Assembly (NCBI GenBank): GCA_032718475.1
Contig: JAUCBJ010001719.1
Span: 2,812-66,811 of the forward strand
Direction of reading: 5' to 3'
Length of the DNA: 64,000 bases
From: Nemertoderma westbladi
Taxonomy: Eukaryota > Animalia > Xenacoelomorpha
Part shown: positions 1 through 64,000 of the stretch, in pieces
Position numbering within the stretch: position 1 is the stretch's first letter
Layout of the letters: every line of letters starts with the position of its first letter
Program-made: the position numbers and the translations under genes
The notes under the pieces: model-generated
Told to the model about the DNA's origin: nothing
Databases searched by the model: none
What the model saw: the letters and a program-made list of their open reading frames with translations, nothing else

Positions 1-2
1 GG

Positions 3-1502
3 ATACAAGGAGAGCCGAGATGGGGATATGATATCCAAGAGGAAGCAGCAGCGCCATTCGAGAGATTTGGAGCCAAAGACTACACTATATTTGGTATAAA
101 AGAATTATCAGAAAGTACTGCGAAACTCGCGAGAACTAAATATGACTCGAATGTATTAAAGAGAAGGCAAAACGCATTAAATGAAAGAATCGAAAGTTTG
201 CGCAAAACCTTCAATGAACTTTACCCGTACGACGCTTTGTGTGATACGGGAGACATTAGCGAAGACCCCGATACTGAAATTAGTCGTTTGTATCATACCA
301 TGCAATACCTAAAGGCGCACGAACCTATGCCCGCGGTACGAGATGAATTCGATGGAATGCACCTTTACAGACGAACTCGAGGGGACGATAGAGAAACCAA
401 GGAAGCATTTTCAGTTTATAAACTTTATTATCAATGCGGTTCTTGTATGCGCGAACAACGAAATGCGATTCCGATGCGTTTGAATAAGGAAAATCCGAAC
501 CGATATTGGCGAGGTGTTCGAACCATCAACAACTACGCTACCAGGAAGGAGGGTATCCTTTATCAAATCCATATCATTCGTTTGCTATGACTGGACCAAA
601 GGCGGGAGAAATTGTCGTTTACCCACCTAAGGTTGTTGAACCCGATGCATTTGAACTTACGCTGGACGAGGCGAATCAGTCAACCCGCAAAAAGAAAGAA
701 GCTCTTAGCCTATACAGAGCCTACAAGGCTTACGAGAAAGGTGAGATGGAAGAATGGGGCGGAAGACTCGCGAGCCTACCTTACCATTGGACGTCACACG
801 ATCAAACTTCAGCTAAGGAGATGACACCGGAAATTTTCGAAAGTATAAACTTTGCCCAAAATGTTCAATCGTATCACATATGGTGAATTTGACCGTTTTC
901 GAACAGAAAAGCGAAATAAGGGAGCTTGGTTAACCGTCGCATGGGCGTACCGAGCCGCGTTTTACCACAAACGTATACGAGCGAGCGTATTCGAGGAAGA
1001 GGAGATCCTAGAGGCGACAAATATACCAGCCACTCCGGTTGCGCCGTCTGCACGTCACCCTTGGGAGGACGGACAGGGTAGGATCATAAGGGTCCAGAAA
1101 GTGAGCCAACAATTAAAGAAGTCTATTAATATAGAAGAATGCAAGGGAGTTGAGCCAACCATTCGAATTACTCGGGATACGGTATCGCTTCCTAGAGAAC
1201 CAACAGGAGGATCGGGACATACACCAGCTGATCAAAAGGGGGCGCAAGCTACTCTTGGGTCTGCGTCGTCCGCTTCCCGCGCGTTCCCAGACGTTTTACC
1301 AACTGTAGTGACAACTGATCGGTCACGAGGAATCGGTCGAGGTTTCGGGATACCAAATAGACGAATTTGCGAGGAAATAGTCACACCGTCTCCCAACGTC
1401 CAAACGAAACCAGTAACTCGCCCCACGAGTCCCATATCGCGAGCAAAGTCACCTGTGCGCAGTTTTCGAGGACGCGGCAGGGCTCGATCTACTAAGCGAT
1501 AA
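3..1502 (+). pseudogene. Divergent homologue of the BEL/Pao accessory (third) ORF, frameshifted, starts before the window
   Basis: Frame open from base 3 to 590, continued by ORFs 506-886 and 852-1502. VLKRRQNALNERIESLRKTF...EISRLYHTMQYLKAHEPMPAVRDEFDGMHLY aligns by eye with MLKSRINAATSPKYLEFLRETY...ELKRLYSTMMYLTADRSLPVVPDSFEQMEEY (53913-54362). Basic C-terminus, followed by purine tract AAAAGGGAGGGCAAGGG. Confidence 0.7.
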
Positions 1503-2331
1503 AAGGGAGGGCAAGGGTGGACGGAAGACTCTAAGATTTATATTTAGTAAGAATTTATATTTTGCAAGATTTATATTTTATATTTGTGATTATTCCGAAC
1601 TTATGCAATTTATATTGTTCCGAATATTATGCAATTTATATCTTATAAGCAGTATTTGTATTTACAGTGAAATAGAAAGTAAGAGTAGATGGAAGACTCG
1701 TGGGCCTTTCTTATAGTTTCATTTGTAAAGTGTTATATTTGTATTTAGAAAGTTTTATAGTTAGAAAGTTTTGTACTTAGAAAGACTCATATTTGTAATT
1801 ATTCCGAACTTATGCAATCTACATTTAGGCACGAAAGTATTTGTAATTATTTGAATTTATGCAATATTTGAGATGCAATAGTAGATGGAAGACTCGCGAG
1901 CCTTTCTTATGATTTTCATTTATTTGTATTTGTAATTGTTTGAATTTATGCAATATTGAGATGCAATAGATTTATATTGGTGAATTTAATTTAGATTGAT
2001 ATTGTACTTACTTAGTAAAGCCTTAAATATGTAAAGTTTGAATTTGTAATTATTTTGTATCGAATCATTATGTAGAAAGGAAGTATTGCTTGAAATTTAA
2101 TTTGTAAATATGTAAGTACGCCCTAAGTATTCTATAATTTGATTGATTATTGGTGAAAACCGTATATTTTATGCACGATAATATCCTGTTTTCATGGAGC
2201 GGTATAGAATTATACTCTCTAAACGCCGTGGATTTTCAAAATTTTATTTTATTCGAATTAACTTTGTTAAAAGATTACATTAAGTCCTCATTTGTATTTG
2301 CTATATCTATTTGTACGATGATTAGTCAAAT

Positions 2332-2416
2332 GGTTCAGTAGCTCAGTCGGTAGAGCGTTGGAAATTATATGTAGTGTGTATTGAGTTCGAATCCTAGTAG
2401 GCGCGAATTATTTTTT
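2332..2416 (+). ncRNA. tRNA-derived Pol III unit (A box, B box, T-run); not a functional tRNA
   Basis: TAGCTCAGTCGGTAGAGC (A box/D arm), GAGTTCGAATCC (B box/T arm), then a T-run; anticodon arm and acceptor stem do not pair. Confidence 0.65.
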
Positions 2417-2479
2417 GTGCAGAATTTCAACTAATTTAAATTGACCACTACAAATTAATTGCATTTGCTCGAAGTAAGA

Positions 2480-2660
2480 TTAACCAATGAGACTGTAGTT
2501 ATTAGATTGTAACCAATGTCGTACGAGTTATATATTCGCTGGACCAATAGTTATCTTTAAAAACCTGTTAGAACTCATAGAACAATCGAGAATTTTCTCG
2601 ATTGATTGCGGCACAAATTTGGTATAAAAGGTGCGATTTCGTTCATTAGTTCACTTCACA
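2480..2660 (+). promoter_or_regulatory. LTR-like Pol II promoter
   Basis: Three CCAAT boxes, TATAAAA near 2623 and initiator-like TCATTAGTT about 20 nt later; LTR boundaries not resolved. Confidence 0.5.
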
Positions 2661-4103
2661 CATTTCCCAATTATCATCTATCTCGGTATTAGTTTATTTC
2701 AGATTACATTGTATACATTATTATGATTGTTGGTTATCTGTAATAAAGTCAGAATTATCGCTATATCTGCTCCTTTTCTATCTGTTTTATCATGCTTCAC
2801 CACGGTGAACTCAATTGAGGGACAGGATGGCTGGCTAAACATCGGGCCACAGCAATGAACGGGAACATCTAAGGAATGTAGACAGGAGACAACCCGCAAT
2901 ATCACTCTTAGTTATTCGCCCATCGCCTGAAAGGTTAGACAGCGTTCGATGCCTTGCTACCTAAGTATAAGACCAAAGATCGAAGGTAGAGGTAGTGACA
3001 CGCTGTACGCCTAAAATTACATCTAGGGACTGTACTGTTTTAATTCAGGAAAAAACCGCAGTAGACCTTCATATTCCTACGGGGGGGAGAGAGCAGGCAG
3101 AGATACTAGTACGCAGATAGGACATAGGCACACCGGTACAAGGCATACACATTGGTAGGGTGCAGCAAACTGTACGCCTAACTCTTGCTAAGTACAGGTG
3201 CGTCTGTGACTATTTGTAGTACAACGGTGTCCATTGCATTAGAACTTGTAGGCCAGGAGAGTTACTGTGTTTCACCTGAATTAGGATTGTACCGTTCAGG
3301 CGGTAGGGCAGTTTACGACTAGGCGCAAATAAATTGAGGCTATTTAGGGATACTAACATCTACCGTGTCCCCGCCGACATCCTGATAGGAAGTTACCAAG
3401 CCCACCTAGGTAACCAAAATTCTAGATAGGACGCCAGGCTAGCTATTAGTAACCGTACGCCTACTGTAGTAAACTAACACATTTCTTCTTAGTATTAGGG
3501 ACCTGGTAAATTAAAATTGCCGAATTCTGGGCGTAGTATTAACCTTATGCCTGAATTTGAGTCCTGGAAATACGCAAGAGGGGAAGGAGCCTTATCATTC
3601 GTGAGTATTGGACCTACAAGTTATAAAATTAGAATATTTGTAAAATGCACACCGTACCCAGTAATTATATATATGAAGGAGCAAAACTGATCTTGACTGT
3701 TCAGAATTAACACACGCGCGTTAGAAATTATTTACACCTCAAAATATATAAAATTAACTTTTGTCCGTACTGCACTTTGCCCGCTAGTTAGACATCTCTA
3801 GTCTCTTCTTTAGGCGTCTCTTTCGCCCAACCATATAAATCACACCGCGGCAAAGTATACGAGCCCCTTAGTCCGTCAGTGAGTCAGCCTGATTTTAGGA
3901 TTCGCTGCGCGGGATTTTGTTTTATCGAAGTTTGTCTGTTCGTAGACTGTTTTCTGCCTCACCGGTTATAAGGGACCGATACTGCAATATATATTCGCTT
4001 ACTTGGAGTTTACTGTTTTGGTGAGAAGGGCGGATTTATGATTTGATTCACAAACTTTACAGTAAGATATTGCAGGTATTGTTACTGTCTCTTCCAAATA
4101 ACG

Positions 4104-7100
4104 ATGGCCCAAGAAAGTTTTACGCGTCAAATGGCTAGAACCGAAGCCTGGCAAGCGGTAAAGGTGGGAGAGATCGTCAAGTTCAACGGAGATGAGATGA
4201 AATGGTTACCTTTTATTGAATATTATAAAGATAACATACAGAACTCTGTGCTATCTAATGGAGAGAAGCTTAGATTCCTCATCGAGTGCTTGGAAGGATC
4301 TTCCAAGTTAATGGCGTTAAAGTTTATGATGGATTAAGACAAGTTTGGGATACACTAAACATCAGGTATGGTAATAGGAATAACATGGCTAGGTATTTGT
4401 ATGCGAAATTGGTAGCGCCACGAAAGTTTCTTAGCAGCGGGATTATAGAATTTTCCGATGAGATCCAGGATATTTGTAGACAATTAGATTGGCTAGGTAA
4501 GTCTCATGAGTATCAGAGTTCTATGGTTATTGGAGCTGTAGCATCTACCTTGCCAAAGAGTGGAGTAGGTACTCGTTGGGACAAAAGAGTTCTATATATG
4601 ATGGAACAACAACGAAGAGACCCTACCATGGCTGATCTCATGTCATTCTTAGATGGAGAGGTAAAATTACAGCTCCTAAAGCAGTCCAGAGAGAAGACAC
4701 CGGAAAATAAGGTAAGTGAAAAACCCGTTTCTAGGAGAAAGGTAACACCAGTGTGTTATACAGACGACGGCGAAAGCCAGACCTCTCAAGAGGAGAACAA
4801 CGGGAAAGACACCAAAAGATCTTACTATGTCAACAAAACACCTAAAGACGTAAGTAAATTTAAGTCTCGAACCAGTGACAGGAGAGAACAGGTAACAAAA
4901 ACTCCTCCTACGTCTCCCAAGAGAGTTCATGGAAGAAAGCCCGAGGAAAGAACGAGTGTGCACAACATTACCCAAGGTAAAGTATGTAACATCAAACCAA
5001 AATGTGCATTGTGCGACGGGCCCCACCGTTTAAGTGTGTGTGATGAATTCGGCGAACCTGTTACTCCGATGCGAGGTGTGCTAAGTGCGGCGCGAAACAT
5101 CATATCTTGTTGCACACCGAATTGGAAAGAAACAGCCGGAGTCAGGTAAGTGAGTCTGAACTACATGTCCAATTCAGTGATGTGAACGATACTGACCAAA
5201 GTTCTGAGATGGAAGGATTCTACACGGATGAATTCTCCGACGAAAATGAATCCTGTTATCTAATAAACACCGCAGTGTATCGAGCGCTTACGTATGAGAC
5301 CGAAACCGATAACGAAGCGCACCCGGTTATTCCTGACCGACAACCATCCTGGAAAGCACCAACTTCCAACGTCGGAATCCGGGAATTCCCCGTAGTTCAG
5401 CTAAGAGTCCATGGGTCGAGTAAGAGTTTTATAGTCAACGCACTCCTGGACTCCGGCAGCACAGGAACGTTCATCGATAAAGAACTAGCCGAAGACATCT
5501 TTGCAGGACAACCCAAGTTCCGAACTAAGTTGAACCTTTCAGGAATTATGCAGGTTTGGAAATCTACCGTAGCTACAGACTACTATGTAGGTGCGTTGTC
5601 CACTCCCCAAGACGAACTAGGAGAACACAGTATAAGGTCAGTAAAAATGGTGGTGATAAAGAACTTTGCTACCAGCCAAGTAGAACCTTACAACTGGGAT
5701 GAAGACGATTTTACCCAGCAATATAATATCCCTAGATTCAACACCGACTACTCAGGGGTGCAAATTTTAATCGGCCAAAATGCGCATGAGGCGCTTGAGA
5801 CATTAGAGAAACGACCTGCTCGACCGCAACCATTGCAAACTTATGCGGGAAGAACTAGAGTAAGTTGGTACTTCACTGGACCTTCCCGTAGAATGCTCAT
5901 GGAAAGATTACCCCCTGAACAAGTGCACCAGGTGAGTGAATGGGAAGAAGAAATCAGTGAGGGAGAAATCACACCTGAGGGAACACCATACTCCTCAGAT
6001 AACGACGATATTACCCAGCTATTTGACGAGGAAAATACGATAGACCTCCTCACTGAAAGTGAAGCTTGGAGAAACCAAGTGCACCTTTGCCATCTCATCC
6101 ATCATGGCGGACAACTCAATTATGACGATGAGCTAAATGAGGTGATAGATCGACATAATGCTAAGATTCGTGACGAACACGCCGTACGATTCTTTACTCA
6201 AGAAGCTGTAGAACCTAATTCCTACGACAAAGCACTATCAGTCAAGGAGGAAAGAGCCAAGCAGATCCAGGCAACGACTACACGTTTCCTTAGGGATCAA
6301 GGGAGGTATGAAATTGGTCTGCCATTTCGAATGCGAGAACCTAATTTTATAAATAACCGACCCTTGGCTGAGAAAAGAATCGCTCAACTACATCGACGTC
6401 TTACGGCAAACGCTTCAGCTAAAGAGATGTACAAGACACAGCTGAAGAAATTCATCGATAAGGGATATGCGGAGCGAGTACCAGAAGAAACACCCATAAC
6501 TGAGAGAACGTATTATTTAACGTTACCAAACCCGGTAAACCCAACGAAGTTCGGGTAGTATTTGACGGCTCCGCCCTCTACATGGGCCAATCCCTTAATT
6601 CGGAGTTGTTGCCGGGACCCAACTTACTCCAATCCTTGTTGGGAATACTCTTAAGATTACGGCAATATTCGATCGCCTTCGCCTCAGATATAGAAGGCAT
6701 GTTCTTACAAGTTAAGGCGCTGGATAGGGATCGAGACAGCCTGCGATTTCTGTGGTGGCCTGAAGGAGACCTCAGCCAAAAACCTGTGGAGTACTGGATG
6801 ACCATCCAGGCTTTCGGAATCATCTCGAGCCCCTCGAACGCCTGTTCAGTAGTGCGCACCACTGCTGATGACAACCGAGACACCTTCTCTAAAGCGGTTA
6901 TCGACAACATCAAACGGGATATATACATGGACGATAATTTAAAGTCCCTCCCATCGGTGGAAGAAGCCATTGATGTTGCCAAGGGAATGGTAGAGTGTTT
7001 AAAACGTGGTGGATTTCGACTAACTAAATTCACCAGCAACTCCCATGAGTTTCTGGAATCGATCCCGGTAGAAGACCAAGGAGTTAAAGATCTAGACCTA

Positions 7101-9803
7101 ATCAAGGATGATCTTCCAGAAACCAAGACGCTTGGTTTGAAATGGGACACGGAGAGAGATATCCTGTTTTTCCAGCAGCGAGATAATCCAGTTCGAACTA
7201 AACTGATTTGTCTAAGTATCCTGAGCACTTATTTCGATCCATTGGGAATCATTAGCCCAGTTATATTGGTTGCTCGGAGTTTAGTTCAACAAATGTGGCT
7301 TGAAAACCACTCGTGGGACGATCCACTTAAGGGAGAACTACTAAAGAAGTGGATGAAATGGGAAGATTCTCTATCATCCATCGAGAAATTTATGATTTCC
7401 CGTTCATATTTTGGTCAGTCATGTTCTTCCAATGTATTCGTATCAACTCCATGTGTTTGGAGACGCCAGCAATATGGGAATAGGTATAGTAGCCTACCTG
7501 AGGGTTGAAACTCCGGATGGAATTAAAGTTGCCTTGGTTACCTCTAAGGCCTTGATAAACAACAAGCTACGAGTTCCTCGAGTGGAGTTAAAAGCGGCTC
7601 TATACGCTACAGCCATCGGCCGGAATGTCACAGAACAGATCGACTATCCACTGGAGAAAACTGTCTATTGGACTGATGCTTTACTCGTTTTGGAGTATAT
7701 AACCAATGAAGTCTGTCAGTTCAGCGTCTTTGTTACCAACAGAGTAGCCGTTATACTTAGTCGCACTAGTGTAGATCAATGGAGACATTGCCCTGGGACG
7801 ATTAATCCAGCCGACATTGCCTCCAGAGGAGCAACTCCTCAAGAACTGGTAGACACTCCGGACTGGTTAGGTGGACCCGACTTCCTAAGTAAAGAAGAAG
7901 ATGAATGGCCTCCTCATCTTACCACGGCTGAGATTAGACAAGCCAAGGGAGCAGAGAAAGTCAAACCTAAAACCCGGACGAGTAAATCGAAGTTATTTAA
8001 ACCCGTGATAGATCTGTCTGTACTACATCTTTCCGGAGACGACGCTGTGGATCTAAACTTCCCCGCCACAAATAAGTCTGTTGTGGAAATCAGAGAGAGA
8101 GACTGGAAATCTGGAACACCAGACGTTTCGCAGGGACTCTCACCTCTCCTACAGAGGGCGATACATCACTATAGCTCCTGGAATAGGCTTTGTAAGGCCG
8201 TTGCGTATTTGAAGCGATGCTTCCATTATCACTACTCCAGGATGAAGATCACTAGTGATACCGCTCCACCGACATCTGTGCAGGTCCATGCTATTAAAGA
8301 TCTTCCCAAATATAAAATCTCAGATAGGTTTCTGACGGAGAAGATCAGTTACCAGGTGCATGAAGAAACCAATAAGCAGATACTGAGACTCCTGCAATGC
8401 TATGAAGATTCCGATAAGTATTTCCTGTAGTTGAGAAATCCACAGATGCGCTTAAGGGATCGTTTCTCTAGCACAATGATAGATGGGTTAATGTTGGAGG
8501 GAGACTAACTAATGCTCCATTATCCTTTGACACTAAGTTTCCCAAACTTATTAGAAATCTTGAAATACAAATCAAGATGATTGTAGATGTTCACAGTAAG
8601 CTTTACCATGCTGGTAGAGAACGAGTTCTTAGCGAAATTCGAACTCGCTATTATTTTCATAAACCCCGTAGAGCTCTGAACCAAGTTCTTAGGAACTGTA
8701 TACCCTGTAGGAAAGCATTCAGTAGGCCTTTAACACAGCGAGAGGTAGAATTACCTAGGGAGTGAGTAAGCTTCTATGAACCACCCTTTACTAATACCGG
8801 TGTGGATTTATTTGGCCCTATTGAAGTATATCGTGCCAGGACTATAGTCAAGCGATGGTGTGTCATCTTTTTCTGTATGACTTGTAGAGCGATCCATTTA
8901 GATATGGTGAACGATCTATCTACCAACAGCTTCATACTGAGTCTACACCGACAGATCGCTCGCTTTGGAACTAGCAACACTATGAGATCTGATAAGGGGA
9001 CGAACTTCATTGGGGCCAATAATGAGATCAAGGCTTACGTTAGAGATTGGAACCAAAGACAGGTGGACGATCAGCTAAGAGTAACAGCGTCTAGCTGGAC
9101 ATTCAACGCCGCCGACGCCCCTTGGTGGGGAGGAAGTTGGGAGAGATTAATAAGAAGCATGAAGACCGCATTTCACTTTATAGTGCCGTGCCGCGCGTAT
9201 CTCACCGACGAACTTTTGCGGACGTTAATGGAAGAAATCGCCGCCTATCTTAACGAAAGACCGCTTATGCCAGTCTCATCGAGTCCCGACTCCCTGGAAG
9301 CGCTAACACCCGCGCACTTCCTACTGAAGAAACCTGTAGCCATGCTCCCCCGATCGGAAATCACGGATGGAGATGAATACTGCCGACAAACTTGGCAACT
9401 TATGCAGTTATTATCCCGTCGTTTCGCTGACCATTTCGAAAAACATTATCTGCCCATGCTACAACTTCGAACCAAGTGGTTTGCGCAGCAAGAAAACGTC
9501 AGCGCCGGAGACATGGTCCTTATTTTGGAAACAGATCTTCCATGTAAGCGGTGGCAGACAGGTCGTATCATCGAGACTCATATCTCAGATGACGGTTTAG
9601 TGCGATCGGTAGAACTCGTCGTCATGCGACGTAACTTTAAGAAACCGGGAATTGTATTCGAAACACAGCAGCTCAATCGCCCAGTTGGTCGTTTATGTTT
9701 ACTGGAGAGAGACAGAGAACTGTCCGGAAACTATGGAAGGCAAGATACTCTTCCCACGACCACCTCCCTAATCCAACAGACATCTAGGGACTCCCCAACG
9801 TAA
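4104..9803 (+). pseudogene. BEL/Pao gag-pol, multiple frameshifts and stops
   Basis: Gag FNGDEMKWLPF/LSNGEKLRFL, protease ALLDSGS, RT DIEGMFLQV and YMDD, RNase H LHVFGDAS/PRVELKAA/WTD, integrase HAG..C..C, DLFGP, RSDKGTNF, GGSWER. Confidence 0.95.
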
Positions 9804-10344
9804 TAGCGTCTGGAGTGGGTGTGTGACCATATTATTTTATATTCGTTTTTTATTATTTTTATATTTAGGTATGTATTATTATGTAATTTTATAATAATCG
9901 TTTTCTTTAATTTTATTTAGTAGAATGTTATTTTAGCGATTATTTAGTAGATTAGTGCAATATATACTCGTGTTTATTACTTAATTACTTATATTATATA
10001 TTTAGTGCAACGGCGAGAAATACTTCTTTTTTCTCTTTCCTTACTGTCTGTATCATATTATAAATGCGTGACTACAGTAAGATGAAATATCCGTACTTAT
10101 TAAAGTACAATAAAGCTCCTACTATACTTAAGTATTATTGGTAAGTAGAGTATTAGGAATGCAAAGTTCAGATCCTCGTGTCTCGGCTAAACCAAGCTCT
10201 GGGTAGACCTTGGAAATGACTTGCCTCTTCTCACTGACATTGCTTCTTGCAATATTGCTCTCATACCGTATATTAAATAATACATATAGTAGTGTGATGT
10301 CCCTTTAACAGTAGCGTACAACGCAAATAAATCTGTTAAACCCT

Positions 10345-10464
10345 TTGACCATCTTTAATTCTAGTCGATTAAGATATCGCGGCACCCACCGATATACTTG
10401 AAAGACAAAATTTCTAGAATCAGTGGTTAACGTCCCCAGACATGTTCTGGAATAAATCGGTGCC
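10345..10464 (+). ncRNA. Putative pseudoknotted cis-acting RNA motif, repeat 1 (also 52437-52555)
   Basis: Nested stems TTGACCA/TGGTTAA, ATTCTAG/CTAGAAT, ATATCG/CGATAT; loop GGCACC pairs with downstream GGTGCC; CCAGA/TCTGG hairpin. Confidence 0.6.
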
Positions 10465-10597
10465 CATCCTAAATATTACATAGTTAATATTTATAAAAAT
10501 CTATTAAAACAAATGTTATAATAGAGTAAATGCACGCAAATAAACTCTAAGGAGTTTGTAAACCGAGAAAATCTATAAATCAAGATCTGTTAAAATT

Positions 10598-10719
10598 TAG
10601 ATCCTTTAAAAATTCTAGTCGATTAAGATATCGTAGCACTTACCGATACTCTTAAAAGGACAAATTTCCTAGAATCAAGGATCCTAGTCCCCAGACATGC
10701 TCTGGAATAAAATTGTGCC
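10598..10719 (+). ncRNA. Putative pseudoknotted cis-acting RNA motif, repeat 2 (also 52601-52720)
   Basis: Same core as repeat 1; outer stem replaced by GATCCTT/AAGGATC; loop GCAC pairs with downstream GTGC. Confidence 0.6.
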
Positions 10720-11531
10720 TATTTAATATTAAATAATAAAATTTACGGGAATAAATTTAAATTCATATCTTCTCATGAATTTGATAAATTGTATTTTATA
10801 CAATTTATAATATTCCCAAAATTCTTTTAATTAATAGATCATGGGAGCGGAGATTCACCCTATTAAGTGTATTAGTGTGCGAGAATCTCCAATATATAGT
10901 CAATAGCCGATAAAATTCATAAAATCATGTATAAAGGGGAATATTGACAATTAAAGAATTACTATTAAATAGCATCCCAGATCTGTATGCATGAGAATTA
11001 CCCTAATTCTACTGCTAGCTTTCCATAATGTCACCATGGCAACAACCACGCTAGAATTAGAAGTGAGTTAAAAGAACAATAAAAAGCTTGCCCCATTGAA
11101 TAGCATACGGAATAAATAGCGCACTGCTAGTATCCAGAGATACATAATAATAACGTGGCATTCTGGAAGGCACTTGACTAACGGACAAATGGCCCAAAGG
11201 TGTACAATTTGTGACAGTTGTGTGGAATTTGTGCGTTTATAGGTGAATGTTACTACTAAAGTGTGTTTACAGTAGCGAGTCGCAGTTGTGAAAGTAGCCC
11301 TAACCCTGCAGTAAGAACCTGAAGTAAATCTAAGCCCTTGGGACGGACAGTGGAGTGACTCGCGCTGGTTGTTGTTGTCATTGTGCAGCTACTACGTTGG
11401 CGATAGACACAGCGGTGACAGTACATCAGCGCTGAGGATCTTGCGCTGTCCGGGGGCTGTGAGGGGTAGGCAGCGACGCCCGCTAGCCTAATTATAATTA
11501 ATTATAATATTGATAAACTCATATAGCAGCT

Positions 11532-12290
11532 ATGTCTGAGTTGATAGAAGATGATCTGGTATCAGGGAGCAATATACCCTACCATTGCAAGCGTTGTTGA
11601 TAGTTTAATACGCGGTGACGCTAGTCCCTCTACTACGGAGGACGATGGCTGTTATATCGAACCGCCAATGTCCAAGGAACAACTCACGCGTGAATTGGAC
11701 TATAGAAAATTCACCGCTCGCTATACGCATCGTAATGGTACGTATATAGACTTCTTTACTACTGGCCATCCTATCGATTTACACGATATGGACGATGTAG
11801 ACACCAAAAGGGAAATGATCCTATTTAAATATCATACCCAGCGCAGTCGGAACAATAAACTGAGAATCGAACACGAAAATTCTATTCGAAACTAACTCGA
11901 AAGAGAAGACGTTAAAGAACCGGATAAACGCAGTGACTTCAACGTATCTTTGGAATTCTTGAGAGAGACATTGTAAAACTGGAGAAAGATCACCAGCATT
12001 TCCCCTACAAGACGTGCGTCTTTGGTATTATTACGATGAATGCCCTAGACCCAACCAACACACGGAAAGACATAAACATCCGCGGAGACGTTGCGCTAAA
12101 CACAGTTTTTACTCGCTATACTTACGGGAGTTTCGAGCGAAACTTGTTCGACGTATCACCTACGCTCGCTCGACGCAAACAATCCTTAAATAAACCGATG
12201 ATCAGAGTTCCGGAATACTCGGTCAGACCTCCTCATTCCCTAGTGAGACCTCAGACTCTTGATCCTAATAGTATGACGGATCCTCCTGAA
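11532..12290 (+). pseudogene. Accessory ORF of BEL copy 1, 5' part, interrupted
   Basis: ATG at 11532; homologous to 53541 onward; breaks off at the Gypsy junction. Confidence 0.8.
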
Positions 12291-14799
12291 TTCCTGATTC
12301 CTCGAGCGATGCCGGACCAGCGGTATCTGTCTACACCCCGCTAAAGTGCAACTCGCTCAACACGAAGTCTAGTTCGGTGGCTTCCTAGTTGGGGCCGACG
12401 GCATCCGCGTTGATCCGAATAAACTCTAGGCCATCGCCTGCTTTCCACGACCGGATAATCTCACTGACCTGCGGAGCTTTGTGGGCCTTGTGGAGCAATT
12501 GGCTCCGTTCTCCGCATCCATTGCCAAGTCAATACTCCCACTCCGACCACTCCTCAGCATTAAATCTCAATACATATGGACCAGCGACCATGAACGAGCA
12601 TTTGTCGCGACCAAAAACGCTCTCACTTCGCCTCCAGTCCTGGCTCCATTCGACGCATCACACGAAACTCGCCTTGTTACGGACGCTTCCCGCCTCAAAG
12701 GACTGGGCTACGCGCTCCTACAACTCCACGATACCGAGTGGAATCTTATCGAATGTGGATCCCGCTTCACAAGCGACACCGAGTCACGGTACGCCACAAT
12801 CGAACTCTAACTCTTGGCCGTTGTCTGGGCGGTTACCAAATGCCGCACTTTCCTCCTCGGGCTCCCACACTTTCAGCTGGTCACTGACCACCAGCCATTG
12901 GTGAGCATTCTTAACACCAAAGGTTACAGCGACGTCGACAACTCCCGCATACAACGGCTAAAGTCGAAACTCGCCCCCTACATTTTCACCACCACGTGGT
13001 GCCGCAGCAAGGACCATGCCATTCCCGATGCGCTGTCACGTTCCCCCGTGGACCAGCCCACCACTGCGGACCTTGTGGAAGATGGTGAAACCGCTTTCCA
13101 CCTCCGCACCATCACTCTCGGTACCGTCTCCTCCATCGCCGGGGACGACCATCTGGAGGACCCCGTCCTCGCAGAATTTTCAGTGGTTGCCAGGGAGGAC
13201 CCACACTATGTGGCTCTCCACACCGCGGTTCAGACCGGTTTCCCCCCCACTTCGCGTAATGACCCCGCAGTGGGCATCTATTGGTCGATTCGAGACTCAC
13301 TCACCACCGACGGTGACCTAGTTCTCTACGGCCAGCGTCTTATTATCCCCGCAGCAGCACGCCAGACTACTCTGGAACGCCTCCACACTCCTCACCAAGG
13401 CGTTGATAAATCGCTGCGACGAGCCCGGCAGTGCGTCTACTGGCACGGGCTCACCAATGACGTCAGGACATCAGTGGCCAGCTGCCCATCCTGTTTACGC
13501 CACCGGGCGACCCCGCCCAAAGAACCATTCCTGGAGGAACCCCCACCCACCCGCGTGTTCGAGGACGTCTCTGCAGACTTCTTCTCCCTCAATGGTCGCC
13601 ACTTCCTCGCTATGGCGCACCGCTACAGTGGCTGGCCGGAGCTATATACATTCCCAAGTCCTCCAAATGCCATTCAAACCACCAACGCCCTCCGCCAGTG
13701 GTTTATTCGATACGGCATCCCTACCCGGCTCCGCTCAGACGGCGGAACACCACTCACAGCCGCCACAACTACCGACTTCCTACGTGAGTGGGGCGTTACC
13801 CCGGTTACCTCATCTGCGGAATACCCCCAGGGTAATGGTCATGCTGAGGCCACGGTAAAGGCCCTCAAAGGCCTCCTCAGCAAAACGGGAGGGTCCCCAA
13901 ATTCGGCAGCTTTCACTGAGGGTCTCCTGGCCCTCCGTAACAGCCCGCGTGAGAGCAGATTCTCGCCGTCCCAGATCCTTTACGGGCAGCCACTACGAAC
14001 ACGCATTCCCGCGCACCATAGTGCCTTCAAATCAGACCACCAGGCCGCTAGGCGGCGCCTGGACGAGGTCTCCCCAGCGTTACACGCTGCCCGAGTCACC
14101 AACTACAATAAAGCGGCTCACAACCTCCCTCCCCTTGCAGTCAACGACCCGGTCCTCATCCAGGACCCCCGTACCAAGCGGTGGAACCGCAAGCGTACGG
14201 TTGTAGAGGCTGGACCCCACCGGAAACTCACGGTCCGGACCCCCTCCGGCTGCACCATCACCCGGAATCATCGGTTCCTACTCCCTCCCAGTGACACCTC
14301 CCTCCCAGGGTCTTCCGGCGATGCCAAACTCCTGGCCAATACACCAGCGGCCGCGGCAGACATTGACTCATCCCGGCCACCTAAAACTGTCACATGGGAC
14401 CACCAGCTGGTCCAAGCCCACACAAGCCCAGCACAACCCCGCAGATATCCCTCTAGGCGCAGAAAACCACCTGTGCGTTTATAACTCGCTACACACGAGC
14501 TCGAAGGGGGGTGTAGTGACATCAGGACTTCAGACTATATTACATGGCTCGCCCCATATACATAGGCCATGCGACTACTGATATATAGGACTCAGTACTA
14601 ACTGCAGTATCACGGTTTTACATAGTTTGGCCTTGGGTATATCTCCGTACTGCATGCATCAGTACTGCATGCACTACCGGGATACATTGCACTTCTGTAT
14701 GTGGACATTTATATATTATATATTACTGTATTATACAGCCAGATATGTTGCTATATTATTACTTTACTATAATCTCTATAGAATCTAAAAAAAACCACA
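12291..14799 (+). mobile_element. Ty3/Gypsy retrotransposon 3' fragment (RT end, RNase H, integrase, PPT, LTR)
   Basis: VTDAS..GLGYALLQ, RYATIEL, TDHQPL, H..HQG..C..C, DVSADFF, RSDGG, GNGHAE; PPT GAAGGGGGG, then LTR starting TGTAGT at 14512 and probably ending ACCACA at 14799. Confidence 0.92.
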
Positions 14800-14829
14800 G
14801 GGGGGGGGTGGGTGGGGCTGGAGGAAGGG

Positions 14830-15721
14830 GGCGATAGACACAGCGGTGACAGTACATCAGCGCTGAGGATCTTGCGCTGTCCGGGGGCCGTGAGGGGTAG
14901 GCAGCGACGCCCGCTAGCCTAATTATAATTAATTATAATATTGATAAACTCATATAGCAGCTATGTCTGAGTTGATAGAAGATGATCTGGTATCAGGGAG
15001 CGATATACCCTACCATTGCAAGCGTTGTTGATAGTTTAATACGCGGTGATGCTAGTCCCTCTACTACGGAGGACGATGGCTGTTATATCGAACCGCCAAT
15101 GTCCAAGGAACAACTCACGCGTGAATTGGACTATAGAAAATTCACCACTCGCTATATGCATCGTAATGGTACGTATATAGACTTCTTTACTACTGGCCAT
15201 CCTATCGATTTACACGATATGGACGATGTAGACACCAAAAGGGAAATTATCCTATTTAAATATCATACCCAGCGCAGTCGGAACAATAAACTGAGAATCG
15301 AACACGAAAATTCTATTCGAAACTAACTCGAAAGAGAAGACGTTAAAGAACCGGATAAACGCAGTGACTTCAACGTATCTTTGGAATTCTTGAGAGAGAC
15401 ATTGTAAAACTGGAGAAAGATCACCAGCGTTTCCCCTACAAGACGTGCGTCTTTGGTATTATTACGATGAATGCCCTAGACCCAACCAACACACGGAAAG
15501 ACATAAACATCCGCGGAGACGTTGCGCTAAACACAGTTTTTACTCGCTATACTTACGGGAGTTTCGAGCGAAACTTGTTCGACGTATCACCTACGCTCAC
15601 TCGACGCAAACGATCCTTAAATAAACCGATGATCAGAGTTCCGGAATACTCGGTCAGACCTCCTCATTCCCTAGTGAGACCTCAGACCCTTGATCCTAAT
15701 AGTATGACGGATCCTCCTGAA
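14830..15721 (+). repeat. 892-bp direct duplication of 11399-12290
   Basis: Near-identical sequence at offset 3431, about 10 substitutions by eye. Confidence 0.95.
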
Positions 15722-16514
15722 CTGTACTCATTGTTCAAAGATCTGGTGTTACCCGAACAATTAGTCGATGGCATCCGGTTGTGGGCTCCCTAGATATTCG
15801 CCCATCCTACCTAGCCGGATTGAGACGCGGACATTTAATATCGCCGTTCAACCCGTATAATCGTACCAGTTTAACCCCGATACAACCTGTCACCGAGGTG
15901 GAGGAGAGAGTTGAACGAAACGCGTTAGACACTAGTCGACAAAAGATCGGAAAAGGAACCTACGATTGTTTAGAGAAACGTAAAAGGCAGCAGCAAGTCC
16001 AAGCGGTAAACGAATTAGCTTTATCTCAGTTCGATCGGGAAATCCAGAACCTCGAAGAAGATATCGAACTTGGACGACCCTACTCTCTGAAAGAGTTTTG
16101 GACGAATGCTTCCAACGACAAGCGGAGGAAAATCAGCTCGAGGAGAAGCATATCGATTCCAACAGAGCCCGAGAATGCGAGTCGGAAAGAACCATCAATC
16201 CGAGGAAATTTCTCACTACACACGGTCCACCTACCGCTCTCATGCAAACGACCCGTCAGGGACCAGTAAGGGCTGCTGTCTTAAAACGCACTCTCAAGGT
16301 TGTTCAACCTCATTCCACTGAGGTTGATACCGATCAACCGGGTACCTCGACCGGCGGACACATCGACCGTAACCCTAAACCTTCCGATGCAATTGTATTG
16401 CACCCTTCACCCAGGAGTTATAGCCCTCCTAGTAAAGTGGCTCGCCCGGAAGAGATAAGGACTCTTGCTAGCCTCAAAAAACCGCGTAAACGCCGTTCTC
16501 GTAAGAAAGACTAA
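14963..16514 (+). pseudogene. Accessory ORF of BEL copy 1, second copy through to C-terminus
   Basis: Frameshifted ORFs 14982-15326, 15467-15793, 15781-16269, 16098-16514; ends KKPRKRRSRKKD; internal deletion relative to copy 2. Confidence 0.8.
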
Positions 16515-16592
16515 CTGTTTAGAGTATTTTTATATTTTAGAAACTGTGATTTTTTATATTTTATAGAATTAAATCCCATTTTCTGGGAGCGG

Positions 16593-17820
16593 TGTAAAAG
16601 CTTTTGCGGATATAACCAGTCATTTTCTCCGCAATTAACTGTTTAGTTGTTTTAGCGGACATAACAAGCCATTTTCTCCGCAATGTACCCTGTAGGTGTT
16701 TTAGCGGACATAACAAGCCATTTTATGCCGCAATACGCCAAATACTCTAAATAGAGTGTAGTTTCAGATGACGAAATCTGTCAGCTGATTTGCTGTCGAT
16801 GTGGAACTTTCTTTGTTCAGGCTCGCTCGACCAATCAGAGCGATTTTCATTTTATTTGCACAGAGGCCTATGGGAAAACGCGCAATGCATTACGGTCTTT
16901 GTTTACCTTTCTGAGCGAGAACAACTGCTTGGGAATTCTTCTGTACTTCTGTGTTGGAAGTTTCAGACTTTGGCCAGCATTAGACGGCTTTGATTACAAG
17001 AACGTAAATCTATTATCTGCAAACCAAACTACCAACTGCGGTACCGGTACTACCGATACTGCACCTGTCAACTTGTCAACCGATCACCTGCACTGCGCAA
17101 CTGTGCAACAAACTGGTCAACTGGCTGACTATCACCGCATTATTTTACTTCTGTTTACTGTCTGTTATTAATGGTTATATGTTGATGGATATGTTGTTAT
17201 ATTTGGAGAATATCGATAAATAATCATAAAACCCCCAATCTTCTTGATTACTAAAGGTTAGAGGGACCGGTTACCGGTAGCAATTGCGACTTACATTACA
17301 GTGGTTTTAGTGTGCATCAAATGCTATTTCATAATCCCTACATGTGTCAGTTGCTATCCTCCTTATATATGATCAAATTCAGTGACGGTAGGCAGATCAG
17401 TGTGAAACAGTGTGAAGTCGTGTGCAGTAGTGTGACAGATAATAAAGCATCTCCTAAAGAATGCGCTATTTACGAAAATCAGTAGCCATCTCGTTGTGTT
17501 TAGTATAAGTCATAACTCTGTTTTATACTTAAAGCGCCACGTCCTAAAGGAACTGTTAATATTTCCTTGAAAGTGAATAATATTGTCAGAGATTATATAG
17601 TAACAATCAATCGAATAATACAGTAGGTCTGCAACGCAATAAGGTCAAAGCATCCGAATCCAGTCTCCCTTAACTGTGGGTGAATGATCGCGCATAGACT
17701 GGCTTCGGCTAATGTTACTTCATGTGCATTAAATAATTGCTATAGGCTAAAGTCGATTTATAAACAAGAGGACACCTAAAATTGGCAGGTTAAACTGCTA
17801 AAGGTCTGAAAGCGCGAACA
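16593..17820 (+). repeat. 3' LTR of BEL copy 1
   Basis: TGTAAAAGC...GCGCGAACA termini, preceded by GGGAGCGG as in copy 2; homologous to the other LTRs. Confidence 0.92.
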
Positions 17821-18030
17821 CCATGGCAGTTTTCGTTTCGGCACGAATGCTTTAAAGTGACCAGCCAGGGCGCATCTCTGCCTTGCATCCTTAAGTGGTA
17901 GCTAAATGTGTACTGGAGTCCTCTGGGGAGTACAGTTCTGGGGGTACCGCACTGGAAATAAGTCGTCAGACTTTGTGCGTAATCCCTGGCCTATCAGCCG
18001 AAGAAAATGTACTTTTACTTTTTACTTTAC
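17821..18030 (+). mobile_element. SINE 3' portion (probable insertion site of BEL copy 1)
   Basis: GCCTTGCATCCTTAAGTGGTAGCTAAATGTGTAC resembles the conserved Deu/Nin SINE central domain; ends in (TTTTAC)n tail. Confidence 0.5.
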
Positions 18031-18637
18031 TAAAAAGAAAGTATATGAATACTATAGCTAATAATTGAATAGATGGTACAAATACTTGTATTATAATATT
18101 GTAATTTATAGTATTATAATACTGTATTATAATATATAATATTGGCGGTGTAATCTAACATGGAGACATTATTACTTATTTTATTTTCCAATACAGGATT
18201 CGTTTAAAATAACGTTAAAAATCGATGTTAAAATTCAACGTCAGTTAAACGTTTGGGTTTAGTCATTTATGTACATCATTAAATTTAAGCAATGTTAGAC
18301 GTTTCAAAATAACGTTTAAGATATTTGTTAAAATTCAACGTTTGGGTTTAGTTGTTTATAGACATGTAGTTTTTAAACGTTTATAAGACGTTAGGAAACG
18401 TTTGTTCTAAGTTATTTTTATAACTTTATTTTTCTAACCTAAAACAGACTTAAGTCTAACGTGAGATTAGCGTAATTAATGTAAAATGTTTGCAGGGAAT
18501 TAATAATCATAATAAATGTATTCATTTGCATTTTCGGTTAGCAGCTGCTGTAGGTTGTAGGTGGCTTAGCGAAACACTGAAAGAAGAAAGAGGCTTGTAG
18601 GAGTTTCAAGTTTCAACCACATATCAGCCAGCATGCA

Positions 18638-20360
18638 GGGTGCATGTAAAGAGCGGACTGCGGACTGGCGGACTACGGACTGGGGATTGCCAAAATCCGC
18701 GCGGTCAATTTGAATTATCGACTTCCAAACTAAGAATCCGCTCTTTGTTGTCTGGACAAATGGCGGACTGAAGCCGGTAAATTGTAACCTGATTGGCTCA
18801 ATCATGTACATAGGCTGAAGCTGAAAGGTAACTTAAAGAATGAATCATCCCATTTGGCTTTTAAATGTTTACCATTGTGCAACACTGTAATATAGGAAAT
18901 AATTATCCTATACAGTAATTAGGTGGACTGTTGATTAAGGGCCTACTATATAATCAACATTCTACGGATTTTCAGATTATTTATTTCAATAAATATTTTT
19001 ATATACTTCCTGGCCTTTAGAGTTTATGTCACAGTTGTCTGTTCGCAAATACTGTATAAAAGAGCGAATATTCGGACATCCTAAGCGCAGGAGCTGGGGA
19101 AGATCTTCTCTGTGCTGGGGGTAAGAGAGCGTAAGAAAAGGGGGAACAGGGGCAAAGAAAAGGGGGAACAGGGGCAAAGAAAAGGGGTGTGGATCTATAA
19201 ATAGCATCCAATAGGACGCATCTAATTACTGGCATTTAATTCTGTCCAAATTTTTATGACAGCCTTAAAATGAAAACCACGAACACCTGATCGGCTAGTG
19301 CTTTTTTTAATGCTTTTTTATTGTGGGCTGTGATATCCTACATATCTGACACTGACATACGATTAACTGGGCCCATGTGAAGTATACCAGACTTTCTGCC
19401 GTTATATTTCACTTTGCAGTTACCCCCAGGTGAAGAATACCAGGTTTTCACCAAATATACAGGTTACAGAAGGGCTGAATCTAACCAAAACAATAAACGA
19501 ATTAGTATATGTACAGGTTATAAGAAGAAATAAGCGATATAAAACACTTAATAAAGATAAATTAAAAAAAATAAATAATCTTCATATATAAAATTCCAAT
19601 AAAAAGTCGACCGAAAAGTGAAATCCTGGTATTCTTCACAAGGGCGATTAACTGTGGAGCGAGCAACGTAAGTCCAGGTGAGCCTTAGCATATGGGTATA
19701 AGTGGTGGACCCGTCTGTCGTTGTCATCGTCGGAAATGTTTGAACGCTAATAAGTCGGTCAATCTTGGAAAAATAATGTTTCACTACTAGTCTGCTAGTA
19801 TGTACGACTAATATGTTTCAATTATGTTCCAATTTTGTTTCAACTAACAGAGACATAATAGTGGCAGTAACAAGCAAACAAGGAATATCTTATAAGGTCG
19901 CGGTTCACACCTTTAAGCAATAAGCATAACTCTGCTTCGGCAGCAGAAGTACATACAGTACTACAGTAGTCCCAAAGTCTTCATCCAAAGTAGAGTTACG
20001 AATGAATCATGCTTAAAAGAGTGAACCGGCCTTAACCCGAGAGATTTTATTGAAAGTTCAAGAGTTCTTCCTACTGCCTACATAATAGGTTTTCAAAATA
20101 ATAAGTTTCCATCTCTGTGTCACAATGAAAACATTTAAGCCAATAAGAGGATTCAGGAAAGTTCCCTTTGGGCCTATGTAAATGATTGAGCCAATCAGGT
20201 TACAATTTTCTGGCTTCAGTCCGACGTTTGTCCAGACAACAAAAGAGCGGATTCTTACATTATAATGCTATAATTCAAATTGACCGCGCATATTTGGGCT
20301 TTTAATTGACAATCCGCAATCCGTAGTCCGCAGTCCGCAGTCCGCTCTTTACATGCACCC
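18638..20360. mobile_element. Non-autonomous Mutator-like (MULE) DNA transposon
   Basis: Long TIRs GGGTGCATGTAAAGAGCGGACTGCGG... (about 175 bp) and direct repeat CCAGCATGCA on both sides. Confidence 0.8.
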
Positions 20361-22306
20361 CCAGCATGCATGCATTGTGCATAGGCAGATAGGCCTATAG
20401 TTTAGTGCTCTATCCTGACTGCCTGAATCTGGAATCCATACCACCAGCAGCTGAGCAGACCAGTAGCAGTACTGCAGACCAGTCTGCGCTGCCGCTGCTG
20501 CCAGAGTGATAAACTCATCTCCCCGTATCCTGATATCTGTTAGCGTTAGGCCTATCTGTTTTCAGAACGCTCCTACCTGCTGACCTGCCTACTGCTGTAC
20601 TGCCTGACTGCTGTACTTTCCTACCGGGTAGTAAAATTCTATCAGGCATCAGGCATTGTTCAACCTATAGGCCTACTGCTGTACTGCTATATCAGTCTGT
20701 CAGTAGGCCTATGTAGCAGTAGGCAGGTTGCAGGTAGGCCTACTGCTATTTCAGTATTTCCGCTTCGCGCAGCACACATTTAAAATGGGCGACATTTCCT
20801 CAATTTTCATTAAATTTAGGCCTATCTGAAATTCGATAGGCCTATACCAGTATACAGACTGACAGTGACAGACAGTCCAGTCCTGCAGTCCAGCATAGGC
20901 AGATAGGTAGTCAGGTAGTATTTTATGATGTTAACAAAATTTTATCATGAGAAGTCGGGCTCGATCTGTCAATCGGAGCTCCGGCCTCCGGCTCCGGCCA
21001 TTTTGGCACCTCCGGCTCCTGCTCCGGCTCCATTATTGCCGGACAGCCGGAGTTAATTTTTTAATAAAATATTATATTTCGTGCATGCACGAATAGTACT
21101 TATAGTTACTTCTGTACTTATAGTTATAATTTAATTTACTTATAGTGTAGGGTAAGACGGGGTAAAATGGGACATGGGGTAAAATGGGACATGTCGGGGT
21201 AAAATGGGACATGCATATTTTTGGCCAATTTTTTGTTAAAGAACACTTTTAGGTCTGTTTTAATATATTTTTAATTGAGAAACTAAATGTTACATTTTTA
21301 TATAGCACATACTGACATATGATGAGATCAAGATCACACGATGAAAGCAATTTGTTAATCGCGTATACATTTTAACGTTAGGACACTTCCTATCATTCAT
21401 TTTCTTCGATATTATATGCATTAAAATCGCAATCATCGATTTAGTGGGTGTAGAACAAGTCCAAATGTTCAAATTCCTGATCGTTTTTGAGTTACATAGA
21501 TTTGTAGTTTTACCTTGATAGACAGATAGATGTAGATAGGTGTAACTCCGTAAATAATGCCTAGATGATTTTTCTCTGTGATTGTTGAGTTTTATAGCTT
21601 TTATAGCTACTACTGCATTTCAGCCATTCCAGCGTAACGGTCGTGACATTCCGCATGGGTTTCCGGTATTAATGAGTATTCTAAGGGCACATAGAACAGT
21701 CGGGCACTTTGTCAATATTGACATGTGTCAATATTGACAGGTAAAGCTAATTTCTCCAGGATGGAGCATGTCAAAATTGACATGGACATGTCAATATTGA
21801 CATTTTTTTACCTGACGTGTTCAAATATTTCCATACGTGTTTTCTAAATATAAAAATCGAAATTATAAGTAAATTAGAAACTTTTGACCGTGCGGAAAAT
21901 TTTTTCACCGTGCCGTTTAGTTAATATAAATACTTTAAGTTTTTCTCATGTTAAAATTGACATACATGTCAAAATTGACATGTAATGATGAGAACATAAG
22001 TGTGGGGTTAGGCTGTAGGCCACGCCACCCTATAGACTCTACTATAACTAGGGCTCAACAGAAGCTTCGGCTTCGGTTCAGGCCGAAGTTTGGCAATTTC
22101 GGTTCGGCTTCTGCAATTGATACTACAGAAGCCCGGAGCAAACTTTGCTAAATATTCCAAGTATTACATTGACTGATTGAGCTAAGACCAGAAAGACAGT
22201 AAGACTAATCAATCTGTCCATCGTGTTGTACAAATTAATTTTGGGGTGTAAACGTTAAGCAGACACTAGTGCAGAGCAGACAGTCAGACAGTGGTGCAGA
22301 GCAGAC

Positions 22307-22791
22307 CCAGGTTGGAATTTATGTAGAGTTTGCTCAACATGTGTGGCGCGCATTTAGGATCCTGGCGCGAAGGAACAGGGGCGTGTGGCGCGCATTTAGG
22401 ATCCTGACGCAAAGGAACAGGGGCGTGTGGCGCGCATTGAGGATCCTGGCGCGGAAATGGATGTCATGTACAGTAGCAAAATGCATTGGCATGGCAACAT
22501 ATCCAGCCACTCTAATTGAAATTATATCGGTCTACCAGTAGAGTCTATTTTTAAAAAGAGTTAGGCCTAGGCCTTAAAGATTTTCGCTCACTTCGGTCGC
22601 GTTTGTATATTATATGCCTGCCCACTGTACGCTCTACTGTGTCTACTCTTATTCATCATTCTAATAACTTTTAATTTAAAAATTTAATGGTCAATCTTTC
22701 AATGGTTGGCGCGCTTTGAATGTCATGGCTGGCGCGCTTTTCGTTTAACCCGAATCCGTGTGGCGCGCTTTTTGTCAATATTCCATATAGG
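22307..22791. mobile_element. hAT-like MITE (duplicate at 27451-27935)
   Basis: 8-bp TSD GAGCAGAC; imperfect TIR CCAGGTTGGAAT / ATTCCATATAGG; GGCGCGC subterminal repeats. Confidence 0.7.
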
Positions 22792-24568
22792 GAGCAGACA
22801 GTGATGCAGACACCTGGTGCAGACAGTGGTGCCGACACTGGTGCAGACAGTGGTGCAGACAGTGGTGCGGACACTGGTGCAGACACTGGTGCAGACAGTG
22901 GTGCAGACACTGGTGCAGACATTGGTGCAGACAGTGGTGCAGACAGTGGTGTAGACAGTGGTGCAGTGTGCAGACATTGGTGCAGAGTGGTGCGGACACT
23001 GGTGCAGACAATGGTGCAGACAGTGGTGCAGACAGTGGTGCAGACTTTGGTGCAGACACTGGTGCAGACACTGGTGCAGACTGTGGTGCAGACACTGGTG
23101 CAGACATTGGTGCAGACACTGGTGCAGACAGTGGTGCAGACAGTGGTGCGGACACTGGTGCAGACAGTGGTGCGGACACCTGGTCCAGACAGTGGTGCAG
23201 ACACTGGTGCAGACCCAGGTTGGAATTCATGCTGCAAAACTCGGACGCGTACCTGCGCGAATGACCGCAAACCAGATGCGCGTTGCGCGTTTGGGTGAGA
23301 CAGGTGCGCGTTCGGGTGTGAGACAGGTGCGCGTTGCGCCTCAGCGCGCAGCTCTGCCTCTGATGCGCACCACAAATTAATTGAAATCACGAAAATACAC
23401 AAAAAAATTTCGCTCGCTGCGCTCGCATTAGTTTCTCATTTACAATTCTTCAAACAGTCAAATCACTTCACCATAATACTGTCAGACTGTAATACCGGCA
23501 ACCTGAGCTGAATTTGTCTATTTATTTTAACTACAGTACTCTATTGTTGTATTGTTATTAGGTCTATGCTATGCCGAGCCGATGTTACGTTAGTAAACAG
23601 GTAAAGTCAGAAAGTAACAATGTATTATAAGTATGACTTAATTATAAGCCAACTGTATGTTTAAGCCTAATTGTTAGGTAGGCCTATACAAAGTATTATT
23701 GGCAGACTGGTACCTATTTCAATATTCGTTTTTTTGAAATTACCGGTACATGTTTTGTTTGTAATCTAAAATAATATTTTCTGTTATAAAAGCAGTGAGC
23801 CCGATGGGCCACCATAGTAGTGGATTAAAAAAATATTTTTTAATATTAACAATTTTGATGTTGCAAAAATTACATTTATTATGTAAGCCTAGATTCAACG
23901 TACAGACAGACAGACGTAAAGATAAGCTTAAAACGCTCAAACTTGTAAAATATGAATGTAAAATTGTTCTTATGAACTGTGCGATTTTTTGAGATATGCA
24001 TGACATGAGCTGCGCGATTTTGTTTGGATTATGACATATGATGAGGTGCGCGACGAGCCAATTTCAGGTGCGCGGTGATTTCAAAACAACAAAGCGTACC
24101 TGCGCGCTCATGCATGAATTCCAACCTGGGTGCAGACAGTGGTGCAGACAGTGATGCAGACAGTGATGCAGACACCTGGTGCAGACACCTGGTGCAGACA
24201 GTGGTGCAGACATTGGTGCAGACAGTGGTGCAGACAGAGGTGCGGACAGTGGTGCAGACAGTGGTGCAGACACCTGGTGCAGACAGTGGTGCAGACAGTG
24301 GTGCAGACAGTGGTGCAGACACTGGTGCAGACAGTGGTGTGGACACTGGTGCAGACAATGGTGCAGACAGTGGTGCAGACACCTGGTGCAGACAGTGGTG
24401 CAGACACTGGTAAAGACTTTGGTGCAGACAGTGGAGCAGACACTGGTGCAGACAGTGGTGCAGACATTGGTGCAGACACTGGTGCAGACAGTGGTGCGGA
24501 CACTGGTGCAGACAGTGGTGCAGACAGTGTTGCAGACACCTGGTGCAGACAGTGATGCAGACAATGAT
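22792..24568. repeat. 12-bp minisatellite GGTGCAGACA(G/C)T, interrupted by a MITE
   Basis: Directly visible tandem array with occasional 14-bp variants. Confidence 0.97.
23215..24129. mobile_element. hAT MITE
   Basis: Perfect TIR CCAGGTTGGAATTCATGC, 8-bp TSD GTGCAGAC; site is empty in the duplicate near 28350. Confidence 0.9.
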
Positions 24569-27500
24569 CAGTTACCCCCAGGTGAAGAATACCAGGTTTT
24601 CACCAAATATACAGGTTACAGAAGGGCTGAATCTAACCAAAACAATAAACGAATTAGTATATGTACAGGTTATAAGAAGAAATAAGCGATATAAAACACT
24701 TAATAAAGATAAATTAAAAAAAATAAATAATCTTCATATATAAAATTCCAATAAAAAGTCGACCGAAAAGTGAAATCCTGGTATTCTTCACAAGGGCGAT
24801 TAACTGTGGAGCGAGCAACGTAAGTCCAGGTGAGCCTTAGCATATGGGTATAAGTGGTGGACCCGTCTGTCGTTGTCATCGTCGGAAATGTTTGAACGCT
24901 AATAAGTCGGTCAATCTTGGAAAAATAATGTTTCACTACTAGTCTGCTAGTATGTACGACTAATATGTTTCAATTATGTTCCAATTTTGTTTCAACTAAC
25001 AGAGACATAATAGTGGCAGTAACAAGCAAACAAGGAATATCTTATAAGGTCGCGGTTCACACCTTTAAGCAATAAGCATAACTCTGCTTCGGCAGCAGAA
25101 GTACATACAGTACTACAGTAGTCCCAAAGTCTTCATCCAAAGTAGAGTTACGAATGAATCATGCTTAAAAGAGTGAACCGGCCTTAACCCGAGAGATTTT
25201 ATTGAAAGTTCAAGAGTTCTTCCTACTGCCTACATAATAGGTTTTCAAAATAATAAGTTTCCATCTCTGTGTCACAATGAAAACATTTAAGCCAATAAGA
25301 GGATTCAGGAAAGTTCCCTTTGGGCCTATGTAAATGATTGAGCCAATCAGGTTACAATTTTCTGGCTTCAGTCCGACGTTTGTCCAGACAACAAAGAGCG
25401 GATTCTTACATTATAATGCTATAATTCAAATTGACCGCGCATATTTGGGCTTTTAATTGACAATCCGCAATCCGTAGTCCGCAGTCCGCAGTCCGCTCTT
25501 TACATGCACCCCCAGCATGCATGCATTGTGCATAGGCAGATAGGCCTATAGTTTAGTGCTCTATCCTAACTGCCTGAATCTGGAATCCATACCACCAGCA
25601 GCTGAGCAGACCAGTAGCAGTACTGCAGACCAGTCTGCGCTGCCGCTGCTGCCAGAGTGATAAACTCATCTCCCCGTATCCTGATATCTGTTAGCGTTAG
25701 GCCTATCTGTTTTCAGAACGCTCCTACCTGCTGACCTGCCTACTGCTGTACTGCCTGACTGCTGTACTTTCCTACCGGGTAGTAAAATTCTATCAGGCAT
25801 CAGGCATTGTTCAACCTATAGGCCTACTGCTGTACTGCTATATCAGTCTGTCAGTAGGCCTATGTAGCAGTAGGCAGGTAGGCCTACTGCTATTTCAGTA
25901 TTTCCGCTTCGCGCAGCACACATTTAAAATGGGCGACATTTCCTCAATTTTCATTAAATTTAGGCCTATCTGAAATTCGATAGGCCTATACCAGTATACA
26001 GACTGACAGTGACAGACAGTCCAGTCCTGCAGTCCAGCATAGGCAGATAGGCAGATAGGTAGTCAGGTAGTATTTTATGATGTTAACAAAATTTTATCAT
26101 GAGAAGTCGGGCTCGATCTGTCAATCGGAGCTCCGGCCTCCGGCTCCGGCCATTTTGGCACCTCCGGCTCCTGCTCCGGCTCCATTATTGCCGGACAGCC
26201 GGAGTTAATTTTTTAATAAAATATTATATTTCGTGCATGCACGAATAGTACTTATAGTTACTTCTGTACTTATAGTTATAATTTAATTTACTTATAGTGT
26301 AGGGTAAGACGGGGTAAAATGGGACATGGGGTAAAATGGGACATGTCGGGGTAAAATGGGACATGCATATTTTTGGCCAATTTTTTGTTAAAGAACACTT
26401 TTAGGTCTGTTTTAATATATTTTTAATTGAGAAACTAAATGTTACATTTTTATATAGCACATACTGACATATGATGAGATCATGATCACACGATGAAAGC
26501 AATTTGTTAAGCGCGTATACATTTTAACGTTAGGACACTTCCTATCATTCATTTTCTTCGATATTATATGCATTAAAATCGCAATCATCGATTTAGTGGG
26601 TGTAGAACAAGTCCAAATGTTCAAATTCCTGATCGTTTTTGAGTTACATAGATTTGTAGTTTTACCTTGATAGATGTAGATAGGTGTAACTCCGTAAATA
26701 ATGCCTAGATGATTTTTCTCTGTGATTGTTGAGTTTTATAGCTTTTATAGCTACTACTGCATTTCAGCCATTCCAGCGTAACGGTCGTGACATTCCGCAT
26801 GGGTTTCCGGTATTAATGAGTATTCTAAGGGCACATAGAACAGTCGGGCACTTTGTCAATATTGACATGTGTCAATATTGACAGGTAAAGCTAATTTCTC
26901 CAGGATGGAGCATGTCAAAATTGACATGGACATGTCAATATTGACATTTTTTTACCTGACGTGTTCAAATATTTCCATACGTGTTTTCTAAATATAAAAA
27001 TCGAAATTATAAGTAAATTAGAAACTTTTGACCGTGCGGAAAATTTTTTCACCGTGCCGTTTAGTTAATATAAATACTTTAAGTTTTTCTCATGTTAAAA
27101 TTGACATACATGTCAAAATTGACATGTAATGATGAGAACATAAGTGTGGGGTTAGGCTGTAGGCCACGCCACCCTATAGACTCTACTATAACTAGGGCTC
27201 AACAGAAGCTTCGGCTTCGGTTCAGGCCGAAGTTTGGCAATTTCGGTTCGGCTTCTGCAATTGATACTACAGAAGCCCGGAGCAAACTTTGCTAAATATT
27301 CCAAGTATTACATTGACTGATTGAGCTAAGACCAGAAAGACAGTAAGACTAATCAATCTGTCCATCGTGTTGTACAAATTAATTTTGGGGTGTAAACGTT
27401 AAGCAGACACTAGTGCAGAGCAGACAGTCAGACAGTGGTGCAGAGCAGACCCAGGTTGGAATTTATGTAGAGTTTGCTCAACATGTGTGGCGCGCATTTA

Positions 27501-27935
27501 GGATCCTGGCGCGAAGGAACAGGGGCGTGTGGCGCGCATTTAGGATCCTGACGCAAAGGAACAGGGGCGTGTGGCGCGCATTGAGGATCCTGGCGCGGAA
27601 ATGGATGTCATGTACAGTAGCAAAATGCATTGGCATGGCAACATATCCAGCCACTCTAATTGAAATTATATCGGTCTACCAGTAGAGTCTATTTTTAAAA
27701 AGAGTTAGGCCTAGGCCTTAAAGATTTTCGCTCACTTCGGTCGCGTTTGTATATTATATGCCTGCCCACTGTACGCTCTACTGTGTCTACTCTTATTCAT
27801 CATTCTAATAACTTTTAATTTAAAAATTTAATGGTCAATCTTTCAATGGTTGGCGCGCTTTGAATGTCATGGCTGGCGCGCTTTTCGTTTAACCCGAATC
27901 CGTGTGGCGCGCTTTTTGTCAATATTCCATATAGG

Positions 27936-29010
27936 GAGCAGACAGTGATGCAGACACCTGGTGCAGACAGTGGTGCCGACACTGGTGCAGACAGTGGTGC
28001 AGACAGTGGTGCGGACACTGGTGCAGACACTGGTGCAGACAGTGGTGCAGACACTGGTGCAGACATTGGTGCAGACAGTGGTGCAGACAGTGGTGTAGAC
28101 AGTGGTGTAGTGTGCAGACATTGGTGCAGAGTGGTGCGGACACTGGTGCAGACAATGGTGCAGACAGTGGTGCAGACAGTGGTGCAGACTTTGGTGCAGA
28201 CACTGGTGCAGACACTGGTGCAGACTGTGGTGCAGACACTGGTGCAGACATTGGTGCAGACACTGGTGCAGACAGTGGTGCAGACAGTGGTGCGGACACT
28301 GGTGCAGACAGTGGTGCAGACACCTGGTCCAGACAGTGGTGCAGACACTGGTGCAGACAGTGGTGCAGACAGTGATGCAGACAGTGATGCAGACACCTGG
28401 TGCAGACACCTGGTGCAGACAGTGGTGCAGACATTGGTGCAGACAGTGGTGCAGACAGAGGTGCGGACAGTGGTGCAGACAGTGGTGCAGACACCTGGTG
28501 CAGACAGTGGTGCAGACAGTGGTGCAGACAGTGGTGCAGACACTGGTGCAGACAGTGGTGTGGACACTGGTGCAGACAATGGTGCAGACAGTGGTGCAGA
28601 CACCTGGTGCAGACAGTGGTGCAGACACTGGTAAAGACTTTGGTGCAGACAGTGGAGCAGACACTGGTGCAGACAGTGGTGCAGACATTGGTGCAGACAC
28701 TGGTGCAGACAGTGGTGCGGACACTGGTGCAGACAGTGGTGCAGACAGTGTTGCAGACACCTGGTGCAGACAGTGATGCAGACAATGATGCAGACACCTG
28801 GTGCAGACACTGGTGCAAACAGTGGTGCAGACACTGGTGCATACATTGGTGCAGACAGTGGTGCGGACACTGGTGCAGACACCTGGTGCAGACAGTGGTG
28901 CAGACACTAGTGCAGACAGTGGTGCAGACACTGGTGCAAACAGTGGTGCAGACAGTGGTGCAGACAGTGGTGCAGATACTGGCTGACTGGTGCATACAGT
29001 GGTGCAGACA
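27936..29010. repeat. 12-bp minisatellite GGTGCAGACA(G/C)T, second array
   Basis: Directly visible tandem array. Confidence 0.97.
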
Positions 29011-29014
29011 CATG

Positions 29015-29780
29015 CATCATGCTGCATGAAGGCCTTTTAGCAGTTTCTACAGCCCTTTTCAGCATTTATCATGCTGCACGAAGGCATCTGAACAGTTTCA
29101 ACAGTTATTTTCAGCATCCTCATATTGCACAAAGCCCTCTGAACAACTTCAAATGTTATTTTTTAGCATTTATGCTGCATGAAGGACTTTGAACAGTTTT
29201 ATAACTTTCAACAGCAATTTTCAGCTTTTCTCATGTTGCACGAAGCCATCTGAACAATTTCAACTGTTATTTTCAGCATTTATCATGCTGCATGAAGAAC
29301 TCTGTGAACAGTTTTATCAACTCTTTTCAGTATTTCACATTCTGTGCGAAGGCCTGAAAGTTTCAAAACTTATTTTCAGTCTTTCTCAAGCTGCTCGAAG
29401 ACCTCTGAACAGTTTCAACAGCTCTTTTCAGCATTTATCATGCTGCGAACAGTTTTAACAGCTCTTTTCAGCATTTATCATGCTGCACAAAGCTCTGAAT
29501 AGTTTCATTTCAAAATCTTTTTTCAGCGTTTATCATGCTGCACAAAGGTCTCCGAGCAGCTTTGAGAGATCTTTTATGTATTTTTCAAACTGTGCGAAGG
29601 CCCCTGGGCAGTTTTATCACTTATCAGTTCTTTTCAGTTTTTCTCATGACACATGATACCCTCTGAATAGTTTCAAAAGCTCTTTTCAGTATTTAAAATG
29701 CAGCAAGAATGTCTCTAACTAAAGCGTTTTGACAGTTCGTTTCAGTATTTGTGATGCTACTTGACTGCTTGAAGGCCTCT
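29015..29780. repeat. Degenerate tandem repeat, period about 52-54 bp
   Basis: Recurring TTTTCAGCATTTATCATGCTGCACGAAGGCCTCTGAACAGTTTCAACAG-like units. Confidence 0.8.
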
Positions 29781-30514
29781 AAATAGATTTGGTGGGGTTG
29801 AAATGAACATAAGAACCCAGCGTTCATGTCAATAGGGCCTATTGACATTAGATGTCAATATTGACATGAAATAAAACATATCATTAAAATTATTACAAAC
29901 AACAATATACATTGGTTGGATTCAACAATATTTTAATTAAAATAGATATTCTCTTTACAAAAAAACATTTTCTACTTTTCAAATCACAATATATAAAAAA
30001 TTTATGATCAAAACATGTCAATATTGACATCATGTCAATTTTGACATGGAACATGTCAATATTGACAACATGTCAATATTGACAAAGTGCCCGACTGTAG
30101 AAGAATGATATTGAAAATATATTACTATGATATGATCCTAAGATATGGACCTTTAATAAAATAGAAACCGCACTGGAATACATTACGTTTTATTGATTGT
30201 ATTCCAGTTTAAAGTTGGCGTAACGGTCGTGACTGAAATGGACAAGCTTTTTAGAGACTCCTACACATTATAAATTTCTATCGAATTTACTGTACTTATT
30301 TAGCGTTACTTATGTCAGACTAACATGTTAATAGATAGAGTTTAAAATGAAATTAACAGTATGGCAATATAGTATCATTAGAGAATGTGGCAAACAATTA
30401 ACCAGCGTAACGGTCGTGACATAGTTTCGTAACGGTTGTGACATTATCGATTTTCACATAAATCTGAATTTCAAAAAATGGTAAGGTATTAGAGTTAGGT
30501 ATTGATATCGATTT

Positions 30515-31640
30515 CAGGCAGGTTTTCTTGTACGCTGATTTTAATAGAAGGATTTTTACATTCCGCAATTGAACACATCTACCATTTTTGGTGCTAAAAT
30601 GAAAAGTGCAAGTAACAAGTATTTTTCAAATTAATGAAAACAAGACTTGTAGGAATGGTATTTATTTCAATTACATATAGGTTTTCTGGTACGCCGATTT
30701 CAATGGAAGGCTTTTTAAATTCCGCAGTTGAACACATCTACTATTTTTGGCACTAAAATGAAAAGTGCAAGTAAACAGCATTTTTCAAATTAATGAAAAC
30801 AACTAGACTTGTAGGAATGGTGTTTATTTCAATTACATACAGGTTTTCTGGTGCGCTGATTTCAATGGAAGGCAGGAAGGCTTTTTAAATTCCGCAGTTG
30901 AACACACCTACCATTTTTGGTGCTAAAATGAAAAGTGCAAGTAACCAGCATTTTTCAAATTAGTGAAAACAATAAGAATTGTAGGAATGGTATTTATTTC
31001 AATTACATACAGGTTTTCTGGTACGCCGATTTCAATGGAAGGCTTTTTAAATTCCGCAGTTGAATGCACGCACCTACTGACCTACCGTTTTTGGTGCTAA
31101 AATGAAAAGTGCAAGTAACCAGCATTTTTAAAATTAGTTGCAAAACAATAAGAATTGTAGGAATGGTATTTATTTCAATTACATACAGGTTTTCTGGTAC
31201 GCCGATTTCAATAGAAGGCTTTTTAAATTCCGCAGTTGAACACATCTACTGACATACCATTTTTGGTGCTAAAATGAAAAGTGCAAGTAACGAGCATTTT
31301 TCAAATTAGTGAAAACAACTAGAATTGTACGAATGGTGTTTCTTTCTCTATTACATACAGTTTTTCCTGCTGTTCTGGTACGCCGATTTCAATGGAAGGC
31401 TTTTCAAATTCCGCAGTTGACTGGTTGAACATACCTACCATTTTTGGTGCTAAAATGAAAAGTGCAAGTAAACAGCATTTTTCAAATTAGTGAAAGCAAC
31501 TAGACATGTAGGGATGGTGTTTATTTCTATTACATACAGGTTTTCTGGTGCGCTGATTTCAATGGAAGGCTTTTTAAATTCCGCAGTTGAATACACCTAC
31601 AATGTTCGGTGCTAAAATGAAAAGTGCAAGAGTAAATAAA
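30515..31640. repeat. Tandem repeat of about 160-175 bp, about 7 copies
   Basis: Recurring GGTTTTCTGGTACGCCGATTTCAATGGAAGGC...GCTAAAATGAAAAGTGCAAG. Confidence 0.9.
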
Positions 31641-34337
31641 CATAATTTTTCAAATTTTGCAGATTATATGTAAGCAGCCATACGTTCTACTGATCTATGT
31701 AGTATTGTAAGCTGATATTTTGGTTATTATGTGTACTACCTGATTACAGTATAATTATAATTACATCCCACTGCAGCAGTGGTATCATAAATGATACAAA
31801 TTAATTTATACTGTATAATAATGATTCCTAAGTTTGTGTCACAACCGTTACGGTCATAAGTGCTCTTATGGCACATTATAGGTTAAGAAGAAACCTTTGT
31901 ACACCCAATATTACAATTATCACTTTGTGTGGAATCATATTCCAAAATGTAATCTAAATGGAGAGTAAAAAAGACGACCTTTCGTTCCTTGAATTATACA
32001 TGCTATGCTAATATTCCCATTTCCCACATGTTAATGTCACGACCGTTACGCTGATTACTACAACTGAAACATATAGTCAAGTTAAACTATATGACCCAAA
32101 CAATTGATACGAACCACCTAACGATAGATATAAAAGATTATAACCATTACTGCCAGGGATATGGAGATACTGGAAAAACTTGTTCTTCAGCGTAACGGTC
32201 GTGACATATTTTCCATCCACTCATTACTGCATTACAATGCTATTAGAAAAATATTTATTAGTTGTACATTATTTAACCGACATAGCTAATTACTACATAG
32301 ATATAAGATTCTGAAAAACATATGGCATTGCCAGTTTGGTAATTATCATGCCATTTTGGTTTGTATGTAATTATGCCAAAAATATTGAATTTTTGGCATT
32401 TTTTAAATCACATTTTGCGGACGCTGTAAAAAAAATTGGCGAGGGTTATGGAACATTTGAAAGCAGTTTTATGAAGCACAATATGTGTGCTACACACTCA
32501 ATACAAAATAAATGCATTTCTAAGTACTTTCATTTTTCACCAAAAGGTTTACTTTTGCTTGGAATGGCTGATTTAGTTATTAGGCCTAGCTCATACTGGT
32601 CTTAACTACTCATACTCATACTGCTATTTCAACTCATACTGTCATAGGCCCTAATCTTAATCTAACTTCTGAACTTGACTAACTAACACTAACAATGCCT
32701 CATGTCCCACTTTACCCCGGATGTCCCACTTTACCCCACTCGGGGTAAAGTGGGACACTGCGATTTTTTTAAAATTCAACCAACTGAACCAAAGGCTCAG
32801 GGGTTTATTTTGGTACAATCTGATAGCCCAGAGTTCAAATGTACAGAATATGCTTTAATTATATCCATCCAGGAAAATCCCTCTTGCTTATAGAACCAAA
32901 CATACCAAACTTGTCCCATTTTACCCCGTCTTACCCTAAATAATTGTTCAGATTAGAATATGCATACCGGTATTCTAATCTGAACAATTATTTACACTCA
33001 GACACTATACGGTAAATACTGGGGTCCTACGAATTACCCCAAAATACCCCGTCTGTCCGTGATAAATTAATTAATTAAATTTTAAATTGAAAATTCATAA
33101 ATCTATAAATTATGAAATTAATTAGACCTACAGTATGATTGATTATGAGCGATTGGTGATTGGCGAACGATAACCATACTTTATTTTTTTTAAATAAATA
33201 ATTAAATTTTTAAAATTTTTGAAAAACTCCGGCTCCGGCTCCGGCCAAATTGTCCAACTCCGGCTCCGGCTCCGGCCAAATCCCAACTCCGATCGAGCCC
33301 TACAAAATAGTCAAAAATTTCCCCAAAATACCCCAAAAAGGCTAAAAATTACCCCAAAATAAGCTAACAATGTTTTTTAACAGCGAGGGAAAGGAGCAGG
33401 TTACAGTGGCAAGTTTTTTTAACCAAAACAATAAACGAGAGTGAAGAAAAAATTTTTAATTATTTTGGGGTAATACGTCATTATTTTGGGGTACTACGTC
33501 ATTATTTTGGGGTACTATTTCGTCATTTTGCCATATTCCATATTTTAGGGTAAATGGTAGGGTTCGACCGGAGCTCCGGCTCCGGCTCCGGCCGGACTTG
33601 GCATGTCCGGCTCCGGTCCGGCTCCGGTCAAGTCAAATTAGGTGCAGGAGCTCCGGCAAAAAGTATTTGTGCTGCACGATGCATAGCTACATGGATAGGC
33701 AAGGCAAACATACAGCCAGACACCGGACGTCCGTCTGCGAACTGATCAACGTCTACCAGTCTACTGGCAGACTGTACTGCTGAGTGCCGACTGTATTACG
33801 GTATGGCCGTAGGCTAAACACTGTAGGCCTATCTGCCTATTGCTGTCAGTTAGGTCTGTAGGTACAATGGCCAAATCTGGCAATGATTGTGATTGCCATA
33901 TTTGGCAACCAAGCAAAATCTGGCAACATTTCTGATTGCCTGATTTGGCAACTATATAAAGCCGTTGTTGCCATATTTGGCAACTTAACTAACTCATTGA
34001 ATATGGATTATATGGTTCTGCGTCTTTAAGTCCTTCTATGGCAGTATGGTCATTCCTTAGATCCTGAAATGTTAATGTTAGGCCTAGAAAAAAGGCAAGG
34101 CAAGGCCAGGTTACAGGTTATACTTATACCAGTAGTGGCATATTCTAAGTTCTAACTAGGGCTCGATCGGAGTTGGGATTTGGCCGGAGCCGGAGCAGGA
34201 GCCGGAGTTGGACAATTTGGCCGGAGCCGGAGCAGGAGCCGGAGTTTTTCAAAATTTAAAAAATTTAATTATTTATTTAAAAAAAAATAAAGTATGGTTA
34301 TCGTTCGCCAATCGCTCATAATCAATCCTACTGTAGG

Positions 34338-37268
34338 CCCTATTGAAAAGTTTTACATGTACGCCGAGCACGTTCGGCGCAGCACTAGAACTTGCGCCGG
34401 GAGCTGGCGCAGAAATGTGCTACGCCGGGCAATGAGCCGGAAGGGTCGGCGCAGAGATGTGCTACGCCGGCGTAGCCGGCGGAGCACTGCCAATGGTAGA
34501 GATGCTGCGCTCGGCGCAGCAGGCGTCGAAATATTCCCGGCGTCGACGCTGCAGAAATTGACCCGGCGCCGGAGCAGGAATCAGCCCAGCACACCCGGCG
34601 TACATATTTGCCTGGCGCAGAAATCAGCCGAACCTAGCACCAGGCAGACAGTGAGACTGAGACAACAGACATGCGTTCATCAGACCAACAGCACAGCAAC
34701 ACAATAACAACTGGCATTGCAGGAGGGAGAAAGGAAACTCACACTGCAGCACTGGCTGACTGCAACTGGTCATTTATTTACGTATTTAACCTTATGCTGT
34801 TATGCAGTAGGCAGGTAGGCTATCACAGTTCCAGCTATCAGCTGATCAGTCATTATTGCTATTGGTCATAGTCAGATTATTTATTTTACATAATATTGCT
34901 GTATTGTATAAGCTATATTTATATTATATTATATTATTTGGATGGAGACACCGCTGTCATAGAAGCGTATAAATAAAACTGCACATATAATAAAACAGGC
35001 AGACAGAATGAAGTTGAATAGTGAATAAAACAAAACGACTTATACTATGGCACTATTGATAATGAAACAATTTATTACCGACACACATGTGTAACCATTG
35101 GAAATTGAGTTCAATGACTCCAAGTGCAAGGTCATGCATGCATCTAGGTTCTAGAAATCCCCAAGCAACTTTTTACACAATGAATGTACGGACACTTTTA
35201 TCGGCAACCGAGGAACGTGATTTTGGAATTACATTTACACCAGACTTGTCCTTCACAGCATCACAGCTCACTGCACAAAGACTGCAGCCCGCTCTATGCG
35301 AGTCGTACATTTAATACGAAGAACTTTTACATATTTGGAAGCTCCGATGTTTACCCTCTGACCCTGTTATACAAATCCCTTGTTCGGCCTCTCCTTGAAT
35401 ACGACACAGTTGTTTGTTCGCCATTCCTCCGACATGATAAATATTGAACGTCTTGAACAAGTACAACACCGTGTGGTCACTCGCCTTGTACAGTTGTACT
35501 ATCGCTGGCTGAGTTGTCATATGAAAACCGACTACTTGCACTCAAACTACCGACATTAATATATTGCCGTGTACTAGCCGACCTTATAACAACATACAAG
35601 TTTATCAACGGGATTAACAAAATTGAGCGAAGTAATTTCTTCCAGTTTCGTTCCTAACTCCACCAATGCTAACACGCAACAACTTTGCAGACACCGTTGT
35701 AAACATTTGGAATCCTTTACCATTACCGGAAAGTGTTGTTAATGCACGTAATACCCTTGGTACTCAATGATTGAGCATATTCAAAAAAAGACTAGACTGC
35801 GAAATGTCCCTTAAAATGAATATATAGTGATACTCCTGTGCCCCAAGTGGCAGTAGCGAAAGCGAAAACGATTTCTTTATTAAAATCTAGCTACAGTACC
35901 TATTATTTTCATTTTTTCAATCCCAAAAAAACATTTTTTTGTGTTAAATTTTAAAATAGAGTTTTTTATGTTTAATTGTTTTCCTATCTTTTGTAGTTAC
36001 TTTACTTTGCGCGTTTTATTTCTACAGTAATATTTTACTTATGCGACATACGGTACTACTGTACAGTACAGTGTACCTGCGGTACCAAATTTATGTTCCG
36101 TATAACTATGTATTGTTGTGTTGTATCCTATAGTGTATTGTAAACTTGTCCTTATTAATATGTTTGCCTTTAGTACTGTATGTTGTTGAAGCCCTTGAAC
36201 CTACTGTAAGTATGCTTTGCCGGTTTTTAATTTAATTTTAGTGTAATTTCATTTTTTTTTATAATTAATATGCACCAACTGTACTGTAAGTACTGTAAAT
36301 AAACTATAATTTTAAATATTTTACTAATTTTACCTGAATACCATTATCCGTATTTTTAGTACAATAGTACATACGCTTATTAGCGTACTTTGCCAGATGT
36401 GTTCATTTTATTTTAATCTACTGTACGTGTATGTACATGTGCAAAAATTAATATTATATTGTTATTCTGGCGATATTAATAACATAACATATATACAGCT
36501 AGTCATTATTCATTCAGACATACCGTATCTGTAGCATAGACGTATACCAGACCACAGTACGTAGTATGTAATAAAGTAGAACGTAGTACATAAATACAAG
36601 GACTAGGCCTACACTGAAGTAGTCTTTAATATTCTTTCTATAATTCATATTGTAACATTTGAGTAATTTCAAAAAATGTATACTTTACTTGACAACAAAA
36701 ATTTACATGCAGTGTTTCTTAAGTAGTTGTTTCGTAATGTTACACTTTTGGAATAAAACAACGTACCTACTGTACTTGTTGCATTTGTCTTTATTAAGGT
36801 TTTCCGTCTCTGTATCCTTATTTTCATTTCACCCACCCACAACTTTCGTTCGTTTACAGGTTTAAGTAAACTCGGATTTGTGCAGCTGCAGTATTATAGA
36901 TAACCGAATAAACTACAGGTACTGTACAGTATAACAGGCTGATTTTATGTTTTATACCAGTCAGCCCGATGCGGCTTTGAAGAGCCGGTGGAAGATTTTT
37001 CACCCGGCGCAGAATTTTGCATTGCACAGAGCCGGCGCAGGATTTTTGCACCTGGCATGGGCGTTGGTTTGCACAGAGCCGGCGCAGGATTTTTTGCACC
37101 CGGCGTGGTTTTGCACAGAGCCGGCGCAGGATTTTTTGCACCCGGCGTGGTTTTTCACAGAGCCGGCGCAGGATTTTTTGCACCCGGCGTGGTTTTGCTC
37201 AGAGCCGGCGCAGGATTTTTGGCACCCGGCGCCGCGTTCGGCGCAGAAAATAAAACTTTTCAATAGGG
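34338..37268. mobile_element. Non-autonomous TIR transposon with GC-rich subterminal repeats
   Basis: TIR CCCTATTGAAAAGTTTTA; GCCGGCG repeats at both ends, including a tandem array of about 42 bp at 36990-37250. Confidence 0.75.
35100..35770 (+). pseudogene. CR1/L2-type LINE reverse transcriptase C-terminal fragment
   Basis: MHLGSRNP, ERDFGITFTPDLSF, LLYKSLVRPLLEY, LEQVQ motifs across frameshifts. Confidence 0.85.
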
Positions 37269-39619
37269 TATATAGCTTGTACCACAGTCTGACAGTACCA
37301 TAATCTGATAATCAGCACAGTCAGCCTACGCTAATTTCACAGCAAAGTCCTCGTAGTAGGCCATGGGTGGTACCTACGGTGCGCACTACAACTGACAACG
37401 GCAGTACAGCAATACGGTGTACCGTACCAATGCAGCAATGACTGAATGATTAGCGGTAACTATCTAAACTATTATATTATTATTACCGGTGGGCTAATTA
37501 CTACTAGTACTGGGCTAATTAGGCCTAAACTTTAATCACCGCAAGGGTTGCCGGGGTTAATTAGATTACATGATATGGCATGTCTGCAGTGTATGGTACC
37601 GGCTGACCAGTATTGCAGTATTGAGTACAGCCTGACAGTACCGGTACACATGGTACATGCAGACAACCCCAATGTATTGCAAAATTTGTCAGAAAACCCA
37701 GCTGATTTATCCTACAGTAATAATAATTTAACGCATTTTAAATTTGGATAAATAAATTTATTATAACTGCAATAACAGTTACACTGATGCTGCACGAAGA
37801 CCCCACGCAAATTCTACTTGGAAAATTTTCAAACTTTTGCTAAACAACATGTGTACCAAGTTTGGATAGATTTCATCAAGGATTGGCCGAGTTATTAACG
37901 TTTAAAATAAAATACTGAAAAAAAACGCGACAGAACGACAGAACGACAGAACGACAGGTTGATTAATGGTACCCCTACGCTAAGGCTCACTCACTTCGTG
38001 GCTCGCCCCACATGTGTACAGGCCGGTAGACAGATTGGCCATAGATAGCTAACGAGATGGAAATCTGAATTCCATACTATTCAGTCTATTATTGTGTTAT
38101 TGCCGTGTTAGACAGATCTCGTTTAATAAATGTCAGTCAATAACATTTTACCACTGCAGAAGACTTATTTATATCCATACTTGTTTTTTCCTCATAAATA
38201 TTGGGCTTATTATTTTTTGATGGGATTTCTTTGTAGTTGAATTGTCTAAGTTTTTACGCTGAGGCATTAACAGAGGGTACTGGTATTAAATTATTTATTT
38301 GAATATCATTACTGCATCGACTGAATTTAGTACTGCGTTCTGCATTGATTATATTCCTATAAACCATTCCTGGTTTCGCATATTGCACGTATCCATAGTT
38401 ATAAAGATTGCCAGTCTGCGTTTAGGAAATATATTTAAATACAAAACAGGACGAGCGCAACGACGCTTATAATAATTAAGACGAGTACGGCGTTGATTAT
38501 ATTCCTATACACCACCTGGCTTTGCATATTGAACGTGCGATTGGAAATAAGTTCGTTCTACCCTTCCGTGGGTGGTAGATGTCGCGGTTATGTATTGGTG
38601 GTTGGGAAGGGTGGGGGGGTGGAGAGATTAAAAGGGGTGAACACGTACTATCCCCCTTTCTTGGATTGATTGGTGGTGTGGGTAAATTTCTCAAAATCTG
38701 ATTTTGTGATACAGTCGCTCAATTTTAATTTGTATCTCATAACTGGGCCTCGTGCTGCGCGAAGGCCCCACGAACGTGTCCTGGAATATAGTGTCGTTAT
38801 TCAGGTACCTGCCCCCCCCCCCCCAAATTGTTCTACAAATCTTAATGAGATTGCATGAAATTTGAAACAGAGATAATTTCACCTCCCTCCTCTTTGCTGG
38901 GTGAGCCAGAATTTTTATTTTCGCTTTCAGTCTTTAGCTTCAAGCGTTTGAAAAAGGTGTCTCCGTCGATATTGCACCAGTTACACCGCAGTTAACCGCA
39001 TTAATGAGCGTTCGAAATTTGCTTGGTTTTACATCTGCGCTAGGCTATTTTATTCTATTTAATAAATACCCAAAATTCTGGAACATTATATTTATTTCAC
39101 ATGTAGCTACAGTATGCAATAGTAATACAAAGCAAGTTATACTAAGGAAAACAGTTACAGATAGTTACAGATAGTTCTTGATAGACAGTATCGGCGCTGC
39201 TTTTTTTTCACATTTACATTTAAAGATTAATGAATTTAAATTATTTATAATGTTAATAAAATATTTCACATATTATTGGGTGGGATCCAATGATCAATCG
39301 TTTATTTTTACTTATGAAAATTCAACAAAAGTTCAAGTTTTTTACACTGAATTTTCGAAACATATATGATATTAATTTCATGTGCGCATTTTTAAAACTA
39401 TGATAAATTTGTCTTTTAATTGGGAATCGGTTATGCTCGCTGTCACGTATCAGCCGTGAAAATTTATTTCAGTGCTTGAGTTTAATAAATTAATCTGAGT
39501 TGATTTAGTCTGTTTCTTACGATTTTGCTAACTTTATTAACACAGGTAGTAGATCTAAAAATATAAATCGGAAGTCACTAAGACTGTTCAATCTACCTTA
39601 ATAATTTCTACAAATTTAT

Positions 39620-40981
39620 ATTAATATAGCGAACTCATAGACATATGCTTCACACAACCAGCTCGCTTGGTATTAATACCGCTGCCGAGGTATCAGGTAT
39701 CGCATGGAGTTGGGTACGAGACAAACCCGATTAACTTTAAATCAATGTCTATTCCGAGTTCGATGGCTTCGAAAATAAAGTTCGCTACAGCAAACGTGCT
39801 GGTGGTTTCGAAGTTGGGTGCTGCTCCCCACTCTTTGAGTGTGATAGCACTCACTTCTGTCCAGTACATTTTGTACTTCACTCCTCCCCTCTCCTCCCAC
39901 ATGCTTCTTTCCCAACCGCTTATTCGTCACCCCAACCGCTTTTTCGTCCCCCCCCCCCCCCCCCCCCCCCCCTCCATTCCATAGGCGACGGTTCCCTGCA
40001 TCCACCCGTGTTAGTTGTACTGGTACTAATTCTTGCCATAGTTTGGGATACTACAGTATATTTAACAATTTACAGCACCCCGACAGTTCATGATAAAAAA
40101 TAATAAGAAAAAATAAGAAGTTCGATGGTAAGTATCCAACGAAGGGAGTGTATTGCTTCAACTGTTGTATAAAGTAGAATCAGATTTTTACAGTAGTTAT
40201 TATGTCGTAACACAAGATCGTTTGTTATCATGTAGGCTCAAATGTTAATTTGAGTGGTTCTTTGTAAATGAGTTTCAAATAATGATTTCATAATGGCGCA
40301 AGGATATTCTTTAAGGTTGGTGCGCGGCGAGTTACAACTTCCAATTTATCTCGTATCCAAATCAAAACGTCAAATGTATTTTTTAGAAAAGCATCATGTT
40401 TGCTACCAAACTCGTGTAAATAATATTCAACAAACTTGCCCAAACGCTCAGTAACTGATCCACAGGCGGAATGAATATACCTCAATGGATGATTTTCCTT
40501 GTGTGTTTTCACATTTCCAAATACTGTACCTGGTTGTGGGTCCTGGCCAATGAGCCAATCCTTGCATTCAATGATTGTTTTCAAATTTTCCATTTTAAAA
40601 CAAATTGAGTCACTTTAACTAAATAATCTACAGAAGGATCCAAATCGTGCTGTTTAAAGCAAGATTTATCTTCTAAGTGTCGTTCAACACTACTACAATA
40701 TGTTGAATTTTTCAGAACAACAAATCGTTGTGAACCTTTATCTTGAATCCTAATAACACTTTCGCTCCCTATGGTGCCACATGTTTTCTTTAATTTAGTT
40801 AAAGCAATTCTCTCACTTTTACTTAAATTATCTTTTGTTTTAATTCGTTTAGATACATCAAATAAATCAGTTCTAACCTCATTCAAAAATTGTTCTAGAA
40901 TCGGATTGTTAGAGTTCAATGAAAAACGAGATTTACCGGGCCACGGTTTTTTTCGTGGATGAAAATCAGATGCTGTTTCGC
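39620..40981 (-). pseudogene. Penelope-like element RT N-terminus with internal deletion and decayed C-terminal remnants
   Basis: DNLSKSERIALTKLKK, VIRIQDKG, FGNVKTHK..HPLRYIHS..GSVTE, then a jump to RRAPTLKNIL; weak GIY-YIG C-terminal similarity (GINTK). Confidence 0.8.
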
Positions 40982-43455
40982 GAAGGTAATGCAAGCTAGT
41001 ATGTTGTTGACGATGACTCACTATCGGAACGAAGGTAATGCAAGCTAGTATGTCGTTCAGGATGACTCACTATCGGCACAAAGGTAATGCAAGCTAGTAT
41101 GTCGCTGAGGGTGACTCACTATCGACACGAAGGTAATGCAAGCGAGTATGTCGTTGAGGCTGACTCACTATCGGCACTAAGGTAATGCAAGCTAGTATGT
41201 CGTTGAGGGTGACTCACTATCGGCACTAAGGTAATGCAAGCTAGTATGTCGTTTAGGGTGACTCATTATAGGCACGAAGGTAATGCAAGCGAGTATGTCG
41301 TTAAGGCTGACTCACTATCGGCACTAAGGTAATGCAAGCTAGTATGTCGTTGAGGGTGACTCATTATCGGCACGAAGGTAATGCAAGCTAGTATGTCGTT
41401 GAGGGTGACTCACTATCGGCACTAAGGTAATGCAAGCTAGTATGTCGTTCAGGGTGACTCATTATAGGCACGAAGGTAATGCAAGCTAGTATGTCGCTGA
41501 GGGTGACTCACTATCGACACGAAGGTAATGCAAGCGAGTATGTCGTTGAGGCTGACTCACTATCGGCACTAAGGTAATGCAAGCTAGTATGTCGTTCAGG
41601 GTGACTCACTATCGGCACGAAAGTAATGCAAGCTAGTATGTCGTTCAGGGTGACTCATTATAGGCACGAAGGTAATGCAAGCTAGTATGTCGTTCAGGAT
41701 GACTCACTATCGGCACAAAGGTAATGCAAGCTAGTATGTCGTTGAGGGTGACTCACTATCGGCACTAAGGTAATGCAAGCTAGTATGTCGCTGAGGGTGA
41801 CTCACTATCGGCACGAAGGTAATGCAAGCGAGTATGTCGTTCAGGGTGACTCACTATCGGCACTAAGGTAATGCAAGCTAGTATGTCGTTCAGGGTGACT
41901 CACTATCGACACGAAGGTAATGCAAGCGAGTATGTCGTTGAGGCTGACTCACTATCGGCACTAAGGTAATGCAAGCTAGTATGTCGTTGAGGGTGACTCA
42001 CTATCGGCACTAAGGTAATGCAAGCTAGTATGTCGCTGAGGGTGACTCACTATCGGCACGAAGGTAATGCAAGCGAGTATGTCGTTCAGGGTGACCCACT
42101 ATCGGCACGAAGGTAATGCAAGCTAGTATGTCGTTGAGGCTGACTCACTATCGGCACTAAGGTAATGCAAGCTAGTATGTCGCTGAGGGTGACTCACTAT
42201 CGGCGCTAAGGTAATGCAAGCTAGTATGTCGCTGAGGGTGACTCACTATCGGCACGAAGGTAATGCAAGCGAGTATGTCGTTCAGGATGACTCACTATCG
42301 GCACTAAGGTAATGCAAGCTAGTATGTTGTTGAGGGTGACTCACTATCGGCACTAAGGTAATGCAAGCTAGTATGTCGCTGAGGGTGACTCACTATCGGC
42401 ACTAAGGTAATGCAAGCTAGTATGTCGCTGAGGGTGACTCATTATCGGCACTAAGGTAATGCAAGCTAGTATGTCGCTGAGGGTGACTCACTATCGGCAC
42501 GAAGGTAATGCAAGCGAGTATGTCGTTCAGGGTGACTCACTATCGGCACGAAGGTAATGCAAGCTAGTATGTCGTTGAGGGTGACTCACTATCGGCACGA
42601 AGGTAATGCAAGCGAGTATGTCGTTGAGGGTGACTCACTATCAGCACTAAGGTAATGCAAGCTAGTATGTCGTTCAGGGTGACTCACTATCGACACGAAG
42701 GTAATGCAAGCTAGTATGTCGTTGAGGGTGACTCACTATCGGCACGAAGGTAATGCAAGCGAGTATGTCGTTGAGGGTGACTCACTATCGGCACGAAGGT
42801 AATGCAAGCGAGTATGTCGTTGAGGGTGACTCACTATCGGCACTAAGGTAATGCAAGCTAGTATGTCATTGAGGGTGACTCACTATTGGCACGAAGATAA
42901 CGCAAGCGAGTATGTCGTTGAGGGTGACTCACTATCGGCACTAAGGTAATGCAAGCTAGTATGTCGCTGAGGGTGACTCATTATAGGCACGAAGGTAATG
43001 CAAGCTAGTATGTCGTTCATGGTGACTCATTATCGGCACGAAGGTAATGCAAGCTAGTATGTCGTTCAGGGTGACTCATTATCGGCATGAAGGTAATGCA
43101 AGCTAGTTTGTCGTTGAGGGTGACTCACTATCGGCACGAAGGTAATGCAAGCGAGTATGTCGTTGAGGGTGACTCACTATCGGCACGAAGGTAATGCAAG
43201 CTAGTATGTCGTTCAGGATGACTCACTATCGGCACGAAGGTAATGCAAGCGAGTATGTCGTTGAGGGTGACTCACTATTGGCATGAAGGTAATGCAAGCT
43301 AGTATGTCGTTCAGGATGACTCACTATCGGCACGAAGGTAATGCAAGCGAGTATGTCGTTGAGGGTGACTCATTCTCAGCACGAAGGTAATGCAAGCGAG
43401 TATGTCGTTGAGGGTGACTCACTATCGACACGAAGGTAATGCAAGCGAGTATGTC
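40982..43455. repeat. 49-bp tandem array, about 50 copies
   Basis: Unit GAAGGTAATGCAAGCTAGTATGTCGTTGAGGGTGACTCACTATCGGCAC with a few recurrent variant positions. Confidence 0.98.
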
Positions 43456-44230
43456 ATACTGGAACAGCTGTCAACTCGTCGTCACGAGATGTTTGCGGTT
43501 CACCCCCTGTCCCTCCAGAGATTGATTCGCTAACTAGGAGATCCATGCAGGATCGAATCTCCTCGTACGTGTCGGGGATGATGAGCGATTGAGGTTTCTT
43601 TGATCCCAGAACGTCCTCGATGTCCTCGAAGGTCGTAATCCTTATGTGTCAAGATTTTGCGGCCAGCTGTACGCTAATGTTGCCATTACGTGAGCCACAG
43701 CCATATATGATACCATCCGCACGGATCTTCCTAAGGAAGTTTAGCAAACGCGAGCGATAAATCGTAAGATGGTCGCTAATCTGAACGCCTTTAGGAACAT
43801 GTTTGATATTTGAAAATATTTCAGAACGCGGGGAATGGTACTTAAACTTAACAATAATTGGTGGTGGTCGTTTAGAACCAGGGCGTTGAGGGCCAAGTAG
43901 ATGACAACCATCTACTGACTTCAATCCGTCGGAGACTTTTAGTGACCCCAAGATAGGTTCAATGATGTTTCGGACATCCTCACGTTTTCCTGTGGAACGA
44001 ATTTCGATACCGTGTAGCAGAATGTTGCATCTGCGTCGATATTGGTGTTCAGAGTCATTGTTTAGGAAACTGGCTGTAAGGAATTGTTGGTGTTCGTTAA
44101 TCTGCCTGCGTGTGCTTTCGCTTGCAGCTCTAGATATATCAATGCTGTGTTGCAGGTTCAGATAATTCGCCTCACTAGTTTTGCGTTGTTCAATTATTTC
44201 TCGGTAAACCGCGTCAAGTGTTATAGACAT
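43456..44230 (-). pseudogene. LINE-type ORF1 (coiled coil plus RRM-like RNA-binding protein)
   Basis: EHQYRRRCNILLHGI, RPPPIIVKF, ISDHLT..R..L motifs typical of CR1/L2/L1-type ORF1p; stop near 43649, frame continues to the array. Confidence 0.8.
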
Positions 44231-44818
44231 AGTTGAATATCGATATCAACTGGAGCCAGGGCCTGGCATTGTAGGACCGCGGTCAGTATGTAAAATGTAT
44301 GTTGGTTGCAGTAGGTAGGCCTACGGCAGTAACAGTGCTACATAGTGCTCAGTTAATCAGCGGAAGCCAGCGGAAGTTAATACACTAATAATTTTCGATT
44401 CCGGTTTTAGGGCTTTTGGTATAACCATCGTCGAAAGCTCCATTTTAAAACGTGCTCTCCTGATCCTCTTTGATTAGATGATAGTTTCACGATCGTCGAT
44501 CTTTAGGGGAAGACAAGTTGATGGAAGGGGTAAAGGTTTGATGGGCAACCCGGAAAACCGGCGCCAACGCAAATTACGGTACTTAAAATATAGCTCTATA
44601 CAGCAGAATTAGCCTTCAGTAGTTCAACTGGTATGTATGTGTTGGATTACACTCCTGTTGCATGATGACAGACATTCATTTGTAAATAGGATCCAAACGT
44701 ATAGTTTGTCCTACGTAGTCACGTTTTGATTGCCCAACGCCGATACGTTTCTATATGTGCTATTATATCGAACCGTGTAGGTTGTCCAGTGGCGTCACGT
44801 TTCGTTTACCAAACACTG

Positions 44819-45969
44819 TGTAAAAGCTTTTGTGGGATATAACTGGCCCTTTTGCTTCGCAATCCAGTTTCCCTTAATGCGCTCAAATACTCTAAAGAAA
44901 AACTCCCTAACTCAAATGATGCAAGCTACCGGCTGATTGGCTGATTTGCTGTATGTATGGCCTCTTTGTTCTGTTCGATCAACCAACCAGAGCAAGGTCA
45001 ACCAAGCAGAGTGATTCATCCTGTGTGTTGGCCAAGGGCTGCAAAAACCCGAATAGTTCAGCATTTAGACATTCGTGGAATCTGTGGAATATGGAGCTCT
45101 GCCAATGAGAGCTTTTCCTCTTTGTGCTGAAAGCTACCTGCAACAGCTCACAGGGTTCAGTGTGTTGGTTTTTCCAGAGCCTAGAACATCGGCTATGGAG
45201 TTATTCTGAATTATTCCAACATTAGAACGACTTTAATTATAAGAACACATAACTGTTACCGTACGGTACCTACTGCTGTATTGCACATTATTTACTGCGA
45301 TTTACTGTTTGTTATTAATTGTATCAGTTGTTTACATATTGTTATTTGGAGAATAACGATAAACGATCAGAAACCCCGATCTTCTTGATACACTAAGGTT
45401 AGAGAGACCGGTTACATATAGCAATTGCGACTTATATTATCGTGGTTTGTAGTGAATTGAATGCTATTTTATAGGCCCTACAAATGTCGGTTGCTATTCT
45501 CTTTATATATGATTAAAATCAGTGACTATCGGCAATTCAGTGTGCAGCGGTGTGCAATAGTCTGTATGTGCTTGTCCGTGTAACAAAGCATCTCCTAAAG
45601 AATGCACCTTATGTGTAACTTATAATCCATTCCGTTGTGTTTAGTGTAAGCCATAGCTCTGTTTATATAGATAGAGCGCCACGTCCTAAAGGAACTGCTA
45701 ATATTTCCCGAAAGTGAATGATATTTGTCAGAGATTATATATTAACGATCAATCGAATAGTACGGTAGGCCTGCACCGCAATCAAATTAAAGCATCCGAA
45801 TCCAGTCTCCCGGGTATATCCAGCGGGTGAATGGTCGCGCATAGACTGGCTTCGGCTAATGTTGGATTTATTTGTGTCAAATACTTGTCATAGGCTAAAG
45901 TCGATTTATAACCTAGAAGACATATAGATTTGGTGGGTTAAACTGCCAAAGGTCTTAAAAGCGCAAACA
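44819..45969 (+). repeat. 5' LTR of BEL copy 2
   Basis: TGTAAAAGC...GCGCAAACA; about 7 differences from the 3' LTR. Confidence 0.97.
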
Positions 45970-45980
45970 GTAACAGTTAT
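45970..45980 (+). promoter_or_regulatory. Non-tRNA primer-binding site, complementary to own LTR 45249-45259
   Basis: GTAACAGTTAT is the exact reverse complement of ATAACTGTTAC. Confidence 0.85.
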
Positions 45981-46322
45981 AATTCTGATTGCAGTGTAGG
46001 CAATAAATACAGTTTACTATTGTTCTGATAAGAACAATAACGGTTATTGCTTCTTTATTGCCGTAAGCAATAAAGCTGAAGTACCGGTCGACCGGTAACC
46101 TGTAGGCCTAACTACCTAACCACCGGAACCGGTACTTACAGCAGTATACTGGTAGGTACATCAGTATTATTTCGATTGTGATATATTGTGTATATTGTAG
46201 GCTGTTAGGGGATTAGGGATTGATCACCCCTTATTCCTTTGCATGATTTACTTATTTCTGTCAGTTTTATTTACTAGTAGGCTAATATTGAGCAGAAGAC
46301 GTGTAAGCCTGCTCAGATCGTA

Positions 46323-46920
46323 CAGATAATTTGTAGGCTGGACTGTTGTCTGACTGTTGATAGGTCTGAACGGATTGCAGTGCATGTAGAGTGTATGTCC
46401 GATAAAGTGCCGGTTAGGAACGTAGGGGCAGCTAGAGCTGTAAGGTAAACCCCCCCCCCCCCCCGAAAGAATAAGTCGTACTACTAGGTTAGAACGCATA
46501 CTAACTAACCATTTCGGAGTCTGCATGTCCTGTAGTTTATTTAGGCTTGATAGTAGTCTGCCAGCGTTTGGTCTGTACTTTGTTTGTATAATCTGTACAG
46601 GTACCGTAATATTTCTCATTCAGATAATTTATAGGCTAGATTGTTGTCTGGCTGTTGTTAGGTCTTACGAGATTGTGGTGTGTGTAGAGTGTATGTCCGA
46701 TAAAGTGCCGGTTAGGAAAGTAGGGGCATCTAGAGCTGTAAGGTAAATCCCCCCCCCCCCCCCCCCCGAAAGAATAAGTCGTACTACTCGGTTAGAACGC
46801 ATACTAACTAACCATTTCGGAGTCTGCACATACTGTAGTTTATTTGGGCTTGATAGTAGTCTGCCAGCGTTTGGTTTGTATTTTGTTTGAGTAGTTTGTA
46901 CGGGTAGCGTAATATTTATT
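46323..46920 (+). repeat. Tandem duplication of about 298 bp in the 5' leader, each unit with a poly(C) tract
   Basis: CAGATAATTT... units at 46323 and 46621; the C-tract region is single copy, with only C5, in copy 3. Confidence 0.85.
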
Positions 46921-48252
46921 ATTCAGAGTTTATGCGATTATTCGCAACATTCATAACCCCAAGTTTATTCCTACAGTAATTGTGCTTGTTATACATACCG
47001 TTATAGTTAAATTAACCCCGGTACTACATCAGGGCTGCTTGGCATAGGTAAAGACTGGTGATTTTGTGCCCCGGTCACTCCAGCAGATGCCATGGTTCTT
47101 TTAGCTGTTCAAGTATTTTTAACTACTGATAATTTGTTGTACAAGTACTTGTACCTAATTTAGGGTTTAGTGTACAGTGCTTTCCGAAGGTAATTAGCGT
47201 GTAGGCAGTATATTTGTGTTGTAAAGTGGTTAATAGGCACGTTGGTTCTGGTAGACCGCGGTAATTAACTTCTAGGTAGGAACACTCCGTGATACATAAC
47301 CTAGTACTTATAGCGATACGGCTATAAGTCGTCAGACGGTGGTATTTTTCCTATCTGGACAACGCAGTATATTTACTACTACTTATTATTTTCAAATGCC
47401 ATAGTACTCTGTCCGTTGTAATAACCAGATAATCTAACCCTTTGTTAGGCTGGTTTGTAGACTTCTTGTAAAATTACCCTAAAAATTCGTACGTGTAATT
47501 TTTGTGTTTATTTAGAGATTGTAATCTCACCCCGAATTGTATGTAATTTGTAGTATTAAGTAACTTAGGTAAATTAGAATTATTTGTTTTAGTGTCCAAC
47601 AAGTAGCACTTCACTGAGAGCACACAGCTTCTGTGTGGTGACTCTTTCCCAGAAATAATAACATTTATTTCAAATATTGACAAAAACCCATTAAAACGGG
47701 TATATATATTATAAATCAACTCAAACGATTTATAAATAGTAGGCCTGCCATACAACAACTAGGTCTCAATATCAGTTGGACTACTGCTCAAATAACGGTA
47801 ATAAAGTAAGTTAAAGTAACCAAGTAACCCCTAAAATTCAGAAATTCAATTATTCTAAAATAATTGATATACCGGTATTTACAATAGGCTTATTATATTT
47901 ATTTCTATAAATTTAGGCGGCAATTATTCCGGTATTCTGTAATTAATTCTAGTCCATAATTATACTTATATATACTATAAGTGTAAGCTGTATACCGGTA
48001 TTCACGATAGGCCTATTATATATTTATATATATTTGTGCTGAAATTACATACCGGTATTCTGTGACAAACCTAGTCTGTAATAATACTTATATATATTGT
48101 AAGTGTATACCGGTATTCTAATATATTATATATATATCACGTTACACTGAGTAACAGTATCGGTAATTAATTACTAGGCTAACAGTGATACTGAATTACT
48201 AGACTTGCTTAAACTGTAATATAGCAGTAGGCATTCAACTGTACAAACAAAC

Positions 48253-51200
48253 ATGTCTGACTCAAAACGGGCACTGTCAGATAGTCTTTTGAAAGGTGTT
48301 AGAATGAGTCTTCGACTTGGACAGTGTCTTGAAAGGATAGAAGACGGAAAAGAAGGGGAAAGAAAAGTAGCAGCGGCAGAAGCGGAAAGAAAAGCGGCAG
48401 AGGCAGTGGCAGAAGCAGAACAGAAGGCGTCTGAAGCGACTACCCAACTAGAGATTGAAAGCCTTCAGGCGAAACAAGATTACTTGAAAAAACAAACCAG
48501 AAGACAGGGATTTGCCCCCTCCGATGAGGGTGATGTAAGAGATCCTGAAAGTGGAGGTAATAAATCTCGTTCAAGCGGACGTAGAAGAACGCCACACCGT
48601 CGGAGGTTGTCTGATTTCCCTCTTGGGGTGAGAGGGCGAATCTTGTATCATTCATTAGGTAATCTTGAACCCACAGACCAAATTATTACAGTAGAAAGAC
48701 TCCCTACTATAGTAGATGAGCCTGAAATAATTAGGGAGGTGGAGGTTGTCTGATTTCCCTCTTGGGGTGAGAGGGCGAATCTTGTATCATTCATTAGGTA
48801 ATCTTGAACCCACAGACCAAATTATTACAGTAGAAAGACTCCCTACTATAGTAGATAAGCCTGAAATAATTAGGCCTGTTCTCGAAGCCACCCCTTCGGT
48901 GATAGAGACACCTGTACTCCCAGAACCTACCTCTAAATTCCCTTTGCACAGCACGAAACTACCTGTGCCCAGTAGGACTGTTCCCGAGTCCGAACCCATC
49001 CCGGACGCCGAGCGAGATATCAAGAATTTATCGCCCGTCGTCTCTCGCTTGCCCGCTACTACGTTGGCGACTCCCGCTTCGGCGGTCGAGTGGGTAGCTG
49101 AGGGACGACGGGCGATGGGTCTCCTGCTCGGGCAGCTGAGGGAACATTGTAAATGTTCCTCCCAGCAGGTCCGGGAGTTGGAAGGGACTGTTCAGCAGTT
49201 AAAGGGAGCAGTAAGAGAGGGTAGGTTAGCGTTGCAAGAAGTGCAGCAGAGTATCGCGTCAGAACGTGATAAGTTAGTAAATTTACAAAAGGGTATACCA
49301 CCACCCTCTGTAACAATGTGTCAACCTGTTAGGTCTGAAGTATTTCATGCGCAAGGTGTGGAGCCTACACGCATCTATACTGCTAGTGAAGTAGAAACTC
49401 CTATAGTAAACCCTATTAAGGGTAATTATAAACCTGTTGACAGTGATATTCCATATAGACTTGATAATAATCCGCGAAATTTATATACCGATAACTCGAT
49501 ATTAAATAATACGATGGCCCAAGAAAGTTTTACGCGTCAAATGGCTAGAACCGAAGCCCGTCAAGCGGTAAAGATGGGAGAGATCGTCAAGTTCAATGGA
49601 GATGAGATGAAATGGTTACCTTTTAATGAATATTACAAAGATAACATACATAACTCCGTGTTATCTAACGGAGAAAAGCTTAGATTCCTCATCGAGTGCT
49701 TGGAAGGATCTCCCAAGTTAATGGCGTTAAAGTTTATTGGACATCCAGATGGATTAAGACAAGTTTGGGATACATTAAACATCAGGTATGGTAATAGGAA
49801 TAACATAGCTAGGTATTTGTATGCAAGATTAATGGCGCCCCGAAAGTTTCTTAGCAGCGGGATTATAGAGTTTTCCGACGAGATTCAGGAGATCTGTAGA
49901 CAGCTAGATTGGTTAGGTAAGTCTCGTGAATACCAGAATTCTATGGTTGTAGGAGCCTTAGCATCTACTTTGCCCAAGGGTGGAGTAGGTATACGCTGGG
50001 ACAAGAAAGTGTTATATATGATGGAACAACAATGAAGAGACCCTACCATGGCTGATCTCATGTCATTCTTAGATGGAGAGGTAAAATTACAGCTTCTAAA
50101 ACAGTCCAGAGAGAAGACACCGGAAAATAAGGTAAGTGAGAAACCCGTTTCTAGGAGAAAGGTAATACCAGTGTGTTATACAGACGACGGCGAAAGCCAG
50201 GCTTCTCAAGAGGAAGACAGCGGGAAAGACACTGAAAGATCTTACTATGACAACACAACGCCTAAGGACGTAAGTAAATTCAAGTCTCGAACCAATGACA
50301 GGAGAGAACAGGTAAGAAAAACTCCTCCCACGTCTCCTAAAAGAATTCACGGAAGAAAGCCCGAGGAAAGAACGAGCGTGCACCACACAGCACATGTTAA
50401 AGTAAGTAACATCAAGCCCAAATGTGTGTTGTGCGACGGGCCCCACCGTTTAAATGTGTGTAATGAATTCCTAAAGAAATCATTAAAGGATAGACGTGAA
50501 GTCATGTGGGATAAGCGGTTGTGTTATAATTGTCTCAGACGAGGACACCAATGGCGAACCTGTTACTCCGACGCAAGGTGTGCGAAGTGCGGCGCGAAAC
50601 ATCATATTTTGTTGCACAGCGAATTCGAAAGAAACAGCCTGAGTCAGGTAAGTGAGTCCGAACTACATGTCCAATTCAGTGATGTGAACGACACTGACCA
50701 AAGTTCTGAGATGGAAGGATTCTATACGGACGAATTCTCCGACCAAAGTTCTGAAATGGAAGGATTCTATACGGACGAATTCTCAGACGAAAACGAATCC
50801 TGTTACTTAATAAATTCCGCAGTGTATCGAGCACTTACGTATGAGAAGGAAACCGACAGTGAGCTCCCCCTAACTACTTCTGATCGACAACCATCTTGGA
50901 AAGCGCCAACTTCCAATGTAGGAATCCGAGAATTTCCTGTAGTACAGTTAAGGGTCCACGGACCTAAAAGGAGTTATATAGTGAATGCCCTCCTTGACTC
51001 CGGTAGCACAGGAACATTCATCGACAAAGAACTAGCCGAGGACATCTTTGCTGGACAACCCAAGTTCCGAACTAAGTTAAACATGTCAGGAATTATGCAG
51101 GTTTGAAAATCTACATTAATAGCGGATTATTATGTAGGTGCGTTGTCCACCCCCCAGGATGGACTAGGAGAACACAGCATAAGGTCAGTAAAAATGGTGG

Positions 51201-51897
51201 CGATAAAGAACTTCGCTACCAGCCAAGTAGAACCTTATAACTGGGATGAGGACGATTCCACCCAGCAGCTTAATATACCTAGATTCAACACAGATTACCC
51301 TGGAGTGCAAATACTCATCGGCCAAAATGCGCATGAGGCGCTTGAGACATTGGAGAAACGGCCTGCTCAACCGCAACCGCTACAAGCCTATGCGGGAAGA
51401 ACTAGAGTAGGTTGGTACCTTACTGGCCCTTCCCGTAGAACTCTCATAGAAAGGTCACCAAAAGAACGGGTATACCAAGTAAGCGAATGGGAAGCGGAGA
51501 GCAGTGAGGTAGACGACCCAACTGAGGGAACACCATACTCCTCAGATAATGACGATATTAACTCCAATGTAGATCAATGGAGACATTGCCCCGAGACGAT
51601 TAATCTAGCCGGCATCGCTTACAGAGGAGCAACTCCTTAAGAACTGACAGATACTCCAGACCAGTTAGGTGGACCCGACTTCCTAAATAAAGAAGATGAA
51701 TGGCCTCCTCATCTTACCCCGGCGAAGATTAGACAGGCCAAGGGAGCGGAGAAAGTAACACAACCACTCAATCGCCCAGCTGGTCGTTTATGTTTACTGG
51801 AAAGAGACCGAAAACTGTCCGGAAACTATGGAAGGCAAGATACTCTTCCCACGACCACCTCCCTAATCCAACAAATATCTAGGGACACCATAACGTA
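48253..51897 (+). pseudogene. gag-protease of BEL copy 2 with pol remnants
   Basis: Three BEL-type zinc knuckles (CVLCDGPHRLNVC, CYNCLRRGHQWRTC, CAKCGAKHHILLH), ALLDSGS; deletion junctions near 51565 and 51756; internal 139-bp and 45-bp duplications. Confidence 0.93.
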
Positions 51898-53540
51898 ACA
51901 ACATACGGAGTGGGTGTGTGACTATATTATTTTATATTTATTTTTATTATTTTATATTATGTATGTATTATTGTGTAATTTTATTATAATCGTTTTCTTT
52001 AATTTCATTTAGTAGAATGTTATTTTAGCGATTATTTAGTAGATTAGTGCAATATATTAGCGTTTATTACTTAATTACCTGTATATTATATATTTAGTGC
52101 GACGGCGAGAAATAATTCTTTTTCTCATTCCTTACTGTCCGTATTACATTATAAATACGTGACTACAGTAAGATGAAATCTCCGTACTTATTAAAGTACA
52201 ATAAAGCTCCTACTATATTTAAGTATTATTGGTAGGCAGAGTATTAGGAATGCAAAGTTCAGATCCTCGTGTCTCGGCTAAACCAAGCTCTGGGTAGACC
52301 TTGGAAACGACTTGCCTCTTCACACTGACATTGCTTCGTGCGATATTGCTCTCATACCGTATATTAAATAATACATATAGTAGCGTGATGTCCCTTTAAC
52401 AGTAGCGTAAAACGCAAAATAAATCTGTTAAACCCTTTGACCATCTGCAATTCTAGTCGATTAAGATATCGCGGCACCCACCGATATACTTGAAAGACAA
52501 AATTCTAGAATCAGTGGTTAACGTCCCCAGACAAGTTCTGGAATAAACTGGTGCCCATCCTAAATATTAATTATTAATATTTACAAAATCTGTCAAATTT
52601 TAGATCCTTTAAAATTCTAGTCGATTAAGATATCGTAGCACTTACCGATACTCTTAAAAGGACACATCCCTAGAATCAAGGATCCCAGTCCCCAGACTTG
52701 TTCTGGAATAAAATTGTGTCTGTTTAATATTAAATAATAAAATTACGGGAATAAATTTAAATTCATCTTTTAATGAATTTGATAAATTGTTATTTTATAC
52801 AATTTATAATATTCCCAAAATCCCATTAATTAATAGATCATGGGAGCGGAGATTCACCTATTAAGTGTATTAGTGCGCGAGAATCTCCAATATAGAGTCA
52901 ATAGCCGATAAAATTCATAAAATCATATATAAAGATGATATTGACCATTAAAGACTTACTATTAAATAGCATCCCAGATCTGTATGCATGGGAATTACCC
53001 TAATTCTACCGCTAGCTTTCCATAATGTCACCATAGCAACAACCACGCTAGAATTAGAAGCGAGTTAACAGAACAATAAAAAGCTTGCTCATTGACTAGC
53101 ATACGGAATAAATAGCACACCGCTAGTATCCAAGGATACATAATAACAACATGACATTCTGGAAGGCACTTGACTAACGGACAAATGACCCGAATGTGTG
53201 ATAGAATGTGTACCATTTGTGACAGTTACGTGGAATTTGTGCGTTTGTAGGTGAATGTTACTACTAAGGTGTGTTTACAGTAGCGATTCGCAATTGTGAA
53301 AGTAGCCCTAACTCTCCAGTAAGAACCTGAAGTATATCTAAGCCTTTGGGACGGACAGTGGAGTGACTCGTGCTGGTTGTTGTAGTCGTTGTGCAGCTAC
53401 GAAGTTGGCGATAGGCACATCGGCGAAAGTACACCAGCGCTGAGGATCTCGCACTGTCCGGGGGCAGAGAGGGGTAGGCAGCGACACCCGCTCGCCTAAA
53501 TATAAACTCATTATAATATGGATAAACTTATATAGCAGAT

Positions 53541-55061
53541 ATGATTGAGTTGATAGAAGATGATCTTGGTATCAGGGAGCGATATACTCTACCTTTACAA
53601 GCGTTTGTTGAAAGCTTGATACGCTGCGACGCTGGTCCAACTACTACGGAGGACGATGGTCGTTATATCTAACCGCCAATGTCCCGGGAGCAACTTGCGT
53701 GTGGGTTGGACTGTAGAAAATTCACCGCTCGCTATACGCATCGTAATGGTACGTATATGGACTTCTTAACTACTGGTCATCCTATCGACCTACACGATAC
53801 GAACGATATAGACACCAAAAGGGAAATGGTTTATTTAAATATCATACCCAGCGGAAGCGGAACGATAAACTGAGACTCGAACACGAAAATTCTATTCGAA
53901 ACCGACTCGAAAGTGCAGATGTTGAAGAGCCGGATAAACGCAGCGACTTCACCAAAATATCTGGAATTCTTGAGAGAAACATATCTCGATATTACCAGTC
54001 AACAGAATCTAGAAACTCGATATCCTCAAGGTATACATCATGACCGCATGGTAGAACTCAAACGGCTCTATTCCACTATGATGTATCTTACCGCCGATCG
54101 ATCGCTACCTGTTGTACCGGATAGCTTCGAACAGATGGAGGAATATTGTAAGCTGGAGAAAGATCACTCGCGTTTCCCCTACAAGACGTGCGTCTTTGGT
54201 ATTATTGCGATGAATGCCCTAGACCCAACCAACAAACGGAAAGACCTAAACATCCGCGGAGACGTTGCACTAAACACGGTTTTACTCGCTATACTGGCGG
54301 GAGTTTCGAGCGAAATTTGTTTGACGTATCACCTACGCTCGTTCGACTCAGACGATCCTTAAATAAACCAATGATCAGAGTTTCGGAATACTCGATCAGA
54401 CCTCCTCATTCCCTAGTGAGACCTCAGACTCTTGATCCTATTAGTATGACGGATCCTCCCGAGCTGTACTCACTGTTCAAAGATCTAGTGTTACCTGAAC
54501 AATTAGTCGGTGGCACCCCGGTTGTGGGCTTCCTAGATATTAGCCCATCCTACCTAGCCGGATTGGGACGCGGACATTTAATATCACCGTTTAACCCTTA
54601 CCATCGTCCCGGCTTAACACGATATAACCTGTCACCAAAGTGGCGGAGAGCGTTGTACCCAATGAGTTGGACGCTATTCTACAAAGATCAGAAAAGAACT
54701 TACGCTTGTTCAGATAAACGTAAATTGCACTAGCAAGTCCAAGCCGTAAACAAAGTAACTTTATCTCAGTTCGATTGGGAAATCCAGAATCTCTAAGAAG
54801 TTATCGAACTTGGACGACCCTATTCTCTGCGAGAGTTTTGGATGAACGTATCCAGCTACAAGCGGAGGAAAATCAGCTCGAGGAGAAGCATATCGAAACG
54901 GCGGATACCCCAACCATAATCCTACACCTTCTGATACAATCATATTGCACCCTTCACCCAGGAGTTATAGCCCTCCTAGTAAAGTGGCTCCCCCCAAAGA
55001 GAAAAGGACTCTTGCTAGCTCTAAAAAACTGCGTAAACGCCGTCCACGCAAGACAGACTAA
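53541..55061 (+). pseudogene. Accessory ORF of BEL copy 2
   Basis: MIELIEDDLGIRERYTLPLQAFVESLIR..., homologous to copy 1 with different frameshifts. Confidence 0.8.
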
Positions 55062-55139
55062 CTGTTTAGAGTATTTTTATATTTTAGAAACTGTGATTTT
55101 TTATATTTTATAGAATTAAATCCCATTTTCTGGGAGCGG

Positions 55140-56290
55140 TGTAAAAGCTTTTGTGGGATATAACTGGCCCTTTTGCTTCGCAATCCAGTTTCCCTTAATG
55201 CGCTCAAATACTCTAAAGAAAAACTCCCTAACTCAAATGATGCAAGCTACCGGCTGATTGGCTGATTTGCTGTACGTATGGCCTCTTTGTTCTGTTCGAT
55301 CAACCAACCAGAGCAAGGTCAACCAAGCAGAGTGATTCATCCTGTGTGTTGGCCAAGGGCTGCAAAAACCCGAATAGTTCGGCATTTAGACATTCGTGGA
55401 ATCTGTGGAATATGGAGCTCTGCCAATGAGAGCTTTTCCTCTTTGTGCTGAAAGCTACCTGCAACAGCTCACAGGGTTCAGTGTGTTGGTTTTTCCAGAG
55501 CCTAGAACATCGGCTATGGAGTTATTCTGAATTATTCCAACATTAGAACGACTTTAATTATAAGAACACATAACTGTTACCGTACGGTACCTACTGCTGT
55601 ATTGCACATTATTTACTGCGATTTACTGTTTGTTATTAATTGTATCAGTTGTTTACATATTGTTATTTGGAGAATAACGATAAACGATCAGAAACCCCGA
55701 TCTTCTTGATACACTAAGGTTAGAGAGACCGGTTACATATAGCAATTGCGACTTATATTATCGTGGTTTGTAGTGAATTGAATGCTATTTTATAGGCCCT
55801 ACAAATGTCGGTTGCTATTCTCTTTATATATGATTAAAATCATTGACTATCGGCAATTCAGTGTGCAGCGGTGTGCAATAGTCTGTATGTGCTTGTCCGT
55901 GTAACAAAGCATCTCCTAAAGAATGCGCCTTATGTGTAACTTATAATCCATTCCGTTGTGTTTAGTGTAAGCCATAGCTCTGTTTATATAGATAGAGCGC
56001 CACGTCCTAAAGGAACTGCTAATATTTCCCGAAAGTGAATGATATTTGTCAGAGATTATATATTAACGATCAATCGAATAGTACGGTAGGCCTGCACCGC
56101 AATCAAATTAAAGCATCCGAATCCAGTCTCCCGGGTATATCCAGCGGGTGAATGGTCGTGCATAGACTGGCTTCGGCTAATGTTGGATTTATTTGTGTCA
56201 AATACTTGTCATAGGCTAAAGTCGATTTATAACCTAGAAGACATATAGATTTGGCGGGTTAAACTGCCAAAGGTCTTAAAAGCGCGAACA
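55140..56290 (+). repeat. 3' LTR of BEL copy 2
   Basis: Preceded by GGGAGCGG, followed by TSD CACTG. Confidence 0.97.
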
Positions 56291-56295
56291 CACTG

Positions 56296-56500
56296 ATACG
56301 TTTCTATGTCACATGACCCATGTCCTCGCCAGCCCATAAGATGCAATAGGGTCGAAACATAACTGTTTGGCCAACCAGCAGATCCGACCAATCAGGCACG
56401 AGCTATGGCTAATCAGATTTCAGAAAGTTCCGATCCCGATTTGCATAATGTCTGGCTATAAAAGGGCCTGTTTTGTCACTTTCCTCACCTTCTTGCACCT
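56296..56500 (+). promoter_or_regulatory. LTR-like promoter of an older element split by copy 2
   Basis: CCAATCA, octamer ATTTGCAT, TATAAAAG; GATACGTTTCTAT repeat shared with the left flank near 44741. Confidence 0.4.
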
Positions 56501-57173
56501 TCACCCTCTGCTTGCGAAAGCCCCTGACTTTTACAACAGTTAAAGTTCTTATATTTTTAGCAGCATTTTTATCTGTAAATAGTATTTCTGTATTTCTGCA
56601 ATTTCTGTGATATATTTTAACTTCTAACTCATTCTAATGATATAATAATGTTCCGGAAGTTCTCAGAGATCTCTAATTGTTTTACCTCAACTTCCCTTCC
56701 CAGATACAGTTCACTTCATTGAACACTTCAACGGGAGGTGTCGAATAGCCGTCTCACTTGGTAATACCCGACGGAACAGGTGCAGTCTCACTCTCTCTCT
56801 CTCTCGCTCTCTCTCTCTCTCACAACTCTGCGCCGTTCCTCACAGCTGTACGTAGCCTATGTAAAGGGCCTTGTTTAATAAACCAATGAAGTTAACAGCC
56901 TGATTTGTTACTGTCATGTAATCGTTAGTATCAACCTTTAGTTTAGAAGTGTATCTGAATACAGGTGACTGTAGTCACAGGGCTTCCACCGACAGGGGTG
57001 TCTTCACGTACAGTATGTGTGTATTATTTAGAAAATAAAGCATTAAAAACACACGGGTGATGATTTTTTTTTAATATATTTAGAAAACAATAAAATAATT
57101 ATCTGAAATGTCGATGATATAGGAAATGGCCGGTCATTAATAGAAATTGCTATTGCTATGCAGCATTAGCTAA

Positions 57174-57330
57174 AGGCCCGTTAACACTCACCGGTGCGAG
57201 AGCTGTTCACTACCGTTGACAGGTAGTTTAGGCCCACTGGAATACCGCAGAGTCGTTCACACTCAGCGGTGTACCGCTGGCCCTGCGGTACACCGCGCGG
57301 TGAACCGTTCCTTTGGATGTAAACAGGCCT
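57174..57330. mobile_element. PIF/Harbinger-like MITE
   Basis: AGGCCCGTTAACAC ... TGTAAACAGGCCT flanked by TAA. Confidence 0.6.
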
Positions 57331-57608
57331 TAAGTCAAGCCAATTCAAATGGTATTTACGTGTGGTATTTTCGCGAGCCAAATATTGGCCATATGGTAAA
57401 TAGCTGTAATGCAATTGCTAATAATAGCGATTGCTAGTTTTCTAATGGAAGAATGTTGTTTGCAAACCTCAATATTATGCATTACCGATATTCATACAAC
57501 CACTATGTGTTATATATTATATAATATATGAAATAATAAACAAATTACTATTGCTAATCTACACGTTTCGGAATGGCGCCAATAGGATTAACTAATTGCC
57601 AATTATAT

Positions 57609-58292
57609 TTACGGTGCTAGAATGCTAAGGCTGTAATCTATAACTCCATCGTCGTAAACGGCTTCCCACGTGGTCTGAACTCTCGCTGTCTCCAACAACT
57701 TCACCCACTGATCTCTTGTCCATTTCGATGTAGTATTTATTTCCCCCAATCGAACTGTATTTCCCTTACGAAAACCTATCTCAAGGCCTATGTTACTGAA
57801 ATGGACATCAATATCTTTTTTAACTACGAAATATGTAGAGACATAGTTCAACTCCGATGTTTCAACAAACTTTACTTTTCTTTCGAAGTTGCGAGTGTCT
57901 AAGTCGCACCCAAACTCTTCATTTAGTCTGTTAACCCAGTTGTATGTGAACCTTTAATCCGCCCCCCCTTTCTCCCCGTAAGCCTCGAGTAGTCGTTTTT
58001 CGGATTGGGTTTTATCCGCTCCAATCAGCATCCGACCCCCGGTACCGATATTATGAAACATTCGGGAAATAAACTCACCCTGATCGCGATACTTTAAACC
58101 ACCTAGAGAACTCCCAAGAAACATAACTAAACTCATCAGCGGGCGAGACATCACGGAGACTATTCGTCCATACTCCTTCAAACACGAGGAATATTCTCCT
58201 TGGATCGTAGATATTTGAAAATTTTTATCGCCGTACTTGTTGAGCAAATATGCTTTCCCATCATCCAATGCATCATGACTGATGTCCAACGT
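57609..58292 (-). pseudogene. EgtD-like histidine-specific SAM-dependent methyltransferase (Methyltransf_33 family), C-terminal part
   Basis: One frame with a single in-frame stop: LDISHDAL, FLGSSLGGL, LIGADKTQSEKRLLEAY, F..NWVNRLNEEFGCDLD..NF, SKWT; 5' part cut off by the copy 3 LTR. Confidence 0.78.
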
Positions 58293-59519
58293 TGTAAAAG
58301 CCTTTGCTGAATTGCCCCGTTATTTTTATTATCTTTTACATTAAAATACTCTGTAGTTGATTTAATAAGTGTAAGAGACCGTATTATTGCTGTATCGGTG
58401 TTTTTAGAGGATCTAAGACCTATTTCCTCCGTATGTGTACTGTGAAAGGCATATTTTATGATTCTATGGCAATTCGTGACGCAAAGGGGTGATAGCTACT
58501 CTTGAACAGTAGTTACTATGACTACGGTTAACAGCTGACATTCATACGTGTTGATTTCCTTTGTTCTACGGCGTCTCTCAGTTCAGTCAGCCAATTAGAG
58601 CGTTTTTGTGGCTCCTTGTACAGAAAATTTCCGAGAAATGACGCAATGCCTATGTGCAGTGTTTACATTCAGTCCTGAGCCAAAGAAAGAACGGCTTGGA
58701 AGTATTTTGTGCTTTACTGTTTTTAGTCTTACACTAGTAGGTTTAATTACAAGGACATATATCCTTTAACTACCTGACTCATGGAATCACTGCTGACTGA
58801 TCATACATGCTGACTGCTGAAACATTGCAAACTCATAACAATCAGTGTTTTCATTGTTGTTTTATACTGCTATTTACTGTCAGTTCTTCATAATATGGTT
58901 GATGAATTATTATATTTGGAATAACGATAAATAACCCCGAAACCCAATATTCTTGATATACCGAAGGTAAGAGAGAAAGGTTACCAATAACGATTGTGAC
59001 TTATGTTAAAGTGGTTTGAAGTGAATCCAATGTTATTTGATAGACCCTACATGAGTCAGCCTGTGTTCCTTTTATATGTGACTAAAATCAGTGAAGATTG
59101 GCAGATTAGTGTGCAGCATTGTGTATGAGTGAGTCTGTTAAAGAAGCAATTCCTAAAGAATGCGCCATATATGTGAATTATAATTAAGCCATATCGTTGT
59201 GAGTAGTTTAAGTCATAACTCTGTTTATATAGATAAAGCGCCACGTCCTAAAGGAACTGTTAATATTCCCGAAGGTGAATAATATTGTCAGAGATTATAT
59301 AATACTGTCAGTCGAATAATACATTAGGCTTACATAGCAATAAAATTAAACCGTCGAACCCAATCTCCCGGGAATCTCCAGCGGGTGAATGGTCGCGCAC
59401 GGATTGGTTTCGACTAGTGTAGTGAATCAAATACTTGTCAAAGACTAAAAACTGATTTAATATCTAGAAGACATCTTAATTTGGTGGGTTAAACTGCCAA
59501 AGGTCTGAAAGCGCGAACA
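58293..59519 (+). repeat. 5' LTR of BEL copy 3
   Basis: TGTAAAAGCC...GCGCGAACA, homologous to the other LTRs especially in the 3' half. Confidence 0.92.
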
Positions 59520-59531
59520 TTAAAGGATATA
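59520..59531 (+). promoter_or_regulatory. Non-tRNA primer-binding site, complementary to own LTR 58758-58769
   Basis: TTAAAGGATATA is the exact reverse complement of TATATCCTTTAA. Confidence 0.85.
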
Positions 59532-61492
59532 GCTTCTTTGTTGCAGTAAGCAATAAAGTTGAAAGTACCGGTCAACCGGTAAACCTGAACGGTACATCTG
59601 TAGGTCAGTAGGCCCAACAGCTAGAACCGGTACTGCCGTATAAGTACACTAGTATTATTCGATTTGATTGTTGCATACCGGTAGGCTGTTTAAGGGATTA
59701 GGGATTGATCACCCCTTATACCTTTATATGGTTTACTTATTTCTGTCAAGTTTTATTTATTTGTAGGCCAGTATTGAACAGAAGGCGTGTAAGCCTGATC
59801 AGATAGTACAGACGATTTGTAGGCTGAGCTGTTGTCTGATTGCTGTTAAGTCCGAACGAATTGCAGTGTGTGTAGATCACCTACTAGATAATTTGTAGGC
59901 TGGATAGTTGTCTGGCTGTTATTAGGTCTGAACGGATTGCCGCGTGTGTAGATCATCTGTCCGATTAAGTACGATTAGGCAGTAGGGGCAGCGAACGCTG
60001 TAAGGTAATCCCCCAACTAAAGAATAAGTCGCACTACTGGGTTAGAGCGCATACTCCCTAATCATTTCGGAGTCTGCATATACCGTAGTTTGTTTAGGCT
60101 TGATAGTAGTCTGTCAGTGTTCGGTCTGTATTTTGTTTGAGTAGTTTGTACGCGTAGCGTAATATTTATTATTCAGAGTTTATGCGATTATCCGCAACAT
60201 TCATTCCCCAAGTTTGTTCCTACAGTAATTGTGTTTGTTATACATACCGCTATAGTTAAATTAACCCCGGTACTACACGGGCTGCTTGGCGTAGGTAAAG
60301 ACTGGTGATTTTGTGCATCGGTCACTCCAGCAGATGCCGTGGTTCTTTTAGCTGTTCAAGTATATTTAACTACTGATTGTCTGTTATATAAGTACTCGTA
60401 CCTAATTTAGGGTTTAGTGTACAGTACTTTCCGAAGTAATTATTGTAGACATTATATTTGTGTTGTAAAGTGGTTGATAGGCACATTCGATTAGCTCTAT
60501 TAACTTCTAGGTAGGAACACTCCGTGATACATAACGTAGAACCTATAGCGATACGGCTATAGGTCGTCAGGCGGTGGTATTTTCCTATCTAGACAACGCA
60601 GTGTATTTACTACTACTTATTATTTCAAATACCGTAGTACTCTGGCCGTTGTAATAACCAGTTTTCTAACCCTTTGTTAGGCTGGTTTGTAGACTTCTTG
60701 TAAAATTACCCTAAAAATTCGTATTTGTGTTTTTGTAAATTTTTGTGTTTATTTAGAGATTGTAATCTCAACCCGAATTGTACGTAATTCGTAGTATTAA
60801 GTAACTTAGGTAAATTAGAATTATTTGTTTTAGTGTCCTATACGTAACACTTCACTGAAAGCGCACCGCTTTGTGTAGTGATTACTCCCCAGAAATAATA
60901 ACATTTATTTCAAACATAGACAAAACCCATTAAAACGGGTATATATATTATAAATCAAATCTAACGATTTATAAATAGTAGGCCTACCATATAACAATTA
61001 GGTCTCAATATCAGTTGGACTACTGCTTAAATAACGGTAATAAAGTAAGTTAAAGTAACCAAGTAACCCTACAGTTCAGAAATTCAATTATTCTAAAATA
61101 ATTGATATACCGGTATTTACGATAGGCCTATTATAATATTTATATTTGTGCTGAAAGCATACCGGTATTCTGTAATTAATTCAGTTAATAATTATACTTA
61201 TATATACACTATAAACTGTAAGCTGTGTACCGGTATTCCCGATAGGCCTATTATATATTTAGATATATTTGTGCTAAATTTATACCGGTATTCTGTGATA
61301 AACCTAGTCTGTAATAATACTTATATAGTTATATATACTATAAGTATACCGGTATTCTAATATATTATATATATACTACGCTACATTGAGTAGCAGTACC
61401 GGTAATTAATTATTAGGCTAGCAGTTAATACTGAGTTACTAGACTTGCTCAAACTGTAATATAGCAGTAGACATTCAACGGTATACATAGTC

Positions 61493-64000
61493 ATGTCTGA
61501 TACTAAGCAGAACCTGTCAGACAGTCTACTAGATACAACCGAGAGTGAAGTGACAGCAGAGAAACCGCATAAGAGGGATGCCATTGACATCTATCTGTCA
61601 GACTATCAACGTTTTTTAGGTGATGACGAGTTGAGGAGAAGGTTAGAGGGACTTAGCCCTAATAGTGAAGGAACCAAGCTTGTGTTGGATGCCATCGATG
61701 TGGATAGGTTAGCTGCGAACCAAGCTAAATTCGATGAACAACTCCGCATCGCTAGAGAAAGGGAAGAACAAGTAAGGAAAAAGCGTATAGAAGACAGAAA
61801 GATAGCAGCAGTGGCAGAGGCAGAAAGAAAAGCGGCAGCGGCAGAGGCAAAAGCGGCAGCGGCAGCGGCAAAAGCGGCAGCAGTAGCGGAAGCAGAACGA
61901 ACAGTGGCGGAAGCAGAACGAACAGAGGCAAAAGCAGCAGCAGTGGCGGAAGTAGAACGAAAAGCGGCTGAAGAGATCATCCAACTGGAGTTGGAAAATC
62001 TTCAAGAGAAGCAAGACGACTTCAGTAAACAGTTAGCAGCTAGTAATATGCAGATGATGAATCGATCTACTCCCAAACGACAGGGATATACATCATCTGA
62101 GGAAGGCGATACCACCGACACTGAAGGCGGAAGAAATCGATCTCGTCTAAGCAGACGTAAAAGAACATTCCACCGGCAGAAATTGCCTGATTTGCCTCCA
62201 GCTGTTAGAAGGCAACTAAATAACACCAAAGTAGGTAGTACAGAACCCACAGACCAAATAATTACAATAGAGAGACTCCCTACTATAGTAGATGAGCCTG
62301 AAATAATTAGGCCTGTTCCCAAAGCTACCCTTTCGGTCGTAGGGACGCCTGTACTCCCTGAACCTACTTCCCAATTCCCTTTGCACAGCACTAAGCTACC
62401 TGTGCCCAGCAGAACAGTCCATGAGACAGTGCATACCCTGGACTCCGAGCGAAATATTCCAGATTTGTCGCCTGTTGTCCCTCGTCCGCCCGCTACAACG
62501 TTGGCGACTCCCGCTTCGGCGGTCGAATGGGTGGACGAGAGACGACGGGGGATGGATCTCCTGCTCGGGCAGATGCAGGAGACTGTCCAACAATTCAAGG
62601 GCACAGTAAGGGAAAGTAGGCTAGAGTTGCAAGAAGTGCAGCAAAGTATCGCGCTTGAACGCGATACCCAAAGAGGTGAGGTCTCTATAGGGGTGTCGCG
62701 AACAGGCGGCGGCGGGCTCGTGAGGGTCTGGGGGCACGTTAAATCTTCAAGTATAGTGCAAGGGAGTTACTGAAGGCCCTCGTGTCTTGCGAACCATGAA
62801 TTGACATGGTGCCGTGGTACCGTCTAGTCGGCCTGTTGCCGTACTGCCAGTCCTGTACACAGTAGGGGTGGTGGCATAGTGTGATCTGTGGTTTGTGTGT
62901 GTACGTAGTATACGTGAGTGTGTGTATGGCCACTGCGAGTGAGTGTGGGAAACCTTGCCGGTTGGTTCAGTCGCCGCCGGTTATTAGTAGGACCATATCT
63001 TTACTGCGCCCCAGCATACTTTGTGCACACAAAGTTATTTTGCCCTGACGGCAAAATAAGGTACTCTCGACTCTTTAACAGTCGATACAATTTTGTCCCC
63101 TCTGATTTTGTCCCCGATTTTGTCTATTCCCGATTATGTCTTCTGTGTGTGCATGGTATGTGTCCGATTTTGTGTCTACCGTAGTGTACTCGATTTCGTG
63201 AGCATCTATTGAGTACATGTGTACAGTGACTGGTAAGTGGTGACTTGTTCTTAGCTTAGCTTTTAAGCTAGTCAGTATTGTTGGTGGAACCGACTTCCCC
63301 TCAATACTGCCGGCGAGGCGGGTGAAAACGGTCAATATTCCATGTTGGGTAGCGCAAGCCCACATGGGACAAGACCGTCGGTTTGGCTCAAGGGCGACCT
63401 TGATGCTCGATCGCTATCGACTGGTCCACCCGCCGGTTGACTCTCTGAGTTGGCTCAATGTACAGTCAGGCCACAGTAAGTTGACAGTAGGCGAACTTTG
63501 AGTCGCCGTTCGGCTACACACGACGAGCTGTGCCGGTGTGATCGGGGGATTGAAAATTGAACCCGGGAAGCATCGGGCTACCCTCCGGCCCGGTCTGATA
63601 AAAACGGAGTCGGACTGGCCCCAAGGGTAGTGGGACAGCGTCCGCCTCATGGGTGCGCCTCGGGGAGGAGCCCAGAAGGACGCAAGCGAAATTAGTAAAC
63701 ACCCAAAAGGGTATACCACCACCCTCTGTAACAATGTGTCAACCCGTTAGGTCTGAAGTATCTCATGCGCAAGGTGTGGAGCCTACACGCATTTATACTG
63801 CTAGCGAAGTAGAAACTCCTATAGTGAACCCTATTAAGGGTAATTATAGACCTGTTGATAATGATATTCCATATAGAACTGACCATAATCCTAGAAATTT
63901 ATATACCGATAACTCGATATTAAATAGCACGATGGCCCAAGAAAGTTTTACGCGTCAAATGGCTAGAACCGAAGCCCGGCAAGCGGTAAAGGTTGGAGAG
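61493..64000 (+). pseudogene. gag of BEL copy 3, interrupted by a 1-kb insert
   Basis: Ala/Glu-rich coiled-coil N-terminus; matches copy 2 gag to about 62665 and resumes at about 63690. Confidence 0.9.
62666..63689 (-). mobile_element. Probable DIRS/Ngaro-type tyrosine recombinase 3' fragment
   Basis: Minus-strand frames give GPVRLRFY..SPMLP, HTG.ARR and GGWTS in the order of YR motifs CPV..L..Y, PLF, HS.R, GRW.S. Confidence 0.45.

Follow-up and report, generated by a model that had tools for sequence, protein, structure and literature searches.

Likely self-priming in a BEL/Pao retrotransposon family of Nemertoderma westbladi with a primer-binding site complementary to its own LTR

The BEL/Pao retrotransposon family represented in the window (the whole stretch of 64,000 nucleotides of Nemertoderma westbladi DNA analysed here) likely primes reverse transcription with its own RNA, as judged from the sequences of its copies and relatives. 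The primer-binding site (PBS) of copy 2 is the 11-nt sequence GTAACAGTTAT at 45970-45980, which contains no TGG, lies flush with the end of the 5' LTR and is the exact complement of a segment of that same LTR at 45249-45259, the candidate self-primer (in the following, the slot); the original prediction is confirmed in these points. All features of the copies described below lie on the forward strand.

The element and its primer-binding site

Copy 2 (44819-56290) is a BEL/Pao element carrying deletions. Its 5' LTR (44819-45969) and 3' LTR (55140-56290) are 1151 bp each and 99.4% alike (7 differences), start with TGT and end with ACA, and are flanked by a 5-bp target-site duplication, CACTG, at 44814-44818 on the left and 56291-56295 on the right; the 5' LTR end at 45969, which had been set by this duplication and the 3' LTR, holds. 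The broken gag-protease region (48220-51898; DUF1759, E 1.6e-13) has lost most of the reverse transcriptase (RT), RNase H and integrase, with deletion junctions near 51567/51568 and 51756/51757. A broken extra ORF region (53520-55075) upstream of the 3' LTR is common to copies 1 and 2, with counterparts in copy 1 at 11548-12344 and 14979-16514, and gave no match in Pfam or in the Atlas. The 3' LTR is adjoined by a short PPT-like motif (55130-55139), which, together with its AT-rich upstream context, is repeated at 52841, about 2.3 kb inside copy 2 and before the extra ORF, and also at 10842; the motif at 52841 is possibly a central PPT, or an old 3' end that predates capture of the ORF.

The identification as BEL/Pao in the original prediction is borne out by the Pfam domains DUF1759, aspartyl protease, Peptidase_A17 and DUF5641, found in 6 of the 17 ORF pieces scanned (E 1.6e-13, 1.7e-16 and 1e-20 for Gag DUF1759, the Peptidase_A17 region and DUF5641, respectively), with the order protease, RT, RNase H, integrase. 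The gag-pol region of copy 1 (4096-9803) is 5'-truncated and contains stops and frameshifts, and encodes protease, RT (with YMDD), RNase H, integrase and DUF5641; motifs of both RT and RNase H are present. The RT matches listed, at 40-47%, are coral, fish, bivalve and echinoderm polyproteins of the BEL/Pao type, which carry PF05380. LTRs of 1151-1228 bp and the short PPT-like motif agree with the description of BEL/Pao elements (LTRs of 0.2-1.2 kb, and a PPT), and the Pfam domains are those of BEL/Pao and not those of a Gypsy-type Pol as in Tf1/sushi. The 18-nt tRNA PBS of the BEL/Pao description was not found, as the first 9 nt lack TGG in 11 of 11 elements (copies 2 and 3, and nine relatives); in its place is a PBS of the Tf1 type, which is the complement of about 11 nt in the LTR of the same element and lies at the LTR end. 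In the ICTV profile of the Belpaoviridae, which gives LTRs of 0.2-1.2 kb, the tRNA PBS is descriptive and the classification rests on Pol (PMC8742986).

The 11-mer of the slot occurs twice in the window, at 45249 and at its 3' LTR twin (55570-55580), and the match extended to a 12-mer is absent from the 64 kb, so the helix of slot and PBS ends flush at the LTR edge. The nearest TGG past the 5' LTR lies at +181. A complement of at least 11 nt at any place in the LTR has a chance of 5.7e-4 from base composition and turned up in 4 of 3000 shuffles; the former value is of the same order as the 3e-4 estimated originally and about twice as large. Taken alone, the match of copy 2 is a single post hoc match, and LTR matches of at least 11 nt are reached from 8 of the 9169 internal start positions of copy 2, the PBS itself among the 8. 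This last count is what speaks for chance, an explanation that we consider practically negligible in view of the position of the match, the covariation described below, and the passing of 11 of 11 elements against a background of 0-0.5%.

Copy 2 has a second, degenerate PBS-plus-hairpin unit (46030-46075), which is a tandem duplication of about 70-76 nt and matches the slot with 10 pairs, with 5 additional pairs upstream; contigs that skip 65-76 nt at this unit were observed. A 9-bp hairpin directly behind the PBS is conserved (46061-46083 and 59535-59557) and conceals AATAAA; its 5' arm might also pair with the motif upstream of the slot, and a switch between the two pairings is possible.

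Other copies and distant relatives

The window holds three diverged copies, i.e. copy 1 (about 4096-17820), copy 2, and copy 3 (from 58293), which runs off the window end. The leader and gag of copy 3 are 87% identical to those of copy 2, and its 5' LTR (58293-59519) is 78% identical over the last 600 nt and about 60% upstream of the slot. The PBS of copy 3 (59520-59531) differs from that of copy 2 at 4 of 11 positions, and all 4 changes are matched in its slot (58759-58769, within a 12-nt complement at 58758-58769), which lies at the homologous LTR position behind the same conserved motif as the slot of copy 2, and is the sole match in the window; the per-site chance of an 11-nt match is 9e-7. 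The helices of copies 2 and 3 both stop flush at the LTR edge, and cross-matches between a site and the LTRs of the other window copies are 4-6 nt only. The complementarity is thus kept in another subfamily, a point on which the original prediction had been made to depend.

Copy 1 is without a 5' end. The slot in its 3' LTR (16593-17820) lies at 17006-17016 and shows 4 differences in 11 positions to that of each other copy; the missing PBS of copy 1 was predicted from the slot before comparison with contigs from four DNA runs of the host (three samples), which were aligned on the copy 3 junction (best 22 of 56 loose-end rows). Among the loose-end rows listed, the cell behind 59523 is in agreement with the prediction at positions 5-11 for run X1 (7 contigs, agreement 0.56) and departs from it by a single mismatch for runs X2 and X3; in run X4, the lone contig at this place disagrees. 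The change 59520 T>A corresponds to position 1 of the prediction and is listed for 44, 41 and 20 contigs. The contig data are supportive of the site predicted for copy 1, and the cells from which they come are mixed and not linked to the slot on one molecule.

Several other features were observed in the window. A Gypsy-type RT-RNase H/integrase fragment is inserted in copy 1 (12290-14830) and flanked by an 892-bp duplication of 98.9% identity (11399-12290 and 14830-15721). A tRNA-like stretch at 2332-2402 with A-box and B-box-like motifs, which was called neither by ARAGORN nor by Rfam, precedes a TATA and several CCAAT boxes that seem to belong to another element, by which copy 1 is truncated near 4096. 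A 49-bp satellite in 50 copies and a 3.8-kb tandem duplication (99.2%, with 12-bp minisatellites) occupy 40981-43455 and 19417-28358, respectively.

Distant relatives were obtained by an RT-alignment search, by which 14 BEL loci (L003-L016; RT identity 40-51%) were fetched from genome bins; these BEL/Pao contigs lie inside bacterial GTDB genome bins and presumably represent co-assembled DNA of animal hosts. Nine loci with an LTR and a 5' leader were testable (L003, L004, L005, L006, L007, L008, L010, L011 and L016). Left out before counting were L009, L012 and L015 (contig without LTR) and L013 (5' end interrupted by another LTR element); L014, with an undefined LTR end and one 11-nt match with a good donor and a poor acceptor, was left out as well. 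A uniform rule was applied, i.e. an 11-nt complement 0-6 nt past the LTR end, contiguous or across GT[AG][AT]G..YAG.

All nine testable relatives followed this rule and lack TGG in the first 9 nt; of the internal control windows, 0-0.5% passed. Only in L005, L008 and L010 does an LTR pair fix the LTR end; in L003, L004, L006, L007, L011 and L016, this end was read off a terminal motif, partly after the match had been seen. The self-complements are 11-12 nt long and start 0-5 nt past the LTR end. In 8 of the 9 (L003, L004, L005, L006, L007, L008, L011 and L016) they run across a canonical splice junction within the LTR, the donors of which are GTGAGT, GTAAGT or GTATGT, and the first exon supplies just 3-9 nt of the primer; in L010, the complement is contiguous (offset 4). 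The splicing is predicted from the DNA; with a stricter acceptor filter, 5 of 6 relatives pass (L003 fails), and random leaders reach 11 nt at 1 in 1200. Matches to the own LTR are 11-12 nt, compared with at most 10 nt in cross pairs, and between the sisters L005 and L008 three exon-1 bases differ and the sites have changed to match. Over the 11 elements, 9 helices comprise exactly 11 Watson-Crick pairs and 2 comprise 12.

The diversity of these sites bears on priming by a host tRNA fragment or small RNA, with the LTR match being incidental. The ICTV profile gives tRNA-Arg or tRNA-Gly priming for the family (PMC8742986), and half-tRNA primers exist in Copia according to the available text of PMC6317226; however, one host RNA cannot fit all 11 sites, since they differ and each matches its own LTR and not those of the others, and we regard a host primer as extremely unlikely.

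In an RT tree of 28 rows without named references, the window RT is a long, unstarred branch that is unplaced among the fish, coral, echinoderm and bivalve matches; its row falls into a starred 22-row set (98/93) together with L003, L004, L006 and L007, and L005, L008, L010 and L011 fall outside. Since the relatives are thus found both inside and outside this set, the self-complementary PBS is, by the sequences compared, a lineage-wide trait. The independent origin of self-priming that was put forward originally stands for the BEL lineage and falls for the window element alone, as the nine testable relatives share its signature. RT searches of viral contigs gave no match, and a scan of viral contigs for the LTR motif gave 0 matches; two metagenome matches to the LTR motif were rejected as chance matches of 20-26 nt.

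Primer 3' ends are frequently TTAC or TTAA, and L007 and copy 2 (45256-45264) have 9 nt in common across the predicted cut, which is perhaps a cleavage preference. The element inserted in the BEL element of L013 (1248-5967, minus strand) is a separate LTR element with 331-bp LTRs, and its leader resembles what we take to be a Copia half-tRNA-iMet site.

Position of the primer in the transcript

A CCAAT box with a putative promoter role is located 147 nt upstream of the slot in copy 2 (45102-45106), at -175 in copy 1 and at -168 in copy 3, and no TATA was found at -30 of the slot in any of the three window copies. A conserved motif just upstream of the slot (45232-45248) is present in all three copies, with an ATTAYA hexamer at -13. 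With the leader behind the PBS, this motif is a candidate to form a second helix (p=0.044 in copy 3, p=0.57 for the first unit of copy 2; over 11 elements, Fisher p=0.063, not significant), and can also pair with the duplicated unit of copy 2.

Downstream of the primer, a candidate intron inside the LTR (45399-45737) has donor-, branch- and acceptor-like signals in all three copies; a joint for it was not among the 7 joints listed, and no GT..AG joints were found in run X5 (guessed to be RNA; other organism, small share). A 25-nt motif (45675-45699) that is identical in all three LTRs and in the deepest-covered bins of the contig runs sits just upstream of a branch-point-like site, and a similar CCTAAAG core is found near 45594. 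A poly(A)-signal-like element (45778-45791) is conserved 182-191 nt before the LTR end in all three copies and would have the corresponding role. A conserved U5 stem is predicted at 45835-45966; it closes 3 nt before the PBS and has 40 pairs, 2 of them changed on both sides, in a comparison of four rows only. Tf1 reportedly has a U5-IR stem beside its PBS.

These signals have to be weighed against a cap primer as in Tf1, for which transcription would start at 45249 and the first 11 nt would be cut off as the primer. The number of 11 nt is the Tf1 primer length (available text of PMC7175516), the slot starts with an A after a pyrimidine in all three window copies, as an initiator would, and LTR identity, which is 77-80% over the last 600 nt, falls to about 60% upstream of the slot. 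Folding leans the same way: in copy 3, the helix was present in 2 of 2 runs begun at the slot and in 0 of 2 runs begun 100 or 170 nt upstream, a modelled result that would count slightly against an internal start, although long-range folding is weak evidence. The cap primer is opposed by the absence of TATA at -30 and the location of CCAAT at -147 to -175, by the conservation of the upstream motif with its ability to pair in copy 3, and by the relatives, whose helices are also 11 bp with just 3-9 nt from the first exon, so that a length of 11 nt does not imply the cap. In L003, L005, L008 and L011, the donor is preceded by TATA boxes at a distance of 100-240 nt; on account of this distance and of the small first-exon share, the primers of the spliced relatives are read as internal, and their capped first 11 nt can hardly be the primer. 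Since the junction primers of the relatives draw so little from the first exon, the primer of the window family, too, is probably an LTR slot internal to the transcript, some tens to about 150 bases from the cap, and we consider a cap primer rather unlikely. The internal primer suggested by the original prediction is thereby favoured by the relatives and by the CCAAT distances, and the folding leans slightly the other way.

The ATTAYA hexamer, 18 nt before the slot end in all three copies, would suit a primer made from an RNA 3' end, in which case the 3' end of the slot would be a cleavage/poly(A) site and the RNA 3' end (at the twin, 55570-55580) or a short 5' LTR transcript would prime; hexamers of the ATTAYA type serve as minor poly(A) signals. 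However, a better one, of the AATAAA type, is conserved 182-191 nt before the LTR end, and in L005, L008, L011 and L016 poly(A) cleavage cannot form the primer end, because AATAAA lies 0-12 nt downstream of the primer. We regard a 3'-end primer as very unlikely.

It is also improbable that the helix is a structural switch (for packaging, dimerisation or translation control), with another RNA or a protein as primer. The helix of copy 2 competes poorly in folding (1 of 6 runs) and the offsets of the relatives range from 0 to 5 nt, which would count for such a switch, but the helix is found in the place of the PBS with no TGG site beside it in 11 of 11 elements, and 9 of the 11 helices are exactly 11 bp.

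Spliceosomal first-step cleavage as the source of the primer end was rejected, as GT follows the slot in copy 2 only and is 1 nt off, and copies 2 and 3 do without a spliced complement (at best, spliced matches of <8 nt and 8 nt, respectively). Rfam gave 0 matches at gathering score in the window and two weak chance matches in the LTR region; hence, no known ribozyme is predicted at the LTR.

Proposed mechanism and comparison with known systems

For initiation from an internal primer, Pol II would start upstream of the slot, and the slot would pair with the PBS across about 710-804 nt of R-U5; beyond a bulge, a short second helix may add to this pairing. The RNase H of the RT, in analogy to Tf1, would cut the RNA at the slot's 3' end, giving a 3'-OH opposite the first base past the LTR; for the deleted copy 2, the cutting RNase H would be supplied in trans. 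RT would copy U5-R up to the cut and then jump, and the sequence upstream of the cut would be regained from the 3' LTR. The PBS would be rewritten when plus-strand synthesis copies about 11 nt of the primer, and this would account for the joint change of both sites as well as the 9 of 11 helices of exactly 11 bp. For most relatives, removal of an LTR intron by splicing would build the same primer; the window family and L010 would have a contiguous primer. At somewhat better than even probability, the sequences suggest that a large aquatic BEL/Pao branch has dropped tRNA priming for a third kind of initiation, with an internal and mostly splice-assembled 11-bp primer and with splicing gating reverse transcription, and that the window family is the intron-independent form.

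If these elements do prime themselves, self-priming has evolved in each of the three LTR superfamilies, and its convergence upon an 11-bp helix would indicate that the geometry of RT/RNase H sets a limit. With an internal or splice-built primer, the mechanics would be new and replication would be tied to host splicing, and the element would be free from tRNA supply and, presumably, from tRNA-fragment silencing; LTR annotation by tRNA match would miss such PBSs. The predictions on the primer are single-base and testable by RNA-end sequencing. Among BEL-type elements, Cer7 of C. elegans has reportedly been proposed to encode its own primer, which is said to be a tRNA-like RNA encoded in the 3' internal region and not an LTR slot.

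A literature search found no paper on self-priming or splice-made primers in BEL/Pao, with most subscription papers, Repbase, GyDB and the supplements of PMC6317226 lying outside its scope; in a term search, the texts of PMC3118150 and PMC554778 contained no PBS or tRNA term. The window family resembles the Belpaoviridae (Semotivirus) in Gag DUF1759, the order protease-RT-RNase H-integrase, DUF5641 and LTR size. It differs in that the 18-nt PBS for tRNA-Arg or tRNA-Gly is absent in the 11 of 11 elements examined here; this PBS is given in the ICTV profile, which calls replication of the family poorly understood (PMC8742986) and agrees with the original statement that BEL/Pao elements are described as tRNA-primed.

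The precedent for self-priming named originally, Tf1/sushi, is not the only one: in the available text of PMC6317226, self-priming is predicted for Tcn1 and also for the plant Ty1/copia TAR lineage (Houba, Osr-1). The TAR lineage is thus alike in that self-priming is predicted from sequence in a second superfamily, and no splice-made or internal primer is mentioned for it in that text. For Tf1, the primer is the transcript's initial 11 bases, freed by an RNase H cut, according to the available parts of PMC7175516, PMC4600332, PMC5341516, PMC5445492 and PMC6934838; Sushi LTRs have a late AATAAA (PMC3601003, available part). With Tf1 and Tf2 of S. pombe, Tj1 of S. japonicus, and the Tf1/sushi and Tcn1 chromoviruses, as covered by the accessible portions of these sources, the window family shares a PBS complementary to 11 nt of its own LTR RNA, the lack of a tRNA, and the need for a cut that frees a 3'-OH. 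In contrast to the Tf1 group, which belongs to the Ty3/gypsy superfamily, the window family belongs to BEL/Pao and has 710-804 nt of R-U5 between primer and PBS; it would work like Tf1 and, by its sequence, is not a member of the Tf1/sushi group.

Follow-up and report, generated by a model that had tools for sequence, protein, structure and literature searches.

Self-priming of reverse transcription has so far been described in other groups of retrotransposons, and we report here a likely case in the BEL/Pao superfamily. The C. elegans element Cer7 reportedly encodes its own primer, and the Tf1 primer is said, in the title of a paper, not to be removed. According to the accessible text of PMC7175516, the first 11 bases of Tf1 pair with its primer-binding site (PBS), and RNase H makes its cut between base 11 and base 12. 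Self-primed Ty3/gypsy elements named in the available portions of three sources are Tf1 and Tf2 of Schizosaccharomyces pombe, Tj1 of S. japonicus, and the Tf1/sushi and Tcn1 groups (PMC7175516, PMC4600332, PMC5341516). For plant Tcn1, the TAR lineage, Houba and Osr-1, the last three of them Ty1/copia, the available part of PMC6317226 predicts self-priming from an LTR complement of at least 10 nt located 0-5 bp past the LTR. The self-priming lists in the accessible parts of PMC6934838 and PMC3601003 hold Gypsy-type cases only. In the ICTV description, Belpaoviridae are primed at an 18-nt PBS by tRNA-Arg or tRNA-Gly of the host, have LTRs of 0.2-1.2 kb, and replicate in a poorly understood way (PMC8742986). 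No report of self-priming in BEL/Pao was found in the literature searched, which lay outside subscription journals, Repbase notes and supplements. In their available parts, a BEL/Pao survey (PMC3118150) says nothing on primers, the Sinbad paper (PMC554778) nothing on a PBS or tRNA, and PMC8220671 nothing on self-priming.

The window, the whole 64,000-nt stretch of Nemertoderma westbladi DNA analyzed here (GCA_032718475.1, contig JAUCBJ010001719.1; coordinates are window positions), contains three related LTR-element copies on the + strand, as demonstrated by self-comparison (Table 1). The family is BEL/Pao (Belpaoviridae) by its Pol. Copy 1 encodes, with the expected composition and order, DUF1759, a weak Asp protease, RT (YMDD), Peptidase_A17 and DUF5641, and the best 120 homologs listed are BEL/Pao polyproteins of 40-47% identity, with fish, corals, echinoderms and a clam among the named hosts. 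Its Pol is not of the Gypsy type expected for the Tf1/sushi group (Ty3/gypsy chromoviruses). An RT tree built without references for the named clades (Sinbad, Suzu, Tas, Pao, BEL, Dan, Flow) gave no clade assignment; in it, the window RT sits on a long branch (2.04), surrounded by elements of fish, corals, echinoderms and molluscs. Public DNA contigs from a single organism contain the family in abundance. It matches the ICTV description of Belpaoviridae in domain set and order, in a short purine tract and in LTRs of 1.15-1.23 kb, at the top of the range; it departs from that description in having no 18-nt tRNA PBS, a leader of ~2 kb before gag, and a 3' region of >3 kb with broken frames. This integrase-to-3' LTR region, at 52600-55110 and 10500-16514, has broken extra frames without a Pfam match.

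Copy 2 spans 44819-56290, and its ends are set by a pair of TG...CA LTRs with 7 differences in 1151 nt and by the 5-bp target duplication CACTG. RT and most of RNase H/integrase are missing from it; together with the near-identical LTRs and the target duplication, this indicates that copy 2 is probably young and moved with the aid of a helper. Copy 3 begins at 58293 and continues past the window edge; for the 1023-nt insertion in its gag (62666-63688), no terminal repeat and no second copy were found in the window. Copy 1 contains a GC-rich Gypsy-type RNase H/integrase fragment (12291-14829) that lies between the two units of a direct duplication of 892 nt (11399-12290 and 14830-15721; 98.9%). 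Elsewhere, the window holds a 3.8-kb tandem segmental duplication (19417-23214 and 24569-28358; 99.2%) with 12-bp minisatellites of 35-90 copies, a 170-bp tandem repeat of ~7 copies (30498-31630) and a 49-bp satellite of ~50 copies (40981-43455). Open frames without a Pfam match at 3-1502, followed by an AT-rich stretch and a purine tract, may belong to a different LTR element, as its extra 3' region. Positions 2329-2400 look tRNA-like by eye (A-/B-box-like words), are not called by ARAGORN or Rfam, and are perhaps a SINE head. No tRNA genes or Rfam matches were found in the window.

Table 1. Positions of the features of the three element copies within the window.
Feature	Positions	Strand	Remarks
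Copy 1 gag-pol remains (DUF1759, protease, RT YMDD, Peptidase_A17, DUF5641)	4274..9803	+	broken by stops and frameshifts
Copy 1, 3' LTR	16593..17820	+	only LTR of copy 1 inside the window; 5' LTR and PBS outside
Copy 2, 5' LTR	44819..45969	+	1151 nt; 99.4% identical to 55140-56290; CACTG at 44814-44818 and 56291-56295
Copy 2 candidate self-primer	45249..45259	+	11 nt; exact complement of 45970-45980
Copy 2 PBS	45970..45980	+	directly after the copy 2 5' LTR
Displaced PBS-like unit, copy 2	46037..46047	+	a duplication-like insertion has moved it 67 nt away from the LTR; context matches that of the copy 3 PBS at 37/44
Copy 2, 3' LTR	55140..56290	+	short purine tract before it; primer segment at 55570-55580
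Copy 3, 5' LTR	58293..59519	+	1227 nt, TGT...ACA; start TGTAAAAGC and end common to the other LTRs; 3' LTR beyond the window
Conserved block just before the primer segment	58729..58758	+	30 nt; 68-77% identity among three subfamilies vs 52-53% in the rest of U3
Copy 3 candidate self-primer	58759..58769	+	11 nt; exact complement of 59520-59530
Hypervariable spacer right 3' of the primer	58770..58872	+	length by subfamily 41, 103 and 137 nt; identity 27-50%
LTR arm of predicted second long-range helix	59306..59326	+	pairs with leader 59649-59668; found post hoc
Predicted U5 hairpin near LTR end	59480..59501	+	folds in 4/4 window LTRs despite substitutions
Copy 3 PBS, non-tRNA type	59520..59530	+	adjoins the LTR without a gap
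Predicted 9-bp hairpin right after the PBS	59536..59558	+	copy 2 counterpart after 46047
Copy 3 gag 5' region, Ala/Glu-rich	61460..62773	+	homologous to copy 2 ORFs with DUF1759; interrupted by the insertion 62666-63688

The 18-nt site for host tRNA-Arg or tRNA-Gly of the ICTV description is absent from copies 2 and 3, both of which lack TGG at distances up to 8 nt from the LTR. In copy 3, TTAAAGGATATA at 59520-59531 abuts the LTR end (...GCGAACA, 59519) and matches 58758-58769 exactly as its reverse complement, which confirms a sequence-only reading that had seen the copy 3 LTR followed by a complement of its own segment. The copy 2 primer segment, ATAACTGTTAC, is present in both LTRs and is the complement of GTAACAGTTAT. 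That reading had also placed the two segments in the same context, and the 14-mers upstream (at 58745 and 45235) do match at 11/14 positions. The four differences it counted between the 11-mers are likewise real, three of them transversions, and all four are mirrored in the PBS; change at the same 4/11 positions with matching letters is expected at ~4e-5 under independence. Two of its figures hold for copy 3 only: the twelfth pair (58758 with 59531) is absent from copy 2, leaving a common core of 11 nt, and the distance of ~750 nt (750 nt from segment end to PBS) is 710 nt in copy 2. Extension of the duplex beyond 11-12 bp was not found. This within-family covariation is one subfamily comparison, made on the two 5' LTR-PBS pairs seen, and the homologous segment of copy 1 (17006-17016) is a third primer variant.

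That reading argued that one tRNA cannot explain both PBSs. Neither PBS has TGG, and cross-pairs fail: the copies' own duplexes have energies of -11.7 and -10.3 kcal/mol, and the crossed duplexes -0.5 and +0.9 kcal/mol. The polarity suits priming. The 3' base of the segment pairs with the first base past the LTR, so extension would copy U5. As in Tf1 and its Ty3/gypsy kin, insofar as the available parts of the sources describe them, the PBS lies beside the 5' LTR and complements a segment of the element's own LTR, no tRNA site is present, and the length is the 11 nt of Tf1. Unlike Tf1, the family belongs to BEL/Pao and encloses a loop of 710-750 nt. The complement also conforms to the rule of at least 10 nt at 0-5 bp on which the accessible text on TAR, Houba and Osr-1 relies, although those are Copia elements of plants, and a splice-junction primer goes unmentioned for them in that text.

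Related BEL/Pao loci, 15 in all, were obtained from a scan of prokaryote genome bins. The presence of these animal-type retrotransposon contigs (L003-L017) in a reference collection's bacterial genome bins points to contamination from hosts, and they presumably represent animal host DNA caught in the bins. The ten with an LTR end and leader were tested (L003-L008, L010, L011, L014, L016; RT identity to the window 40-46% or less), leaving out four with coding sequence only (L009, L012, L015, L017) and one whose 5' LTR was not found (L013). Nine of these ten have a Pao peptidase domain; L016, scanned for the gag-region ORF only, gave no match. All ten lack TGG within 8 nt of their LTR end, and nine have a self-complement of 11-12 nt at 0-8 nt past the LTR; these nine come from 6 assemblies and include the close kin L005 and L008. 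The self-complement is contiguous in L010. In the other eight (L003-L008, L011, L016), it forms only across a GT-AG intron of 77-1022 nt within the LTR, predicted from motifs only. The most distant relative, L014, has a self-complement of only 5 nt in the 176 nt of LTR available. A spliced primer was also sought in the window's own LTRs and rejected, with best matches of 3 and 5 nt. Two further mirrored changes separate L005 and L008, and all 11 primers differ from one another. The proposal of self-priming thus fits both the window and its relatives: TGG is missing at this distance from all 12 elements examined, 11/12 have an own-LTR complement of 11-12 nt, and the controls are clean.

In those controls, none of 132 LTR-by-foreign-PBS pairs reaches 11 nt (3 reach 10), and beyond offset 9 an 11-mer complement occurs at 1 of 4260 leader positions, an unrelated match in the copy 3 leader. 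For L004, L006, L007, L011 and L014, the LTR ends were chosen by visual inspection, in part once the match was known, and the end of L016 is uncertain, with offsets up to 8 allowed for it; the positional control limits the resulting bias. Markov-simulated LTRs contained an exact 11-mer PBS complement anywhere in 5/20000 (copy 2) and 18/20000 (copy 3) trials. These frequencies, the homologous position of the segments and the two controls leave a negligible probability that the pairs are chance matches in AT-rich sequence, for which the single unrelated complement in the copy 3 leader could be cited. Outside the relatives, a pattern scan of metagenome contigs returned 2 chance matches with no flanking similarity, and three pattern scans of viral contigs returned no match.

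Comparison of the LTRs of the three subfamilies (copies 1, 2 and 3) demonstrates that U3 is barely above chance, at 52-53% identity against a shuffled baseline of 48%. The conserved block just before the primer segment may be a core promoter element or a degenerate splice acceptor. The primer segment itself is identical at 7/11 positions in all three pairwise comparisons, and the rest of R/U5 (~670 nt) at 74-80%, so that conservation in the primers does not exceed that of the sequence around them. Conservation breaks directly after primer nt 11. In contigs aligned to the copy 1 LTR, 11 of the 15 listed joints (34 in total) start at 17015-17021, the primer 3' end, and the depth of run X1 over this LTR falls from 24275 to 34 before returning to 13919. 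Downstream of the primer, all three LTRs retain a splice-donor-like AAG|GT(A/T)AGAG (17257, 45398 and 58967); given the leader of ~2 kb to gag, this site may serve a subgenomic mRNA.

For an RNA that extends from the primer to 12 nt beyond the PBS, the primer-PBS helix has a predicted probability of 0.98-0.99 in each of the two copies. In copy 2 the value is 0.0 with at least 40 nt past the PBS (7-8 kcal/mol short) or 15 nt upstream, and in copy 3 it is 0.0-0.01 with at least 60 nt upstream. RNAalifold on the two copies misaligned the primer. The loop of 710-750 nt in copies 2 and 3 compares with 44-252 nt in the relatives. The predicted hairpins and helix (Table 1) may represent a U5 stem-loop and U5-leader pairing, with unstable global folds in copy 2; for comparison, a U5-IR-like stem has reportedly been found in Tf1, to judge by a paper title. 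The second LTR-leader helix has -17.4 kcal/mol in copy 3 and -14.7 kcal/mol, with G-U pairs and bulges, in its copy 2 counterpart, and it is cross-compatible between subfamilies, unlike the primer duplex. The primer-PBS duplexes contain no G-U pair, while neighboring helices do, although the search was for exact Watson-Crick matches and the absence is therefore partly built in.

Since the 5' region holds other conserved helices, the pairing might instead have a structural or regulatory function in the RNA (as a packaging, translation or splicing switch), with the element using another primer, such as an internal tRNA fragment; Copia elements with half-tRNA primers do exist. We consider this unlikely. 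The offset of 0-8 nt, the length of 11-12 nt and the priming polarity are constant in 11/12 elements, the PBSs all differ so that one host RNA cannot serve them, and the ordinary helices nearby tolerate G-U pairs, bulges and cross-pairing where the primer duplex does not.

The position of the segment within the transcript bears on which copy of it would prime. A CCAAT box at -147 to -175 is common to the window LTRs, which have no common TATA box at -30, and a TATA-like word at -11 occurs in copy 2 alone. That word would place the transcript start just downstream of the segment. Self-priming would then draw on the 3' LTR copy or on a second co-packaged RNA, a variant compatible with a contiguous segment present in both LTRs and with an in-cis fold that is not robust. 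It appears slightly less probable still than a purely structural helix, because the TATA-like word is absent from copies 1 and 3 while the CCAAT box is common to all, and because the eight relatives that need intron splicing downstream of promoter motifs point to the 5' copy. In L003, L005 and L008, a TATA motif and an initiator motif separated by ~30 nt precede the donor by 70-97 nt, so that the primers of these loci look internal to the transcript, unlike that of Tf1. For the window family, it is possible but rather doubtful that the RNA begins with the segment itself, as it does in Tf1.

We conclude that the family most likely primes minus-strand DNA, by analogy with Tf1, with an 11-nt piece of its own RNA and not with a tRNA. 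The transcript would start at or upstream of the segment, which would fold onto the PBS. A nuclease, by analogy with Tf1 the RNase H of the element itself, would then cut 3' of nt 11, and we regard it as somewhat probable that this cut frees the 3'-OH of the primer. Strong-stop DNA would end at the cut and jump to the 3' repeat, which would explain a hypervariable spacer starting right after the segment. Plus-strand synthesis would copy the retained primer, and any change in the LTR segment would be written into the PBS of descendants. Such copying would produce fast drift with strict complementarity. This drift, the transversions (3/4) and the decayed displaced unit of copy 2 lead us to favor, as the probable course, a PBS re-copied from the primer over stepwise compensation. 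The displaced unit forms 9 Watson-Crick pairs, 1 G-U pair and 1 mismatch with the copy 2 primer and no longer tracks it.

While the 67-nt duplication-like insertion in the copy 2 leader marks a site prone to rearrangement, it is very improbable that the complement is a by-product of reverse-transcription fold-back or template switching that rewrote the PBS region without a role in priming. The element would be left without any primer site, the 11-nt length is constant across distant elements, and the similarity of the insertion to primer-upstream sequence is not above chance. The last result (330 and 322 of 2000 shuffles) also led us to reject the insertion as a read-through copy of that sequence. 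Within the self-priming reading, a wider account is quite possible, and we offer it tentatively: a broad aquatic BEL/Pao branch may have swapped tRNA priming for a self-primer of exactly 11 nt cut from inside its own RNA, usually joined when the host splices out an intron in the LTR (in the present family it is contiguous, at a distance of 700 nt), with the PBS rewritten in each round of replication and primer and site drifting as a subfamily-private lock and key.

If self-priming is correct, tRNA-independent priming would reach the third LTR superfamily, one that ICTV describes as tRNA-primed, and a distant lineage would share the 11-nt solution of Tf1. A primer that is internal or spliced would need a processing route that Tf1 does not. 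The subfamily-specific primer/PBS pairs offer a natural test of PBS inheritance from the primer. Annotation tools that require a tRNA site would misjudge such elements. Subfamily-specific pairs of this kind would also release the elements from silencing by PBS-directed tRNA fragments.
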